Shown in pieces: positions 1 to 60,938 of a DNA stretch of 60,938 nt (within the stretch, counting starts at the first letter, position 1; each line of letters begins with the position of its first letter). Under the pieces are notes generated by a model. That model was given only the letters and a program-made list of their open reading frames with translations, did not search any database and was not told the origin of the DNA. The translations under genes and the position numbers were made by a program. Source of the DNA: Myxococcales bacterium (GTDB lineage Bacteria; Myxococcota_A; Polyangia; Fen-1088). The stretch is from NCBI GenBank assembly GCA_003153015.1, contig PMBS01000138.1, forward strand, positions 55,482 through 116,419. Direction: 5' to 3'.

Positions 1-1131
1 CCTGAAGAGCAAGGACCCGCCTCCCATGACTTTGAAGCTGGCAGTGTACTTCACCAGATAGGATGCCTCCCGCTCACAGTCGCCGCCGCTGGTGAGAGTG
101 CTGGATGCGCTATTGAAATAGTAGACGTCTTTGGAAGGGTCACCCGTGGAAGGACTGACGTGGAGCTCGTAGGTGTTCCACAAACTGGTGGCGTTGTACG
201 GCGTTCCGCCGGCATACCACCAGGCGTTGTAGCCGCTATCCTGGATGGTGGCGCTGTCGGTCGAGGGGCGCGTTCCGCCCTGATAGCAACGAGTCCCGAC
301 CACGCCACGTACCTCGATATTGACGGTGTACAGCTGGCCCGCGGTTCCCTTCACAGTGAAAGTCTTGTCCATATCGATGCCGCCGGAGGGACAGGTCGTG
401 CTCTGGCTGTCCGTCCAGCAGTTGTGGCCTCCGGGATTGAAGTTACCTTGGCAGGAGTCTTCCCAGTAGAAACCGACCAAGTCCGGGACGACATCGGCGG
501 GATTCACTGACATGCCGCCGCCCGCGCCGGTCGCGCCGCCCGCGGTGGTCACGCCGCCTGCGGTGGTCACGCCGCCTGCGGTGGTCACGCCGCCTGCGGT
601 GGTCACGCCACCCGCTCTGGTCACGCCGCCCGCGTTGGTCGCCCCGCCTGCAGTGGTCACGCCGCCGGTCCTGGTTGCGCCGCCCGCGTTGGTCGCCCCG
701 CCTGCAGTGGTCACGCCGCCGGAGCTAGTCGTGGTCCCGCCCGAGCTGGTCGTGGTCCCGCCCGAGCTGGTGGCGCCACCCGACCTCGTCGCGCCGCCCG
801 AGCCGGTCACGCCGCCCGCTCTGGTCGCGCCGCCCGACGGGGTCGCGCCACCCGTACCGGTCGCGCCGCCCGACGGGGTCGCGCCGCCCGAGTCGTTCAC
901 ACCTCCCGAGTTGGGCGTACCGCCGGTATCCGTGGCGGTGGTGCCGCCCGAGCTAGTCGTGGTGCCGCCAGAGTTGGTCGCGCCGCCCGAGGCGGTCGTA
1001 CCGCCCGAGCTGGTGGCGCCGCCTGAACTTGTGCCGCCATTGCCGCCCGGGTTGGTGGTTTCCTGGGTACAAGACGCCCCGACGAGCGCGAAGCCCGCAA
1101 CACAGAGCATTCGGAGAGTCGTTCGGTTCAT
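1..1131 (-). CDS. Secreted/lipoprotein-like protein. The C-terminal end runs off the window. Signal peptide + (GGxTxA)n linker + uncharacterised Cys/Trp/Tyr-rich domain.
   Basis: Absent from the supplied ORF track because it has no stop inside the window. Hand translation of the minus frame from ATG (revcomp of cat 1129-1131) gives MNRTTLRMLCVAGFALVGASCTQETTN..., then Gly/Thr/Ser/Ala hexapeptide repeats, then ...FYWEDSCQGNFNPGGHNCWTDSQ...NTYELHVSPSTGDPSKDVYYFNS.... The frame is open to base 1. The listed + ORF 512..1159 (PPAVVT repeats) is its antisense shadow. Confidence 0.7.
   Translation of the reverse strand, partial: MNRTTLRMLCVAGFALVGASCTQETTNPGGNGGTSSGGATSSGGTTASGGATNSGGTTTSSGGTTATDTGGTPNSGGVNDSGGATPSGGATGTGGATPSGGATRAGGVTGSGGATRSGGATSSGGTTTSSGGTTTSSGGVTTAGGATNAGGATRTGGVTTAGGATNAGGVTRAGGVTTAGGVTTAGGVTTAGGVTTAGGATGAGGGMSVNPADVVPDLVGFYWEDSCQGNFNPGGHNCWTDSQSTTCPSGGIDMDKTFTVKGTAGQLYTVNIEVRGVVGTRCYQGGTRPSTDSATIQDSGYNAWWYAGGTPYNATSLWNTYELHVSPSTGDPSKDVYYFNSASSTLTSGGDCEREASYLVKYTASFKVMGGGSLLFR
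535..606. repeat. Near-perfect 18-bp tandem repeat x4 (GCCGCCTGCGGTGGTCAC), encoding GGVTTA on the minus strand. It sits within a longer degenerate repeat tract of about 512..1030.
   Basis: Direct reading: units at 535, 553, 571 and 589, differing only at the first unit's 7th base. Confidence 0.9.
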
Positions 1132-1551
1132 CACATGCCTCCTCGGATATGTTGTCTAGGCCTCGCCGGGCGAAGATCCCTGCGACGCATCTTATTCTTG
1201 AGTTGGTGCCAACATGCAACCGGCCTCCTTGGTGGAGGCCCAAAAAAAGTATATATCAAACGTCATGCAACGGTTAACCAAAGCAGACTATGCCGGGAGC
1301 CCCTGACGAGCAAGCGGCTTCGCTGTACGCTGCGGCATTGCTTCGCTGCGTCTACGTCCGTGATTGGTCGGCATGCGCCGGCGCGACGCTGAAATCCAGT
1401 CCACACCTCAACCCATGAACGTCCGCATGTGGACATGCGATTCGGCCTTCTTTTCGTGTATCATGAGCGTTTATCCGAGGCCGAGATTGGTGCTAAGCGA
1501 AGGAGAAGGCTTCGGCGTGAATGCTTTCCAGAAACATAGTGAGGATGACTC

Positions 1552-3363
1552 ATGACCATGACTTCTTTTCGAACCCACTGGCCTCGGGCGTTCTTTCTTG
1601 GCGCGGCCGTCACGTTTGCGGCATGCGCGAACGGGACTCCCGGCGGACAGGGCGGGAGCAGCAGCGGGGGCGCTAGCTCGGCTCCGGCCAGCTCGGGCGG
1701 CGCGAAGAGCGGCGGCACCACAGCCAGCTCGGGCGGCGCGAATAGCGGGAGCGCTCCGGCTAGTATGGGTGGCTCGACCGCCAACGGCGGCTCGACGGCC
1801 AGCAACGGGGGTGCGACCAGCGCGGGTGGCGCGACCAGCGCCGGCGGCGCGACCAGGGCGGGCGGCGCGACCAGTGCGGGCGGCGCGACCAGCGCGGGCG
1901 GTGCGACCAGTTCGGGCGGAACAACCACGATGGGCGGTTCCACCGCCGCCGGTGGCAGCATAGGCGGCACGACCAGCTCGGGCGGAACGAGCAACACGGG
2001 CGGGACAACCAGGACGGGCGGTTCCACGGCAACCGGTGGCAGCTCGGGCGGCGCGACCAGCACGGGCGGGAGGACAGGCGGCGCTACCGCAACCGGTGGC
2101 AGCTCGGGCGGCACGACCAGCACGGGCGGTGCGAGCAGCACGGGCGGCAGCGTGACAGTGGTGGGCCTGCCGGCAAAATCGGCGGTCCTGGCGTCCATGC
2201 AATCGGCAAATACCTGGTTCATGACCAAGCATCCTGATCAATCAGGAAGCTTCACCGTCAATGGCACGAGCAGACTCACCACGCTTTGGACCCGGGCTAC
2301 CTACTTCGAAGGGCTCATGGCGCTCTACAACGTGGAAACCGACGCCACCAAGAAGGCCAGCTACAAAACCTACGCGGTGAACTGGGGTACCTCGCACAAT
2401 TGGGCCCTGTACAGCACTCCCAACACCAACGCGGACAATCAGGCCTGCGGCCAGGTCTATATCGAGCTTTACAACATCGACAAGCAGGCCAACTACATCA
2501 CGGCCATCAAGGCCGGCATCGACGCCATGGTTTCGAGCCCGCCCACGGGTACGAATGGGTGGTGGTGGATCGACGCCATCCACATGTCTATGCCGAGTTT
2601 CGCGAAGTTGGGGGTCCTCTATCCCACTGGTGGCTACTACGACGCCATGTGGACCATGTACAACCAGGCCCGCAGCACGCAAGGCGGGGGTCTGTGGAAC
2701 GCGACCGATGGGCTCTGGTTCCGCGACTTGCACTACACGCCAAGCGGCGGCACCAAGACGCCGATGACGGCAGCCATCCACAACAACCTGACCAACGGCA
2801 CGCCGGACAAGAGCACCGACGCCTATTACACCGCCCCGAATGGCAAGGGCCTCTACTGGTCGCGCGGCAACGGGTGGGTTACGGCAGCTCTTGTGCGGGT
2901 TCTCGACATCCTGCCCACCACTGATTCGCATCGGGCCACCTACGTTGCGGATTTCCAGGCCCAAATGAAGGCGCTGATCGCCCTCCAGCGCACCGACGGC
3001 GCCTGGAACGAAAGCCTCATGGATCCCACCCACTGCGCGAGCATCGGCCTGGACGGTGACGACGGTCCGGAAACCAGCGGAACGGATTTCTTCGTCTACG
3101 GCCTGGCCTGGGGCATTCGCAAGGGGGTGCTCGACTCGGCGACCTACAGCGCGCCCATGCAGAATGGGTGGGGCTGGCTCTCCGGCACTGCGCTTCAGTC
3201 GAGCGGCCTGCTCGGCTACACGCAGTCGACAGGCGATCGGCCATGCACCGAGGATCCCTCGGCCGCCGGGCGCTTGAGTAATACCCGGCTCGCCAACTTC
3301 GACGACTACGGGGTCGGGGGCTTCCTGCTCGCCGGCAGCGAGGTTTACCAACTCGCGAACTGA
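1552..3363 (+). CDS. Glycoside hydrolase family 88/105-like (unsaturated glucuronyl/rhamnogalacturonyl hydrolase) lipoprotein with a Gly/Ser/Thr linker.
   Basis: GAGGA lies 6 nt upstream of the ATG. N-terminus MTMTSFRTHWPRAFFLGAAVTFAACANG has a signal peptide and lipobox-like Cys. (GGATSA)n linker. Catalytic-domain motifs typical of YteR/UGL-type enzymes: WWWIDAIHMSMPSFAKLG, LYWSRGNGWVTAALVRVLDILP, LQRTDGAWNESL, ETSGTDFFVYGLAWG. Confidence 0.85.
   Translation: MTMTSFRTHWPRAFFLGAAVTFAACANGTPGGQGGSSSGGASSAPASSGGAKSGGTTASSGGANSGSAPASMGGSTANGGSTASNGGATSAGGATSAGGATRAGGATSAGGATSAGGATSSGGTTTMGGSTAAGGSIGGTTSSGGTSNTGGTTRTGGSTATGGSSGGATSTGGRTGGATATGGSSGGTTSTGGASSTGGSVTVVGLPAKSAVLASMQSANTWFMTKHPDQSGSFTVNGTSRLTTLWTRATYFEGLMALYNVETDATKKASYKTYAVNWGTSHNWALYSTPNTNADNQACGQVYIELYNIDKQANYITAIKAGIDAMVSSPPTGTNGWWWIDAIHMSMPSFAKLGVLYPTGGYYDAMWTMYNQARSTQGGGLWNATDGLWFRDLHYTPSGGTKTPMTAAIHNNLTNGTPDKSTDAYYTAPNGKGLYWSRGNGWVTAALVRVLDILPTTDSHRATYVADFQAQMKALIALQRTDGAWNESLMDPTHCASIGLDGDDGPETSGTDFFVYGLAWGIRKGVLDSATYSAPMQNGWGWLSGTALQSSGLLGYTQSTGDRPCTEDPSAAGRLSNTRLANFDDYGVGGFLLAGSEVYQLAN
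1807..1914. repeat. 18-bp tandem repeat x6 encoding GGATSA within the GH88/105 linker.
   Basis: Protein reads GGATSAGGATSAGGATRAGGATSAGGATSAGGATSSGG. The nucleotide units GGCGGCGCGACCAGYGCG repeat head to tail. Confidence 0.85.
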
Positions 3364-3429
3364 GACATCTGCGGCGGCCGCCGGGGCGACCGTTGATGGC
3401 CTGCACCCCGAAGAACACCTGCGTTCCGG

Positions 3430-3609
3430 TTACCACGCAGTGGCCACCGGATACTGCGAAACCAGCGGATCGGGGGTCAGCAGGGTCAGTCCGCCGATGA
3501 TGGCCTGGCAGATCAGCATTCGATCGAATGGGTCCTTGTGACCATCAAAGTGTCGGTTTGCAAACAGGACGCCGCCCCCCGCACGCCGCGTCTCCAGAAT
3601 CGAAGGCAT
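3430..3609 (-). pseudogene. Remnant of a PIN-domain (VapC-like) toxin gene. Only the C-terminal ~40 aa are recognisable.
   Basis: Hand translation of the minus frame gives MPSILETRRAGGGVLFANRHFDGHKDPFDRMLICQAIIGGLTLLTPDPLVSQYPVATAW*, with stop TAA = tta 3430-3432. The H-x-DPFDR-x-L-I-x-QA...LLT.D....Y block is the conserved C-terminal signature of PIN/VapC toxins. The same frame hits TGA about 35 codons upstream of the M, and the upstream text is not PIN-like. At 59 aa it falls just under the track cut-off. Confidence 0.5.
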
Positions 3610-3737
3610 GGGGTGCGGCGCGGCCGTAATGCGAGTACCATGTGTCTCGGGGGTGCCGCCATGTGGCTTTTCCCGCTGGGAGCGTTCACGTCCGAGTTCA
3701 GGTCCGGGTCAGTCTCGTGTTCCACGGGGATGGCACT

Positions 3738-6347
3738 ATGCCGAGTCCGCTGACCATCCTGCTCATCGCGATCGCGGCGGTCTTTTGCCACAACGGGTTG
3801 AACTACGCGCTCTCGCTGACCGGCCGGCGCAAGGATCCGCTCCGGGCCCTCTTTGGCATCCTGTGTCTGCTGGGCGCCGGCTATGCCCTGGCCTGCCTGG
3901 CGGGGTACCGCGCAGTCGACTTGTCTGCGTGCCTATACGCGGCCAGGTGGCAGACGGGTTCTTCGCGTTTGATCACCATGGTGCTGCCCTGGTTCGTCGG
4001 TTTCTACTCCGATTTCCGTCCCAAGCGCTTCCTCGCTGCTCTCTCCGCAGCTTTCCTTTCCCTCGGGGTGGCTGATCTTCTCTCGGATCACGGGCTTCTC
4101 TTTTCGAACATCAGCGGGTTGGTCCACCACGAGACCCCCTGGGGGGAACAGCTCTCCTCGGTCGCCGGCAAGGTCTCGCTCGTCACTTACCTGGCCTACG
4201 CGACCGACCTGGTGACCATCGGGTTCTGTGCCGTGTGTGGCCAGCGGCTGCTGAGGCGCGGAGATGGGAGCCGTGCATGGCCGCTTCTGGGGCTGGTGGG
4301 CTTCGCAGTGGTGGCTTTTGTCAACGACACCCTGCTTGACGCGGGCCGGATCCGCAGCGTGTATCTGGAGGAGTACGTGATTTTTGCGTTTCTCCTGGTC
4401 ATCGGTATCTGGTTGGGCGCGCGACGTATTCGCGCTGAAAGCAACTACCAAACCCTGTTTCACGCCGTGAGCGACGCCATCACAGTCCATGACGCCCGCA
4501 CCGGCCAGATTCTCGACGCCAACCAAAGCGCGGCGCGCCTGTTTCACACGACCCGCGAGGACGTGCTCGCCGGCGATCCGAGCCGCGGGGTTGCCGGGGT
4601 AGCTCCCTTTCTGCCTTCGGTGGCGCTCGAGCAAATTCGCGGCGCCGCCAGCGGAGGTCCCGCGACCTTCGAGTGGTTGAGCCGGCACCTCGATGATGGT
4701 TCCCGGTTCTGGACCGAGATTGCGCTGCGCTCGGAGGTGATTGACGGACGTCGTGTCGTCCTGGCAACCACGCGCGACATCAGCGGGCGCAAGCGATCCC
4801 AGGAGGCTTTGCAGGATAGCGAATCCCGCTACCGCGCCATCGTGGAAGGCTTCGACGGGTTTATCTACATCTGCTCGCCCGACTACAAGATCGAGTTCAT
4901 GAACGCCAAGTTGATCGCGAGCACGGGCCGGGACGCCACCGGAGAAATCTGCCACAAGGCCCTGCACGACTTGGATGAGCCGTGTCCCTGGTGCGTGAAC
5001 AATCGGGTGCAGCGGGGCGAAACTGTGCGCTGGCGGCTGCAAGGGCCGAAAGACAACCGCTGGTACGACATTGTCAACACGCCCATCCCGCGCGCCGAGG
5101 GCAGCATCTCCCGGCAGGCGATGATCACCGACATCACCGAGCAGAGGAAGGCCGAGGAAGACCACCGCCAGTTTGAGGTGCAGATGCAGCAGATGCAGAA
5201 GCTGGAGAGTCTCGGTTTGCTGGCCGGCGGGGTCGCCCATGACTTCAACAACCTGCTCACCGCGGTGTTGGGTAACGCCGAGCTGGCGCTCAAGGATCTG
5301 CCCGCGTCTGCGCCGGCGCGCGAACCGCTGGGCGAGATCCGCACCATCGCCTGTCGGGCCGCGGATCTGTGCCGGCAGCTCTTGGCCTACTCAGGCCACG
5401 GCGGCTCTGTCAGCGAGCCGATTGCGCCCCGACACATCGTCGAAGAGATCTCCCGCATCCTGGAGGTCTCGGTGGCGGCGAAAGTGCGCCTGGTCTTTCG
5501 CTTCGCCGAGGATTTGCCCTTGATCATGGGCGATCCGACCCAGATCCGGCAGGTGGTGATGAACCTCATCACCAATGCCTCCGAGGCCATCGGCAACCAG
5601 GAGGGCGTGATCACGCTTAGCCTGAGCAAACGTCTGATCGAGGCCCGCGACTTGCGCGACTTCGTGGCCCACAGCGATGTGGCCGAGGGAACCTATGTCG
5701 AGCTGACGGTGACCGATACCGGCTGTGGCATGGACGAGGCCACGCGCAGCCGCGTGTTCGAACCGTTTTTCTCCACCAAGTTCGCCGAGCGCGGGCTGGG
5801 TATGGCCGCGGTGCTGGGTATCGTGCGAGGTCACAAGGGGGCCATCCGCATGGCCAGCGAGCTGGGCGAGGGCACGAGCGTGACAGTGCTGCTTCCCGCG
5901 GCTGGCTCCGAGGTCAGCCTGCCCCGCGAGCCAGCCGCGACCAGCCCCGTGGCACGACCCGCGAACGCTGCGGTGTTGGTGGTGGACGATAACGCGCGTG
6001 TGCTGCAGGCGGTTTCACAACTGGTCGGGGCGCTGGGCTACCTAGTGATGACCGCTGCCAGCGGCCGGGAAGCTCTGGCCGTCTTTGGCGAACGTCACGC
6101 CCAGATCGGGTGTGTGCTGCTCGACCTCACCATGCCCGACATGGACGGGCTGGAAACCATGCAGGCCCTTCGCGCCGTGGATCCCAAGGCGAGGATCGTG
6201 CTGTCGAGCGGGTACAGCGAGCAGTCGGTGCGGCGCCGGATGAGCGGCGACAGCTCCACCGGGTTTCTGCAGAAGCCATTCGTCGAGGACGATCTGAAGG
6301 CGGCGATCGAATCGGCCATGCGCGCGAGCGGCGATGCAGGCGAATGA
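3738..6347 (+). CDS. Hybrid sensor histidine kinase: N-terminal multi-TM sensor region, PAS domains, HisKA, HATPase_c and a C-terminal receiver domain.
   Basis: ORF 3642..6347. ATG 3738 (MPSPLTILLIAIAAVF...) starts the first TM helix. PAS-like region includes ESRYRAIVEGFDGFIYICSPD. H-box LAGGVAHDFNNLLTAVLGNAEL. N/G boxes QVVMNLITNASEAI, DTGCGMD, GLGMAAVLGIV. Receiver: VLVVDDN...LLDLTMPDMDG...LSSGY...KPF. Confidence 0.9.
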   Translation: MPSPLTILLIAIAAVFCHNGLNYALSLTGRRKDPLRALFGILCLLGAGYALACLAGYRAVDLSACLYAARWQTGSSRLITMVLPWFVGFYSDFRPKRFLAALSAAFLSLGVADLLSDHGLLFSNISGLVHHETPWGEQLSSVAGKVSLVTYLAYATDLVTIGFCAVCGQRLLRRGDGSRAWPLLGLVGFAVVAFVNDTLLDAGRIRSVYLEEYVIFAFLLVIGIWLGARRIRAESNYQTLFHAVSDAITVHDARTGQILDANQSAARLFHTTREDVLAGDPSRGVAGVAPFLPSVALEQIRGAASGGPATFEWLSRHLDDGSRFWTEIALRSEVIDGRRVVLATTRDISGRKRSQEALQDSESRYRAIVEGFDGFIYICSPDYKIEFMNAKLIASTGRDATGEICHKALHDLDEPCPWCVNNRVQRGETVRWRLQGPKDNRWYDIVNTPIPRAEGSISRQAMITDITEQRKAEEDHRQFEVQMQQMQKLESLGLLAGGVAHDFNNLLTAVLGNAELALKDLPASAPAREPLGEIRTIACRAADLCRQLLAYSGHGGSVSEPIAPRHIVEEISRILEVSVAAKVRLVFRFAEDLPLIMGDPTQIRQVVMNLITNASEAIGNQEGVITLSLSKRLIEARDLRDFVAHSDVAEGTYVELTVTDTGCGMDEATRSRVFEPFFSTKFAERGLGMAAVLGIVRGHKGAIRMASELGEGTSVTVLLPAAGSEVSLPREPAATSPVARPANAAVLVVDDNARVLQAVSQLVGALGYLVMTAASGREALAVFGERHAQIGCVLLDLTMPDMDGLETMQALRAVDPKARIVLSSGYSEQSVRRRMSGDSSTGFLQKPFVEDDLKAAIESAMRASGDAGE

Positions 6348-6431
6348 CGTGATACACTGAACCACTCTTCGTGGGGGCCGCTTTGCGCCCTTCCGTCTTG
6401 GTTATCGGTCTTCACTGCCTTGCTGTAGCTA

Positions 6432-8042
6432 TCAGTCTCCTACGGCTCTGAACTTGCTACTGGAATCCCCATCTGCCGGACCGATCCTCTTGCCCTTAGC
6501 TCGACCGGGCGAGGCGACATGCTCCTTCGGCATGGCAACGCTCGCGGCCTTGTCCGGGTCCAGCGTGAAGACCACGGTTCTGCTCTTGCTGGCATCGACG
6601 AGCACACTCTTGTTCTGGTACCCTGCCGCCTTCAACACTGCCGGAATCGGCGTGTCCGAACGCAGCAGCAGCACTTTCTGCGGGGTATTTCCCCGAGGCG
6701 AGGTTTCTTTGTCCAGCCAGATTTCCGCGGTGGGGGTGCTGACGATCTCGACCTCGACTCGGGCGGGTGGGGTAGCAACCGGCTCCGGCGCCGCGGGCTC
6801 CCGCGCGGTAGGCGTCGACGGCGCGATCACGGTGCGTGGGCGCATGACCGAATAGACCGCGAAGACAACTAGAAAAAGCGCCAGCGGCAAGACAAGCAAG
6901 AGAATCCATTTCCCCTTGGGGGACGTGATCGCAGTCGTGCTGCTAGCGAAGGCAGGCGGACCAGCATATTCCTTGCTCACCGGCGTCCTGGTCTCCACCG
7001 GAGGAACAGAGGTTCTTAAGGAAAGATGTTCGATCGGGGTTGGCGGAGGGGTCCGCCCCAGCAGCGCGGCATCCCCAGGCAGCGCAACCGGCGGCGGCGT
7101 GGGCGCGTCGAACACCGGGAAACCGGCCGGCCGATCCAGCAGCGCACTGAAATCGGGTTTGTGCGCACCCAAGAACGATTCCATGGCCGCGACGACTGCG
7201 GCCATGGAGGGGACTCTCGCAGCCGGCTCTTTGGCCAACATTCGTCCCACCAGGACATCAAGTTCGGGCGGAGTGTCCGGGACCAAAGAGGACAATGCCG
7301 GGGCTGGCTGGGCAATGTGCGCAACCAGAATGTCGCCAGGCGCCTCCATGGGAAACGGTGGCCGGCCAGCGACCATCTCGAACAGGACGCAACCCAACGA
7401 GTAGATATCGGTGGTGTGATTGATGGTCGAGACGCCCCGGCACTGCTCGGGCGACATGTAGAGCGGTGTCCCGATAAGGCTACCGGTCCGCGTGAGGGTC
7501 GAGCCACGCTCGCCGCTCGACAGCAGCTTGGCGATGCCGAAGTCCAGGACCTTGACGCTGAGACGATCCGGCTGGTAGCGCGGCACCGTGAGAAACATGT
7601 TGTCCGGCTTCAGATCGCGATGAACGATGCCGTTGTCGTGCGCCGCCTGCAGGGCGTCCGCCACCATCCCGGTCATTGCGGCAATCGAACGGAAATTGGG
7701 CGCCAAGCTGCCCACCCGGTCGAGACAAGTTCGCAGACTCTCGCCCGTGAGAAACTCCATGACGAGGTAGGCGCGACCATTGGGCAAGGTATCGCAGTCG
7801 AAGACCTCGACGATATTGGGATGACGCAACTGTGCGGTGGCCCGCGCTTCGTTGAAGAAGCGCATGACGATCGACTCGTCCATCGAGATCTCGGGCAGCA
7901 AGACCTTGATCGCTGCCTCCCTGGCCAGAACGCGATGGCGGGCCAGGTAGACCTCACCCATCCCACCCGCACCCAACCTGCGCACCACGGTGTAGGGGCC
8001 GATGGACTCGCCGACCGGAATCTGAAGGGCCAAGTTGGACAT
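6432..8042 (-). CDS. Hanks-type Ser/Thr protein kinase with a single TM helix and an extracytoplasmic C-terminal domain.
   Basis: GAGGMGEVYLA...AIKVL (Gly loop and Lys), HRDLKPDNMF (catalytic loop), DFGIAK, GTPLYMSPEQ. TM helix WILLLVLPLALFLVVFAVYSV. C-terminal PEGA-like beta region VEVEIVSTPTAEIWLD. Confidence 0.9.
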   Translation of the reverse strand: MSNLALQIPVGESIGPYTVVRRLGAGGMGEVYLARHRVLAREAAIKVLLPEISMDESIVMRFFNEARATAQLRHPNIVEVFDCDTLPNGRAYLVMEFLTGESLRTCLDRVGSLAPNFRSIAAMTGMVADALQAAHDNGIVHRDLKPDNMFLTVPRYQPDRLSVKVLDFGIAKLLSSGERGSTLTRTGSLIGTPLYMSPEQCRGVSTINHTTDIYSLGCVLFEMVAGRPPFPMEAPGDILVAHIAQPAPALSSLVPDTPPELDVLVGRMLAKEPAARVPSMAAVVAAMESFLGAHKPDFSALLDRPAGFPVFDAPTPPPVALPGDAALLGRTPPPTPIEHLSLRTSVPPVETRTPVSKEYAGPPAFASSTTAITSPKGKWILLLVLPLALFLVVFAVYSVMRPRTVIAPSTPTAREPAAPEPVATPPARVEVEIVSTPTAEIWLDKETSPRGNTPQKVLLLRSDTPIPAVLKAAGYQNKSVLVDASKSRTVVFTLDPDKAASVAMPKEHVASPGRAKGKRIGPADGDSSSKFRAVGD

Positions 8043-8063
8043 GGCTAGTGGGCGCCTGAGGCG

Positions 8064-8873
8064 CTACAGCCTCCCGGCCAGCGCAATGCCCGTCATGCCG
8101 GGCGCAAGCAGGGGAACCAGCGAGACGGTCTGGCTGGGGCCATGGGCGGTCGCCCCGACAATGTAGAGAACGATTCCGGTTCCCAGCACCGCCCCGCCCA
8201 CGCCTAGGGAAACATACTCCAGGGTTTGGAAGGTATTGGCTGAGTCGTCCTTGCTTTTGTCGTAGGTTCTGCGGCGCGCGTCGTTGTACAGGCTGTTGGA
8301 ATGCACGCCGAAGACGATCCCGCTCCCGATTCCAGCCAGACCCACGCCGCCCAACACAACCCCGGCTATGCGCATGCCGTGGCCAGGACTCGCTGGGACT
8401 TTCTCGGGCGCAGGCGCTGGTTGGACCAGCACTGGGGCGGCCGCCACCGGGGCAGGCGGGGTCGGCACTAGCGGGGGAGGTTGAACCGCCGGAGCCACGG
8501 CGCGCTCTTTCTCCTCGGCGAGCAACTTCTCCATGTCTTTGATTCGCTTCTCAACCTCGTCGCGGTTCTTGGCCCGGGGTTCGGCCTCCAGGTAGCGGCG
8601 GTAGAAAAACATTGCGCGCTCGGGGTTCTTGTTTTGCCGGTGCGACTGCGCGATGTTGTAAAGAAAGATCGGCTCCGGCTTGAGGTCGTAGGCCTTCTCG
8701 AACTCCTCGATGGCCTCGGGAAAGTGGCCGAGGGTGTAGTGTTTCATCCCTTGGTTGTAGTGGGCCTCCACCGCCTGTTTGCGCCGCGGTTCTGCCGCAC
8801 CCTGTCGGGCGCACAGCAGAAGCGCGACAAGCGTCGCGAGAACGATGCACAAAGGCCGAGGCGATGCTCGCAT
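8064..8873 (-). CDS. Signal peptide + TPR repeats + Pro-rich linker + C-terminal Gly-rich membrane anchor. Paralog of 35636..36706.
   Basis: MRASPRPLCIVLATLVALLLCARQGAA. TPR-like AIEEFEKAYDLKPEPIFLYNIAQSHRQNKNPERAMFFYRRYLE. Pro-rich PPPLVPTPPAPVAAAP. GVVLGGVGLAGIGSGIVFGV and GVGGAVLGTGIVLYIV hydrophobic segments. Lies 21 bp upstream of the kinase gene on the same strand. Confidence 0.75.
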   Translation of the reverse strand: MRASPRPLCIVLATLVALLLCARQGAAEPRRKQAVEAHYNQGMKHYTLGHFPEAIEEFEKAYDLKPEPIFLYNIAQSHRQNKNPERAMFFYRRYLEAEPRAKNRDEVEKRIKDMEKLLAEEKERAVAPAVQPPPLVPTPPAPVAAAPVLVQPAPAPEKVPASPGHGMRIAGVVLGGVGLAGIGSGIVFGVHSNSLYNDARRRTYDKSKDDSANTFQTLEYVSLGVGGAVLGTGIVLYIVGATAHGPSQTVSLVPLLAPGMTGIALAGRL

Positions 8874-9158
8874 GAGACTAGTGACGAGAAGTCTTGTCGC
8901 CCGAGTGTATCATGTCAAGGGTCTCTCCGACGGATCTGAGTGGGCCTGTGATGCCGGGCACCGGCCTCCCGCTGGCCGGGTTCAGCATCCACGCGAACGC
9001 CAGGAGATGAGAACCGATCCTTCCGCCTGCGCGGTCCAGTGCTGGCTTGCTGGTCAGTCCGCACGACCTGGCTGCGGGAGGTCCGGATCGCGGGCAGGTC
9101 ACCTCGGACGTTCCTGTCGGTGCACGAGAACGACCCTGCGGTGGCCGCGGGGGTACGC

Positions 9159-11315
9159 CTAGAAGTTGGCGGCGCTCTTGCTCAGGAAGAACTGGTCCAT
9201 CTCGGTAGTGGAGTTGTCAGTGGCGCACAGGATCCTGGCGCTTTGAGCCCCGACTGGGGCCGGCTCAATGATGTAGTAGAGTCTCCACGACGGCGCAGCA
9301 TTCGGATCGTTGGTGGCCGGCCCCATGGGGGTGTAGAGGGAGTTGGTGTTGAGGAGAGTACAGCTTGCGTCATTGTAGAAAGACACGGTGCAGAAGCTGG
9401 TGTTCCAGGTATTGACGAATTTGAACTTGGCCCCGAAGTAATAGTTCCCTGCACCCCCGCCGTTGAGCGACACACACTGGGAGGGATCTCCGTCGGTGGC
9501 GGCGCCCGACACTGAGCCCGACCCAGGTAGCCCCGAACCCGGATCCGGATGACAGCCGTCGGCATCGTCGGAGGTCCAATATGAATTGCTGGTAGTCCAA
9601 CCCGTGAGGTTGGTCTCGAACCCGGGATTCTGCACGAGGTTTCCAGCACTGGGGATGCGGCACACACACTTGTGAGTAGCGAGGTTGCAACTGGGAGCAT
9701 AGCTGGGGCACCAGCTGTCGTCCACGCACGCCACGCAGTTTCCTGAGTAACACACAGGCATCGACGCGATGCAGTTGGTGTCCGCTGTTCCGTTGGGGGC
9801 AATGGGAGTTGAACAGGTCCCACCCGAGCATGTCCCGGCGGTGTGGCACGGAGCAGGAGGCGGACAGGTCACCGCCGCTCCCCCGGTGCACACGCCCGCT
9901 TGGCAAGCCTCACCGGTGGTGCAGGCGTTCCCATCGGTGCAGGGCGTGGTGTTGGGCTTTGCGGGGCTCGAGCAGATCCCGGTTCCTGTGTCACACGTGC
10001 CAGCGTTGTGGCACTGGTCCAACGCCGCGCAGGTCACGGGGTTGGAGCCAACGCAAATGCCATTTTGACAGGTATCGGTCTGCGTGCAGGCGTTCGCATC
10101 GTTGCAGGGCGTGGTGTTGGGCTTCACCGGGTTCGAGCAGATCCCGGTTCCCGTGTCACAGGTGCCAGGGTTGTGGCACTGGTCCGAAGCCGCGCAGGTC
10201 TTCGGGTTCGAGCCAACGCAAATGCCATTTTGACAGGTATCGGTTTGCGTGCAGGGATTCCCATCGTCGCAGGGAGTGGTGTTGGGCTTTGCGGGGTTCG
10301 GGCAAAGCCCGGTTGCCGTGTCGCAGGTGCCGACGCTATGGCACTGGTCCAACGCCGTGCAAGTCTTGGGGTTCGAGCCAGTGCAAACGCCAGATACGCA
10401 GGTATCGGTCTGCGTGCAGGGGTTGCCATCGTCGCACACGGGTCCCGTGGCGGGCACGCAGGTTCCCGTGGTCGGCGAACATGTGTTGCACCCAGTGCAC
10501 GGGTTCCCCGTGTTCTGCCAAGCGCCAGTATCGTCGCACGTGCGTGGCTGATTGCTATTGCACTCTCTGGTGGTGGGCGTGCACGCACCCGTGCACGTCG
10601 CTGTGCTCCCGCTGCAAAGGTGCGCACACGGGAGTCCCGTGTTCTGCCAAGCGCCGTTGTCGTCGCAGAGCTGTGGCTGGAGCAGGTTGCACTGCTTGGA
10701 CCCAGGCGTGCACACACCGATGCAGGTCGCGGTGCTCGTGCTGCAGACGTAGGCGCAGGCAGGTCCCGAATTCTGCCATTGGCCACCTGAATCACAGACC
10801 TGTGGCTCATGATCGTTGCACTTTGTGGAAGTTGGTGTACACGCCAGGTCTGGCTGCCCTGCGCTTGGATCGTTGGCAACATCGACCACGGCCGGTCTAT
10901 CCACCACGACATCCACCGCTGTGTCGACCACAGCTAAGACGTCCACAGCGGCCGGGGCATCACCCGCTGTGTCGACCACCACGGCCGCATCGTCGTGAGG
11001 AGCTACGCGGTCGGAGTTGGCGTCACCAGCATTTCCCCCTATTCCGCCGCTATCAGGTTTCTCATTGCCCGTACCACTGTCTGCTGTCTGGCCACCGGCG
11101 CCGCTGTCCGGGCCAGCCATGCCACTGTCCGGGCCGGTGCCGTTCGCCCAGCAGGTGTTGGAAGTGGTTTCGCAGTAGTAGCCCGACGGACAAGGCTGGG
11201 ATCCGGTCGCGCATTTCAACGTTCCGCTTTTGAGCGGCGACCGACAGCCGGTCAAGAACACGAGGTAGGCCACGGCCACGATGCCGGGAAAACGAAGCCA
11301 CACGACTCTCTTCAC
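9159..11315 (-). CDS. Cys-rich repeat lipoprotein with a C-terminal carbohydrate-binding-module-like (CBM4/9-like) domain.
   Basis: GTG start 11315 is preceded by GAGGAAATC. MKRVVWLRFPGIVAVAYLVFLTGCRS lipobox. Three ~42-aa repeats (C..P....C....PQ.CD..G.WQN.G..C...C..STATC.G.C) and four 55-aa repeats (CDDGNPCTQTDTCQNGICVGSNPKTCAASDQCHNPGTCDTGTGICSNPVKPNTTP). C-terminal NLVQNPGFETNLTGWT.... Confidence 0.8.
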   Translation of the reverse strand: MKRVVWLRFPGIVAVAYLVFLTGCRSPLKSGTLKCATGSQPCPSGYYCETTSNTCWANGTGPDSGMAGPDSGAGGQTADSGTGNEKPDSGGIGGNAGDANSDRVAPHDDAAVVVDTAGDAPAAVDVLAVVDTAVDVVVDRPAVVDVANDPSAGQPDLACTPTSTKCNDHEPQVCDSGGQWQNSGPACAYVCSTSTATCIGVCTPGSKQCNLLQPQLCDDNGAWQNTGLPCAHLCSGSTATCTGACTPTTRECNSNQPRTCDDTGAWQNTGNPCTGCNTCSPTTGTCVPATGPVCDDGNPCTQTDTCVSGVCTGSNPKTCTALDQCHSVGTCDTATGLCPNPAKPNTTPCDDGNPCTQTDTCQNGICVGSNPKTCAASDQCHNPGTCDTGTGICSNPVKPNTTPCNDANACTQTDTCQNGICVGSNPVTCAALDQCHNAGTCDTGTGICSSPAKPNTTPCTDGNACTTGEACQAGVCTGGAAVTCPPPAPCHTAGTCSGGTCSTPIAPNGTADTNCIASMPVCYSGNCVACVDDSWCPSYAPSCNLATHKCVCRIPSAGNLVQNPGFETNLTGWTTSNSYWTSDDADGCHPDPGSGLPGSGSVSGAATDGDPSQCVSLNGGGAGNYYFGAKFKFVNTWNTSFCTVSFYNDASCTLLNTNSLYTPMGPATNDPNAAPSWRLYYIIEPAPVGAQSARILCATDNSTTEMDQFFLSKSAANF
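9800..10450. repeat. 165-bp (55-codon) tandem repeat array, about 4 units, inside the Cys-rich lipoprotein gene.
   Basis: ACGCAAATGCCATTTTGACAGGTATCGGT recurs at 10051 and 10216 (period 165). Diverged units flank on both sides. Boundaries are approximate. Confidence 0.75.
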
Positions 11316-11544
11316 GATTTCCTCTCGGCGAAAAATAAGAAGTATTGTGCCACACCCAAGGCGTCACGCGCAAGCAAGGCGTACCCGGCTTTGCCAATTT
11401 GGGCGCATTGGGTTAGTTTCCCGATTCCGGCGCCATTCGAACTTGCACGCCTTGCGCGTCCATTTCTCGGGCAGATGTTCGCGTGGCCCAGGTGGCAGCT
11501 CCACTTCCGCGAAACCATCAACCCGACAGAGAAAGGCACGAAAA

Positions 11545-12318
11545 ATGAAAAAGCCCGACCCGATCAATGCCTGGTATGGATGGGTGCCGGACCGCCCGGA
11601 TCACCGCGACCAACTCTATTCGACTATCGCCGCGCCGCCGCCAACCCTGCCGCCGGCGGTGGACTTGCGCCCGACCTGTTCCCCAGTCGAAAACCAGGGC
11701 CAGTTGGGCAGTTGCACGGCCAACGCACTGGCGGGCAACCTGGAATTCTTGGAGGCAAAGGCAGGCAAGAAGGTGACGGATCTGAGCCGCCTGTTCATCT
11801 ACTACAACGAGCGGGTGCTAGAAGGATCGGTCAAAGAGGACGCCGGCGCCATGATCCGAGACGGGGTCAAGACACTGGTCAAGCAGGGCGTATGCACCGA
11901 GAGGCTGTGGCGCTACAACATCGCCAAGTTCGCGGCGAAGCCTCCCGCTGCTTGCTACCAGGAGGCGCTCACCCACAAGGTGCAATCTTATCACCGCATC
12001 CTCACCGTGCAGCAAATGCAGACGTGCCTGGCTGAGGGCTATCCCTTTGTTTTCGGCTTCACGGTCTATGAAGCCTTCGAGTCGAAGGAGGTGGCCAAGA
12101 CCGGCCAGCTCGACAAGCCGAAACACGGCGAGAGAGTGCTAGGCGGGCATGCGGTCGTGGCGGTGGGCTATGACGACGCAACCCAGCGTTTTCTCGTACG
12201 CAATTCGTGGGGCAAGGCCTGGGGTCTGCAGGGCTACTTCACCATGCCTTACGCCTACCTAGATGATCGCAACCTCGCGGACGATTTCTGGACATTGCGC
12301 GTGCTCGAAAACCCCTAA
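11545..12318 (+). CDS. Papain-like cysteine peptidase (C1 family) with no signal peptide.
   Basis: ATG 11545 (MKKPDPINAWYGWVPDRPDHRD...). Catalytic Cys context QGQLGSCTANALAG, His GGHAVVAVGYDD, Asn/Trp VRNSWGKAWGLQGYF. The upstream part of ORF 11281.. is Arg-rich non-coding-looking text. Confidence 0.85.
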   Translation: MKKPDPINAWYGWVPDRPDHRDQLYSTIAAPPPTLPPAVDLRPTCSPVENQGQLGSCTANALAGNLEFLEAKAGKKVTDLSRLFIYYNERVLEGSVKEDAGAMIRDGVKTLVKQGVCTERLWRYNIAKFAAKPPAACYQEALTHKVQSYHRILTVQQMQTCLAEGYPFVFGFTVYEAFESKEVAKTGQLDKPKHGERVLGGHAVVAVGYDDATQRFLVRNSWGKAWGLQGYFTMPYAYLDDRNLADDFWTLRVLENP

Positions 12319-12335
12319 GCTGCAATCCCGCGATA

Positions 12336-12395
12336 CCCGCAGGAGGTCGTAGAAGTGGTCGTGGCCGTGGCCGGAGTGATCATCGTCGGCCACGG
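12336..12395. repeat. Intergenic repeat element copy A: CGCGATA-N3-GCAGGAG-(GYCGTG)n-GCCGGAGYGATC. A second copy lies at 32516..32600.
   Basis: Direct comparison: cgcgatacccgcaggaggtcgtagaagtggtcgtggccgtggccggagtgatc versus cgcgatagttgcaggaggtcgtggccgtggtcgtggcc...gtggccggagcgatc. Lies between the convergent stops of the C1 peptidase and the fucP-like gene. Confidence 0.7.
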
Positions 12396-12413
12396 CTGTG
12401 CCGGTGGCGAGAT

Positions 12414-13712
12414 TCAGCGGGACTTGGCGCAAAGGCGCTGCCAACTTGCGCCGTACGCGGCGATGCCCGCGAAGCAGACCAGCGGCACTACGAACCCGAC
12501 TCGCATGGAGAGCTTGTCGGCGATGAACCCCATCAGCATCGGCACCACGGCGCCTCCCACGATGGACATGACAATGTAGGAAGAGGCCTTCTTGGTTTCC
12601 ACCCCGAGCCCGTGAATACCCAAGGCGAAGATGGTGGGGAACATGATTGACATGAAGAAGAAGCTGGCGAACAGAGCGCCTACCGAAACCCATCCGAGTT
12701 TGCCAATCACCGCGGCCATAAACACAACGTTGAGCGCCGAATAGGCCGCAAGCATTTTTTGGGGCTTGAATACGCGAAGGCCCAAGCTCCCGATGATTCG
12801 CCCCGCCAGAAACAACCCGAACCCGCCGCCTCCTAGTAAGGCGGAAGCGCCTCGCTCAGTGATGTGATAGACGCCGCCCTGAACGAAGGTCCAGTTGCTG
12901 GGCAGAAGCGCGGCAGCCGCGGGTCCCATGGCCGGCAAATCGACAACCACGTAGTTGATGAAGAAACTGAAGATTCCCGTCTGCGCCGCCACGTAGAGAA
13001 ACTGGGCGGCTACGCCCGTGACAAAATGGTTGCGCTTCCAGATGGAAACCGAGGACGCGCCCGCCCCATCATCTTCGCTGGCCGCTGCTACATCGGGTAC
13101 CTTGGCGAAAACGAAGGCCACGAAGAGCAGAAGCACAAGCATTCCGACCAGCAAGTAAGGAAGGTACAGGGTGTCGTTGCTGCGATTGGCCTGCCCGGTG
13201 GCGGAAAGGACAAAATGGCCGCCCAACAAGGGGCCCAGGATCCAGCCCACGCCATTGCAGGATTGGGCGATGTTGATGCGCGCCGCAGCCATCTCGGGCG
13301 GACCAAGCACCGTGGTGTAGGGATTGGCCACCGTCTCTAGGCAGGTCAGACCCGTGGCCAGGATGAAGAGACCGACAAGAAACGCCCAATAGGTACCGAT
13401 GCTGGTGGCAGGAATGAACCAGAAAGCGCCGGCCGCGATGAGCGCGAGGCCCACGAGAATGCCACCCTTGTAGCCAAATCGTCGCGCCAACCAGCCCGCG
13501 GGGAGTGCCATGAAGAAGTATCCCATGTAGTTGGAGAACTGAACCAGGGCAGATTGAGCCTTGGACACGTTGAGTGAGTTCTGAAAGTGCTTGTTGAGCA
13601 CATCGATCATCCCATTGCACAAGCCCCAGAGGAGAAAGAGCGTGGTGGCCAGAACGAATGTAAAGACGTAGCTATGTCCGTCCTTGGAGCGAAACATGTT
13701 GCCGGAGTTCAT
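12414..13712 (-). CDS. fucP: MFS sugar transporter, L-fucose/glucose-galactose:H+ symporter (FucP) family.
   Basis: MNSGNMFRSKDGHSYVFTFVLATTLFLLWGLCNGMIDVLNKHFQ matches the FucP-family N-terminal signature (FxLWG...N..L..H). About 12 hydrophobic segments. Start taken at ATG 13712; ATG 13697 is an alternative. The symbol reflects family level only. Confidence 0.8.
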   Translation of the reverse strand: MNSGNMFRSKDGHSYVFTFVLATTLFLLWGLCNGMIDVLNKHFQNSLNVSKAQSALVQFSNYMGYFFMALPAGWLARRFGYKGGILVGLALIAAGAFWFIPATSIGTYWAFLVGLFILATGLTCLETVANPYTTVLGPPEMAAARINIAQSCNGVGWILGPLLGGHFVLSATGQANRSNDTLYLPYLLVGMLVLLLFVAFVFAKVPDVAAASEDDGAGASSVSIWKRNHFVTGVAAQFLYVAAQTGIFSFFINYVVVDLPAMGPAAAALLPSNWTFVQGGVYHITERGASALLGGGGFGLFLAGRIIGSLGLRVFKPQKMLAAYSALNVVFMAAVIGKLGWVSVGALFASFFFMSIMFPTIFALGIHGLGVETKKASSYIVMSIVGGAVVPMLMGFIADKLSMRVGFVVPLVCFAGIAAYGASWQRLCAKSR

Positions 13713-13761
13713 GGTGGAAGGGCGGCTCCTTTCTGTGCGTGCGCGTGGAGCGGCTGTCTCG

Positions 13762-14808
13762 CTAGGCCAGAAACGGGTAATCACGACTGATGAGCCGCGC
13801 ATCTTTCATTGCGGCCCAGAAGGCATTCGGGACGTCCGCACTCGCCAGGGCCAGGTTTCGTTGCACTTGTTCGGGGCGGCTGGTGTTGAGCGCGACGGCG
13901 GCGACCCCGGGTGGCGACATGGCAAAACGGACACAGGCAGCGGCCGGCAGGACGTCGTGCTGCCGGCAGAGTGCGTGGAACTTGTCACGCCAGACGAAGA
14001 GCGGCCGGTCGGCCGGGTCCTCCTGGCGCAGCTCGCGGTAGTCGAAGAACTTGCCACCGGTGAGAAAGCCGGCGTGAAAGACCGCAGAATTGATGATACC
14101 GATTCCCCGTTGGGCAAGCGATGCGACCAGCGCGAGTACCTCGGGTGGGTGGTGAAACACAGTCAGGGAACAAGCCAACATGACCCAATCCAGATCCACC
14201 AGATCGGCCAACTCGCGCACCACCCTCCAGTCCTTGGCGCCCACGCCAATGGGCCCAACTTCCCCTCGTCGCTGGAGTTCGTGCAGGGCTCGGTAGGCAC
14301 CCGCGACTTCTTGCAGGACGCGCTGGCGTTGGGTGGGGCCTGCGGCCGAGTTGAGGAATTCGTCGGGATCGTGCACCGAAACCAGGCGCGGCCGATAGGG
14401 TGCGCCCAACAACTCGCAGCCTTGCTCCCAGCAGCGGAGAATGCCTTGGTAGCTGATGGCCTGTTCTGCGTCATGTTTGAGGTCAAACCAGACCCCCGGC
14501 TCGAAGGTTGGCTCGGGCCCGCGCAGAGGCGTGCGTACCCAAGCCAACTTGTTGCTGATGATGACCTGCTCAGGTGGAACGCCGAGGACGCGCAAGCCAT
14601 TGCCGATCACCTCCAGGGCCAGACCGGCACCGTACTTGCCGGCGGAGTCGAGCACTACCGGCAGGTCGGTGCCCCTGACCATCTCGCGCAGAATGGCCAG
14701 CTTGGTTTCGTCTGAATAGGCCTGGTAGAGATTTCCCAGGGCACTAGTGCCGAAAACAATCGGGGGGATTCTCAGTCCGGTTTTCCCAAGCTCACGTAGA
14801 GGAGGCAT
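13762..14808 (-). CDS. Aldo/keto reductase (L-fucose/D-threo-aldose dehydrogenase-like).
   Basis: MPPLRELGKTGLRIPPIVFGTSALGN is a typical AKR N-terminus. Also VVLDSAGKYG and INSAVFHAGFL. Lies 49 bp upstream of the fucP-like gene on the same strand. The ORF extends to GTG 14832. Confidence 0.82.
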   Translation of the reverse strand: MPPLRELGKTGLRIPPIVFGTSALGNLYQAYSDETKLAILREMVRGTDLPVVLDSAGKYGAGLALEVIGNGLRVLGVPPEQVIISNKLAWVRTPLRGPEPTFEPGVWFDLKHDAEQAISYQGILRCWEQGCELLGAPYRPRLVSVHDPDEFLNSAAGPTQRQRVLQEVAGAYRALHELQRRGEVGPIGVGAKDWRVVRELADLVDLDWVMLACSLTVFHHPPEVLALVASLAQRGIGIINSAVFHAGFLTGGKFFDYRELRQEDPADRPLFVWRDKFHALCRQHDVLPAAACVRFAMSPPGVAAVALNTSRPEQVQRNLALASADVPNAFWAAMKDARLISRDYPFLA

Positions 14809-14933
14809 CTTTCGCTCGGCGAGAGGATACACTCAATCCGGTAGGCTAGTCGAATCGTCTCTTTTGCTTTGCGCCACAGACGTGGCAACTACAGTGGAGC
14901 AAGACCCCAACCTTGAGTTATACTGCGCCCACA

Positions 14934-15287
14934 ATGTCCAACATCTCTCCTGAAGTGGAAACCCTGGTTCGCAATTTTGTCGGCAGTTTGGTCGCGGCTA
15001 TTGAAGCGAACGTCGCCCGTCGACTCCAAGGCGTGGTCGCATTCGCACTCGGCTCACCTGCCGCAGCCGCGGCAGGGCCGCGCCGGTCGCCGGGCAAGTC
15101 GGTCGCCCGCCCCGTCCGTCGCCGGGCTAGGGTGAGTCGAGAGCTGGCGCAGGCCCGCAAGCTCCAGGGCCAGTACCTGGGCGCGCTGCGAGGGCTGAAG
15201 CCGGCTGACCACGCCCGCGTGAAAGCACTGGCTCACGAGAAGGGCCTGGACGCGGCGATCAAGCTAGCCCATTCCATCAAGCGCTGA
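14934..15287 (+). CDS. Small basic hypothetical protein.
   Basis: ATG 14934 (MSNISPEVETLVRNFVGSLVAAIEANVARRLQG...KLAHSIKR). Codon third positions are GC-rich as in neighbouring genes. No family recognised. Confidence 0.5.
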   Translation: MSNISPEVETLVRNFVGSLVAAIEANVARRLQGVVAFALGSPAAAAAGPRRSPGKSVARPVRRRARVSRELAQARKLQGQYLGALRGLKPADHARVKALAHEKGLDAAIKLAHSIKR

Positions 15288-15454
15288 AAGGCGCCGCGAC
15301 GGTGCAAGGGCCCTGCGCTGCAGGCCTTGCGCGCGCGTCCTTCTTCCCGATCGCGGAAGGCCGGGGCGAGCAAGACTCGCTAGGGCGGTTTCTGACCATT
15401 GTCTGCGCTCAATGTAGGTTGCCGCACTTGCTGCCAACCTGCTATGACCTCGGC

Positions 15455-15742
15455 ATGTGCCTGGGCATACCCGGCAAGGTGATTGGCATCGACGGCCTGG
15501 AAGCCACGGTCGACTTTTTCGGCGTGCGGCGGCAGGTGCGCCTTGACGTGGTGGACGAACCGGTGGCGCTCGGCGACTACGTGCTCAACCATGTGGGCTT
15601 TGCCATTCGTCGCATTCCGGAGTCCGAGGTGGCGGAGACCCTCAAGCTGTTCGCGGAGCTGGCTGCGGCCGGGGACGACCAAGATCTTCTGGCGGCCGAC
15701 CTGCGTGCCGAGCTGGCGGCCACCCGGGAGAGCAAGAAGTGA
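15455..15742 (+). CDS. hypC: HypC/HybG/HupF-family [NiFe]-hydrogenase maturation chaperone.
   Basis: Canonical N-terminus MCLGIPGKVIGIDG with the essential Cys2. ...GDYVLNHVGFAI.... The stop overlaps the hypD start (GTGA). Confidence 0.9.
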   Translation: MCLGIPGKVIGIDGLEATVDFFGVRRQVRLDVVDEPVALGDYVLNHVGFAIRRIPESEVAETLKLFAELAAAGDDQDLLAADLRAELAATRESKK

Positions 15743-16878
15743 ACGCAGAGCCCGGTGGGGTGGCTGAGCTCAAGTTCCGCGATCCCGGCCGCGCGCGTGA
15801 GTTGACCGCGGCACTCGCGCGCCTGGTCCAGGAGTTTCACCGCGCGCCGGTCACGCTCATGCACGTTTGCGGCACGCACGAGCAGGCCATCGCGCGCTTC
15901 GGTTTGCGCACCAGCCTGCCCCCCGCGTTGCGCGTGATCATGGGCCCCGGTTGCCCAGTGTGTGTCACCGACCTCGGCGAAGTGGACGAGGGCGTGGCCC
16001 TGGCTCTGCAGGGCGTGCACATCGCCACCTACGGCGACATGGTGAAGCTGCCCGGCAGCTCGAAGTCGCTGGCCGACGCGCAGGCCGAGGGCGCCCGGGT
16101 CGCGGTCGTGTACAGCGCGACCCAGGCGGTGGAGTTGGCGCGCGCGACTACTGAGCCGGTGGTGTTTTTCGCATCGGGCTTCGAGACCACAGCGGTGGCC
16201 ACGGCCGCGATCGTGTTGGCGGGGCCGCCCGCGAATTTCTCGGTGCTATCGGCGCACAAGTACGTTCCCCCGGCCATGGAAGCCGTGGCATGCCTGCCCG
16301 AGGCGCGCGTCGAGGGCTTCCTGGCTGCGGGCCACGCGGCTGTGATCACCGGCTACGGCTTGTTCGAGGACTTTGCCCGCCGCCATCGCACACCGGTGGT
16401 GGTGGCGGGCTTCGAGCCGCTCGACATCCTAGCCGCGTTGGTCAAACTGCTCGAAATGATCCGCGACTGCGAGTACGGCGCGGCCAACGCCTACCCGCGC
16501 TGCGTGACCCGCGAGGGCAACCGACGCGCGCAGGAGTCGCTGTGGCGCGTTTTTGAAGCAGTCGACGGTCCCTGGCGCGGCATCGGCGTAATCCCCAACG
16601 GCAATCTGCAACTGCGGAAGGAGTGGGCTGGCCTGGATGCCCGGCGCCGTTTTCGTATCGATGTGTCGGGCCTTGCGCGGGCGGCCCGCTCTGAGCTGTC
16701 ACGGCGCTGTCTGTGCGGCAAGATCATGGTGGGGCTGGTCGAGCCCACCGATTGTCCGCTTTTCGGCCGGGAGTGTCTGCCGGAGTCGCCAGTGGGCGCA
16801 TGCATGGTGTCGAGCGAGGGCACGTGCAAGATTTGGTATCAGTATGGAGGACGTCCAGATTTGGGCGGCAGGGCATGA
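15739..16878 (+). CDS. hypD: HypD hydrogenase maturation Fe-S protein.
   Basis: HVCGTHEQAI, GPGCPVCVT, SGFETTAVATA, and the C-terminal Cys cluster CLCGKIMVG...CPLFGRECLPESPVGACMVSSEGTC. GTG start 15739. The stop overlaps hypE (ATGA). Confidence 0.92.
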   Translation: MNAEPGGVAELKFRDPGRARELTAALARLVQEFHRAPVTLMHVCGTHEQAIARFGLRTSLPPALRVIMGPGCPVCVTDLGEVDEGVALALQGVHIATYGDMVKLPGSSKSLADAQAEGARVAVVYSATQAVELARATTEPVVFFASGFETTAVATAAIVLAGPPANFSVLSAHKYVPPAMEAVACLPEARVEGFLAAGHAAVITGYGLFEDFARRHRTPVVVAGFEPLDILAALVKLLEMIRDCEYGAANAYPRCVTREGNRRAQESLWRVFEAVDGPWRGIGVIPNGNLQLRKEWAGLDARRRFRIDVSGLARAARSELSRRCLCGKIMVGLVEPTDCPLFGRECLPESPVGACMVSSEGTCKIWYQYGGRPDLGGRA

Positions 16879-17894
16879 GCAAGCTCGGCGACACAGTTGC
16901 GCAGAAGCACGGCGCTGGCGGTCCGGCCATGCGCGCACTCATTGAGAGCGTGTTCGTCGCGGGTCTGGGCCCCGCCGGGGCGGGCCTGGCCGCCATGGAC
17001 GACGGTGCGGCGATTCCAGTGGGCGATCGCTTCCTGGTGTTGACCACCGATTCCTACGTCATCAAGCCGCTTGTCTTTCCTGGCGGCGACATCGGCCGGC
17101 TGGCCATCTGTGGCACCATCAATGACTTGGCGATGATGGGCGCCACCGAGCCTTTGGGTCTCACCTGCGCCGTGATCATCGAGGCGGGCTTTGCCATCGC
17201 GGAGTTGGAACGCATCCGCGATTCGATGCGTGCCACCTGCGCCGAAGCCGGTGCCACCATTGTGACCGGCGATACCAAGGTCATGGGCAAGGGCGAGTTG
17301 GACGGCATGGTCATCAACACGGCGGGCGTGGCCTTTGCCAAGCGGGTGGTGCCCGATTCCGGCTTGCGCCCCGGGGATCGCATCATAGTCACCGGCAGTG
17401 TGGGCGATCACGGCTTTGCCGTCATGGCCGCGCGACACAAGCTGCAGCTGCAAGGGGCGCTGGTCTCTGACGTTGCACCACTTAACGGTTTGGTGCGCGC
17501 GGCGCTGGCTGCGGGAGGCGAGGGCGTCAGCGCCATGAAGGATCCAACCCGTGGCGGTCTAGCGAGCGCTTTGCACGAGATGGCAGCCAAGGGTCAGGTT
17601 GGCATCGTGCTCGACGAGGCGTGTTTGCCGGTGCGGTCCGAGGTGCGCGCCGCCAGTGAACTTCTGGGCATCGATCCCCTGCACGTGGCCAACGAGGGCA
17701 AGGCGGTGATTGGCGTGCGCGCCGACGCTGCCGATCGCGTGCTGCAAGCCCTGCATGGCCACCCGCTGGGCCGCGATGCCGCGATCATCGGCACCTGCGT
17801 GGCCGAACGGCCCGGCTCGGTGATTCTCGACACTGGCTTCGGCCGCCGCTTGCTGGCTGAGCCCGACGGCGAATTGCTCCCGCGAATCTGCTGA
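16875..17894 (+). CDS. hypE: HypE carbamoyl dehydratase (PurM-like) hydrogenase maturation protein.
   Basis: MSKLGDTVAQKHGAGG..., TTDSYVIKPLVFPGGDIGRLAICGTINDLAMMGA, GDTKV, DPTRGGLASALHEMA, and the canonical C-terminal ...LPRIC. Confidence 0.92.
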   Translation: MSKLGDTVAQKHGAGGPAMRALIESVFVAGLGPAGAGLAAMDDGAAIPVGDRFLVLTTDSYVIKPLVFPGGDIGRLAICGTINDLAMMGATEPLGLTCAVIIEAGFAIAELERIRDSMRATCAEAGATIVTGDTKVMGKGELDGMVINTAGVAFAKRVVPDSGLRPGDRIIVTGSVGDHGFAVMAARHKLQLQGALVSDVAPLNGLVRAALAAGGEGVSAMKDPTRGGLASALHEMAAKGQVGIVLDEACLPVRSEVRAASELLGIDPLHVANEGKAVIGVRADAADRVLQALHGHPLGRDAAIIGTCVAERPGSVILDTGFGRRLLAEPDGELLPRIC

Positions 17895-17985
17895 CGGCCG
17901 TAAGCTAGCTTGTTCGCACACAGAATGCAGAGGACGCAGAGATCGGAAGATAAGATAGGGTTAGGACAGAGGAAAAGCTAACTTC

Positions 17986-18783
17986 CTACATTGCGAAGGC
18001 GATGCCGGTCACGCTGAACTTCGCGACGCGGTTGAGCCAGGCCAACCAGCGGGCGTGGGGATAGTAGTAGCGGGCGATGTCCACGGCGGCGATGCCGAAT
18101 ATCATTGAACTGAGCAAGAGGCGCGGAGCACCGCCGTCACGATGGATGCCGCGGATATCGCCGTCGGTGGGTTCCACGCCGGCCCAATTCGCGAGCACGT
18201 AGCCAATGGACAACAGGGTATTGAAAGCCAGCATGCCCTTGCGAAAGGGCGCGTTGTCCATGCGCAGCCCAGGTCGCCGGGTAAGGATGACCTCGTCTTC
18301 GTACTGCTGGCACTGGATACCTGCCGACACGATGGTGTAAAGCCCGGGCCGGCCAGGCCAGAAAGGCTGGCCGTTGTGTTTGGTGCAGGCACCGTCCCGG
18401 CAATGGATTGAAGGAACGATGGCAAAGTAGGGGATGAAACCCAGGAAGGTCACGGACTCGAACCCGGGTCGGTTGCCCATGGCCAGGTTCGTGATGAGGT
18501 GGCAGGATTCGTGCGCGGCCAAGGCGGTGATTGCGCCGCCGGCGAAGATCGCGGCCGAGCGCCATGTGAACTGCCGGGGCGTGAGTTCGGGTGGCGCAGT
18601 GGCTACGTGCAGGTCAGGGGCAAGAGGTGCGGGCGGTGCACTCTCAGCCGCCGGCGGGCTCGCCTGGCGCGCTTCGGGCAGGGGCGTTTCCTCGGCAACT
18701 GTCGACCCGGCGGCCAGCGCAGGGGCCAGGAACACGAGTGCCGCTAGGCGCCTCCGAAACTCTGCCGGTAGGTTCCGTTTCAT
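17986..18783 (-). CDS. Hypothetical membrane protein with an HExxH motif at the start of a hydrophobic segment.
   Basis: MKRNLPAEFRRRLAALVFLAPALAAG (signal/anchor), Pro/Ala-rich spacer, AIFAGGAITALAAHESCHLITNLAMG (HESCH = HExxH), and further hydrophobic segments. Divergent from the giant gene. Confidence 0.6.
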   Translation of the reverse strand: MKRNLPAEFRRRLAALVFLAPALAAGSTVAEETPLPEARQASPPAAESAPPAPLAPDLHVATAPPELTPRQFTWRSAAIFAGGAITALAAHESCHLITNLAMGNRPGFESVTFLGFIPYFAIVPSIHCRDGACTKHNGQPFWPGRPGLYTIVSAGIQCQQYEDEVILTRRPGLRMDNAPFRKGMLAFNTLLSIGYVLANWAGVEPTDGDIRGIHRDGGAPRLLLSSMIFGIAAVDIARYYYPHARWLAWLNRVAKFSVTGIAFAM

Positions 18784-19078
18784 CGTTGCGGAGTTCTAGC
18801 TAGCCACGGCCTGGCGGGAAATCCGGGGGCGCACGCTGGCCGACCGGCGCCGGCGGTACTTGCAGAATTGGTGTGGCACCCGAAAAGGTTGAGGCTGGCC
18901 GGGCCGGAATGTCAACGATCCTTCGCGGCGGTTGGCTGGTCGGGACGTCAGCTCTACAGGTGATAGAAAACCAACACGAAACGTTGATTCCTTGGCAGGA
19001 GCGCCGGGAATTGCATGCAATTGGGCCAATTTCCGGCAAAGGCTGATCTGGTACCGGTCTTGCTGTGCGCGATGGTTG

Positions 19079-22000
19079 ATGAAATGCGGCCCACGGTCTC
19101 CCCTCCTCCTGCGCCTCTGGCTGGCGGTCGTGCCGGTTTCGCTATCTGCTCTGGCCTGGGCGGGTGGCCCGGGCCTGGGATCCGTGGGCCGACTGGTTGG
19201 TGCAGAACTCGGCACCGCATCCTATGCGGTCCGTGCTGCTGCCCGGGCCGCCGGCCGGATCTGTAGCGAAACCCAGGCCGCGCTCGTCTGTGAGAGCACC
19301 CCGCAAATTCCTGCCCAGACGACCTACTGGCTCAGCGACGGCCAGGTCTCGCGCGTCTACCTGGTCGCCCGGCCCGGCGGAACGCAGTTTGCTGATTTCG
19401 ACCGAGTTTTCCAGGATCTCCGCGCTCGCGTGCAAGCCGAACTTGGCCGCGAGCCCAGCGAGGATCGAAGCTTGCCGCCCTGGCTGGCTAGCCTGCCCGC
19501 AGAACAGCAGGACCGAGTATTTGTCGAACAGCGCCTAGTGGCCACCTGCCGCTGGCCGCTTCCTTTCGTGCTTGTCAGTCTCTCCCTACGCAGCGAGCAG
19601 GGAGCCCCCATTGTAGTGCTGGCAATCGAGCCGGATTTCGATTGCTCGCCCAAGACCCTGGCCGCAGCCCTGTTGGATCTGCATCCTCCGGCCGAACCCC
19701 GCACCCGCGCTTTGAGTGCGCGTCTGGTGGCGACCTGCGCGGGCACCCGGGCGGCGGGCGCGCTGGCTGCGTCGTTGGCTCAGGATCCGGAACCCGCGGT
19801 ACGCATCGAGGTGGCACGCGCACTTGGCAACGCGCCTTCGCCCGTCGCGCGCCAGGCTCTGGAAGATGCCGCCCGAAACCAGAATGAACCAGCGGTACAG
19901 CGGGAAGCCTTGCGGGCGCTGGTGCGGCAGGGCTCGTCCAAGTCGGTGAGTGCTCTCGCGGCCGATACCGGCCAGCCCGCAGCCTTGCGCCGCCTGGCCA
20001 AAGACGTGATGGCCGAAGCGGCCAAACGCGCGGCACCAGCAGCGCCGGCTGTGGCAGGCGGTCCAGCCCCGGCTTTACCAGCAACGGCAAGCCCCGGCGC
20101 GGCCGCCAGGTTCAGTCGAGAAGCTCCGCAGCCTGTTGCGACAGGCACCTTGGCTATGTCCCCACTGTCCGTACAACCCACGGACAAGGTGGCCCTCCCG
20201 CCCAATCAGCCGGCCCCGGTAGCGTCGCCATTGCCCGAGCCGCCCCCTGCCGACGGCACCGCTCTGGCCATCGTCACCTCAGCGGCGGCGGGTGGCTTCT
20301 GGGGTGGCAGCCTCTCTCTGCTCGCCCAGCAGAACAACACCGGCGTGGTGGCGCTGGTGGGCGGCGCAGGCGCGGTCATCGGCGGCGGCACCGCATGGGG
20401 TATCACCCGCTTCGGCTTGCGGCCCACAGCAAAGCAGGCCTTCTGGTATGCCAACGCGACAGCGTGGGGATCCCTTGCCGGGCTGATGGCATGGTCAGGC
20501 AGCGGATCAGACAACCCCAAGTTGAAGTACGGCCTGCTGGTAGGGGGCGAGACCGCGGGCATCGCCATGGGCATTGCCGGCGCGCGCCTGTGGTCGTGGA
20601 CGCCGGGTCAGATCGGGCTGGCCAACAGCTTGCTCGTAGGCGCTGCTCTGGCCGGCATGGGAGTCGACCGCTTGATTGAGCCGGAGTGGTCAACGCGGGT
20701 TCCGGCGGCGGTCGGCTACGGCGTGGCGCCGGCCATGTTGGCGGCGGCAGTGGTTGCGCGCCACCTGCCTGTCACCAGCAATGACGTGGTCATGATGAGC
20801 ATGGGCAGTCTTTGGGGTGGCTGGACAGGCAGCTTGATCGCCAGCGGGGCTGCCGGCCAGTCGTGGTTAGGTAGCCACCAGGGACAGGGCGGACTGATGC
20901 TGGGTCTGGGCGCCGGGTTTTTGGGTATGGCCGCCCTGAGCCCATTCGTAGAAGTGGAGCCGCGCTACTCGCTGGCCCTACCAGGCGCCATGGTGGTGGG
21001 CAACCTGTTCGGACTGGGCACGGCCATGCTGGCTGAGCCGAGTGGTCCGCACTGGGCTTTGGGAGCGGGCTTGGGGGGCGTGGGCTACACACTCGGCGCC
21101 CTTTCGCTGGCTTCCCACCTCCGGCCGGGACCTGCCTGGCTGGGAATGACCACAATGGGAACTGTGTATGGCGCGGGAACCTGGCTGCTGGCCAGCGCAG
21201 CCGCCGCGACCGGCAGCAAAGCGCGGATGGCTGGGGGCGCGATGGTGGGCGGCGTGGCAGCCGGAAGCTTGGGTCTGGTCGTCTCGCAGTACTTTCGTCC
21301 CGAACCCGAAGACCACGCGACCGCAGGGGCGGCAGCGGCGGCCGGCCTGAGCGTAGGCATGGGCCTGGCCAAGCTGACGACTGACGACAAGGGGACGCCC
21401 GAACTGGTTGGCGTGTTGTCGGGCGCAGCTACGGGTTTTGCCGGCGGCGCGCTCTTTGCCCACTATGGTCGCTTGCGGCCACCCAGCCTGCTGGCCGGGG
21501 CCATGGCGGGCGGTTACGGGCTGCTGGTGGGCAGCTTGGCGCCCACTTTGGATAACGATACGTGGTCCAATTCGCGGCGCACGGCGGGCGGATCGTGGTT
21601 GGGCCTTGGGCTGGGCGTGCTGGGGGGGACTGCGCTGGCCCAGTGGCAAGATGTCAGCTACCGCCAGAACCTATTCGCGCTTCTGGCTGGGACGTTGGGT
21701 GAGGGCATCGGCGCCGGGGCCGGTCTGATGCTCCCGGACGCGACCTCGCGCTCAACCCGCATTGGTGCAGTGGCGGGCCCGACAGTACTGACCGCGGGCG
21801 CCCTCTTGCTCGACCGCAGACTGCATCTCTCCGAGGGCGTGGGTCCGCAATGGACGTCGCTTTCAGCCATGGGCATCGGCGTGGGCATGCTCGACGGCGC
21901 GCTAGCTGCGCGGGTAATGGTTTCCGACGACAGTGCGGTGGCCAAGCGACAGACTGAGGGCGGGCTTCTTCTGGGAGCTAGTGTCGGCCTCGCCTCGGGT

Positions 22001-24820
22001 TTGGTTCTATCCAAGTACGTCGCGCCGACTGGCCAAGACTACCTCACAGTCGGGGCGGCGAGCCTGTTGGGACTGGCGCTGGGGCAGGGCGTGGGCCAGT
22101 TGGCAGTGGCGCCGGACAGGCAGAGCGACTGGCTGCCCCCTTTGCGGCTGGCGGGCGCGTTGACTGGGCTTGCTGGCAGCACGCTGGTCGCGCACAGCCT
22201 GCAGTTGGGTTGGATGGACATGGGCGCCGCTGCCTACGGGACGGGGTATGGCGCTCTACTGGGGCTTTTCGCTTCGTCGCTGGGCGAGCCGCTCTGGCAC
22301 AACGATCGCTTCAGCCAGGGTGGCGCCTTCGTGGGCATGGCCTTGGGCGGGGTAGCGGCGGCGGCAGCGGAGCACGTGACCGGCGCCAGAGCAGCCCAGG
22401 TCAATTTCGTCGCAGCAGCGACCGCCCTGGGTCTGGGCGCCGGCTATGGGCTGGGCCTGGCCTTGCCCTATGACTCCAGCCAACCCGAGCGCGTGGGCCT
22501 GGTGGCAGGCAGCGCCGGTTTTCTCGCTGGGGCGGTCGCGCTCGACTACAAGTTGCACCTTTCGAGCGGCGAGGGGTTGCACCTGCCCGTGCTGATGTCT
22601 TCTGCCGGCTTGCTGGTGGGCGGCGTCGAGGGCGCGCTTTTGGCCGGAGCCATGGATGGAAGCGGTCTGCTCGGTCACACGCCCGGCAGTCGGGTGGCTG
22701 GCGGTGTTCTCTTTGGCACTTCCTTGGGCGCCGGCTCGGGCTTCCTCTTGGCGCGCGTGTTGCGGCCGAGCGAGGGCGACATCCTGCTCAGCATGGGAGG
22801 CGGGGTACTCGGGGGAGCGCTGGGGCTAGGCACGTCAATGCTAATTGCACAGACCGCTGGCCGCAGCGACACCTTGTTTGCCCTGAGCGGGTCCCTGGGT
22901 CTGATGGCAGGCACTGCGCTGGCTACTCACTGGGACGGCCTTCATTTGGCCGCGCCGCCGCTTTTGACCGGGCTCGGCTACGGCGCGCTGGCCGGCGCGT
23001 TGGCGCCCAGTCTGGGTGACGAGACCTGGCCGGGCTGGACGCGCAAGAGCACGGGCGGTCTTCTGGTCGGCGGCGCAAGCGGGGCGCTGGCCGGGACGCT
23101 GCTGGGCCAAGTAACCCACGCCACGAATCGGCAGTCCGGCCTGGCTGCCCTGGGTGGGGCCGACGGTCTGGCGGCCGGTTTGGGCTTCGGGCTTCTGCTC
23201 GACGATCGCAACAGCCAGGGGGCTCGCATCGGCGTGGTGGCTGGCAGTGCTGCGGGCCTGGCGGTGGGGGCCACCCTGTGGCCGCGCATCACCTTGGACG
23301 ATTCTGATCCCTACCTGATCGGCGGCTTGGCTGCGCTGGGCCTGTGGAATGGTGCATGGCTGCCCGCGCTGAGCCACGCCAAGTTCTCGGAAGTCAGTGC
23401 CACCCAGCAATGGGGCGGGCTGCTAGCTGGCGGAGCCACAGCGTCGCTGGCGGCCACTGGGCTGGCGTCCTTCTTGAAGGTCGACAAGGACCTGATGGCC
23501 GATGGGCTCTTCATGGACTTTCTGTTGACCGGTGCTGCCGCCGGCGCAGGTGCTTTGGCCAGCGAGCGTGCTGATGTGCGCGTGGCTTCCATGTTGGGCG
23601 GCGGGTTGGCTGGCTTGGTGCTGGGCTCCGCTTTGCACAACAGCATCAACATGACCACCGAGGACGTGCCTTTGCTCACCTTGTCCTCGCTGGAAGGACT
23701 GTGGCTGGGCGCCTGGCTGCCGCGCGTCCTGTACAAGGGCGAAGATGTGAACCAGCGGAACCAAGTCGGCGGTCTGGTCGCGGGCGGGGTAGGGGGCTTC
23801 GCCATTGCCACTCTAGCCAGTCACTGGGTCGAGCCCGACGGCAATGAGGCTGTAGTGGCGGGCACGACCAGCGCCCTTGGCGCGGCGCTGGCCGGTGGCT
23901 CAGTCCTTCTGGCCGATGATCTCCACAACCGCGGCGGGGTTGCCATCATGTTGGGTGGAACTGCGGCTGGTCTTGGCGTCGGCATTGCACTCGCCCCGCG
24001 CTTGACCCTTGCGGCAGAGACGTCCGCATACCTTGCCGGCGGTGCGCTGCTGGGTGCGGGTGAGGGTCTGGTATTCGCGTGGGCAGGGCGAGCCTCGACC
24101 AACGTGGACTATGCGGGCGCAGCTTTGCTGGGAGGCGGGCTGGGCGCCAGTTTGGGGTTGGCAAGCGGCGTGGGACCCAGCCAAGGTGCCGGCCGCACTT
24201 TGGCCGCCGGGGGCTTCGCAGCCTGGGGCGCCTGGGTGGGCGCGTTCAGCGGCGCACTGGCCAACCGCGATCCGCACGAAGTGACGCTGGGCGGGCTGGC
24301 GGGTGCCAACCTGGGAGCCGCCGTGGGCTATAGCCTGCTGGCCAGGGACTGGGTCGAGCCGCGCGACTTTGGCTGGATCTCGCTCTTTGGCGCTGCGGGA
24401 GCTGTACTGGGCGGTGGCGTGGGCGCAATCTTGTCGTCGCAGGCCGACCCACGGCCGGTGCTGGCGGGGTTGACCATTGGCCCGGCAGTGGGCATCACTG
24501 CGGGCGCATTGGTGCTGCCGCGGTTGCATTCCTACCTTCGCGGCAGCAGTGATCCGGTCAGCTACTTCGATCTGGGCAGGCGCCAGGTGGCGGCCATGTC
24601 GGTGTCCCTGGCTGACGGCACGCCTGCGGCGGATGCCTCATCGGCCGATGTGCTAGCCGCGCGCAAAGCGCCCGGGCTTCTGCGCCGGATGGCCGGCCAC
24701 CTGGGCCAGGCGTTTCAGATCACGGAATGGGCGCCCATGGTGGGGGCACTGCCGCCCGTGCCGGGTGCGCCCAGTGGGTCCAATCCCTTCATCTTTGGTG
24801 TATCGGGCTTCTGGAAGTAG
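19079..24820 (+). CDS. Giant HEAT-repeat protein with a C-terminal tandem array of Gly/Ala-rich hydrophobic (glycine-zipper/TM-like) modules.
   Basis: Uninterrupted ORF 18932..24820. ATG 19079 gives MKCGPRSPLLLRLWLAVVPVSLSALAWAG. HEAT-like DPEPAVRIEVARALGNAPSPVARQALEDAARNQNEPAVQREALRALVRQG. From about nt 20270 there is a continuous run of GxxxG-rich hydrophobic segments with ~240-aa periodicity (see findings). Confidence 0.75.
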   Translation: MKCGPRSPLLLRLWLAVVPVSLSALAWAGGPGLGSVGRLVGAELGTASYAVRAAARAAGRICSETQAALVCESTPQIPAQTTYWLSDGQVSRVYLVARPGGTQFADFDRVFQDLRARVQAELGREPSEDRSLPPWLASLPAEQQDRVFVEQRLVATCRWPLPFVLVSLSLRSEQGAPIVVLAIEPDFDCSPKTLAAALLDLHPPAEPRTRALSARLVATCAGTRAAGALAASLAQDPEPAVRIEVARALGNAPSPVARQALEDAARNQNEPAVQREALRALVRQGSSKSVSALAADTGQPAALRRLAKDVMAEAAKRAAPAAPAVAGGPAPALPATASPGAAARFSREAPQPVATGTLAMSPLSVQPTDKVALPPNQPAPVASPLPEPPPADGTALAIVTSAAAGGFWGGSLSLLAQQNNTGVVALVGGAGAVIGGGTAWGITRFGLRPTAKQAFWYANATAWGSLAGLMAWSGSGSDNPKLKYGLLVGGETAGIAMGIAGARLWSWTPGQIGLANSLLVGAALAGMGVDRLIEPEWSTRVPAAVGYGVAPAMLAAAVVARHLPVTSNDVVMMSMGSLWGGWTGSLIASGAAGQSWLGSHQGQGGLMLGLGAGFLGMAALSPFVEVEPRYSLALPGAMVVGNLFGLGTAMLAEPSGPHWALGAGLGGVGYTLGALSLASHLRPGPAWLGMTTMGTVYGAGTWLLASAAAATGSKARMAGGAMVGGVAAGSLGLVVSQYFRPEPEDHATAGAAAAAGLSVGMGLAKLTTDDKGTPELVGVLSGAATGFAGGALFAHYGRLRPPSLLAGAMAGGYGLLVGSLAPTLDNDTWSNSRRTAGGSWLGLGLGVLGGTALAQWQDVSYRQNLFALLAGTLGEGIGAGAGLMLPDATSRSTRIGAVAGPTVLTAGALLLDRRLHLSEGVGPQWTSLSAMGIGVGMLDGALAARVMVSDDSAVAKRQTEGGLLLGASVGLASGLVLSKYVAPTGQDYLTVGAASLLGLALGQGVGQLAVAPDRQSDWLPPLRLAGALTGLAGSTLVAHSLQLGWMDMGAAAYGTGYGALLGLFASSLGEPLWHNDRFSQGGAFVGMALGGVAAAAAEHVTGARAAQVNFVAAATALGLGAGYGLGLALPYDSSQPERVGLVAGSAGFLAGAVALDYKLHLSSGEGLHLPVLMSSAGLLVGGVEGALLAGAMDGSGLLGHTPGSRVAGGVLFGTSLGAGSGFLLARVLRPSEGDILLSMGGGVLGGALGLGTSMLIAQTAGRSDTLFALSGSLGLMAGTALATHWDGLHLAAPPLLTGLGYGALAGALAPSLGDETWPGWTRKSTGGLLVGGASGALAGTLLGQVTHATNRQSGLAALGGADGLAAGLGFGLLLDDRNSQGARIGVVAGSAAGLAVGATLWPRITLDDSDPYLIGGLAALGLWNGAWLPALSHAKFSEVSATQQWGGLLAGGATASLAATGLASFLKVDKDLMADGLFMDFLLTGAAAGAGALASERADVRVASMLGGGLAGLVLGSALHNSINMTTEDVPLLTLSSLEGLWLGAWLPRVLYKGEDVNQRNQVGGLVAGGVGGFAIATLASHWVEPDGNEAVVAGTTSALGAALAGGSVLLADDLHNRGGVAIMLGGTAAGLGVGIALAPRLTLAAETSAYLAGGALLGAGEGLVFAWAGRASTNVDYAGAALLGGGLGASLGLASGVGPSQGAGRTLAAGGFAAWGAWVGAFSGALANRDPHEVTLGGLAGANLGAAVGYSLLARDWVEPRDFGWISLFGAAGAVLGGGVGAILSSQADPRPVLAGLTIGPAVGITAGALVLPRLHSYLRGSSDPVSYFDLGRRQVAAMSVSLADGTPAADASSADVLAARKAPGLLRRMAGHLGQAFQITEWAPMVGALPPVPGAPSGSNPFIFGVSGFWK

Positions 24821-24826
24821 CCAGAG

Positions 24827-25906
24827 CTACTGGCGCAGCCAATTCACGACGAAGACACCGTGCCCGCCCCTGATGCCGCCTCCCAAGACAGCGCCGCCCG
24901 CGTCGGTGCTCAGCACGCTGTCAGGCCACGGGCCGTTGAGCGGGGCATTGGAGCCCAGAATGCAACTCGCGTCGCTGCACGCATCGAGCTTCCAGGCCAC
25001 GCCGCTGATGTTGTTCTGCGCCATCCATGCGAACCAAAGATTGGCCTCGTCTTCACAGACGTAGTCGTGGTCTTTGCCGGCCAGACCTCCGTCGGAATAG
25101 GTCGCGCCAAACTCGGTCACGAAGATGGGAAGCCCAGCGGCGATGGCAAGGTCGCCCTTGTCGCGGTACGGCTGGGTATGGGTACACGAGTAGAAGTGCA
25201 GGGTGTAGAGCAGGTTCGTCCCGACCACGGGATCGAGAGCCGCCTGATCGACATTCTGCGACCAGTTCGGCGTGCCTAGCACGATCAGGTTGTCCGGATC
25301 CACGGCCCGGATCGCCGCGACCACGGCCTCGTGGTAGGGCTTGATCTGCGCCCAGGTGTACGGGTTCGGCTCGTTGTAGGGCTCCCAGATGACGTTGGGA
25401 TAGGCGCCGTACTTGGTAGCCATGGTGGAGAAGAATGCGACCGCCTCGGCCTGTTGAACCACGGCCTCCTCGGTGTGCCAGTCGACCAGCACGTACACGC
25501 CGAGATCGATCGCGTGCTGGACGATTTCTTCGACCTTGGTCTGCATGCCAGTGGGATTGGCGAGGTAGCCGCCCACCCCTCTGTCGGTCCCCATTGCGGC
25601 GCGGATCACTGACAGCTTCCAGTTGTCGCGCATGAACGTGAGTCCCTGCTGACTCTCGGCAAAGGGCGTGGTTTCCCAGTTGAGCCACATGCTACTCACG
25701 CCCTTGAGCTGGATAGGCGCCCCGGCGTGGTCCAGCAGCTGGCCTCCGACGACCTGGAGTTGCCCGTGGATGGCTACCGGCGAGCCCTGCGGAGCTGCGG
25801 TGGGGTCGGGAGGGACTTTCCAAAGGTCATTCTTAGGATCGCTGGCGCAACCCAGGGTCAAGAAGAGCGCGGTGAATGCTGCTATCGATAGCCTGTACGT
25901 ACGCAC
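24827..25906 (-). CDS. Glycoside hydrolase family 5 endoglucanase (cellulase) lipoprotein.
   Basis: GTG 25906 gives MRTYRLSIAAFTALFLTLGCAS (lipobox). The ORF extends to TTG 25948. GH5 motifs VLVDWHT, NVIWEPYNEPN (acid/base Glu), LHFYSCTH, LPIFVTEFGA (nucleophile Glu). Confidence 0.88.
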   Translation of the reverse strand: MRTYRLSIAAFTALFLTLGCASDPKNDLWKVPPDPTAAPQGSPVAIHGQLQVVGGQLLDHAGAPIQLKGVSSMWLNWETTPFAESQQGLTFMRDNWKLSVIRAAMGTDRGVGGYLANPTGMQTKVEEIVQHAIDLGVYVLVDWHTEEAVVQQAEAVAFFSTMATKYGAYPNVIWEPYNEPNPYTWAQIKPYHEAVVAAIRAVDPDNLIVLGTPNWSQNVDQAALDPVVGTNLLYTLHFYSCTHTQPYRDKGDLAIAAGLPIFVTEFGATYSDGGLAGKDHDYVCEDEANLWFAWMAQNNISGVAWKLDACSDASCILGSNAPLNGPWPDSVLSTDAGGAVLGGGIRGGHGVFVVNWLRQ

Positions 25907-26067
25907 GTGTGCATCCGTTCTAGGGGAGAGTCGCGAGCTGGTGGGCAAGGGCCAGGTCTTTCGTTTTTCTTCGACCTTGCTTTTCCTGATCGCATCGCAT
26001 GATGAGGGCCTTGCTTCTAGCGGACTTGGGGGACCGGGGCACGAACGATTTTCTGCGGTGTAGACTC

Positions 26068-26463
26068 ATGGGCATGTCGAGGCCCACTGCCGTGCACCAC
26101 ATCGCCATCAAGGTCAGGGATCTGGCGCGCGCCGAGCGCTTCTTTGTGCAGACATTGGGTCTTGCGGTCCTGCGGCGCTGGCCGGCGCAGGATGGTTCGG
26201 GCGAGCGCTCGCTCTGGCTCGACCTGGGAGCGGGCGCTTTCCTGGCTCTGGAGAGGTCGCCGAGCGAGAGCGAGGCGCTCGCGGCGGACGGGCCAGGTCT
26301 GCATCTGTTCGCGCTGCGCATCGAGCGCGCCGAGCGCCAGGCCTGGATCGATCGCCTCGCCAGCGCTGGGGTGCCGCCCTATGAACAGACGGCCTTCACC
26401 ATCTACTGCAAGGATCCCGAGGGCAACCGCATCGGACTGTCGCACTGGCCCGACCCAGTGTAG
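26068..26463 (+). CDS. VOC/glyoxalase-family protein.
   Basis: MGMSRPTAVHHIAIKVRDLARAERFFVQTLGL...LHLFALRIE...FTIYCKDPEGNRIGLS, the typical paired beta-alpha-beta-beta-beta VOC signature. Confidence 0.75.
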   Translation: MGMSRPTAVHHIAIKVRDLARAERFFVQTLGLAVLRRWPAQDGSGERSLWLDLGAGAFLALERSPSESEALAADGPGLHLFALRIERAERQAWIDRLASAGVPPYEQTAFTIYCKDPEGNRIGLSHWPDPV

Positions 26464-26487
26464 CGAAAAAGGGAGTAGACTCGGCCC

Positions 26488-26739
26488 ATGCGAGCCGTGT
26501 TTGTCATGCTGAAGACCGACCCGGGCCACGTGACCGAGGTGGCCAACTGCATCGCCGAGATCGAGAGTTTCTCGGAGGCCTATAGCATCAGTGGGCAGTA
26601 CGACCTGCTGGTCAAGCTGTACGTGGACGACGTGGACGGAGTGGGTCGGCTGATCGAGCAGCAGATTCACCCCATCCCGCACATCCGCGAAACCTATACG
26701 CTGCTGACCTTCGAGGCATTTGGGGTCTCCGGCGGGTAG
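26488..26739 (+). CDS. Stand-alone Lrp/AsnC ligand-binding (RAM) domain protein.
   Basis: MRAVFVMLKTDPGHVTEVANCIAEIESFSEAYSISGQYDLLVKLYVDDVDGVGRLIEQQIHPIPHIRETYTLLTF matches the AsnC-type effector-domain pattern. No HTH region. Confidence 0.75.
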   Translation: MRAVFVMLKTDPGHVTEVANCIAEIESFSEAYSISGQYDLLVKLYVDDVDGVGRLIEQQIHPIPHIRETYTLLTFEAFGVSGG

Positions 26740-26829
26740 GATTGGGTGCTCGCCCGTGGGGCTGCTACGCTGAGGCGATAAGGGACTACGGTGGTCGGGT
26801 TTTGCGCGGCCTCGACTGGGGAGGACACC

Positions 26830-27141
26830 ATGGCGTTCAGACAGATAACTCTTTTCGCAACCTTGCTGGCCCTCGGCGCTTGCGCGCCCCAGCTCGATGC
26901 GGACCATCCCGGCTACGGCAAGCAGCCTGACTGTTGGGCCTCGGGCTGTCACGATCGCAGCCACACTATGCGGTCGAGTGACTGGCCGTATCAGTGCGCC
27001 GATTGCCACGGCAACAACGGCGCGCCGGCCGGCCATGTCCCCGACTCGGCCGACCCCTGCGCGCCCTGCCACGGTGTGAAACACGGCGGCCCCGCCGCCG
27101 GGTTCATCGACCCGACCGCGTGCAACGCCTGTCACCGCTGA
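26830..27141 (+). CDS. Small multiheme c-type cytochrome lipoprotein (3 x CXXCH + 1 x CX4CH; tetraheme c3-like).
   Basis: GGGGAGG SD upstream of ATG 26830. MAFRQITLFATLLALGACAP lipobox. Heme motifs CWASGCH, CADCH, CAPCH, CNACH. Exactly 8 His in the mature 84 aa. Confidence 0.75.
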   Translation: MAFRQITLFATLLALGACAPQLDADHPGYGKQPDCWASGCHDRSHTMRSSDWPYQCADCHGNNGAPAGHVPDSADPCAPCHGVKHGGPAAGFIDPTACNACHR

Positions 27142-27174
27142 GCCAGGTGCAAGCCGTCCACACGCGGCGCAGGC

Positions 27175-27879
27175 TCAAACGTCGTGCCTGAAGGTGATGG
27201 CCTGGCGGGCGAGTTGGTCGCAGCGCTCGTTGTTGTCCACGCCGGCGTGGCCAGCCACCTTGACCAGCTTGACGCGGGAAAAGGTCGCCATTTGTTCGCG
27301 CAGGCTAGCCACCAGATCTTGGTTGGCCTTGGCCTTCCAGCCCTTGCCCAGTAGGCCCAGGGCGTAGCTGGAATCGCTGTAGATGCGAACAGGCCGAGCC
27401 CGATCAGGGGCAAGCTGGGCTGCCAAGTCGAGCCCACGCGAAATGGCGGTCAGCTCGGCGATGTTGTTGGTGCCCACGCCCAGGTATTCGCCGCGTTCGG
27501 CGCGCTCGCGGTCGGCCACCACCACGATGCCGACGCCCATGGGGCCGGGGTTGCCGGAGCAAGCCCCGTCGGTCCACACGTGGATCGTACCGGGAGCGTG
27601 ATCGTCGGTGTTCGACGCTGCCCGCGCCCGGGGATGTGAAGAAGATGCGGACGCGGCCCGAGGCGCGCGTGGGGGCCGGGGCTCGGCACGCGGCGCAGGC
27701 TGGCTCGCCTCCTCGGCCAGCGGCGCCAGGTTGCCGGGAGACGGCCGGTAGCTCTTGCCATCCTCCTGGCGGTACTTCATTTCGGCTCGGCCTTGGCTGT
27801 CCAGAAACGGCCGAAGGTCGGCCCCCACCCGCACCCAGACCGGCTGGCCCTTGAAGCTCATGCGTGACCAAGACATCAT
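27175..27879 (-). CDS. rnhA: Ribonuclease HI with a ~95-aa N-terminal extension.
   Basis: IHVWTDGACSGNPGPMGVGIVV, TNNIAELTAI, IYSDSSYALGLL, VKVAGHAGVDNNERCDQLARQA (DEDD catalytic pattern). The N-terminal part is Pro/Arg/Ala-rich. Confidence 0.85.
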   Translation of the reverse strand: MMSWSRMSFKGQPVWVRVGADLRPFLDSQGRAEMKYRQEDGKSYRPSPGNLAPLAEEASQPAPRAEPRPPRAPRAASASSSHPRARAASNTDDHAPGTIHVWTDGACSGNPGPMGVGIVVVADRERAERGEYLGVGTNNIAELTAISRGLDLAAQLAPDRARPVRIYSDSSYALGLLGKGWKAKANQDLVASLREQMATFSRVKLVKVAGHAGVDNNERCDQLARQAITFRHDV

Positions 27880-27998
27880 GGCCGCCCACTATGGCTGGAT
27901 TCGCCTGCCAGTTTCCACAGCTTCTTGCCCCCCTCCGAAGGCTCTCCGCGTCGTCCACTTGTTCGCGTCTTTGTCAGAAAGCCAGGTAACCTGCCGCC

Positions 27999-29513
27999 GT
28001 GACTGAAGCTGACAAGACCACCGACCGTGCCGTCGAGGTGGGCCACGGCGTGCTGTTCATCGGATTCGCCAAGGCCTCATTCATGGTGTTCGGGGCTTTG
28101 CAGAAGTTTCTGCTCGCGCGCGTGGTTGACCTGGCCGAGTACGGCGCCTTCTCGGTAGTGAACAACGCCATCTCCATCGTGAACAACACCATCGTACAGG
28201 GGACCATCCAGTCGGTGTCCAAGTTCACCGCCGAGGACGATGCGCGTGCCGGCGCGGTCCAGCGCGCGGGTCTGAAGTTGCAGAGCATCCTGGGCGTGGC
28301 GGTGGCGGTGGCGTTTTTCCTAGCGGCGCCTCTGGTCGCCGGGTTCGTGAATGCCCCGGAGCACACCGCGCTCTTCCGTTTGGCCGCGGCCATCCCTCTG
28401 GTCTACGCCTTTTATACCGTGTTCGTGGGCACGGCCAACGGCCAGCGCCGGTTTCACGTGCAGGCGAGTTTCGACGTTGGCTTCTCCATCACCAAGACTG
28501 TGCTTTTGCTGGCGGGCGCAGCGCTGGGGCACATGACCGGTCATTCGGTGGCTGGGGCGTTTGCCGGGTTCATCGCCGCGGCCGTGGTCATCATGCTGGT
28601 GGCAGGGCACAAGATGTGGCTTCACCCAGGGCAAGGCCGCTTCTCGCCCGCGCGCCTGCTGGTGTTCATGGGAGGCGCGGTGACCTACACCGGGCTGATC
28701 AATCTGGCGCTGAGCTACGACTCGCTCCTGCTGCGGCGGTTTGCCGGGGCTGCGCTGCTGGGGCAGGGGGGCAAGGCCGACGCGCTGGTGGGCGTGTACG
28801 AGGCGGTTCGCAGCCTGGCGCTGCTGCCCTACCAGGCTCTTCTGGTGGTGACCTTCGTCATCTTTCCCTTGGTCTCGCGCTCCACCTTTGCCGAGGACCG
28901 CGAGGCGACCCGGGCCTATGTGCGGCAGACCCTCCGCTACGCCCTCATCTTTGGCGCGGCCATGGCAGTGGTGCTGGGCGCGCGCCCTGCAACCTTGCTG
29001 AGGATCTTCTATCCTGCAGGCTACGGCACTGGCGCTGCGGCCCTGCCGATCTTGGCGGCCGGCGTGGTCGCGCTTGCATTGCTCTCCATAGCGGGCTCGA
29101 TCGTGACGGCGTCCGGTCGGCCCTATGTCGCGGTGGCGCTGGTGGCAATCACCCTGGCGGCGGGCACTGGCTTGGCCTTCACCCTGGTTCCGCGCGCTGC
29201 TGCCGGCCCGGCCATGCTGTCTGCGGCCGCCGCGTCGACCGCGGCTGGCATGCTGGCCGGCTTTCTGGCGGCGCTGGGCTATCTGTGGCGTCGCTTTGGC
29301 GCCGGGCTGCCCCTGCTGTCAGTGTTGCGTGTGCTGGTCGCGACGGCGCTGGCGGTGGGCGTGGCTCGCCTGGTGCCCGGGTCAGGGATCGTGGCGGGCG
29401 CGGCGGCCATGGCGCTGGCCGGGCTGGTGTTCGGCGCGGCGTTGCTGGCGGCACGCGAATTCGGCGCCAAAGATCGTGAGAAGTTCTTCAAGATCCTGCA
29501 TCGCACGCGGTAG
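27999..29513 (+). CDS. Polysaccharide/oligosaccharide flippase (MOP superfamily, Wzx/MurJ-like).
   Basis: GTG start. About 12-14 hydrophobic segments. N-terminus GHGVLFIGFAKASFMVFGALQKFLLARV and overall organisation are typical of polysaccharide biosynthesis (PST) family proteins. Confidence 0.7.
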   Translation: MTEADKTTDRAVEVGHGVLFIGFAKASFMVFGALQKFLLARVVDLAEYGAFSVVNNAISIVNNTIVQGTIQSVSKFTAEDDARAGAVQRAGLKLQSILGVAVAVAFFLAAPLVAGFVNAPEHTALFRLAAAIPLVYAFYTVFVGTANGQRRFHVQASFDVGFSITKTVLLLAGAALGHMTGHSVAGAFAGFIAAAVVIMLVAGHKMWLHPGQGRFSPARLLVFMGGAVTYTGLINLALSYDSLLLRRFAGAALLGQGGKADALVGVYEAVRSLALLPYQALLVVTFVIFPLVSRSTFAEDREATRAYVRQTLRYALIFGAAMAVVLGARPATLLRIFYPAGYGTGAAALPILAAGVVALALLSIAGSIVTASGRPYVAVALVAITLAAGTGLAFTLVPRAAAGPAMLSAAAASTAAGMLAGFLAALGYLWRRFGAGLPLLSVLRVLVATALAVGVARLVPGSGIVAGAAAMALAGLVFGAALLAAREFGAKDREKFFKILHRTR

Positions 29514-29538
29514 GGACGACCTGCGGTCGCCCAGGAAA

Positions 29539-29961
29539 TCAATCCTCGTGCTTGTCGCCCATGTCGTGCAGGCGCGCGTAGATGCGCGGGCCCAGGCTCT
29601 GCACCATCAGCTTCTCCACCTCACGTTCGACCTGCTCCTTCTGATCGGCGTTCTTGTAGATGAAGCGGATGCCCATGCCAGGTTCGCTGACCTCGCCGGC
29701 GTAGTCGTCCTGGCGGGTTTCGCCCTCGTGTAGGATCCAGCGCACTTCGCCCAGCAGGACCATGGGTTCGTCCATGTTGGGCACGAGCAACTTGAACAGG
29801 AACTGCGTTCCCACGTCGAGCGGCTTCTTGGTGTGGATGAAGGTACCACCCTTGGAGATGTTCCTGGTGTAGTCGTAGAAGAACCGATTCAGACGCTGGT
29901 ATTCGACCCTGAGCTCGATGGGGGCTCGTTCCTCCTGGCGGCGCTCGTGGGGCTGCGGCAT
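29539..29961 (-). CDS. PilZ-domain protein (putative c-di-GMP receptor).
   Basis: MPQPHERRQEERAPIELRVEY (RxxxR) and TRNISKGGTFI (D/NxSxxG) motifs. ATG 29961; the ORF extends to GTG 29988. Confidence 0.8.
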   Translation of the reverse strand: MPQPHERRQEERAPIELRVEYQRLNRFFYDYTRNISKGGTFIHTKKPLDVGTQFLFKLLVPNMDEPMVLLGEVRWILHEGETRQDDYAGEVSEPGMGIRFIYKNADQKEQVEREVEKLMVQSLGPRIYARLHDMGDKHED

Positions 29962-29975
29962 CCTGTCTCTCAGCC

Positions 29976-32357
29976 GTGATCGTCGCACGCCCCGCCATCT
30001 GGATCAATCACCGTTTCGGCCTGCGCCCCTTGCTTTGGGGCGGCGTGCTGGCGCTGGCTGCGCTGGCGCTCGACTTCGTGCCGCTCTTCGACCTGCTAGG
30101 GTTCGACTTTTCCTTCATCGTCGGTCTGGCCGCTGCCTTTGCCGCGGCCGACGTGGGCCACGGCGCCGTGACCGCGGCCCGGCGCGCCCACCGCAGGGTA
30201 TCGCTGTGGGAGCTGGTGTGCTCTGCAGTAACGGCTGGCCTGGCGCTGCTGGCGGCGCCCCTGCTGCTATCGCTGGCCAATGCCCTGCGCGTGCGCAACT
30301 GCAATCTGCCGGTGGGGTTGGCGTTCTATGCCCTACTTCCCGTGGCCAGCGTGTTGGTTGCAGCACCAGCGGGCGTTCTGCTGGGCTTGCTGGTGCGCGG
30401 GCCGCGCCTTGGGCGGTTGCTTGCGCTCATGCTGCCGGCCGCATCGATCGTGTGGGCCATGCTTCGCCTCTACCTGGACCCGCCAGTGTTTGCCCTGGAC
30501 CCGTTTGGCGGGTACTTCCCCGGCCCGATCTACGACGAGGGCCTGCGCCCATCGGTGCGCCTGGTGTGGTTCCGTCTGGCCAATCTGACCTGGATCGCCA
30601 CGGCTCTGGTGCTGGCCGGCTGCGCAAGCCGCGGCGGACAGCCGGACGAGGCGGGGCCACCGGCGCTTGCCTGGCGCTCTTTTCCGTCGCGGATGTCGCT
30701 GGCCCGGTGGCTGGGAGCCGCCCTCGCCCTGCTGGCGGGCTCGGCGCTTTGGTTCGGGTTTCGCGCCGAGCTTGGCTTTCACCTGACCAGGGACGACTTG
30801 GTTCGCGTGTTGTCGCGGCGGACGCAGAGCGAACATTTCGTGATGTGGAGCGATCCGGTAGGGGACACGCCGGTTGAGATAGGACTCGTGCACAGCGATC
30901 TGGAGTTCCGCTACCAGCAGTTGCGCGCCATCCTGGGCAGCGAGCCGCGCACGCCGATTACCGTCTATCGTTTCTCGACCGCGGCAGTGAAGAAGGATCT
31001 GGTAGGCGCCGGCGCCACGCTGTACGCGAAGCCTTGGAAACGGGAGATCTACGTGCAGGCCGAGCGCTTTCCCGCACCTCGGCTGCGCCATGAGCTGGCC
31101 CATGTCTTTGCCGCTGAGTTTGGCGATCCGGTGTTCGGTGTGGCGTTGGCCTGGCGCAGGTGGGGACCACTGCCGGTCCCACACCTGGGCACCGGCCTCA
31201 TCGAGGGCGTGGCTGAGGCCGCGGACTTTGGCGATCCCGACGGGCGTGCGACCTTGCATCAGCAGGCGCGAGCCATGCTTGCTCTCGGCCAGGCACCCTC
31301 GCTGGCGCGGGTCATGGGGGCAGGGTTCAGCGTGCAGTCCGGCGCGCGCGCCTATGTCATGGCGGGATCGTTCTGTCGTTTCCTCTTCGATCGCTTTGGG
31401 GCGGACAAGCTGCGCGCGGCCTACCGGTCGGCTGGCGATTTCGTGGCGGCATATGGTCTCTCACTGGCTGAGCTGGAGAAGTCATGGCGGGCCTTCTTGC
31501 AAACCCAGCCCTTGGACGCGCGGGATGAGGCGCGTGCCAAGGAGAGTTTTCGCAAGCCCGCCATCTTTCACAAAGTATGTGCGCGTGAGCTGGCCGAACG
31601 CGTGGTGCAAGCGCGGGAGCGAATGCGCACCATGCCTGACGCGGCAGTGAGCCTGCTGGAGAGCGTATGCCGGGATGATCCGGACGAGCCTTCATACCGG
31701 CTGGATCGGGCCGAGGCACTGGCCGCGGCCGGCGCCTCGGACAAGGCTTTGGCCCTGGTGCAGCCGATGGTTGATGACGAGTCACTGACCTGGCCTTTGC
31801 GCGGCCGGGCCGCCAACCTGATCGGCGCGATCGAGTTTCATGCCGGCCACTTCACCCAGGCAGCAGCCGCAGCAGAGCGCAGCCTGGCTCTGGCCACCGA
31901 TGAGAATGAGATGCGCACGGCCTGGGCCAAGCAGCGCGCCCTGGCCGACGATGGCTCCCGCCGATCCTTGGGCCGCGTGCTGTTTGGCGATGGCCCGGCG
32001 CGCGCCACCGACCCGGGCTTGGTGGTTTTCCTGGCCGACGAGTTTGCCCGTCTTCACCCGGAAGAGGCGTTAGGGCCCTATCTCGTGGGACGCCAACTCG
32101 CCAGCCGGGATCCCCACCTGGCGCTCGCTCCCTTGGCGCAGGCCTGTCCGCTCGATGGGCCAGGAATGGCTGTGCCGCTGGAACCGGCCTTTGCCAAGGA
32201 ATGCCGGAGGCTCTACGGCGAGTCCGCGTTTCTGGCCGGCGATCTGCCGCTTGCTCGTCGAATCTACGAAGTCCTTCGAGATCAGGCAACGCTGGAATCT
32301 GATCGGCTTCGCGCCAACGACTTTCTGGAACGCATCGCTTGGCAAGCAAGGCGATAG
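29976..32357 (+). CDS. Polytopic membrane protein fused to an MA-clan (HExxH) metallopeptidase-like domain and a C-terminal TPR-like helical region.
   Basis: N-terminal ~250 aa have about 7 hydrophobic segments. PAPRLRHELAHVFAAEFGDP (HELAH) ...GLIEGVAEAADFG. The C-terminal helical repeats are Ala/Leu/Arg-rich. The GTG 29976 start is uncertain. Confidence 0.65.
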   Translation: MIVARPAIWINHRFGLRPLLWGGVLALAALALDFVPLFDLLGFDFSFIVGLAAAFAAADVGHGAVTAARRAHRRVSLWELVCSAVTAGLALLAAPLLLSLANALRVRNCNLPVGLAFYALLPVASVLVAAPAGVLLGLLVRGPRLGRLLALMLPAASIVWAMLRLYLDPPVFALDPFGGYFPGPIYDEGLRPSVRLVWFRLANLTWIATALVLAGCASRGGQPDEAGPPALAWRSFPSRMSLARWLGAALALLAGSALWFGFRAELGFHLTRDDLVRVLSRRTQSEHFVMWSDPVGDTPVEIGLVHSDLEFRYQQLRAILGSEPRTPITVYRFSTAAVKKDLVGAGATLYAKPWKREIYVQAERFPAPRLRHELAHVFAAEFGDPVFGVALAWRRWGPLPVPHLGTGLIEGVAEAADFGDPDGRATLHQQARAMLALGQAPSLARVMGAGFSVQSGARAYVMAGSFCRFLFDRFGADKLRAAYRSAGDFVAAYGLSLAELEKSWRAFLQTQPLDARDEARAKESFRKPAIFHKVCARELAERVVQARERMRTMPDAAVSLLESVCRDDPDEPSYRLDRAEALAAAGASDKALALVQPMVDDESLTWPLRGRAANLIGAIEFHAGHFTQAAAAAERSLALATDENEMRTAWAKQRALADDGSRRSLGRVLFGDGPARATDPGLVVFLADEFARLHPEEALGPYLVGRQLASRDPHLALAPLAQACPLDGPGMAVPLEPAFAKECRRLYGESAFLAGDLPLARRIYEVLRDQATLESDRLRANDFLERIAWQARR

Positions 32358-32486
32358 TTAGCTGTTTCTCACGGAGAGCACAGAGGTCACATAGCCGGAG
32401 GAGGGAAGAGGAAGGGTTTTCTCCTGTGCGGTCCGAACCCTTTTCTTCTCTTCCGCTCTCAGCGTTCTCTGTACTACTAGGATGCG

Positions 32487-32511
32487 GAATCTTCGCGGGC
32501 CGCGAAGATTC
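32487..32511. repeat. Near-perfect 25-nt palindrome GAATCTTCGCGG-G-CCGCGAAGATTC.
   Basis: Direct reading: 12-nt arms are exactly complementary around a central G. Could be a protein-binding palindrome or a hairpin. No T-run follows. Confidence 0.85.
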
Positions 32512-32538
32512 TCGACGGTGTCGCGATAGTTGCAGGAG

Positions 32539-32586
32539 GTCGTGGCCGTGGTCGTGGCCGTGGCCGTGGTCGTGGCCGTGGCCGTG
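32539..32586. repeat. Hexanucleotide microsatellite (GYCGTG)x8, part of intergenic repeat element copy B (32516..32600).
   Basis: gtcgtg gccgtg gtcgtg gccgtg gccgtg gtcgtg gccgtg gccgtg read directly. Copy A at 12347..12370 has only about 4 degenerate units. Confidence 0.9.
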
Positions 32587-32697
32587 GCCGGAGCGATCCC
32601 TTTGGTTGCGGCCGTGAGGCTGCTCTGTGCTCTCTGTGAGAATTGGGTAACTTCTTTCCTGTCGCAAGGCCGTGCTGGCCTCGGTTACCATGTCCCC

Positions 32698-34530
32698 ATG
32701 CCTCCACGCGCTTCTCACAGTGTCAAGCTCAAGCCGGCGGATCCCTTTGACCTGATCCGCTGGCTGGCGCGCAGTCAGAGCGATCCACGCAAGGCGGTGG
32801 CCGAGTTGGTCCAGAACTCCATTGATGCCCACGCGCGCACGGTGCGCATCGACCGCCGGCGCGTGCGGCACACGCCCGCGCTCATCATCCGGGACGATGG
32901 CGAGGGCGTTCTGCCTGAGTTGGGGCGCGAGGAGGCTCTCAGCGCGCTGGTGACCGAGATCGGGCACTCACGCAAGCGCGGGCTGTCGCCGCGTGAGCGC
33001 CACGACCAGGTGGTGGCGGGCAAGTACGGCATCGGCCTGCTGGGCTTCTGGTCGGTGGGCCGCCGCATGGACATCCGCACCCGCGTGCGTGGCTCTGAGG
33101 TGTGGCTTCTGCACCTGGTGGAGGATCAGGAAAGGGCCGAGATCCTGCGCGATCGTATGCCGCTGGAGATTGAGGAGACTTTCACCGAGATCATCGTTTC
33201 CGAGTTGCACGACTCGGCCCTGCGCATGCTGGGTGCGCGCCGGCTGACGGAATACCTGGCCGCCGAGCTGCGGGGTGCCATCCTGGCTAGCGGCGTGTCC
33301 ATTGAGATCTTCGACGGTATGGCGCGCGGGCCGGTGCCCCGGCGTTTTTCCGTGGTACCCCGGCGTTTCACCGGCGAGCCTCTCGCTCTGCCGCCGGAGA
33401 TTACGGTCGACGGGCATCCCCCAGTTCGGATTGAGCTCTACCTGGCCCGCGGCTTCGAACGCCCAGCGCTGGAAGTGAGCTGTGCCGGGACTCTGGTTGC
33501 CGACGACATGGGAGAGCTGCGCAACCTGGGTCTGGACCGGCCGCCCTGGATCGGACGCGAGCTGGCCGGCTTGATCGATTTCCCCGGTTTCACCGTACCG
33601 CCAGGCACGCGTAGGGGCGTGGTGCCGGACGCTGCGGCCGAGGCATTCGTGCGTGCCCTGGACGGAGTTGTGCCGTTGGTCGAGGCTGAGCTTGGGCGCT
33701 TGGAGCGCGAGCGGGGAGCCGCGGCCAGCCGGCAGGTGGTGCAGGACCTGCGGCGCGCGCTCAAGGGACTGCGCGACCGACTGCCGCAGTACGAGCTGCC
33801 TACGGTGGCGAGCAGTGAGGCCGAGCTGCGGGATGCTGCCGAGGCCGGGATCGCGCCCAGTGGCGCCGAGGCGGCTGCGGGCGACGGCGCAGGCGAAAGC
33901 CAAGACGAGGCCTCGCCGGGTCGGGATCGCACCCTGGATCTCTTTCCGCCCGGGCCGCTTGCCGGTATCAGAATCTCGCCACCCGAGATCACGCTGGCGC
34001 CCGGCCGCGAGCGCCGTGTGCTGGGAGTGGGCGTGGACGAGTCGGGCCGGCGCGTGCTGGGCGAGGTGGACATCGTCTGGAGCACGGCCTCGCCCGTGCT
34101 GTCCATCGCGGGGGCGGGCCGGCGGCCGGCGGTGCTGGCCTCGGCCGAGGCGCGGGCCGGCAGTCGCTTCTCCCTGGTCGCTGAGGGCCGGCAGGGCGAG
34201 CACCGGGCGCGGGGCGAAGCCGTCGTCGTCATCATCGAGGCCGAGGAGCCTGGCGCCGGTCTCGGCTTCGGCATTCCCGAGCCCGAGCTGGTTGACGACG
34301 CCGGTGCAAGCTGGCGCAGCCGCTTCGATGGCCGGCGCTGGCAGGTCAACGCCAGCCAAGACGACTATGTTGCCTTGCACGGCGACGGGAAGGCGCGGCT
34401 TCGCTACTTGCTGGCTTTGCTAGCCAAGGAGATCGCCCAGCGCACGCATGGCGTCCCGGGCAGCGAGGCCGCCCTGGAGAGCCTGGTCGAGATCCTTGCC
34501 CATGCCGAGCGCAACCTGCGCGGCGGGTGA
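32698..34530 (+). CDS. GHKL-superfamily ATPase (MORC/MutL/Hsp90-like Bergerat fold, not a histidine kinase) with a C-terminal Ig-like (Big_2-like) domain and helical tail.
   Basis: ATG 32698 (MPPRASHSVKLKPADPFDLIRWLA...). N-box AVAELVQNSIDA, G1 ALIIRDDGEGV, G2 GKYGIGLLGFWSVG. Ig-like IRISPPEITLAPGRERRVLGVGVDESGRRVLGEVDIVWSTASPVLSI. No HisKA/DHp region. Confidence 0.75.
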   Translation: MPPRASHSVKLKPADPFDLIRWLARSQSDPRKAVAELVQNSIDAHARTVRIDRRRVRHTPALIIRDDGEGVLPELGREEALSALVTEIGHSRKRGLSPRERHDQVVAGKYGIGLLGFWSVGRRMDIRTRVRGSEVWLLHLVEDQERAEILRDRMPLEIEETFTEIIVSELHDSALRMLGARRLTEYLAAELRGAILASGVSIEIFDGMARGPVPRRFSVVPRRFTGEPLALPPEITVDGHPPVRIELYLARGFERPALEVSCAGTLVADDMGELRNLGLDRPPWIGRELAGLIDFPGFTVPPGTRRGVVPDAAAEAFVRALDGVVPLVEAELGRLERERGAAASRQVVQDLRRALKGLRDRLPQYELPTVASSEAELRDAAEAGIAPSGAEAAAGDGAGESQDEASPGRDRTLDLFPPGPLAGIRISPPEITLAPGRERRVLGVGVDESGRRVLGEVDIVWSTASPVLSIAGAGRRPAVLASAEARAGSRFSLVAEGRQGEHRARGEAVVVIIEAEEPGAGLGFGIPEPELVDDAGASWRSRFDGRRWQVNASQDDYVALHGDGKARLRYLLALLAKEIAQRTHGVPGSEAALESLVEILAHAERNLRGG

Positions 34531-34539
34531 GTCAACCCG

Positions 34540-35613
34540 TCAGTTGCAGTAGCCGACTTGAGTGGTTCCGGCGTAGATCGGCGTGGACGGATATTTGCAC
34601 AGCTTGCCTGTCGGGCAATCGGCAACCGTGTAGCAGTACTTGAAACATGTGCCCCCGTTGCTGCAGTAGTACCCGGGGGTGCAATCGGCGTCCGTGGCAC
34701 AAACCGCGCCGGCAATTCCGGTGCCCGACTGCTGCGGTACGCAGTCGGTGGCTCCTGGGTAGGACGTGCCCCACGAGCTACATCCGAATCCTACGGGACA
34801 GGCCAACAGTGGGTTACGAGGATTCTGGGGGGAAACTGGATCACACACGCGGGCGCACGCGGAAACCCCCGCGATCATGTTCACGGAGTCCCAATAGGTT
34901 TGGACGCAAGTCCGGGCAGAATCGACCGCTGGACAATCAGAATCTAGCTGACAGTATGTCTTGCAGACATCTCCGAAACATCCGAAGCCGCTTGCACAGG
35001 CTCCGTTTGTGCAGTCCGCGCCTTCCCCCAAGCTGCCGGACGGGTAACACTTCAGCCCGGTAGCTTGCGTGTTGGGGTAGCAGACCTGTCCGGTCGGGCA
35101 GCCGCAGGCTGGAAAGACATTGCAGGTGCCGCCAGCCGCAGGCGTTGGGCAAGACCCCGCGTCAGCACTGGGGGGGAGGCATTTGGTGCCGTTGCAGTCG
35201 GGGTGATAGCCTGCAGTTTCACAAGCTGTGTAGTCCGGTGCCGCACTCGTGCCGCAATTCGTAATGGTGGAGCACACCACCCCCGTAGCCCAGCACCCGC
35301 CAGGGAAAGTCCCTATAGGACCGCAGTAGGTCGGATACGCCGGGTTGGCACAGCCGGTCGTTCCGCCGCTCCCTCCGCCGCTGCCGCCGGTCCCTCCCGA
35401 GCGTCCGCCGCTGCCGCCGGTTCCGCCCGGTCCCCCAGTTCCTCCCGTGAACATCGGCGCGCTGTCGTCATAGCAGAAATTGCCGGCCCCATTGTTGACG
35501 CAAGTGAAACCGTCCGGGCATTCGCCTGTGTCGGAGCACTGGGTCTTGCCGCTTTGAAAATGCGGCGAGCAGCCGAGGAAGAGAACCAAGAAAATGAGAT
35601 CGCCCCGTTTCAT
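34540..35613 (-). CDS. Cys-rich secreted lipoprotein with a poly-Gly/Ser/Thr linker.
   Basis: MKRGDLIFLVLFLGCSPHF lipobox. GGTGGPGGTGGSGGRSGGTGGSGGGSGGTTG linker. Many paired Cys. ATG 35613. Confidence 0.7.
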   Translation of the reverse strand: MKRGDLIFLVLFLGCSPHFQSGKTQCSDTGECPDGFTCVNNGAGNFCYDDSAPMFTGGTGGPGGTGGSGGRSGGTGGSGGGSGGTTGCANPAYPTYCGPIGTFPGGCWATGVVCSTITNCGTSAAPDYTACETAGYHPDCNGTKCLPPSADAGSCPTPAAGGTCNVFPACGCPTGQVCYPNTQATGLKCYPSGSLGEGADCTNGACASGFGCFGDVCKTYCQLDSDCPAVDSARTCVQTYWDSVNMIAGVSACARVCDPVSPQNPRNPLLACPVGFGCSSWGTSYPGATDCVPQQSGTGIAGAVCATDADCTPGYYCSNGGTCFKYCYTVADCPTGKLCKYPSTPIYAGTTQVGYCN

Positions 35614-35635
35614 GTCAACGTCCTTGTCTTGTGTC

Positions 35636-36706
35636 CTAGAAGCGCCCACTCAGCGCAGCGCCAGCCATGCCCGGCCCCACGGTGGGCGCAAGAACCACTG
35701 AATTCGGCGGCGTGTCCTTGCCCGTGGCGAAGAGGATGATGGCGGTCGCGATGGCCGCGGCGCCCACGCCATAGCCGACCCACTGCAAGGTCGCGAAGGT
35801 CTCGCCGTCGCTCTTCTTGCCAGGGTCATATTTCGTCTCGACGTCAGAGAAATCCAACACGGCGAGAGCGGTGAAGACACCGCCCGCGAGCAGCCCAGCT
35901 ACGCCCACCCCGCCTATCACCCAGGCCGCGGTCCTGCGACCACTGCCGGATTCCGTGGGCGGGGGCGGCACCTGCTCGGCAGTCGCGGCTGGGCCCAGCG
36001 TTGACGGAGGCGCAGTTGCGGGCGCGGGGTATTGCGCGGGGTATTGCGGAGGATACTGCGCGGGATACTGCGGGGGATATTGCGCGGGAGCGAATGGCGA
36101 CGGTGGGTATGGCGCAGGACCGGCTGGCCCTTGCGGCTGGACGGGTGGCACATCGAACCGAGCCGGCGGCGTTTCTGGCATCACGGCCGGGGCCACTGGT
36201 GGCTGTGCTGGCGGCAGGGGCGCGTAGCCGCCGGGGGCTGGCATTGGCGGTGTCGGTGCCACCGGCATTGGAGGTGGCGGTGCCATCGGCAAGGCGGGCG
36301 GAACCGCAGCGCCAGCAGGGGTTGATCCACGCTGGCGTAGCTGGTCCATTTCCGCGATCCAGCCTTCAACCTCGGCGCGATCCTCGGGCGTGACATCCTT
36401 CTTCTTGACCAGGTACTCGCGCAGATTGGACAGGGCCGGATCAGGACGGCGTAGATAGTAGTAGCAGGCTCCCAGGTTGCGCACGAAGACCGGCATGCCC
36501 GGGTTGTCGACGCTCAATTGCAGGAAGACCGCCGCGGCCTCTTCGTAGTTTCCCTGTTTGTAGAGTTGAGTCGCCCTTTTCGCGTCGGCCGAACCCTTCT
36601 TGTCGAGGCCCGCCGCCGCGGCTCCCGGTTCGAGCCCCAGGAGTGCAAGGAGCATCGCGAGCACGACGAGAATTCCAATGGAAGTTCGGTTCAGTTTAGG
36701 CACCAT
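35636..36706 (-). CDS. Signal peptide + TPR + Pro/Tyr/Gln-rich linker + C-terminal Gly-rich membrane anchor. Paralog of 8064..8873.
   Basis: ATG 36706 is preceded by GAGGGAAAG. MVPKLNRTSIGILVVLAMLLALLGL. TPR-like region EEAAAVFLQLSVDNPGMPVFVRNLGACYYYLRRPDPALSNLREYL. QYPAQYPPQYPAQYPA repeats. AAWVIGGVGVAGLLAGGVFTALAV. The C-terminus ...GPGMAGAALSGRF parallels ...APGMTGIALAGRL of the paralog. Confidence 0.7.
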   Translation of the reverse strand: MVPKLNRTSIGILVVLAMLLALLGLEPGAAAAGLDKKGSADAKRATQLYKQGNYEEAAAVFLQLSVDNPGMPVFVRNLGACYYYLRRPDPALSNLREYLVKKKDVTPEDRAEVEGWIAEMDQLRQRGSTPAGAAVPPALPMAPPPPMPVAPTPPMPAPGGYAPLPPAQPPVAPAVMPETPPARFDVPPVQPQGPAGPAPYPPSPFAPAQYPPQYPAQYPPQYPAQYPAPATAPPSTLGPAATAEQVPPPPTESGSGRRTAAWVIGGVGVAGLLAGGVFTALAVLDFSDVETKYDPGKKSDGETFATLQWVGYGVGAAAIATAIILFATGKDTPPNSVVLAPTVGPGMAGAALSGRF

Positions 36707-36844
36707 GCGTCTTTCCCTCATCCCCGCCGATGGTACGACGCCCGCGAGAATCTGCACGACTTTTTGTGCGGCTCCTGTTCACGATGCAGCGCTCACCGAT
36801 TCATGTGCAGGTCCACAGCGGTGCAATGGTAAGAACACACGACG

Positions 36845-37888
36845 ATGTCTGGTCTGAGATTCATCAGAAAGTCTGAACAAGCACCGCTGGCCGCGGGCCC
36901 GCGCTCGCGCGTGGCTGCGTATGACCTCGGGTCGAACTCGTTCCACCTGCTGGTGGCCGAGGCGGATGGCCAAGGCGGGCTGCTCTTGCTCGAACAGGCA
37001 CAGGAGATGGTGCGTCTGGGCGCGGAGTCACTTCGTGACGGCGTAATTCCCGAGGACAGCTTCGCGCGTGGTCTGGAAGCCTTGCGCAAGCTACGCAGCC
37101 TGGCTGATCAGCATAAGCCCGGGAGTACGGTGGCGGTCGCCACCAGCACCATTCGCGAGGCGCGCAACGGTGCCGAGTTCGTGAGTGCTGTGCAGCGCGA
37201 GGTAGGACTTGCGGTGGAGGTGCTCGATCCGTTCAAAGAGGCCACGCTCATCTACTGGGGGGCGCGCCAGGCGCTGGATCTGGACAAGCACAAGGTTGCC
37301 CTTTTCGATGTCGGTGGCGGCTCGATCAAGGCACTGGTGGGCGATGCCAACGAGTGTCTGTTCGCTACGTCGATGCCGATGGGTGTGCTGCGCTTGCGTG
37401 ACGAGTGCCGCTTTGCTGGCAAGATGTCCCGCGCCGAAATCCTCACCGCCGAGACGCGTGTGCGGGTGCTGGTGCAGCCGGCGGTTCGGCAGATGCAGAA
37501 GGTCGGCTTCGACTTCGTCACCTTCACTTCGGGCACGGCCCTGGCGCTGGCCCGGCTGGCCAAAGGCAGCGCGGGCAGGGCCGCGCCGGTCGCGGGCAAG
37601 GCCGGGGAAGGGCTGGGTCGTCATCTCGCGCTCTCGCTCGACGATCTGAAACTGCTCGAGCAGCGTCTGGCCGACGCCAGCGAGGAAGAGCGTGCTGCCA
37701 TCCCGGGGCTCAGCGCTTTGCGTGCGGACACACTTCTGCCCGGCACCGTCGTGCTGCGGACCTTGCTGGAGCTGACCGGCTATCCCGGCGCCCTGGTGTG
37801 CGAGAGCGCGCTCAAGGAAGGCCTGGTGGTGAACTACTTCGCGCACCGGGACGCGGGTTTGGCGGCGGACTTGCCGGAGGAAATCTAG
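36845..37888 (+). CDS. Ppx/GppA-family phosphatase (exopolyphosphatase / guanosine pentaphosphate phosphohydrolase).
   Basis: AAYDLGSNSFHLLVAE, VAVATSTIREARNG, LFDVGGGSIKALVG are the ASKHA-fold phosphate motifs typical of Ppx/GppA. Confidence 0.85.
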   Translation: MSGLRFIRKSEQAPLAAGPRSRVAAYDLGSNSFHLLVAEADGQGGLLLLEQAQEMVRLGAESLRDGVIPEDSFARGLEALRKLRSLADQHKPGSTVAVATSTIREARNGAEFVSAVQREVGLAVEVLDPFKEATLIYWGARQALDLDKHKVALFDVGGGSIKALVGDANECLFATSMPMGVLRLRDECRFAGKMSRAEILTAETRVRVLVQPAVRQMQKVGFDFVTFTSGTALALARLAKGSAGRAAPVAGKAGEGLGRHLALSLDDLKLLEQRLADASEEERAAIPGLSALRADTLLPGTVVLRTLLELTGYPGALVCESALKEGLVVNYFAHRDAGLAADLPEEI

Positions 37889-38614
37889 TCACGGCTTCGG
37901 CATATTGAAGCGACTGGCGGGGATCTTTTCGTCGAACACCAGGCTGGTGATGCGGCCCTCTACGGTGGTGGGGCCGGCGGTCATCTTTTCTAGATACCAG
38001 GTCTTGATGCCCTTGACCGAGCGCCAGTCGCCGAACACGAGTCGGTAGGGGATGTCGCCACCGGGCGAGGGTTGCACACCGGTCTGCACAACCCGCAGAT
38101 GCGTCTTTGCGTCGAAGCACAGCACGGATGGCTTGCCCAGCTTCTTCTGTAACTCCACGCATTCGAGGTCGGTGCCCGCTTCGGCTGCCGTTTGATTGGG
38201 TACTGGAACAGATCGGATCGCGAGGTAAAGGCTCGCCAGATCGGGCTCGGCGTTCCAGGCCGCGTTGATGCGAGAGTCTTCTTGCTCGGCGCCCTCCAGC
38301 TTGCGCAACCCAAAGACCGGATCCTGTGACCAGAACACGCGGCCATCCGAGCCCTGGCGAAACGTTCCCACGTCCCTCAGAGTGGATTCACTCCGGGTTT
38401 TTCCGTCGGCAGTGGCCCAGTGTTCTTCGTTGCCACTGGCCCCTTGGCCGGTCACGGTCAGTGCGCGCTTGAGGTGTACGCTGCGCAACCGTTTCCATGC
38501 CTGCAGCCCGCCGACGGCGTTGGCGTAGTCATCCAGAATGGCCTGCGCCGGCCGCAGAGGCGTCGGGCCTTCGGCCGGGGCTGCGGCCAACAGGGACAAG
38601 AGAACAGCGATCAT
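37889..38614 (-). CDS. Secreted hypothetical protein (LolA-fold-like / lipoprotein-sorting-like).
   Basis: MIAVLLSLLAAAPAEG signal. Beta-rich sequence. The start overlaps the S41 peptidase stop (ATGA). The family call is tentative. Confidence 0.55.
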   Translation of the reverse strand: MIAVLLSLLAAAPAEGPTPLRPAQAILDDYANAVGGLQAWKRLRSVHLKRALTVTGQGASGNEEHWATADGKTRSESTLRDVGTFRQGSDGRVFWSQDPVFGLRKLEGAEQEDSRINAAWNAEPDLASLYLAIRSVPVPNQTAAEAGTDLECVELQKKLGKPSVLCFDAKTHLRVVQTGVQPSPGGDIPYRLVFGDWRSVKGIKTWYLEKMTAGPTTVEGRITSLVFDEKIPASRFNMPKP

Positions 38615-40065
38615 TGCGGGTGCGATGCTTTGGCCAGGTCAAGGCCGGCGTCAAGTACGACGTCGCGGCCGGCCAAGAACCCCGCGCGCGTCTCCCACAC
38701 CCGATGGTCGGGCTGCACGCCCCGACCCTCGATGGTCATGCCCTTGGGCGTTCTGAAGTCAGCCACCGGAATCTGCACCACAGCGCCGCCCGGCAATCCC
38801 TCGATGATTGAGCCCAAGGCCGCGCCCGCGGTGGTGTCCCCGACGACGAAGGCGCGCTTCGCCTCTTGCAGCCCGGCGGCGAAGATCTCTGAGGTCGAAG
38901 CGCTGCCCTCGTCGGTGAGGATGACCACCCGGCCGGCGAAGGGTTTGATGCCGAGCGAGGCGGTGGTGGCGAGCGTGTTGGAGAAATCGCGATAGACGAT
39001 GGTGCCCAGGGTCAGCGGCGCGGTGCTAAGACGCGCGGCCAGGGGAATGACCATGGCGCCGATGCCACCCGGGTTACCGCGCAGGTCAATGATGATGGCC
39101 TTGGCCCCGCGAGCCCGGAATCCGTCTATGGCCTTCTGCACTTCGCCGAGCACAGGCTGCAGCAAGAATACGTTGAAGGCCAGGATGCCGACCTCGCCGC
39201 TCTGCCGGCTTGCCACTTCTGGAACCACGGGCGACATGTTGAGCACCTGAATGGCACGCGCTGGGGGTGGGTCGCGTTCCAACATGACTTCAATCGGACG
39301 ATCGTTCTCGTCAAGACAGCGCAGGCTCACTCGACTTCCCACCGGGCCAGCCAGACGACGCGCCGCCAATTGGCGCAGGCGAAAGCGCTCTTCCACCGGT
39401 CGCAGCGCCCGGCCTGAGGGCGGCAGTGAGGCCAGGGCACGGCCACCGATGTGGGTGACCAGAAAACCGGGCCGCAGGCCGGCGCCCGCGGCCGAGGAGC
39501 CGGGGCGCACGCGGGTGATGGTCGGCTTGCCCTCGATGATGCGGACGAGCAGCCCGGGATCGCCGTAGTCGTCGCCTGCCTCGCGAATGGCATCGGCGGC
39601 AGCGGTTCTGGCCTGCGGGGACGCAATCTCGTCGGGCGGCGGTCCCGGTTCCTCGCCCGGGCCATGCACCTGTAAGTGCGATTGACCGAGCAGCCCGAGC
39701 ATCTCATTGAGCAGCCGGTAGAACGTCGGCTCATCAGGTGCGGCCAACGCGAGGGGCTGGTACTTTCGGCGCAAGCCATCCCAGTCCAGGCCGCCCAGCG
39801 TCTTGTCGAAGTGCTTGTCGCGCACGGCAGTCCAGGCGCCCGTGAAGATCGCCTCGCGGATCTGATTGCGCGGCGAGCCCGGGTGCCAAGCTTGGCTTCC
39901 TGAGCCGCCGTCAGCGCCCAGCGGGACAAAGGCAGGCGGCTGCATGGCGGTGGGGGCATCCGGTCCGGGTGTGGCGGTCGGCGGCTGCGGGGCAGGCGCG
40001 CGGCCCGCGCAGGCGAGGAGGGACAGCGCGAAAAGGGGAGCGACACGACGAAGGAGGGTCAACAC
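38611..40065 (-). CDS. S41-family C-terminal processing peptidase (PDZ domain), lipoprotein.
   Basis: IIDLRGNPGG, VILTDEGSASTSEIFAAGLQ (Ser nucleophile), VVGDTTAG. PDZ-like LVRIIEGKPTITRVRPGSSAAGAGLRPG. GTG 40065 gives MLTLLRRVAPLFALSLLACAG. The ORF extends to 40134. Confidence 0.85.
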   Translation of the reverse strand: MLTLLRRVAPLFALSLLACAGRAPAPQPPTATPGPDAPTAMQPPAFVPLGADGGSGSQAWHPGSPRNQIREAIFTGAWTAVRDKHFDKTLGGLDWDGLRRKYQPLALAAPDEPTFYRLLNEMLGLLGQSHLQVHGPGEEPGPPPDEIASPQARTAAADAIREAGDDYGDPGLLVRIIEGKPTITRVRPGSSAAGAGLRPGFLVTHIGGRALASLPPSGRALRPVEERFRLRQLAARRLAGPVGSRVSLRCLDENDRPIEVMLERDPPPARAIQVLNMSPVVPEVASRQSGEVGILAFNVFLLQPVLGEVQKAIDGFRARGAKAIIIDLRGNPGGIGAMVIPLAARLSTAPLTLGTIVYRDFSNTLATTASLGIKPFAGRVVILTDEGSASTSEIFAAGLQEAKRAFVVGDTTAGAALGSIIEGLPGGAVVQIPVADFRTPKGMTIEGRGVQPDHRVWETRAGFLAGRDVVLDAGLDLAKASHPQ

Positions 40066-40116
40066 GTTTTCCAGTCTAGCCTTGCTCCCGTATAGAATCC
40101 CCTTCCTTCGGATGAA

Positions 40117-42480
40117 TTGGCTGTGAACTCCCATCGCACAATTTCCAGGCTCGGCTGGCCAGCCCTGGCGGCCCTAGTCGCCATGCTGCCCTACGCTGGG
40201 CTGGCGCTTGGGATAAGCGATCTTTACTACGACGACCACCTGCGCTTCGACGTGCCCATGACCGGCCTCATCAACCAGGCGCTACGCAGCGGGCACCTGC
40301 CGCTCTGGAACCCCTACGTGGGAGTGGGCGCTCCGTTGATCACCGACGTCAGCGCACTGCCGGTTTACCCTGCCCGGATTCTGGGCTGCGCGCTGCCGGC
40401 AGGACAGGCATTGGGCCTGCTCTTGCTCATCCAGCTTGGCGTGCTCGCGGCGGGCGCAACCGTACTGTTGCGCGAGTTGGGTGCGCTGTCCGTGCTGGCT
40501 GCCGGGGCTGGGGCTGCGCTTGCCCTGGCCGGACCTGCGCCCTCATGGCTGACCAGCCCAGCGTACCTTACCTCGCTGTCGTTTTTCCCTTGGACGTTGT
40601 TGTTTGCCAGACGTCTGGGTCGTGGCGAGAGTATGGCGCTCATCGGGCTGGGGGTGAGCATCGGTCTGGCCACGTTGGGCGGCGATGTGCCGGGCACCCT
40701 CTTTGCCACGGGAGCGGGGTTGCTCGTGTGGTGGGGGGCATGTCGTGAGCGACGGCGCGCAGACATTGCGTTGCGTGCCGATCTGGTACGCCTGAGCGGC
40801 GCTGGCGGCCTGGCCCTGGTCATTGGCGCTGGAAGCTGGGTGCCACTCTGTTGGTTTTTGCAGAGGTCAGCGCGTGGCAGCGGTATTACTTCCATGGAAG
40901 CCGGCCAATGGTCGCTCTCTCCGGCGGACTTGCTAGGGCTCTTCTTGCCCAATCCACGCGGCTTGCCCCTGCCCGAGTTCACCTTCTGGCCCTTTCGCAC
41001 CATGAGCCGGGAACGGCTCTTTGTTCACAGTCTCTACGTCGGCGCCACCGTGGCCGGGTTCGGGCTATGGGGGTTCTGGCGCGAGCGCAAGGACGCTTTC
41101 GTGCGCTGGGCGGCGGTGGCGGCAATCGTGCTCTACCTTCTGGCGACCGGCGCCGAGACGCCCCTGTGGGGCGTGACCCACGGGATATTCACCTACTTCC
41201 GCTATCCCTCGAAGCTGGCCCCCTACGCAGTCATTCTCATCGGCGTGGTCGGTGCGCTGACCCTGTCGCGTGCCATCGCTGACTTGCGACGGTTGGCCCA
41301 GGTGGCGGGCACGGTGGCGGGGTTCTGCACCCTCGGCGCTCTGCTGGGGCCAGCAATCCAGGGTCCTCTCGCTCGCGCCGCGGGTGCACCCGGCAGTATT
41401 GTGCAACAGGCGGGCGAGACACTGCGACGCGACGGGGCGCGCGCTGCTGCGTTTGCGGCGGCGGTGGTCGTGCTGTGCTGGCTGGTGGGAAGAAAACGCG
41501 TTGGCGTCCGAATGCTGCCGGCCCTGCTCGGCGGCCTGCTCGCGCTTGATTCTTCGCTGGCTGGGCTGGACTTGCACTGGACCGCTTCTCCCGCCGCGAC
41601 ATCTCGGCCTGACTGGGTGCCCGAGGTGCGCCCCTGGGGGGCGCGCGTCCTGCGCAGCCAGGTGATTGACCAGAATCGCCTTGGGCTCGACGGCGCGGCC
41701 TATCGCGCTGAGTACCAGCGTAAACTTGCCGAGCTTCTGCCCAATTCCAACCTCGATCATCACATGGGCGTACTCTTCGGCTACGGACTGGAGTTGGCGG
41801 ACCCGGCCCAGCGAATCGCCACATTGTATGACGTTGACGGCGTAGTGCTGGCTGAGGCCACGGGTTGCGATATTGCCATGGCGCCGAGCAGCCGCCGCTT
41901 GCGCTGGGCCGTGCAGGGGATGGCCTCGGGACGACTCACCCTGACCACTCGGTTGCCCGACGCTGCGGTGATGTCGGTGACCCACAAGTTGCCGCGCGCC
42001 TTTCTCACCACAGGTGCGCGCATCGTCGCACCGGGCAGTGAACCGGCTGCACTGGCCGCTGCCGAGGATCGGCCCGCAGTCATCGTGACAGCCGGCGAAG
42101 TGCTGGTGCGGGGTCGGCGCGCGCCTATGGCCGTGCCCGCTGGGGACGTCCTGCTCGATGGGCCAGGCGGGATCGTCGAGGTCAGGCCCGCTGCGTGGCA
42201 GCCTGAACGCGTGCGTTTCGATCTGGTCGCGCCCGGCCCCCGGCTCTTCGTGCTGCTGGATGCGTTTGCTGACGGCTGGCGCGCTTGGCTGGATGGGGCC
42301 GAGGTGCCCATCCTGCGGGCGAACTCAGTCGGACGCGGCGTGATCGTGTCCGCAGGCACGCACACGCTCGAGATGCGCTTCCAACCCTTGGCGCTCACCC
42401 TGTCGCCATGGGTTTCGTGGCTGTCGCTCCTGACCGTTGCGATGGCCGCCGCGTTTGGGCGTCTCCGCCGGCGCGGCTAG
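40117..42480 (+). CDS. YfhO-like large polytopic membrane protein (putative envelope glycosyltransferase), paralog 1.
   Basis: LINQALRSGHLPLWNPYVGVGAPLITDVSALPVYPARIL parallels RLPLWNPHVALGRPFLADVETAFLYPPHLL in 43869..46118. The xLPLWNPyxxxGxP motif is characteristic of the YfhO family. Many TM segments plus a C-terminal beta-rich domain and terminal TM. The start (TTG 40117 / GTG 40123) is uncertain. Confidence 0.68.
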   Translation: MAVNSHRTISRLGWPALAALVAMLPYAGLALGISDLYYDDHLRFDVPMTGLINQALRSGHLPLWNPYVGVGAPLITDVSALPVYPARILGCALPAGQALGLLLLIQLGVLAAGATVLLRELGALSVLAAGAGAALALAGPAPSWLTSPAYLTSLSFFPWTLLFARRLGRGESMALIGLGVSIGLATLGGDVPGTLFATGAGLLVWWGACRERRRADIALRADLVRLSGAGGLALVIGAGSWVPLCWFLQRSARGSGITSMEAGQWSLSPADLLGLFLPNPRGLPLPEFTFWPFRTMSRERLFVHSLYVGATVAGFGLWGFWRERKDAFVRWAAVAAIVLYLLATGAETPLWGVTHGIFTYFRYPSKLAPYAVILIGVVGALTLSRAIADLRRLAQVAGTVAGFCTLGALLGPAIQGPLARAAGAPGSIVQQAGETLRRDGARAAAFAAAVVVLCWLVGRKRVGVRMLPALLGGLLALDSSLAGLDLHWTASPAATSRPDWVPEVRPWGARVLRSQVIDQNRLGLDGAAYRAEYQRKLAELLPNSNLDHHMGVLFGYGLELADPAQRIATLYDVDGVVLAEATGCDIAMAPSSRRLRWAVQGMASGRLTLTTRLPDAAVMSVTHKLPRAFLTTGARIVAPGSEPAALAAAEDRPAVIVTAGEVLVRGRRAPMAVPAGDVLLDGPGGIVEVRPAAWQPERVRFDLVAPGPRLFVLLDAFADGWRAWLDGAEVPILRANSVGRGVIVSAGTHTLEMRFQPLALTLSPWVSWLSLLTVAMAAAFGRLRRRG

Positions 42481-43202
42481 CGCGCTCCGAAGATCGCCGT
42501 GCCCACCCGCACCAGGGTTGCGCCCTCGGCCACCGCGACTTCCAGGTCGTGGCTCATGCCCATGGACAGCTCGGCAAGCTGGACGTTGGGCTGGCTGATG
42601 GCTGCCTGCTCGTCGCGCAAACGGCGCAGGGCCGCGAAAATCGGCCGCGACTCCTCGGGATTGTCGCTGAAAGGGGGCATGACCATCAGTCCGGTGCAGC
42701 GCAAGTGGGTCAGCCGGGCAAAGCTGGCCAGCAGCTCGGCGAGTGCCGCTGGCGCCACGCCGTGCTTCTGCGCCTCGCCGGCCAGGTTGACCTGGATGAG
42801 GCAGTCCTGCGGCGCTGATGGCTGCAGCGTGGCCACGCGCCGCTCGATCTCGGCCAGCACGTCTTCCGCTTCGATCGAATGAATCAGCGCTACCCTGCCG
42901 GCCACGTATTTCACTTTGTTGGTTTGCAGCGGGCCAATGAAGTGCCAGAGCGGCTGTGGCAAATCGGAGACTTGGGCACCGGTCTCGACCTCGAAGCGCT
43001 TGTCGCGGAATTCCTGCCCGTAGCTCTCGCCAAAATCCCGCTGGCCAGCGGCAAGCGCAGCCAGAATGTCGGCCGCTGCCACGGTCTTGCTGACTGCCAC
43101 CAGGCGCGCGCTGCCCGCGGCCCGACCCGCGGCGGCCTCGGCTTGTGCGATGCGGGCGCGCACGTCGGCTAGGTTGGCGGCGATGGCTTGCGCGCGATTC
43201 AC
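42477..43202 (-). CDS. yggS: YggS-family pyridoxal-phosphate homeostasis protein.
   Basis: LVAVSKT (PLP Lys), FGESYGQE, WHFIGPLQTNKVKY, IHSIE, LMVMPP, LSMGMSHDLEVAVAEGATLVRVGTAIFG. GTG 43202 overlaps the maf stop. Confidence 0.88.
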   Translation of the reverse strand: MNRAQAIAANLADVRARIAQAEAAAGRAAGSARLVAVSKTVAAADILAALAAGQRDFGESYGQEFRDKRFEVETGAQVSDLPQPLWHFIGPLQTNKVKYVAGRVALIHSIEAEDVLAEIERRVATLQPSAPQDCLIQVNLAGEAQKHGVAPAALAELLASFARLTHLRCTGLMVMPPFSDNPEESRPIFAALRRLRDEQAAISQPNVQLAELSMGMSHDLEVAVAEGATLVRVGTAIFGAR

Positions 43203-43816
43203 TGGGCGTTTCCTCCAAAAGCCGGCGGCGGGTAGCGGGGCAGGGCCTCCAGTGCGCGCAGGTCCGCTATTACCTCGGCCAGCGGCAACCCGACCACGTT
43301 GGAGAACGACCCGTGCACCTCGATGGCGAATGCTCCTGCGATGCCCTGGATGGCGTAGGCGCCGGCCTTGCCCTGCCATTCGTCGCAATCGAGATAGGCG
43401 CGCAACTCGGCCGGGTCGAGCGAGCGAAAAGTCACGCCGGTGCTGACCACACGTTCAACCATGCGGCCGGCAAAGTGCGCGCGATACGCGGTCATCACCT
43501 CGTGGCGCCGGCCTGCCAGCCGGCGCAGCATGGCCGCGGCCTCCTCCTGGTTGGCCGGTTTGCCCAGGATGTCGTCATCCAGCACGACCACCGTGTCCGC
43601 GGTCAAGACCGGCAGTGCTGGCGAGCCCAGTCTGGCGAGCGCCGCAGCGGCCTTCTCCGCCGCCAGGCGCTGGGCGTAGGCGCGCGGCCTTTCGCCCGGC
43701 GTCGGCGTCTCGTCAACCTCTACCGGCTCGATCCGCAGCAGCAAACCCAGACGTTCTAGCAGCTCACGTCGGCGCGGCGACGCAGAGGCCAGAATGAGAT
43801 CGGGCGTAGGTTTCAT
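43199..43816 (-). CDS. maf: Maf-like nucleoside triphosphate pyrophosphatase.
   Basis: LILASASPRRRELLERLGL, TADTVVVLDD.ILGKP, GKAGAYAIQG, SNVVGLPL. Confidence 0.9.
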   Translation of the reverse strand: MKPTPDLILASASPRRRELLERLGLLLRIEPVEVDETPTPGERPRAYAQRLAAEKAAAALARLGSPALPVLTADTVVVLDDDILGKPANQEEAAAMLRRLAGRRHEVMTAYRAHFAGRMVERVVSTGVTFRSLDPAELRAYLDCDEWQGKAGAYAIQGIAGAFAIEVHGSFSNVVGLPLAEVIADLRALEALPRYPPPAFGGNAQ

Positions 43817-43868
43817 GGTCAGCGAGTATATAGTGGCCGGTGCGGAAGATGCGTGGTCTGTGTTGCAG

Positions 43869-46118
43869 CTACGCGCGCCGGCGCAGGACCACCAAGGCCA
43901 ACGCGAGGGATAGGATGGACAGGAGCGCGCCTGGAATCAGCAAGGTGGAGTGAAAATGGAAGATGATCTCCTGCTTGCCGGCGGGAATGGGCACGGCTCG
44001 CATCCAGGCGTTGGCGGGCAGGCAGGGAATTTCCCGCCCGCCCACCTGCGCCGTCCAACCCGGGTAGTAGGCCTCGCCCAGAATCAGCAGTGCGGGGTGC
44101 GTGGCCTCGACCTGGACGGTGATCATCTCGGGGGCGAAGCGAGAAACACGGGCGCTTCCCTGGAATCCCTGCACGGGGTTGGCCGGCAGTGACGGAACAT
44201 CCTCCTCCACCAGGGCGACTTGGCGCAGATCGGGACTGCGCAGCACGGCCCGCAGCACCTGCACAAAGTCCCCGGGAACGACCTGCGCAGCCCCCACCAC
44301 TTGTGCGCGCGGGGCCACGGTCACGGCCTGGGCCAGGCGAAGGGTTTGGGGATCCAGTCCCAACACCAGTGAGGTGTCGGGCAGCGGGAACGGGCTGCGA
44401 TACACATTGGCGGCGGGGAAGGCGACTGCGGTGGTTGGGACCTCCAATCCCGCTGCCTGGTGGACATAGCTCCAAGTCCGCTCCAGCCACAGGCCGCTGT
44501 AGCCCGAGAACGTGCTCCATCCGAGGCGCATTCCGGCGTTTTCTCGGGCAAAGGGAAAAGGCAGCGACACGCGCGGCGGGGACTGGCCTTGCTGCAGCAG
44601 GCCCTGGTGCGCCAGGATTTCGGCCACCGGGCGCTCGGCCGGGTATTCCCGCCGTGTGACCAGCGTGCCGTAGCTGACGTGGGTGCCCAGGCCAAGTTCG
44701 AACAGGGTCAGGCCAGCCAGGGCGACGGCGAGGGTCGTGCGTACCGACGGCCGCAGGGCCTGCCGGTCCAACCACAAGAAGCAGAGCAGGCCCAGAGCCA
44801 GAGGTGGGGCAACCCGGGCTGCCGGATTCATCACCTGGCGAGCCGTCGGATGGATCAGCGCAACCAAGGCCGCCAGGCACGACAGGACGAGGACCAGGAT
44901 ACGCCCGCGGCGCGCTGCCTGCGCCTGCTCCAGCAGCAGACCAGCCAGCAGCAACAGCGCAACCACCGTCCACATCCCAAAGCGGCCATGCACGCGGAGG
45001 AGGGACAGGCCGGGCAGCAGGTGAACTGCGGCTCCAAGCAGGGGTGTGGCCGTGCCCAGGGCCAGCACGGTGGCAAATACGGCCAGGGCGGTCAGCGCGC
45101 GGGCGTTGCGATCCCGCCGCACCAGCATCCCGCCCACGCCCAGCGCAACCACCGCGCTTCCCGAGAAAAGGTGGTCGCTCCAGTTGCCCACCGGTACGGG
45201 AAACAGCAGCGACGCCAGCCCTTCCGAACCCAAGGACCAGGCGCCCGCCAGTTTCAGGCTGCGCGCCTGTCGGTTGCCTTGGGTGACAAGTTCGAGGAAA
45301 GGCAGGTACTGGGCCGCGGCCAGCAGGGATGCCCAGGCATGCGCAGCCAGCCATGCCAGCAGCGGCGTGGCCCATAACCGCAGCGACTGTGGCCAGCTGC
45401 GCAACTGTGGCCAGCCGCGCGCCATTAGGAACACCGCCACTCCCACCGCCTGCATCCAGAAGAGCTGCGGATGGGTGCCGAGAAGCTGCAGGGCCAGCAG
45501 CAAGGCCAGGCCGGTCAGCCGACGCAGAGAAGGCTGGTCCTGCAGGCGCATGGCCAGACGCAGGACCAGCGGTAGGTAGGCGATCCCCTGGAACCACAGC
45601 ACCTGTCCGGAAGCAAGCGGAGCCGACACGGCGCCACAGGCCACGAAGGCCAGCGCAACGGCTGCGGCCACAATTCGGCCCATGCCCAGCGCGCGGGCCA
45701 GCAGGGCCATGCCCGCGCACAGCAGGCCGGCGTGGAGCAACAGCAAGACCGCCGCGCCCGATTCCGGGGCCAGCGCCAGGTACAGCAGGTGGGGCGGGTA
45801 GAGGAACGCTGTCTCCACGTCGGCCAGGAAGGGCCGGCCCAAAGCCACATGCGGGTTCCACAGCGGCAAGCGCCCGGCCCGCAAGGCGCCGTAGAGATAT
45901 TCGCGATTGAAGACATGGAACCGAGTCCAGTCTTCGCTGGCAAGAAACCTGCCCGGCGGCAGATGCAACAGGCCGGCCAGCAGGGCTCCTAGCGCGGCCA
46001 GCAGAATCAGGCCCTTGCGCGAAAGGCCCTGCGGCGCATCAGATGCGAAGGCCGAAGCACGCCCCGCTGCGGGGGCGGGGTCTGCGGGTGGGGGCGATGT
46101 TGAGGGCGACTTGGGCAC
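43869..46118 (-). CDS. YfhO-like large polytopic membrane protein, paralog 2.
   Basis: GTG 46118 lies 16 bp downstream of the GT87-like stop. RLPLWNPHVALGRPFLADVETAFLYPP. Many TM segments. C-terminus ...IFHFHSTLLIPGALLSILSLALALVVLRRRA. The overlapping 680-aa ORF 43819..45861 is an alternate-frame shadow. Confidence 0.68.
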   Translation of the reverse strand: MPKSPSTSPPPADPAPAAGRASAFASDAPQGLSRKGLILLAALGALLAGLLHLPPGRFLASEDWTRFHVFNREYLYGALRAGRLPLWNPHVALGRPFLADVETAFLYPPHLLYLALAPESGAAVLLLLHAGLLCAGMALLARALGMGRIVAAAVALAFVACGAVSAPLASGQVLWFQGIAYLPLVLRLAMRLQDQPSLRRLTGLALLLALQLLGTHPQLFWMQAVGVAVFLMARGWPQLRSWPQSLRLWATPLLAWLAAHAWASLLAAAQYLPFLELVTQGNRQARSLKLAGAWSLGSEGLASLLFPVPVGNWSDHLFSGSAVVALGVGGMLVRRDRNARALTALAVFATVLALGTATPLLGAAVHLLPGLSLLRVHGRFGMWTVVALLLLAGLLLEQAQAARRGRILVLVLSCLAALVALIHPTARQVMNPAARVAPPLALGLLCFLWLDRQALRPSVRTTLAVALAGLTLFELGLGTHVSYGTLVTRREYPAERPVAEILAHQGLLQQGQSPPRVSLPFPFARENAGMRLGWSTFSGYSGLWLERTWSYVHQAAGLEVPTTAVAFPAANVYRSPFPLPDTSLVLGLDPQTLRLAQAVTVAPRAQVVGAAQVVPGDFVQVLRAVLRSPDLRQVALVEEDVPSLPANPVQGFQGSARVSRFAPEMITVQVEATHPALLILGEAYYPGWTAQVGGREIPCLPANAWMRAVPIPAGKQEIIFHFHSTLLIPGALLSILSLALALVVLRRRA

Positions 46119-46134
46119 GGAAAGATCTCGCCAG

Positions 46135-47640
46135 TCAGTCTACCTCGGGCGGCCCCAGGTTGACCCAGGAGCCTGCCACCATGGCGACGGCAACCAGCGC
46201 GGTGCCCAGCACGTACTTGTACGGCGAGAGCAAGGCGAGCGGTGCTGGCCAGGGCAAGGCGAATCGATCGGGCACGGTGGCCAGCGCCAGGCCCAGCACG
46301 GCTGTCACTTGCGATGTCGTACCCAACCAGCCTGCGGTCTGCTGCTTCCAGCGTGCGTGGCGTGCTGCGACCACGAAGCCGGCCGGCAACAGCCAGGTGG
46401 CGTTCATGGCCCAGGTCAGCGGCGCGGACAGCAGGACCACGCACCATCCGGTTTGCCACCAGGCCAGATCCTCGACGGCAAATCGTTTGCTATGGGAACC
46501 CTGAAAGGGTTCCCAAACCCTCCCGCGATGGTGCGCCGCCGGCGAAGCCGGCGGGCTCCCCACGCGACTGCTATGGGAACCCTGAAAGGGTTCCCAAACC
46601 CTCCCGCGATGGTGCGCCACGCGCGGCGCTGGCTCAGCCGGCGGGCTCCCCACGCGCCTGGGTTCATCAGCCCGGGGCCGACGGCAGGCCAAGACCAGAC
46701 CGGACAGCGCCGTCCAAAAAACCAAGGACAGGGTGCCCGGGTGTGCCGGCGCTTCGCCACCCACCGCCCACACCAACGAGCCGCGCGCGTCGAACTCCAG
46801 GCCGAACCGGCGGTAGAGGCGTCCCTGCTTGCTGGCAAGCTGGGGCGGCAGCCCGGCCAGTACCCTGCGCATGGTTTCGCGTGGCAATACATCGGACTTG
46901 GGAGGATCGTCGCCGTGGCGGGCCAGCCGCAGAGCCACCGTGTCTAGGTACTCATGGGCGACGGCCGGTGCCACCAGGCTAGAGAGGCCGACGGCCAGCG
47001 CCAGGGCTGCCAGCGCGCTGCCCGCGACGGCCCACTGACGGCGCAGCAGCAGAAAGGGCAGGGCCAGCAGGGTGTGGGGCTTGAAGACGATGGCCAGGGC
47101 CCACAGGATCCCGGCAAGCCACCGCGCTTGGGTACGGCTGGCCCACAGCGCGCCCAGCAGCAGGACCAGGACCACCACATCGATTTGTCCCCGTTCCAAG
47201 CTGAGCAAGAGCGGCCAGCAGACGGCGAGCCCCAGCGCAACCAGCGCAACGGCCCGGGTGCGCAGGGGGACGCCCGCCAGGCGTGCGCCCAAGACCACGG
47301 CCCCGCTCGCCAGCCCCAGCAGCAGCGCGGTCCACAACAGCTTGGCCGCAGCGTAGGGAAGCATGGCCAGCCCCAGGAAGGGCAGCAGCGACGGCGGCGG
47401 GTACAGGAAACGGGAAAAGGTGGTGAAACACAGTCCGTCCCAGATCGGGGGCTGGTGGCCAACCTGGTTGGTGTATGGGGATAGCCCGGCTAGCGCGGCC
47501 TCGGCGGCGGTGTAGTAGGCTGAAAAATCCACCTGCAGGCCGTAGCGGGCGAAGCCCAGCGCCAGGATCGCCAGCCGCAACAGGGCCGCGGCCAGGGCCA
47601 GAAGAAGAAGTGCGCGCAGCGCCAGGGGGGAACGTGTCAT
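46135..47640 (-). CDS. GT87/DUF2029-like polyprenol-phosphate-dependent glycosyltransferase membrane protein carrying an in-frame repeat insertion.
   Basis: ATG 47640 (MTRSPLALRALLLLALAAALL...). VDFSAYYTAAEAALAGLSPY, FLYPPPSLLPFLGLA, ERGQIDVVVLVLLL, FKPHTLLALPFLLLRRQW match the GT87 pattern. The part of ORF 46135..48537 upstream of 47640 is antisense to the LTD gene. Confidence 0.7.
   Translation of the reverse strand: MTRSPLALRALLLLALAAALLRLAILALGFARYGLQVDFSAYYTAAEAALAGLSPYTNQVGHQPPIWDGLCFTTFSRFLYPPPSLLPFLGLAMLPYAAAKLLWTALLLGLASGAVVLGARLAGVPLRTRAVALVALGLAVCWPLLLSLERGQIDVVVLVLLLGALWASRTQARWLAGILWALAIVFKPHTLLALPFLLLRRQWAVAGSALAALALAVGLSSLVAPAVAHEYLDTVALRLARHGDDPPKSDVLPRETMRRVLAGLPPQLASKQGRLYRRFGLEFDARGSLVWAVGGEAPAHPGTLSLVFWTALSGLVLACRRPRADEPRRVGSPPAEPAPRVAHHRGRVWEPFQGSHSSRVGSPPASPAAHHRGRVWEPFQGSHSKRFAVEDLAWWQTGWCVVLLSAPLTWAMNATWLLPAGFVVAARHARWKQQTAGWLGTTSQVTAVLGLALATVPDRFALPWPAPLALLSPYKYVLGTALVAVAMVAGSWVNLGPPEVD
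46489..46656. repeat. Tandem duplication (81/90-bp units) of a palindromic element (core ATGGGAACCCTGAAAGGGTTCCCA), in frame within the GT87-like CDS.
   Basis: GCTATGGGAACCCTGAAAGGGTTCCCAAACCCTCCCGCGATGGTGCGCC at 46489 and 46570. GCCGGCGGGCTCCCCACGCG at 46547 and 46637. Translated as ...HHRGRVWEPFQGSHS... twice. Confidence 0.9.
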
Positions 47641-47727
47641 CAGCCGCACATCATCGCCTGAACGCCAGCAAAGATGTGTCTCAAAACTCGCCGCAACTTG
47701 GGACGGGTCCGTCCGATAAGGCAGGCG

Positions 47728-48948
47728 ATGCCTTCTTCGCGCATTTGCTCTCTGGCGCTGCTTGCCTGTGCCGCGTGCTCCCCGAATACTGACCTGGCAG
47801 CGGAACGGCATGCGCCCAGCACGCCGACTGGCGGCGTGACCACAGCCAGTGACGCCGGTGCAGTTTTCGGCCTGCCCGAGCTGGTCGACCCGCCTGCCGG
47901 TGCCGTGCAGGTACCTACAAACCTGGCGAGAATCGTTCTTCGTTTCTTCGGCCCGTTGCAGGTTCCCGAGTCCATTGCGCCGCTCAATCTCCGCGCTAGT
48001 GACGGCACCCAGGTGGCGCTCGCTCTGGGAGATACCGTTCTCTGCAGTGGCACCTGCTATGCGGCCATCCCGACAGGTACTCTGGCGGCAGCCACATCCT
48101 ACGCTGTCGAGGTCGTCGCCGATGCCTTGCACTTGCAGGGCGGCAAGCCGGTTCCTGCCGGCCAGGTGGGATCGTTCACCACGGCTGACGCTCCAGATGA
48201 ATACGCTCCTTTGGTGAGCGGTTTCGCGCTGACCATCGCCGAGGGGTGTGTGCACGCGCAGTTCATGACTGACGAGGCGGCGTGGCCCGCGATCATCATC
48301 ACCGCCGGCGTAGAGGGGGCCAGCCTGGATCTGGGCGCGATTGGCACCGAATTCGACTTCTTGACCCACCTTCCAGATCTGCCGTTCGACGTGGACGCCC
48401 AGGCCGTCGCGCGGGCCGTGGATCGCGCTGGCAACAGCGCGGATTCTTCCGTGCTCGCGCTGCATTTGCCGCCCAAGACTCCCCGGCTGGTCATCACCGA
48501 GGTGCTGGCGAACCCCGCTGGCTCCGAGTACACGCAAGAGTTCGTCGAATTGAACAACCTGGAAAGCGAGCCAGTGTCGCTGGCCGGCATGCTCATCGAA
48601 GACAAGACCGGCAGCGATGTCTTGCCGGACCTGGCAGTCCCGGCCGGCGGCTTTGCGCTGGTAGTGGCAGCCAACTTCGTCCCGGATGACGGCAAGGATC
48701 CGGTGCCGCGGGATGGCACGGTGATCGTGCGTGTGTCAGGCCGCATAGGAGCTGATGGCCTGTCAAACGATGGCGAACCGGTCAGGCTGGTCAGCGGCGA
48801 CGGCGCGGTGGTGAGCCAGTACGGCGGCTGGGTCAACGTGAGCGCCACGGCCTGGAACGGCATGAGCGTACATCGGGTCTCAGTCGACGCCTGTGATCAG
48901 CCGAGTGCTTGGACCAACAGTCCCGAGATGCCGACTCCAGGCTGGTAG
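47728..48948 (+). CDS. Lipoprotein with Ig-like N-terminal region and a lamin-tail domain (LTD).
   Basis: ATG 47728 [20 protein letters not shown] lipobox. LTD signature [44 protein letters not shown]...[14 protein letters not shown]. Confidence 0.75.
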
Positions 48949-49072
48949 CGCGCTCATCGCACGAGCCGTCGCCCGCCCGACTTCGCTCGTCACAGCGCGG
49001 TGCGTCTGCGAAGCGGCGATTTTGGCGGCCTCAAGCGGGGCATTTGCGAACGAAAAGTGCTACAAAGCCAGC

Positions 49073-49822
49073 ATGTCCGGTCACAACAGATGGTCGAAGA
49101 TCAAGCACAAGAAAGAGGCTTCCGACTCCAAGAAGTCGAAGGTCTGGACCAAGGTCATCAAGGAGATCACTATCTCGGCCAGACTTGGCGGTGGTGATAT
49201 CAACGGCAATCCCCGCTTGCGCTCGGCGGTGGACAAGGCGCGCGGCCAGAACATGCCCAACGACACCATTGACCGCGCCATCAAGAAGGGCACGGGCGAG
49301 TTGGAAGGCGTGAACTACGAAGAGTTCACCTACGAAGTCTTTGGCCCGGGCGGCGTGGCCATTTTGGCCGAGATCATGACCGACAACCGCAACCGGACCA
49401 CCGGCGAGATTCGCAACCTGCTCACCAAGGCCAATGGCAACCTGGCAGGCTCGGGCTCGGTGGCCTGGATGTTCAAAAAGCAAGGCGTGATCGTGTACGA
49501 AAAGGCCCATGTCGACGAGAATAAGCTAACCGACGCGGGCATCGAGTTGGGTGCCGATGACGTGCGCAGCGAGGATGAGGTGTTCACTGTCATCACCGAG
49601 CCCAAGGAATTCGAGCGCATCCGCGACGGCCTGAAAAAAGCCGGCATGCCTGCCCCGGCCTCTGCCGAAGTGACCATGGTGCCACAGAACAAGACACACC
49701 TGGCGGGCAAGGAAGCCGAATCCGCGCTCAAGCTGCTCGACATCCTGGAAGACCACGATGACGTCCAGAACGTGTACTCGAATCTGGATGTGGACGAGGC
49801 CACGCTGGCCAACATGTCCTAG
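49073..49822 (+). CDS. yebC: YebC/PmpR-family transcriptional regulator.
   Basis: [76 protein letters not shown] is a near-canonical YebC N-terminus. Confidence 0.92.
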
Positions 49823-49840
49823 CAGAATCCGGCCGCACGC

Positions 49841-50344
49841 ATGTCCGTAGCAGGCCGCACGCGCATCCTGGGCATCGACCCGGGAACCCTGCGTCTCGGC
49901 TACGGTGTCGTCGACCGCATCGGCAATGCGAAGTTGTCCTACGTCGAGTGCGGCGTGATATCCGCGCCGCCCAGGCAGCCGCGCAACCAGCGTCTGTTGA
50001 CTATTGGCCGCGGCCTGTGCGAGCTGCTCGACGAGCTGGCGCCCGACGAAGTGGCGATGGAGCAGGCGTTCTACGGCAAGAACGTGCAGGCCACCCTGGC
50101 GTTGGGCGAGGCGCGTGGCGTGGCCCTGTTCGTGGCCGGTGACCGCGGGCTGCCGGTGGTCGGCTATGCCCCGGCACGGGTGAAGCGCACGATTGTTGGC
50201 CATGGCCGCGCGAGCAAGGCCCAGGTTGCCTTCCTCGTGCGTGCTCTCTTGACCATGCGCCGCGCACCCGAGGCTGACGCGGCCGACGCCCTGGCCATCG
50301 CGATCTGCCACGCCCGCCTGGGGGGTGCGAACTTGCGGCTGTAG
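49841..50344 (+). CDS. ruvC: Holliday junction resolvase RuvC.
   Basis: ILGIDPGTLRLGYGVV, VAMEQAFYGKNVQATLALGEARG, AKAQVAFLV, EADAADALAIAICH. Confidence 0.92.
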   Translation: MSVAGRTRILGIDPGTLRLGYGVVDRIGNAKLSYVECGVISAPPRQPRNQRLLTIGRGLCELLDELAPDEVAMEQAFYGKNVQATLALGEARGVALFVAGDRGLPVVGYAPARVKRTIVGHGRASKAQVAFLVRALLTMRRAPEADAADALAIAICHARLGGANLRL

Positions 50345-50753
50345 CGTGCCCTTGGCCCCGGATGTGGTCGTTGTACTCTCGCAGGCCTTCCAGGCTGACC
50401 TGATAGTAGACCGGCCGACGAAGCGCGACGATCTCCGCGAGCTGCTGCTCGGGCACCGGGTTGCCCAGGATCGAAATCGGACAGCCGCTGGCCGCTGCCG
50501 CACGATACACAGGCAGAAAGTGCGGATAGAGGAACGGGTTACCGCCGGTCAAACAGAACTGGCCGCTCACCCGGCGCGCGCGGCAGAAGCCCAGGAAATC
50601 GTCGAGGATCCGTTCCGCATCGGCCAGGCCCAGGGCTTGGCGTGAAGATCGATCGTAGCAGTGCAGACAGCAAAGCTCGCAGGCATTGGTCAAGTGCCAC
50701 TGCAAAGTGAACGAGGACGCCTTGCGTCCGAAGAGCCGGCCATCACGGAGCAT
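50345..50753 (-). pseudogene. Truncated radical-SAM (peptide-maturase-like) gene. Only the ~136 N-terminal codons lie outside ruvC.
   Basis: ATG 50753: MLRDGRLFGRKASSFTLQWHLTNACELCCLHCYDRSS (CX3CX2C), FCLTGGNPFLYPHF, ISILGNPV, YYQVSLEGLREYNDHIRGQGH. Beyond 50344 the open frame is antisense to ruvC and becomes Arg/Pro/Gly text (track ORF 50001..50753). Confidence 0.6.
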
Positions 50754-51097
50754 GCTGCGGTTACTCTACACGAGCTGCGAGAGCGATTCCGTCTCGCCAG
50801 CCCCGCGCCGCTGAGAACACAGAGGCGAGAGGGGAGGGCGCAGAGGATTTCGAGACAGGGATTGTCTCGCGAAACTAGCCACAGCAGCCCAGGTAGGGGT
50901 AGGCTCCTGAAGGTGCCGCCCTCTTTACTGCTCGCCTCACGTTTCTGCGCAAGCAGCGACGATTTTCTCGGAACACCCGAACATCACGGCGTTTTCTCGG
51001 ACTCTGCGGCCTCCCCGCCAACCTTTGTGTTCTCACCGGTGGGTGGCTGTCGAGATGAATCACCTCACGCCGTTTGGTCGCAGCCGTCAGGCTTCCG

Positions 51098-51706
51098 ATG
51101 ATTGCTTCGCTGCGCGGCACCCTGCTTGAGAAGAACCCCGACACCGTGGTGATCGAGGCCGCCGGGGTGGGCTATGCCGTGACGGTCACCGCAGCCGCCC
51201 AGCGCGCGCTGCCCGCCCCGGGCGCCGAGGCGCGCTTGTTCATCCACACCCACGCGGTACAAGACGGTCCCCTGCAGCTTTACGGATTCGCTGATCACGA
51301 AGAGCGCCGCGTGTTCGAGACATTGCTCACCGTGCAGGGGGTTGGTCCCAAGGTCGCGGTTGCCATCCTGTCTGGCTTTCCCGTCGGGGACCTTGTCCGC
51401 GCCATCCGCGCGGCTGACCTGGCCACCCTGACCAGGATTCGCGGCGTGGGGCGCAAGACCGCCGAGCGCTTGGCAGTCGAACTGCGCGACAGGATCGGAG
51501 TGCCGGCGGGCGCGGGCCGCGAGCCGTCCGGGTTCTTCCCGCTGCCGGGGATCGTGCCCGCTGGCCGGCGGGGCGAGGTTTTCGGCGCCCTGCAGGCGCT
51601 GGGCTATCGGGTGAACGAGTTCGAGGCCATCCTGTCGGCGCTCGACGAGAGCAAGCCAACGCCTGACCTCATCAAAGAGGCGCTGGCGGTCATGAGGAGG
51701 AAGTGA
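51098..51706 (+). CDS. ruvA: Holliday junction DNA helicase subunit RuvA.
   Basis: [64 protein letters not shown] 51098. Confidence 0.92.
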
Positions 51707-52794
51707 TGGCGCGCAAGCGACACGACGATGGACCCGCTCCCGCCGACGGCGAGCCCGAGTCACGCGTGGTCTCGCCCGAAGCGGATTCGCCCAAGGAGAA
51801 GGCGATGGACGTGGCGTTGAGGCCGACGTCGTTCTCCGAGTTCGTCGGGCAGCGCAAGGTAGCCGAGAACCTGGAGGTCTACGTGGCCGCGGCCAAGAAG
51901 CGCGGCGGGACCTTGGACCACGTGCTGCTTTCGGGCCCTCCGGGCCTGGGCAAGACCACCTTGGCGCACCTCTTGGCCTACGAAATGGGCACCCAGGCGC
52001 GCGTGACCTCAGGGCCGGCGCTGGAGCGCAAGGGCGACCTGGCCGGTATCCTCACCTCGCTAGGCCGCGGCGACGTGCTGTTTGTCGATGAGATCCATCG
52101 GCTGCAGCCGATCATCGAAGAGAGTCTCTATCCGGCAATGGAGGACTTCAAGATCGAGATCGTGACCGGAGTGGGGGCCGGCGCTGCTGCCATCACCGTC
52201 CCCATCGAGCGCTTCACTCTGGTGGGCGCCACCACGCGCACGGGCCAGCTCACCTCGCCACTGCTTTCGCGCTTTGGCATCGTCGAACGACTTGATTTCT
52301 ACGCGCCCGCTGAGCTGACCACCATCGTCAAACGCTCAGCCGGCATCCTGGGCATTCGTCTCGACGAGGACGGCGCGCTCGAAATCGGCCGTCGTGCGCG
52401 CGGCACGCCTCGCATTGCCAACAAACTGCTCAACCGGGTGCGCGACTTTGCCGAAGTGCGCGGCGATGGCCGGGTAACACGCGAGGCGGCCGACTATGCC
52501 CTTCGCCGTTTGGGTGTGGACGAGCTGGGACTGGACGAGGGCGACCGCCGGCTCCTGCGCGCCATCATGGAACGATTTGACGGCGGCCCGGCCGGCATCG
52601 AGTCCTTGGCTGCGGCCTTGGCTGAAGATCGGGACACCTTGGAGTACGTGCATGAGCCCTATCTCATCCAGCAGGGCTTCCTGGTGCGCACACCGCGCGG
52701 TCGTCAGGCCACTCGCCAAGCCTACGAGCACATGAAAATCCCGCTGCCATCGACTGGGCGCAGCAGTCCGAGCGGGCAGGGCAGTCTCTTCTGA
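51706..52794 (+). CDS. ruvB: Holliday junction DNA helicase RuvB.
   Basis: [15 protein letters not shown], Walker [12 protein letters not shown], Walker [38 protein letters not shown]. The ATG overlaps the ruvA stop (TGATG). GTG 51703 is an alternative start. Confidence 0.95.
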
Positions 52795-52841
52795 CGATGA
52801 CTCCTTAAGATCTTCGCAAAACAAGGCGATTGAACTTCAAG

Positions 52842-54128
52842 ATGAAGTTCGTCGTCTTTACGGCTGCGGCTCTGCTGCCGGTTTGGGCTTTGCCTGGCAT
52901 GGCTCGGGCCGATGTCGCACAGACGCTGCGCGAGACGGTGGTCAATGTGGAAGCGCCGGTCGCGATTCCGCTCAGTGAACCACTGCGTGACCGTTTTGGG
53001 GTTGGCACCATGCCGGCGCTTTCCGCGAGCCTGCCAGTGGGACGTTGGATCCTGCTGGGGCTGCGCCTGCGCGGTGGCTTTCTTTCCAACGGTCCTGCAC
53101 CTGCGGATCGCGCAGTTCGGGATCCGGGAATGGGCGGTCTGCTTGCGCTGTCCGCCATCGGTAGATTTCGGCCGCTGGCAGGGCGCCAGCCTGATTCGCG
53201 CAGCACCGGTCCCTGGATCGAGCTTGGGGTAGGGCCGGGCCTGACCGGGACTCTTCTGCGCGCGGAGGGCGAAGCAGCGGTGGGCTGGAATTTTCGATGG
53301 CGAGAATGGATCTTCGGGCCCTCGGCGCGCTACCTACATGTGCTACAGCCAGCAAGCCAGCTCGACAGCTCAGACGCCCAGGTGGCCTTGCTCGGCGTCG
53401 AGATCGTGATGCACGATTCGCACCGGCCCGCGTCGATCGAGGTTCCGGTCGCGGTTGCCGTGGCCCCCGTGGCCGAGCCCAAGGTTCTCGATCGTGACGG
53501 CGATGGAATTCCTGACGACGTGGACAAGTGTCCCAATGAGCCCGAGGACTTCGACGGTTTCGAGGACGAGGACGGGTGCCCGGATCCCGACAACGACAAG
53601 GACGGAATCCCCGATGTCGCGGACGCTTGTCCGAACGAACCGGAGACGGTCAACGGCGTCGACGACCAAGATGGCTGCCCGGACGAAGCGCCTATCGTGG
53701 TCAAGCAAGACCGCATTCTGCTGACTGAGCACGTGCTCTTCGACACCAACCGGGCTCGGGTGCGAACCGCGGGCCGGCCCGCACTGGCGGCAGTGTTGAA
53801 TCTCTGGAAGCAACATCCCGAGTGGGACCACCTGGTCATTGAAGGCCACGCGGATCGCCGCGGCCCGGATCCGTTCAACGATTGGCTCAGCCACGAACGG
53901 GCTCAGCGGGCGCGCAAGGTTCTCATCGAGATGGGCTTCCCCTCGGAAAAGCTTGCCGTCGCTGGATTCGGGCGCAGGCAGTTGCGCGTGCCGGGGAGCG
54001 ACGAAGAAGCCGATCGACAAAACCGCCGAGTCGAATTCGCCATCATCAAGAAGGTCGAAGAGCGCGCGAAGGGTGCGGATCCCACCCAACCGCCCCGGCA
54101 CGCACAAGCCGGAGGGCTGCAGCCATGA
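52842..54128 (+). CDS. OmpA-family protein with thrombospondin type-3-like Ca-binding repeats.
   Basis: MKFVVFTAAALLPVWALPGMARA signal. DRDGDGIPDDVDKCPNEPEDFDGFEDEDGCPDPDNDKDGIPDVADACPNEPE. OmpA C-terminal ...IEGHADRRGPDPFNDWLSHERAQRARKVL...NRRVEF. Confidence 0.85.
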   Translation: MKFVVFTAAALLPVWALPGMARADVAQTLRETVVNVEAPVAIPLSEPLRDRFGVGTMPALSASLPVGRWILLGLRLRGGFLSNGPAPADRAVRDPGMGGLLALSAIGRFRPLAGRQPDSRSTGPWIELGVGPGLTGTLLRAEGEAAVGWNFRWREWIFGPSARYLHVLQPASQLDSSDAQVALLGVEIVMHDSHRPASIEVPVAVAVAPVAEPKVLDRDGDGIPDDVDKCPNEPEDFDGFEDEDGCPDPDNDKDGIPDVADACPNEPETVNGVDDQDGCPDEAPIVVKQDRILLTEHVLFDTNRARVRTAGRPALAAVLNLWKQHPEWDHLVIEGHADRRGPDPFNDWLSHERAQRARKVLIEMGFPSEKLAVAGFGRRQLRVPGSDEEADRQNRRVEFAIIKKVEERAKGADPTQPPRHAQAGGLQP

Positions 54129-55606
54129 GAGCGCGATTGTTGCTTGCGGTTGTGGCGTTGCTCGCGCTGCCAGCGTGTTTGGATCCCATCGTGGGAACCC
54201 AATGCGCCAGGGGATATTCACCCTGTGGCAGCAAGTGCGTGCCGGCCGGGTCTTGTGCCCTCCGCGATGCCGGGCAAGCGGCGGACGGCGAGGAACCAAG
54301 CGACGCGGAGATAGCGAATTCGGGCGACGACGGCGGCACGCCAGCGGTCGAAGTCGACGGCGCTTCCGTGGCAGACGACACAGACGTAGATTCCGGCCTG
54401 GGAGGGGACGACGCACTCACGGTAGACGACGCAATCACCGTGGACGGCACAGTCGCGGTAGACGACGCAATCACCGAAGACGGGGGTAGGAATGATTCCT
54501 CGTTGCTCTGTGTCGGCTGTGTGGACGCCGTGGATACCGACGCCAGCGCAAGCGACGAGACCGGCGCCTTGCTTGGCGCGGATGCCGGGGATAGCTCCGG
54601 TGACGAAACTGGCGTATTGCTGGCCAGCGATGGCGGGGCTGACGACGCCGGCGGCGAAAGCGCGACCATGGCGGATGCGAGCGAAGCCACGGGAGACGTG
54701 GCTTTGCCAGATACTGGCCCGCTTCAGTGTCCGGGGCAGCTTGCCGCTTGCGACGATCAGTGTGTGAATCTGTTTACCGACCCCGAGAACTGTGGCGGCT
54801 GCAGCACCATGTGTTCATCTGGCGTGTGCATCAACGGCGGATGTCTGATCTGCTCGTCGATAGAAACCGTTTGCGGACAACAATGCACAAACACCGCGTC
54901 CGATCCCGACAACTGCGGGAGTTGCGGTGTCCCTTGTGCCAGCGGTTTGTGCAGCAACAGTCACTGCGAGGACTGGGGCACAGGACGAGTGATCGTCATT
55001 GGCCATGACTACCTGAAGAACCGGACGGCGATGAATCGAATTCTGGGCAACGCGGTCTTCCTCTGGCCCATCAACCCAGTCCGCTTGCTGACGTACAAGC
55101 TCGCCGCCAACCCGCGCGCCATCACAGGGGCGGACGGAGCCATCGCGCAAGTGGCCCTGGCGCAAGGCCGTCAGGTGCAAAGGACCGATCTGGTGGACGG
55201 GGACGTGGCCACGCAACTCGCCGCGGCCGATGTGTTTCTGATCTATGGGCAGGAGCTGGCCAGCGACACCACCCTCAACCAGTTGGGACAGGACTGGGCA
55301 AGCGCCATGAGCGCCTTCGTCAACCGCGGCGGGACAGTGATTGTCTTGGACGGCCTCTACCCTGGCAACGCCGGCACAGTTCAGATCATTTCTCAGGCAG
55401 GGCTGTTCGCTATTCAACAAAAGGCGTCGGTAACCAACGCCGTGTGCACTGTGGTCGCACGCGGCGATGCGCTGGCGAACGGGCTGCTCAAGAACTACCT
55501 TTGCGAGCCGAATAGCGTCAGCTTCAAGACGACCGAGGCCCCGTCTGCATTTACCTCCGTGGTGGAATCAGGGGGCGTGTACGTGGTCGTCCACAAGCTC
55601 TTCTGA
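54125..55606 (+). CDS. Lipoprotein with an acidic Asp-rich repeat region, a Cys-rich (DP.NCG.C) module pair and an uncharacterised C-terminal domain.
   Basis: ATG 54125 overlaps the OmpA stop (ATGA). MRARLLLAVVALLALPACLDP lipobox. VDDAITVDG/VDDAITEDG repeat. CVNLFTDPENCGGCSTMC and CTNTASDPDNCGSCGVPC. Confidence 0.65.
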   Translation: MRARLLLAVVALLALPACLDPIVGTQCARGYSPCGSKCVPAGSCALRDAGQAADGEEPSDAEIANSGDDGGTPAVEVDGASVADDTDVDSGLGGDDALTVDDAITVDGTVAVDDAITEDGGRNDSSLLCVGCVDAVDTDASASDETGALLGADAGDSSGDETGVLLASDGGADDAGGESATMADASEATGDVALPDTGPLQCPGQLAACDDQCVNLFTDPENCGGCSTMCSSGVCINGGCLICSSIETVCGQQCTNTASDPDNCGSCGVPCASGLCSNSHCEDWGTGRVIVIGHDYLKNRTAMNRILGNAVFLWPINPVRLLTYKLAANPRAITGADGAIAQVALAQGRQVQRTDLVDGDVATQLAAADVFLIYGQELASDTTLNQLGQDWASAMSAFVNRGGTVIVLDGLYPGNAGTVQIISQAGLFAIQQKASVTNAVCTVVARGDALANGLLKNYLCEPNSVSFKTTEAPSAFTSVVESGGVYVVVHKLF

Positions 55607-55616
55607 CCCCACCCTC

Positions 55617-56975
55617 CTACTTCTTCTGGAAGACGCGCACGTAGTCGATCTCGTAGCGAGCAGGGAAGGTGGTTGCGGAAGGATCGCCGCCGTTCTGGCC
55701 ACCGATGGCCAGATTGACGATGATGTATTGATTCTTTTTGAAAGGGGACGTGCCGTCGGGGTTGACCGCCGTGGCAAGCGACGTGGTGTTCATTTGGTAT
55801 TCGTCCACGGTGAGCACGATGTTCTGATCGTCCCAGTCCATGCGCCAGACGTGGAACTTGCTCGACCACTGCGGGTCGCCAAGGCTGGTGATGGCCTTGG
55901 CCGACGAGTCCCACTGGGCCACCCAGCGGGTGCTGGTGCCCCAGGCCACGTTGGCCAGGATGTTGCCATTGTAGTACTCCATGATGTCGATCTCGCCGCC
56001 ACTGGGCCATTCGCCGCTGGCTCCGACCGTCCAGAACGCGGGCCACATGCCCTTGTCCGTGTCGATGCGTGCGCGCATTTCAAAGCGGCCGTAGAGGAAA
56101 GTGTGCAGCCCCGAGGTGGTCATGCTGGACGAGGTGTACTCGGCATACTGGCGCTGGGTCTTCCAATCCGCACCGGTTGCAGAGTAGTTGGGGTTGGCTA
56201 CGCGCTCCCTACGTGCCTCGATGATCAGCAGGCCGCCCGCCACCGAGGCGTTGTTGGGCTGATACCACTGCAGCTCCTGGTTGCGCACGAACCCGGTTTC
56301 GAAATTCCAGTTCTTCGGGTTGGGCACGCCGTCGACGTCGAACTCATCGGACCAAGCTAGGACGTACCCGTCGGGCACCGGGATCGCGTCGCTGCCCGCA
56401 TCGGCGGTGACGGAAGCTTGATCCCTGCCTGTGTCCCGGCTGACATCTGGCGCGCTGTCGGGCGCAGGACCGACATCGCTACCCGCATCGCGTCCCGCAT
56501 CTTTGGAGTCGCCACCCGCGTCCCGACCACCTGTCCCTGTGCCACTCCCTCCGCTCGAACCTCCGCTGCCACCGGCGCCAGCCGTGCTCCCGCCTGCGGC
56601 CGTGCCTCCCGCGCCGCCGCTCCCCGTCGTGCCGGCAGTCCCGCCCGAAGCAGATGCACCACCCGCGCTGGTCATCCCGCCCGCTCCGCCTGCCCCTGCA
56701 TCTTGGAAAGTGCTTGCGCCGCCCGCTCCCGCAGCGCTGCCGCCGCCCGCTCCCGTGGCGCTGCCGCTCACTCCACCCGTCGTAGCCACTCCGCCCGTCG
56801 CGCTGGTTCCGCCTGCGCTACTCTTGCCGGCAGCTCCCCCACTTTCGTTCGTGCCGCCGCTGGCCGCAGTGCTGTTCGTTCCACCGCTATTGCCAGCCGC
56901 AGGCGCTCCTGGTCCGCTGGTACTGGTACACGCGAATCCCACAAGAATCAGGGAGGCGCAGAGAATGCTTCGCAT
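55617..56975 (-). CDS. Glycoside hydrolase family 16 (laminarinase/beta-glucanase-like) lipoprotein with a Gly/Ser/Thr/Ala linker.
   Basis: MRSILCASLILVGFACTS lipobox. Long GG(T/S/A) linker. GH16 catalytic strand WPSGGEIDIMEY, plus LAWSDEFD and WPAFWTVG. Confidence 0.88.
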   Translation of the reverse strand: MRSILCASLILVGFACTSTSGPGAPAAGNSGGTNSTAASGGTNESGGAAGKSSAGGTSATGGVATTGGVSGSATGAGGGSAAGAGGASTFQDAGAGGAGGMTSAGGASASGGTAGTTGSGGAGGTAAGGSTAGAGGSGGSSGGSGTGTGGRDAGGDSKDAGRDAGSDVGPAPDSAPDVSRDTGRDQASVTADAGSDAIPVPDGYVLAWSDEFDVDGVPNPKNWNFETGFVRNQELQWYQPNNASVAGGLLIIEARRERVANPNYSATGADWKTQRQYAEYTSSSMTTSGLHTFLYGRFEMRARIDTDKGMWPAFWTVGASGEWPSGGEIDIMEYYNGNILANVAWGTSTRWVAQWDSSAKAITSLGDPQWSSKFHVWRMDWDDQNIVLTVDEYQMNTTSLATAVNPDGTSPFKKNQYIIVNLAIGGQNGGDPSATTFPARYEIDYVRVFQKK

Positions 56976-56989
56976 GTTCTTGTGCCCGC

Positions 56990-57979
<990 letters not shown>

Positions 57980-57988
57980 TTGCCTAGT

Positions 57989-58789
57989 CTACGGCTGCGC
58001 TGGGGCCGGCGCTACCGGTGGCTCATTTTCAACCGGCGCTGGCTTCTTGACCCGAGCTGGCTTCGGGGCGGGCGCAGCCTCCTCGTCCCGGGCCGGCTTC
58101 TCGGCGGGCGCTGCCTCCTCGGGTGGGGCCGGCTTCGGAACGCGCGCCTTCTTGACCGGAGCTGGTTGGTCGGCGGGCGCTGCCTCCTCGGTAGGGGCTG
58201 GCTTCGGCGCGCGCACCTTTTTGACCGGGGCCGGCTTGTCGGCGGGCACGGCCGTCTCGCTGGCCGGCAGCTTGAGTTTGAGTGTCGTCTTTTCGGGCAC
58301 CGCCATTTCAAGAGTAGCCTTAGCGGGCGCGACCGGCTGCCCGACGGTAAGCTTGAGGGGCGCAACCGGCTTCCCGTCGGTCTCGGTCGCAGCGGCAGGT
58401 GCGCCAAGCGCAGCGCCATCAGGCATCACCGACTTGGATTTCTCGGCCTCTTCGCGCGCCTTGTCCAGGGCGTTGGCCAACTTGGCTTTGGTCGAGTCTT
58501 CCGCCTTCCTTTCGGTCGCCTTCTTTTCGGCGATCTTCTGCAAGCGCCGCGAATCCGATTGGCTCGACATGTAGGCCAGGGTCATCGAATTGGCAAAAAA
58601 GATGAAGGCGCAGACCGCGGTCATCTTGGTCAAGAAGTTCGCGCCCCCGGACGAGCCAAACACGGACTGGCTGCCACCACTGCCGCCAAAGGCAATGCCC
58701 ATGCCCCCGCCGCGTCCAGCTTGCAGGAGGACCACCAGCATCAAGAAGATGCACACGACAACGTGCAGACCGGTCAAGAAATTGTACAC
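57989..58789 (-). CDS. secG: SecG preprotein translocase subunit fused to a ~190-aa Lys/Pro/Ala/Glu-rich repeat tail.
   Basis: GTG 58789. [74 protein letters not shown] is a complete SecG core. It is followed by ...EEAAPADQPAPVKKARVPKPAPPEEAAPAEKPA.... Lies downstream of tpiA as in many bacteria. Confidence 0.8.
   Translation of the reverse strand: MYNFLTGLHVVVCIFLMLVVLLQAGRGGGMGIAFGGSGGSQSVFGSSGGANFLTKMTAVCAFIFFANSMTLAYMSSQSDSRRLQKIAEKKATERKAEDSTKAKLANALDKAREEAEKSKSVMPDGAALGAPAAATETDGKPVAPLKLTVGQPVAPAKATLEMAVPEKTTLKLKLPASETAVPADKPAPVKKVRAPKPAPTEEAAPADQPAPVKKARVPKPAPPEEAAPAEKPARDEEAAPAPKPARVKKPAPVENEPPVAPAPAQP
58101..58249. repeat. 69-bp tandem repeat (2 full units plus a partial third) in the secG tail.
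   Basis: TCGGCGGGCGCTGCCTCCTCGG... starts at 58101 and 58170, and TCGGCGGGCAC at 58239. Confidence 0.8.
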
Positions 58790-59559
58790 GCGGAAGTCCC
58801 TTCCTTTACCAGCTTGGCAAATGATTCCACAGTCAGCGACGCACCGCCAACCAGTGCGCCGTCGATGTCCTTCTGGCCCATCAAGCTGGCCACGTTGTCC
58901 GGCTTTGCGCTACCGCCGTAGAGAATCCGGATCTCTTGCGCCTTGCCCGGCAGGCGCTTGGCAAGCTGCGCGCGGATGGCCGCGTGCACTTCCTGCGCTT
59001 GATCTGGTGTGGCGTTGCGGCCGGTGCCGATGGCCCACACGGGCTCGTACGCGATCACGACCTTGACCAGCTCGGCGTCGGCAAGCTCGCGGGTGGCGCC
59101 GTCCAGTTGACTCGCCACGCGCGCCAACGCCTGGCCCGCATCGCGCTCGGCCAGGGTTTCGCCGATACAAATGATGGGGGTCAGGCCCACGCCAAGGGCT
59201 GCCTTGGCCTTGCGGGCCACGCCCGCGTCGGTTTCGGCGAAGAACTGGCGTCGTTCCGAGTGGCCGATGATCACGTAGCGGGCGCCGGCGTTTGCGATCT
59301 GTGCCATGGCCACCTCGCCGGTGAAGGCACCCTTGACCTCCCAGTAGCCGTCCTGGGCCGCCACCCCGAGCGCGCTCGACTTGAGCTTCTCGGCTACCGT
59401 GGCCAAGGCCAAGAAGCCGGGACTCACGGCCACGTCGGCTGCGGTGATGCCGACGGTGGCGTCGCGCACACCGGTGGCCAGAGCCACCGACTCGGACAGA
59501 CTGCCCCACAGCTTCCAGTTTCCGCAAAACAGCGGTCGGGGCACACGAGGTTGAGACAT
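58774..59559 (-). CDS. tpiA: Triosephosphate isomerase.
   Basis: [40 protein letters not shown]. Confidence 0.95.
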
Positions 59560-59577
59560 GAGAGGCTCCTTTCTACC

Positions 59578-60762
59578 TTAGGACTCCAATGCGGCAAGTC
59601 CGGGAAGCTTCTTGCCCTCGATGAACTCGAGAGTTGCGCAGCCGCCCGTCGAGAGATGTGTGATGCGCTCGGACAGGCCGGCGCGGCCAAGCGCAGCCAG
59701 CGAGTCGGGACCGCCTGCTACGGTCAGGCCAAACTTCACCGCGGCCACGGCCTTGGCCACCGCGATGGTGCCGGCGGCAAAGGGCGCCGAATCGAACACA
59801 CCCATGGGGCCGTCCCAGAACACGGTGCGGGCGTGGGCCAGGCCTTCCGCGAACTGCTGCACGGTCTCGGGCCCGATGTCCAGTGCCGCCAGATCGTCGG
59901 GCACTTGCATCGCGGGAACCACCCGGCCCGCGGGCACGTCCGGACCGGATGCCGCCAGCAAGTCGCGCGGCAGCAGAACCTCGACCTGGGCGTCCTCGGC
60001 CTTGGCCAGAAAGGCGCGCGCCCAGGCCAACTTCTCAGCTTCCACGCGAGAGGTGCCGAGGCTGCCACCGCGAGCCTTGAGGAAGGTGTTGGCCAGCGCG
60101 CCGCCAACGAGGATCGTGTCGACACGGCCGAGCAGGCTTTCCAGCAGGCCCATCTTGTCGGACAGGTTGGTGCCGCCGAGGATGGCGACAAACGGCCGCT
60201 CGGTCTCACCCTTGAGCTGGCCCAGGAACCTAACCTCGCGCTCCAGCCTCAGCCCCATGCCCTTGGCCGAAACAAACCTGGTCATCCCGGCGGTCGAGGC
60301 GTGCGCAAGATGCGCGGTGGCAAAGGCATCGTTGATGTAGACGTCGGCGTAGCTGGCGAGGGCTCGGGAAAAGGTTTCGTCGTTGGCCTCTTCGCCGGGC
60401 GCGAAGCGCAGGTTTTCCAGCATGGCCACGCTGCCGTCGCGCAAGTCTGCCACGACCTTCTTGGCGCCGTCGCCCACCGGCTCGTCGGGCAGCACGACCT
60501 CGCAGTGGAGAAGGTCGGCCAGGCAGGCGGCCACCGGCATCAGCGAGAACACCGGGTTTGGCCTCCCGTTGGGCCGGCCAAGATGCGAGGCCAGGACCAC
60601 CCGTCCACCGCGGTCGATGGCGTGCCGGATGGTGGGCAGGCTTTCGTGAATGCGCGTGGCATCGGACACACCGCCGGCAGGGGTCAGCGGAACATCGAAG
60701 TCCACGCGGATGAAGACCCGCCGGCCTTGAATGTCCAGATCGGCGATGGTCTTGGCCGCCAT
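59578..60762 (-). CDS. pgk: Phosphoglycerate kinase.
   Basis: ATG 60762 MAAKTIADLDIQGRRVFIRVDFDVPL, ASHLGRP, FAPGEE, NDAFATAH, ILGGTNLSDK, WDGPMGVFD, STGGCATLEF. The ORF text upstream to 60921 is not Pgk-like. Confidence 0.95.
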   Translation of the reverse strand: MAAKTIADLDIQGRRVFIRVDFDVPLTPAGGVSDATRIHESLPTIRHAIDRGGRVVLASHLGRPNGRPNPVFSLMPVAACLADLLHCEVVLPDEPVGDGAKKVVADLRDGSVAMLENLRFAPGEEANDETFSRALASYADVYINDAFATAHLAHASTAGMTRFVSAKGMGLRLEREVRFLGQLKGETERPFVAILGGTNLSDKMGLLESLLGRVDTILVGGALANTFLKARGGSLGTSRVEAEKLAWARAFLAKAEDAQVEVLLPRDLLAASGPDVPAGRVVPAMQVPDDLAALDIGPETVQQFAEGLAHARTVFWDGPMGVFDSAPFAAGTIAVAKAVAAVKFGLTVAGGPDSLAALGRAGLSERITHLSTGGCATLEFIEGKKLPGLAALES

Positions 60763-60812
60763 GGGAGGGACCGCTTTTACACGGAATAAGCTCCGGTTTC
60801 CAGTGACGACTC

Positions 60813-60850
60813 TCATGGGAACCCTAGGAGGGTTCGCTCTGCCCTTCGGC
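60813..60850. repeat. Third (diverged) copy of the palindromic element seen in the GT87-like gene, in the pgk upstream region.
   Basis: TCATGGGAACCCTAGGAGGGTTCGC versus CTATGGGAACCCTGAAAGGGTTCCC. Similarity continues in the flank (CCCATGAGAGTCGTCAC versus CCCATAGCAGTCGCGTG on the minus strand). Confidence 0.55.
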
Positions 60851-60938
60851 CCCCCACCCGCCACCTCCTCCCCGCTCGCTTCCCCCTTCGGGGACTTCGG
60901 GACCTGCACCTGCCCCACCACACCCGCTCGCTACGCTC

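Follow-up and report, generated by a model that had tools for sequence, protein, structure and literature searches.

What kind of protein is encoded by an uninterrupted forward-strand open reading frame (18932..24820, +) in a 60,938-nucleotide stretch of a Myxococcales genome (referred to here as the window), and is that protein made at all? A sequence-only reading of the window had proposed a single real giant gene with a signal-peptide-like start, encoding a HEAT domain and a long glycine-zipper array, and this observation is confirmed by the present analysis. Translation from the ATG at 19079 gives a protein of 1,913 aa with the N-terminus MKCGPRSPLLLRLWLAVVPVSLSALAWAG, and the nearest homolog (P0001) begins at the same Met.

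19079..24820, + strand: complete coding sequence, 1,913 codons and a stop at 24818-24820 (ORF list, translation).

The window has a GC content of 62-69%, prone to long accidental open reading frames, and contains many overlapping alternative-frame ORFs, as would be the case for a spurious, GC-driven frame whose protein is never made. Against this stand a dN/dS of 0.19 over 1,907 codons (window gene versus the 86% identical ortholog in L006), the maintenance of frame, length and architecture in homologs down to 33% identity, confident AlphaFold2 models and the presence of a Pfam HEAT_2 match. Homologs, which for a spurious frame were expected to be absent or frameshifted, were found and are mostly intact. 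The spurious-ORF explanation, whose probability we regard as negligible, is ruled out by the homologs and the dN/dS, and the gene is under purifying selection and selectively maintained in uncultured Myxococcota. A scan 5' of its start found no promoter or terminator.

The homolog search suggested earlier across Myxococcota returned about 35 full-length homologs (33-86% identity), all from metagenome-assembled genomes of uncultured Myxococcota/Polyangia, in which the number of array modules varies from 3 to 7. In species-representative genomes there are 35 loci; where the longest ORF stops short of a contig end (26 loci), it is at least 1,560 aa in 19 cases. The module HMM (E <= 1e-3) detects the module in 679 representative proteins, and at least 113 strong representatives are found among 1.8 billion clusters, the family being confined to uncultured Myxococcota lineages. 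A sister family (~2,240 aa) and a mini family (650-830 aa) keep the same HEAT-plus-array design, suggesting that the two parts are coupled. For the mini family, a homolog search gave 2 proteins and a metagenome scan 4 loci with unrelated neighbours. The family as a whole comes in mini, giant and HEAT-rich forms.

The N-terminal part had been described as soluble, with HEAT/PBS-lyase-like repeats and a Pro/Ala linker, and this description holds. It consists of four segments:

19079..19162, + strand: predicted Sec signal peptide, aa 1-28, with an A-W-A|G cleavage-type site (read from sequence).
19166..19648, + strand: predicted alpha/beta N-terminal domain, aa 30-190, with conserved Cys62 and Cys71 (AlphaFold2, conserved positions).
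19649..20032, + strand: HEAT-like helical repeat domain of PBS-lyase/alphaRep type, aa 191-318 (Pfam, AlphaFold2, Foldseek).
20042..20254, + strand: disordered Pro/Ala-rich linker, aa 322-392 (18 Pro and 17 Ala per 71 residues).

The putative signal peptide, modelled by AlphaFold2 as a helix at 9-28 with low pLDDT, ends in ...SLSALAWA|GGPG, and homologs have comparable N-termini with AxA-type sites. No Cys is present at the cleavage site, and there being no lipobox, the giant protein is therefore not a lipoprotein. The alpha/beta domain, modelled with pLDDT 85-90 as a mixture of strands and helices, contains Cys, Thr and Trp positions conserved among homologs, and is missing in some of them (e.g. 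P0005, P0031 and P0033). It had no match in the PDB (search by N-domain profile) or in a Pfam scan, and the same profile, when used to look for homologs, recovered a single fragment. The adjoining HEAT-like domain, flanked by the conserved Cys189 and Cys220, contains a Pfam HEAT_2 (PF13646) match at aa 229-306 (E 1.5e-14, 54.5 bits versus a cut-off of 27.7), which includes the HEAT-like peptide first picked out by eye (aa 236, nt 19784). Its helices are modelled with pLDDT 91-96, and Foldseek aligns it with alphaRep, CpcE/F and deoxyhypusine hydroxylase at probability 1.00 (for alphaRep and CpcE/F, target-length-normalised TM 0.5-0.86 and 21-25% identity over ~125-130 aa). By the Pfam cut-off and by superposition of the predicted model on solved HEAT-like proteins, aa 191-318 qualify as a HEAT repeat domain. 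The linker has pLDDT < 50 at aa 322-380, and the HEAT-to-array spacing differs among homologs. Because of the signal peptide and the confinement of four conserved Cys (62, 71, 189 and 220) to the first 220 residues, with no Cys in the following 1,693, the head is probably exported.

The array, claimed to start at about nt 20270, was found to start at aa 394 (nt 20258), and extends over 1,427 aa to aa 1820. AlphaFold2 predicts 48 helices of ~24 aa each, separated by short loops, which fall into six modules of ~236 aa with eight helices each, bearing out the proposed C-terminal array (~1,430 aa) of diverged ~240-aa units. The modules and the tail that follows them are:

20258..20854, + strand: module 0, aa 394-592, seven predicted helices, diverged, lacking module helix 1 (module HMM, AlphaFold2).
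20876..21550, + strand: module 1, aa 600-824, eight predicted glycine-zipper helices (module HMM E 4.7e-61; AlphaFold2).
21575..22282, + strand: module 2, aa 833-1068, eight predicted helices (module HMM E 2.6e-72; AlphaFold2 pLDDT 80-90).
22307..23014, + strand: module 3, aa 1077-1312, eight predicted helices (module HMM E 1.5e-63; AlphaFold2).
23042..23728, + strand: module 4, aa 1322-1550, eight predicted helices, diverged (module HMM E 6.7e-25; AlphaFold2).
23753..24538, + strand: module 5, aa 1559-1820, nine predicted helices (partial module HMM matches, E 3.6e-10 and 7.8e-4).
24539..24817, + strand: C-terminal tail, aa 1821-1913, a disordered stretch, a short helix and a predicted beta-hairpin (AlphaFold2).

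Module 0 matches the module HMM with E 3.6e-7 over HMM positions 31-234. Module 5 is the best-conserved part across the family, with Gly, Trp, Asp and Pro invariant at many positions, and carries the sole near-threshold Pfam glycine-zipper match. The tail ends in ...NPFIFGVSGFWK; its predicted strands (aa 1881-1890 and 1904-1912) have pLDDT < 50, making the hairpin one of low confidence. A tail motif, W-x-P...P-x-F-x-G-x-S/T-G-x-x-K/R, is conserved across the giant family, and similar ends also occur in the sister and mini families. The mean pLDDT is 80.8 for aa 1-830 and 77.3 for aa 825-1913, and a pTM of 0.44-0.48 leaves the overall arrangement of the helices uncertain. Mean-field direct-coupling analysis of 506 modules gave top couplings that are gap or module-type artefacts in loops, and therefore no trustworthy helix-contact map.

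The ~240-aa periodicity is significant by HMMs, shuffled Smith-Waterman and autocorrelation. An HMM built from the repeats of a homolog alone (P0008) matches the window protein at aa 600-824, 831-1068, 1077-1312 and 1314-1459, Smith-Waterman z scores versus shuffles are 21.5 for modules 2 and 3, 17.5 for 1 and 2 and 14.5 for 2 and 4, and BLOSUM autocorrelation peaks lie at about 30, 60, 90, 118-120 and 238-244 aa. Self-BLAST of the giant protein gave the identity match only, so that the repeats are shown by the other three methods instead. At the level of sequence, the periodicity exceeds what composition gives. The two halves of the module are homologous to each other (hhalign probability 98.5%, E 3.6e-15), and each module is an ancient duplication of a four-helix unit (2 x 4). 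Two recurring anchor peptides noticed earlier by eye are present at spacings of 696-735 nt: anchor B lies at nt 21758, 22490, 23225 and 23933, within 1 nt of the positions given for it, and anchor A recurs as described, at nt 20861, 21557, 22289, 23021 and 23732, its positions having been placed 14-56 nt too low.

The helices had been taken for several dozen glycine-zipper helices, and the 48 in the model are accompanied by 40 GxxxGxxxG motifs, compared with 9.8 +/- 3.4 in shuffles (z = 9), and by 99 GxxxG motifs, compared with 52. All eight helices of the module conserve a G-x3-G-x3-G pattern. In every one of them conservation peaks on the Gly face, which lies roughly opposite a less conserved bulky hydrophobic face, and invariant alignment columns are overwhelmingly Gly. 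Module helix 2 has a GxGxGxG-type run, and module helix 4 a partly conserved mid-helix acidic residue.

As had been supposed, no characterised family covers the array: Pfam, NCBIfam, PHROG, PDB-sequence and Foldseek searches gave no match over this region. Searching PDB sequences with the full-length protein, or with profiles of the module and of the N-terminal domain, gave nothing significant, nor did NCBIfam or a Pfam scan of each module in turn; Foldseek of aa 825-1913 against the PDB gave a best E of 0.75 (TM <= 0.28). No PHROG family was matched at E <= 0.1, and Foldseek of the array against BFVD gave a best E of 0.034 at TM 0.10, tape-measure matches having E > 1; a phage tail tape-measure protein with glycine-zipper segments was rejected on these results. 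The faint Pfam and PDB similarities of the array are only to glycine-rich two-helix hairpins, namely Glycine zipper 2TM, CyanoTRADDas_TM, Romo1 and Mgr2. For Glycine zipper 2TM (PF05433), the score is 17.3 bits with the whole protein and 20.6 with module 5 alone, versus a cut-off of 24.2, and the sub-threshold match spans one hairpin (aa 1714-1751). Literature on glycine zippers with HEAT and Myxococcota, and on giant tandem hairpin proteins, yielded nothing on the giant HEAT-array family, which is an undescribed one.

Beyond this architecture, we infer. The earlier suggestions of a scaffold, a pore or an envelope structure remain guesses. Only 15 of 757 helix-core residues are charged (2%), with charges, Pro and Trp located in loops, and these cores, together with the similarities being only to glycine-rich membrane hairpins, suggest that the array is buried in a membrane. 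The helix-loop-helix repeats of ~30 aa are near the HEAT period, and Foldseek gives weak alignments, none of them significant, to vinculin, talin and importin, as would fit a soluble alpha-solenoid, in which Gly/Ala/Leu-rich helices prolong the HEAT solenoid of a high-GC host into a soluble periplasmic scaffold. This is very improbable, and was rejected on the uncharged helix cores and the confinement of Pfam HEAT models to aa 229-306; moreover, Foldseek pairs the HEAT part with alphaRep structures and finds nothing for the array, and the conserved face is Gly-x3-Gly-x3-Gly rather than the HEAT consensus.

The array helices are far less hydrophobic than those of Sec/YidC-type inner-membrane proteins of the same genome, as compared within the window. 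The median summed Hessa-scale free energy is +4.35 kcal/mol for the array, versus +1.55 for 40 segments of MFS, Wzx-like, YfhO and GT87 proteins encoded in the window; all 48 array helices have positive values, and none of the 48 is at or below 1 kcal/mol, compared with 18 of the 40 (Mann-Whitney p = 3e-9). The Gly content is 24.5% in array segments and 9.6% in the comparison transmembrane segments. Alternate loop sets of the window protein contain 27 and 26 K+R, showing no positive-inside bias, and the 506 modules show a mild excess, with 4.75 K+R per module opposite the head versus 3.10 on the head side, the direction expected with the head outside. Such weak hydrophobicity and lack of bias speak against the ordinary Sec/YidC route into the cytoplasmic membrane. 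Of the earlier view of putative membrane helices, the hydrophobic helices thus stand, if marginally so; with so marginal a hydrophobicity and almost no positive-inside bias, that they span a membrane is only an inference.

The reading that we favour, at about even confidence, is a membrane-embedded glycine-zipper scaffold with a periplasmic HEAT adaptor. The array would lie in a lipid membrane, most likely the cytoplasmic membrane, with Gly faces packing helix on helix and bulky faces toward lipid, forming a very large intramembrane platform of 24 covalently joined helical hairpins. The number of helices being even, the HEAT head and the C-terminal tail would therefore be on the same, periplasmic side. 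The role would most likely be structural: the array would serve as an immobile scaffold or fence within the membrane, and the flexibly tethered HEAT domain would capture a periplasmic or envelope partner, perhaps the conserved C-terminal tail of its own chain or of another.

The same hydrophobicity data bear on a different location, which we consider doubtful but worth weighing: an exported array in the outer membrane, or wrapped around a lipid or protein patch, which would make it a one-chain equivalent of the SlyB/YfgH glycine-zipper rings, oligomers that corral lipid nanodomains. The whole protein would pass through Sec, its helices being too weakly hydrophobic to stop transfer, and the 24 hairpins would then insert. 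This agrees with the cleavable-type signal peptide and conserved head Cys, with 48 of 48 helices having positive insertion energy and being significantly less hydrophobic than those of inner-membrane proteins of this genome, with the unbiased loops of the window protein, and with the best sub-threshold Pfam match being to a family of outer-membrane lipoproteins; SlyB itself forms an 11-mer ring (22 helices) around lipid (bioRxiv 10.64898/2025.12.22.696046). It is opposed by the lack of a lipobox, by there being no known route that carries ~1,400 apolar residues over the periplasm, by the mild K+R bias of the family, which fits inner-membrane insertion with the head outside, by a Pfam match that is sub-cut-off and involves 1 of 24 hairpins, and by helices of ~24 residues, the full bilayer-spanning length. 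A more speculative and rather unlikely idea, drawn by analogy, has the chain closing on itself, its 24 glycine-zipper hairpins standing as a ring or palisade with an inner and an outer circle of 24 helices each. Such a single-chain ring of the SlyB/proteolipid type would surround either a lipid nanodomain of its own or an unprecedentedly wide pore, and would be latched by the HEAT head on the conserved C-terminal beta-hairpin, which the even number of helices would put on the head side; the mini family would build the same ring from several chains.

The genomic context bears on whether the favoured scaffold has dedicated partners. Two long contigs, 35 genome loci and all-against-all clustering of the flank ORFs revealed no conserved neighbour gene; at most 6 of 38 loci have any one flanking family in common, and the neighbours in the window (HExxH protein, hypE, GH5 and a 372-aa ORF) had no tblastn match in any locus. 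Synteny with the HExxH gene, raised earlier as a possibility, is present in 0 of 45 related loci, and that gene is therefore not a partner. Because flanking families are not shared and the window neighbours do not recur, the giant protein would be expected to work alone and not within an operon-encoded machine. The sister family is located downstream of a PfaA-like PKS, a PPTase and an SDR in 2 of 4 loci; a functional link with the PKS cluster was rejected, and the association read as lineage synteny, since it is absent from the other two.

Glycine zippers are a typical feature of pore-forming toxins, to which papers on T7SS effectors also point, and a secreted membrane-damaging toxin of a predatory myxobacterium, carried for example on vesicles, is conceivable, its hairpins forming large pores in prey membranes like those of shorter glycine-zipper toxins. 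The signal peptide, the module copy number differing among homologs, and the marginal hydrophobicity and lack of topology bias, as post-translational insertion would give, are consistent with it. The explanation is nevertheless improbable: there is no conserved adjoining immunity-like small gene or secretion-system gene, the dN/dS of 0.19 and invariant Gly indicate ordinary purifying selection and not an arms race, the gene is usually single-copy per genome locus in housekeeping surroundings, and no toxin domain was found in Pfam or NCBIfam.

If the array is membrane-spanning, the protein would be a natural covalently concatenated glycine-zipper assembly and would probably rank among the most helix-rich of known membrane proteins. 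Being weakly hydrophobic and free of topology bias, a 1,400-residue apolar array behind an exported domain also poses a question of biogenesis, namely how it is delivered and inserted. The mini, giant and HEAT-rich forms provide natural variants for structural work.

Among known systems, PBS-lyase HEAT-like and alphaRep proteins (HEAT_2, HEAT_PBS, CpcE/F) resemble aa 191-318, which pass the Pfam threshold and superpose on their structures, but this similarity covers ~130 of 1,913 residues, and the domain here is Cys-flanked, apparently exported and fused to a putative membrane array. Romo1/Mgr2 and Tim17-type proteins share the glycine-rich two-helix membrane hairpin, Mgr2 being the top PDB profile match; they are single mitochondrial hairpins, and the Mgr2 and faint Pfam Romo1 matches (E 0.07 and 1.5) are non-significant.

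PIEZO contains 38 transmembrane helices, all but two of which belong to nine repeats of a four-helix unit (PMC12377734), and its blades, like the array, build a giant membrane protein from serial four-helix units, with the 48 helices here exceeding 38 if all span the membrane. No PIEZO fold was present among the best 50 Foldseek matches (aa 825-1913 versus the PDB), and, unlike PIEZO, the giant protein is bacterial, has a signal peptide and HEAT head, very short loops and glycine-zipper packing, and lacks a pore module or cap.

The A/V-type ATPase proteolipids provide a precedent for a single chain of tandem glycine-rich hairpins replacing an oligomeric ring: subunit K of Methanopyrus kandleri has 1,021 aa and 26 transmembrane segments in 13 hairpins (PMC2359735), a number that 48 membrane-spanning helices would likewise exceed. 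The GxGxGxG-type run of module helix 2 and the acidic residue of module helix 4 are also proteolipid-like. By contrast with proteolipid rotors, the array lacks a carboxylate in every hairpin, the acidic residue occurring only on module helix 4 and being partly conserved; the protein has a putatively exported HEAT head, and no ATPase genes are near the giant gene, its neighbours being hyp genes and a GH5 enzyme, and other loci lack ATPase genes as well. Homology to the c-ring was rejected on an hhalign probability of 0.4% between the module profile and subunit c (E. coli sequence, approximate); Pfam gave no ATP-synt_C match at E <= 10.

The best Pfam similarity of the array, sub-cut-off and limited to one hairpin, is to the PF05433 lipoproteins (SlyB, YfgH, OsmB and the Rickettsia 17-kDa antigen), which likewise have a membrane helical hairpin with GxxxG repeats and are, as the giant protein apparently is, exported, and like it weakly hydrophobic. 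Where these have a lipobox, a lipid anchor and a beta-rich domain, the giant protein has neither lipobox nor lipid anchor and carries a HEAT domain as its head, and it joins 24 hairpins covalently, with predicted helices of ~24 aa arranged in a family-specific eight-helix module that has no counterpart in the lipoproteins.

The giant gene lies in a single unbroken ORF (18932..24820, +), found in both the ORF list of the window and its translation, and its start at ATG 19079 gives a 1,913-aa product with the N-terminus MKCGPRSPLLLRLWLAVVPVSLSALAWAG, just as the sequence-only reading had it. The same start methionine is present in P0001, a homolog with 86% identity. Comparison of the gene with its ortholog in the related locus L006 gives dN/dS = 0.19 over 1,907 aligned codons, and two remoter orthologs give 0.16 and 0.26. 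The earlier reading had allowed that the frame might be a spurious product of high GC content; this is rejected by the purifying selection (dN/dS 0.16-0.26), by the full-length relatives and by the mostly intact ORFs across loci. The finding is real, its first description is correct, and the protein represents an undescribed family built from known blocks, namely an adaptor of HEAT type and membrane hairpins with glycine zippers.

The protein was modelled by AlphaFold2 in two pieces, residues 1-830 (mean pLDDT 80.8, pTM 0.48) and residues 825-1913 (mean pLDDT 77.3, pTM 0.44). The first piece is predicted to contain:

aa 9-28, signal-peptide helix
aa 30-190, alpha/beta domain (pLDDT 85-90)
aa 191-318, helical repeat domain (pLDDT 91-96)
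aa 322-380, disordered segment
aa 394 onwards, regular helices

Foldseek aligns this N-terminal model, over aa ~191-318, with HEAT-like proteins only, among them alphaRep and CpcE/F, in agreement with a Pfam HEAT_2 match (E 1.5e-14); the HEAT peptide quoted in the sequence-only reading was located at nt 19784. The second model comprises 33 array helices of 20-29 residues each, connected by short loops, of which the last ends at aa 1820. Beyond the array, the predicted tail contains a disordered stretch and two short helices in all, and the extreme C-terminus forms a short helix followed by a low-confidence beta-hairpin. With both models joined, the whole array consists of 48 predicted helices averaging 23.8 residues, and the six modules hold 7+8+8+8+8+9 of them.

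The array is periodic. BLOSUM autocorrelation over aa 400-1830 gives peaks at ~30, 60, 90, 118-120 and 238-244 residues, consistent with the ~240-aa repeat first noticed by eye from two recurring peptides. Anchor A does recur, at nt 20861, 21557, 22289, 23021 and 23732, positions for which the coordinates first reported were 14-56 nt too low, while those of anchor B (nt 21758, 22490, 23225 and 23933) were right to within 1 nt; the measured anchor spacing is 696-735 nt, as against the 710-740 nt first estimated. A module HMM trained on another protein alone, using the four 245-aa repeats of P0008, which are almost identical to one another, matches the window protein four times, and one iteration (110 modules) extends the matches to:

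aa 379-589, diverged copy (E 3.6e-7)
aa 600-824, module (E 4.7e-61)
aa 833-1068, module (E 2.6e-72)
aa 1077-1312, module (E 1.5e-63)
aa 1322-1550, module (E 6.7e-25)
aa 1549-1656, half module (E 3.6e-10)
aa 1634-1821, weak match (E 7.8e-4)

Compared with each other, the window modules reach z-scores of up to 21.5 (Smith-Waterman, shuffle-controlled), and homologs carry 3-7 module copies. The two module halves are mutually homologous (hhalign probability 98.5%, E 3.6e-15, 102 columns), with weaker mutual similarity among the quarter units, or hairpins. The periodicity and the half-module homology thus define a hierarchy of hairpin (~59 aa), four-helix unit (~118 aa), eight-helix module (~236 aa) and array.

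From aa 401 to its end, the protein contains 18.7% Gly, 17.0% Ala, 15.3% Leu and 1.1% Lys. The pattern GxxxGxxxG occurs 40 times in the window protein, compared with 9.8 +/- 3.4 in shuffles, and Gly-Gly spacing peaks sharply at 4. In 180 proteins contributing 506 modules, three conserved glycines at four-residue spacing mark every one of the eight module helices, and invariant alignment columns are nearly all Gly, with a few loop Trp, Pro, Asp and Arg. The glycine face is the direction of greatest conservation, with bulky hydrophobic residues facing roughly opposite; a conserved small-residue face packing on protein and a variable face toward lipid is the typical pattern of membrane helices. 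A water-soluble solenoid is very unlikely, since only 15 of the 757 helix-core residues are charged. Module helix 4 has a partly conserved mid-helix acidic residue at consensus position ~107 (GAAEGLLLAG in the consensus), which is Asp at aa 939 and Glu at aa 1184 of the window protein, Glu in all four P0008 repeats, and Thr or Asn in outer modules. In apolar helices, buried carboxylates frequently serve as binding sites for ions or protons.

Across homologs the N-termini resemble signal peptides with AxA-type sites. All six cysteines of the window protein lie within the first 220 residues (none in the other 1,693), and four of them, Cys62, 71, 189 and 220, vary little or not at all. From these sequence features we infer that the N-terminal head is exported, and 48 predicted helices would bring the tail out on that same side. 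Hydrophobicity on the Hessa scale (best 19-residue window of each helix) was compared with that of 40 segments in four polytopic membrane proteins encoded in the window, an MFS protein and the products of three envelope glycan genes that served solely as same-genome controls:

27999-29513, plus strand, Wzx-like polysaccharide flippase
43869-46118, minus strand, YfhO-family membrane protein
46135-48537, minus strand, GT87 membrane glycosyltransferase

The array helices have a median summed free energy of +4.35 kcal/mol, with none below +1.2, versus a control median of +1.55 with 18 of 40 segments at or below 1 (Mann-Whitney p = 3e-9); control proteins from related MAGs resemble the window controls. 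Lys+Arg counts in the alternate loop sets are 27 versus 26 in the window protein, and 4.75 versus 3.10 per module over the 506 modules, a mild bias whose direction fits an inner-membrane protein with its head outside; the head side is richer in Trp and Tyr. Weighing the signs of head export, the weak hydrophobicity and the loop charges, we keep placement of the array in the cytoplasmic membrane, with both termini periplasmic, as most likely, and give real weight to the alternative that the whole array is exported to the outer membrane or a lipid particle.

About 35 full-length relatives (1,650-2,409 aa, 33-86% identity) were found in a large protein collection, all from metagenomes or MAGs and, wherever named, called 'hypothetical protein'. 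With each species represented by a single genome, a scan brought up 35 loci; every one comes from an uncultured Myxococcota, Polyangia or 'Deltaproteobacteria' MAG, and cultured species contribute no locus. The longest ORF is at least 1,560 aa in 19 of the 26 loci where it stops short of the contig end. Shorter ORFs, perhaps the result of frameshifts (assembly indels or real pseudogenes), occur in a few loci, mostly from 'MFD' MAGs, presumably long-read assemblies; in L009, L022, L023, L033, L034 and L035 the longest homolog ORF is just 667-1,314 aa and the contig continues beyond it.

Among 1.84 billion representative proteins, the module profile matches 679 at E <= 1e-3, of which 113 reach E <= 1e-30; the giants in this set are 1,700-2,544 aa long. 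The alpha/beta domain is optional among homologs. In a mini family of shorter proteins (650-830 aa), a signal peptide, often a Cys-Pro-rich stretch, and a HEAT_2 domain come before roughly two modules, and the C-terminal end is again beta-like; members P0146, P0165, P0168, P0135 and P0156 (loci L041 and L043) have ~16 glycine-zipper helices, and two of these carry a CPxCPxC-type stretch. As an oligomer, the mini protein could be the counterpart of the single-chain giant. In a sister family (~2,240 aa), a HEAT solenoid of ~650 aa precedes the same modules. The design shared by both families makes a HEAT head coupled to a glycine-zipper array the conserved theme.

No conserved neighbour gene was found on two long contigs, in the 35 genome loci or by a tblastn search of related loci for the window's HExxH protein, hypE, GH5 enzyme and 372-aa ORF. 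The surroundings of the giant gene in the window include:

9159-11315, minus strand, putative ORF of 718 aa
15302-17894, plus strand, hydrogenase maturation cluster hypC (HupF/HypC), hypD and hypE (AIRS/AIRS_C), directly upstream of the giant gene
17986-18783, minus strand, 265-aa HExxH membrane protein with a signal-peptide-like start, HESCH at aa 91 and hydrophobic segments
24827-25948, minus strand, GH5 cellulase-family glycosidase, converging on the giant gene's stop codon with a 6-nt gap
26017-27135, minus strand, 372-aa ORF without a family, which reads like a non-coding frame
27175-27879, minus strand, RNase H-domain protein
29976-32357, plus strand, putative ORF of 793 aa
40117-42480, plus strand, putative ORF of 787 aa

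The 718-, 793- and 787-aa ORFs match no Pfam family at E <= 1e-5, and the hyp cluster is adjacent to no homolog of the giant gene. The HExxH protein, whose synteny the sequence-only reading had proposed to check, belongs to no Pfam family and has a counterpart in none of the 45 related loci, and is therefore not a partner. In sister loci L038 (1-6853) and L039 (1-7899), with 51% identity between their giant proteins, the giant directly follows, on the same strand, a ~2,800-aa PfaA-like polyketide/PUFA-type synthase, a PPTase and an SDR, an arrangement absent from sister loci L040 and L046; this adjacency might point to a link with specialised lipids. Faint Cu-binding MopE-like Pfam matches occur in genes immediately upstream of the giant in two unrelated loci, L002 (8642-9709, main family, opposite strand) and L040 (4188-9167, sister family, same strand).

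That no characterised family covers the C-terminal array, as the sequence-only reading supposed, is borne out by Foldseek, with no fold match in the PDB (best E 0.75, TM <= 0.28, among the matches listed) or in BFVD. A phage tape-measure protein is not supported: PHROGs give no family at E <= 0.1, the best BFVD match stands at E 0.034 and TM 0.10, and the tape-measure matches listed there have E > 1. Nor does an NCBIfam search support membership of a toxin family. We see roughly even chances that the protein is a large scaffold within the membrane carrying a periplasmic adaptor, taking structure and localisation jointly, with a scaffold function as our best guess; closure of the single chain into a ring or corral seems improbable. 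Nothing described so far combines 24 hairpins, covalently joined in a hierarchical repeat, with an exported HEAT head tethered in front of them. PIEZO is a giant membrane protein made from serial four-helix units (PMC12377734), but the array shows no fold match to it among the Foldseek matches listed. The 26-segment subunit K of Methanopyrus is an oligomeric hairpin ring fused into a single chain (PMC2359735); unlike proteolipid rotor subunits, to which it has no sequence relationship, the array lacks a carboxylate per hairpin and an ATPase gene context. One hairpin scores 20.6 bits against the Pfam Glycine zipper 2TM domain, below the cut-off of 24.2. SlyB, which assembles into rings around lipid (bioRxiv 10.64898/2025.12.22.696046), and YfgH are lipoproteins, whereas the window protein has no lipobox; their exported, weakly hydrophobic GxxxG hairpins in the membrane are the nearest working principle to the array.
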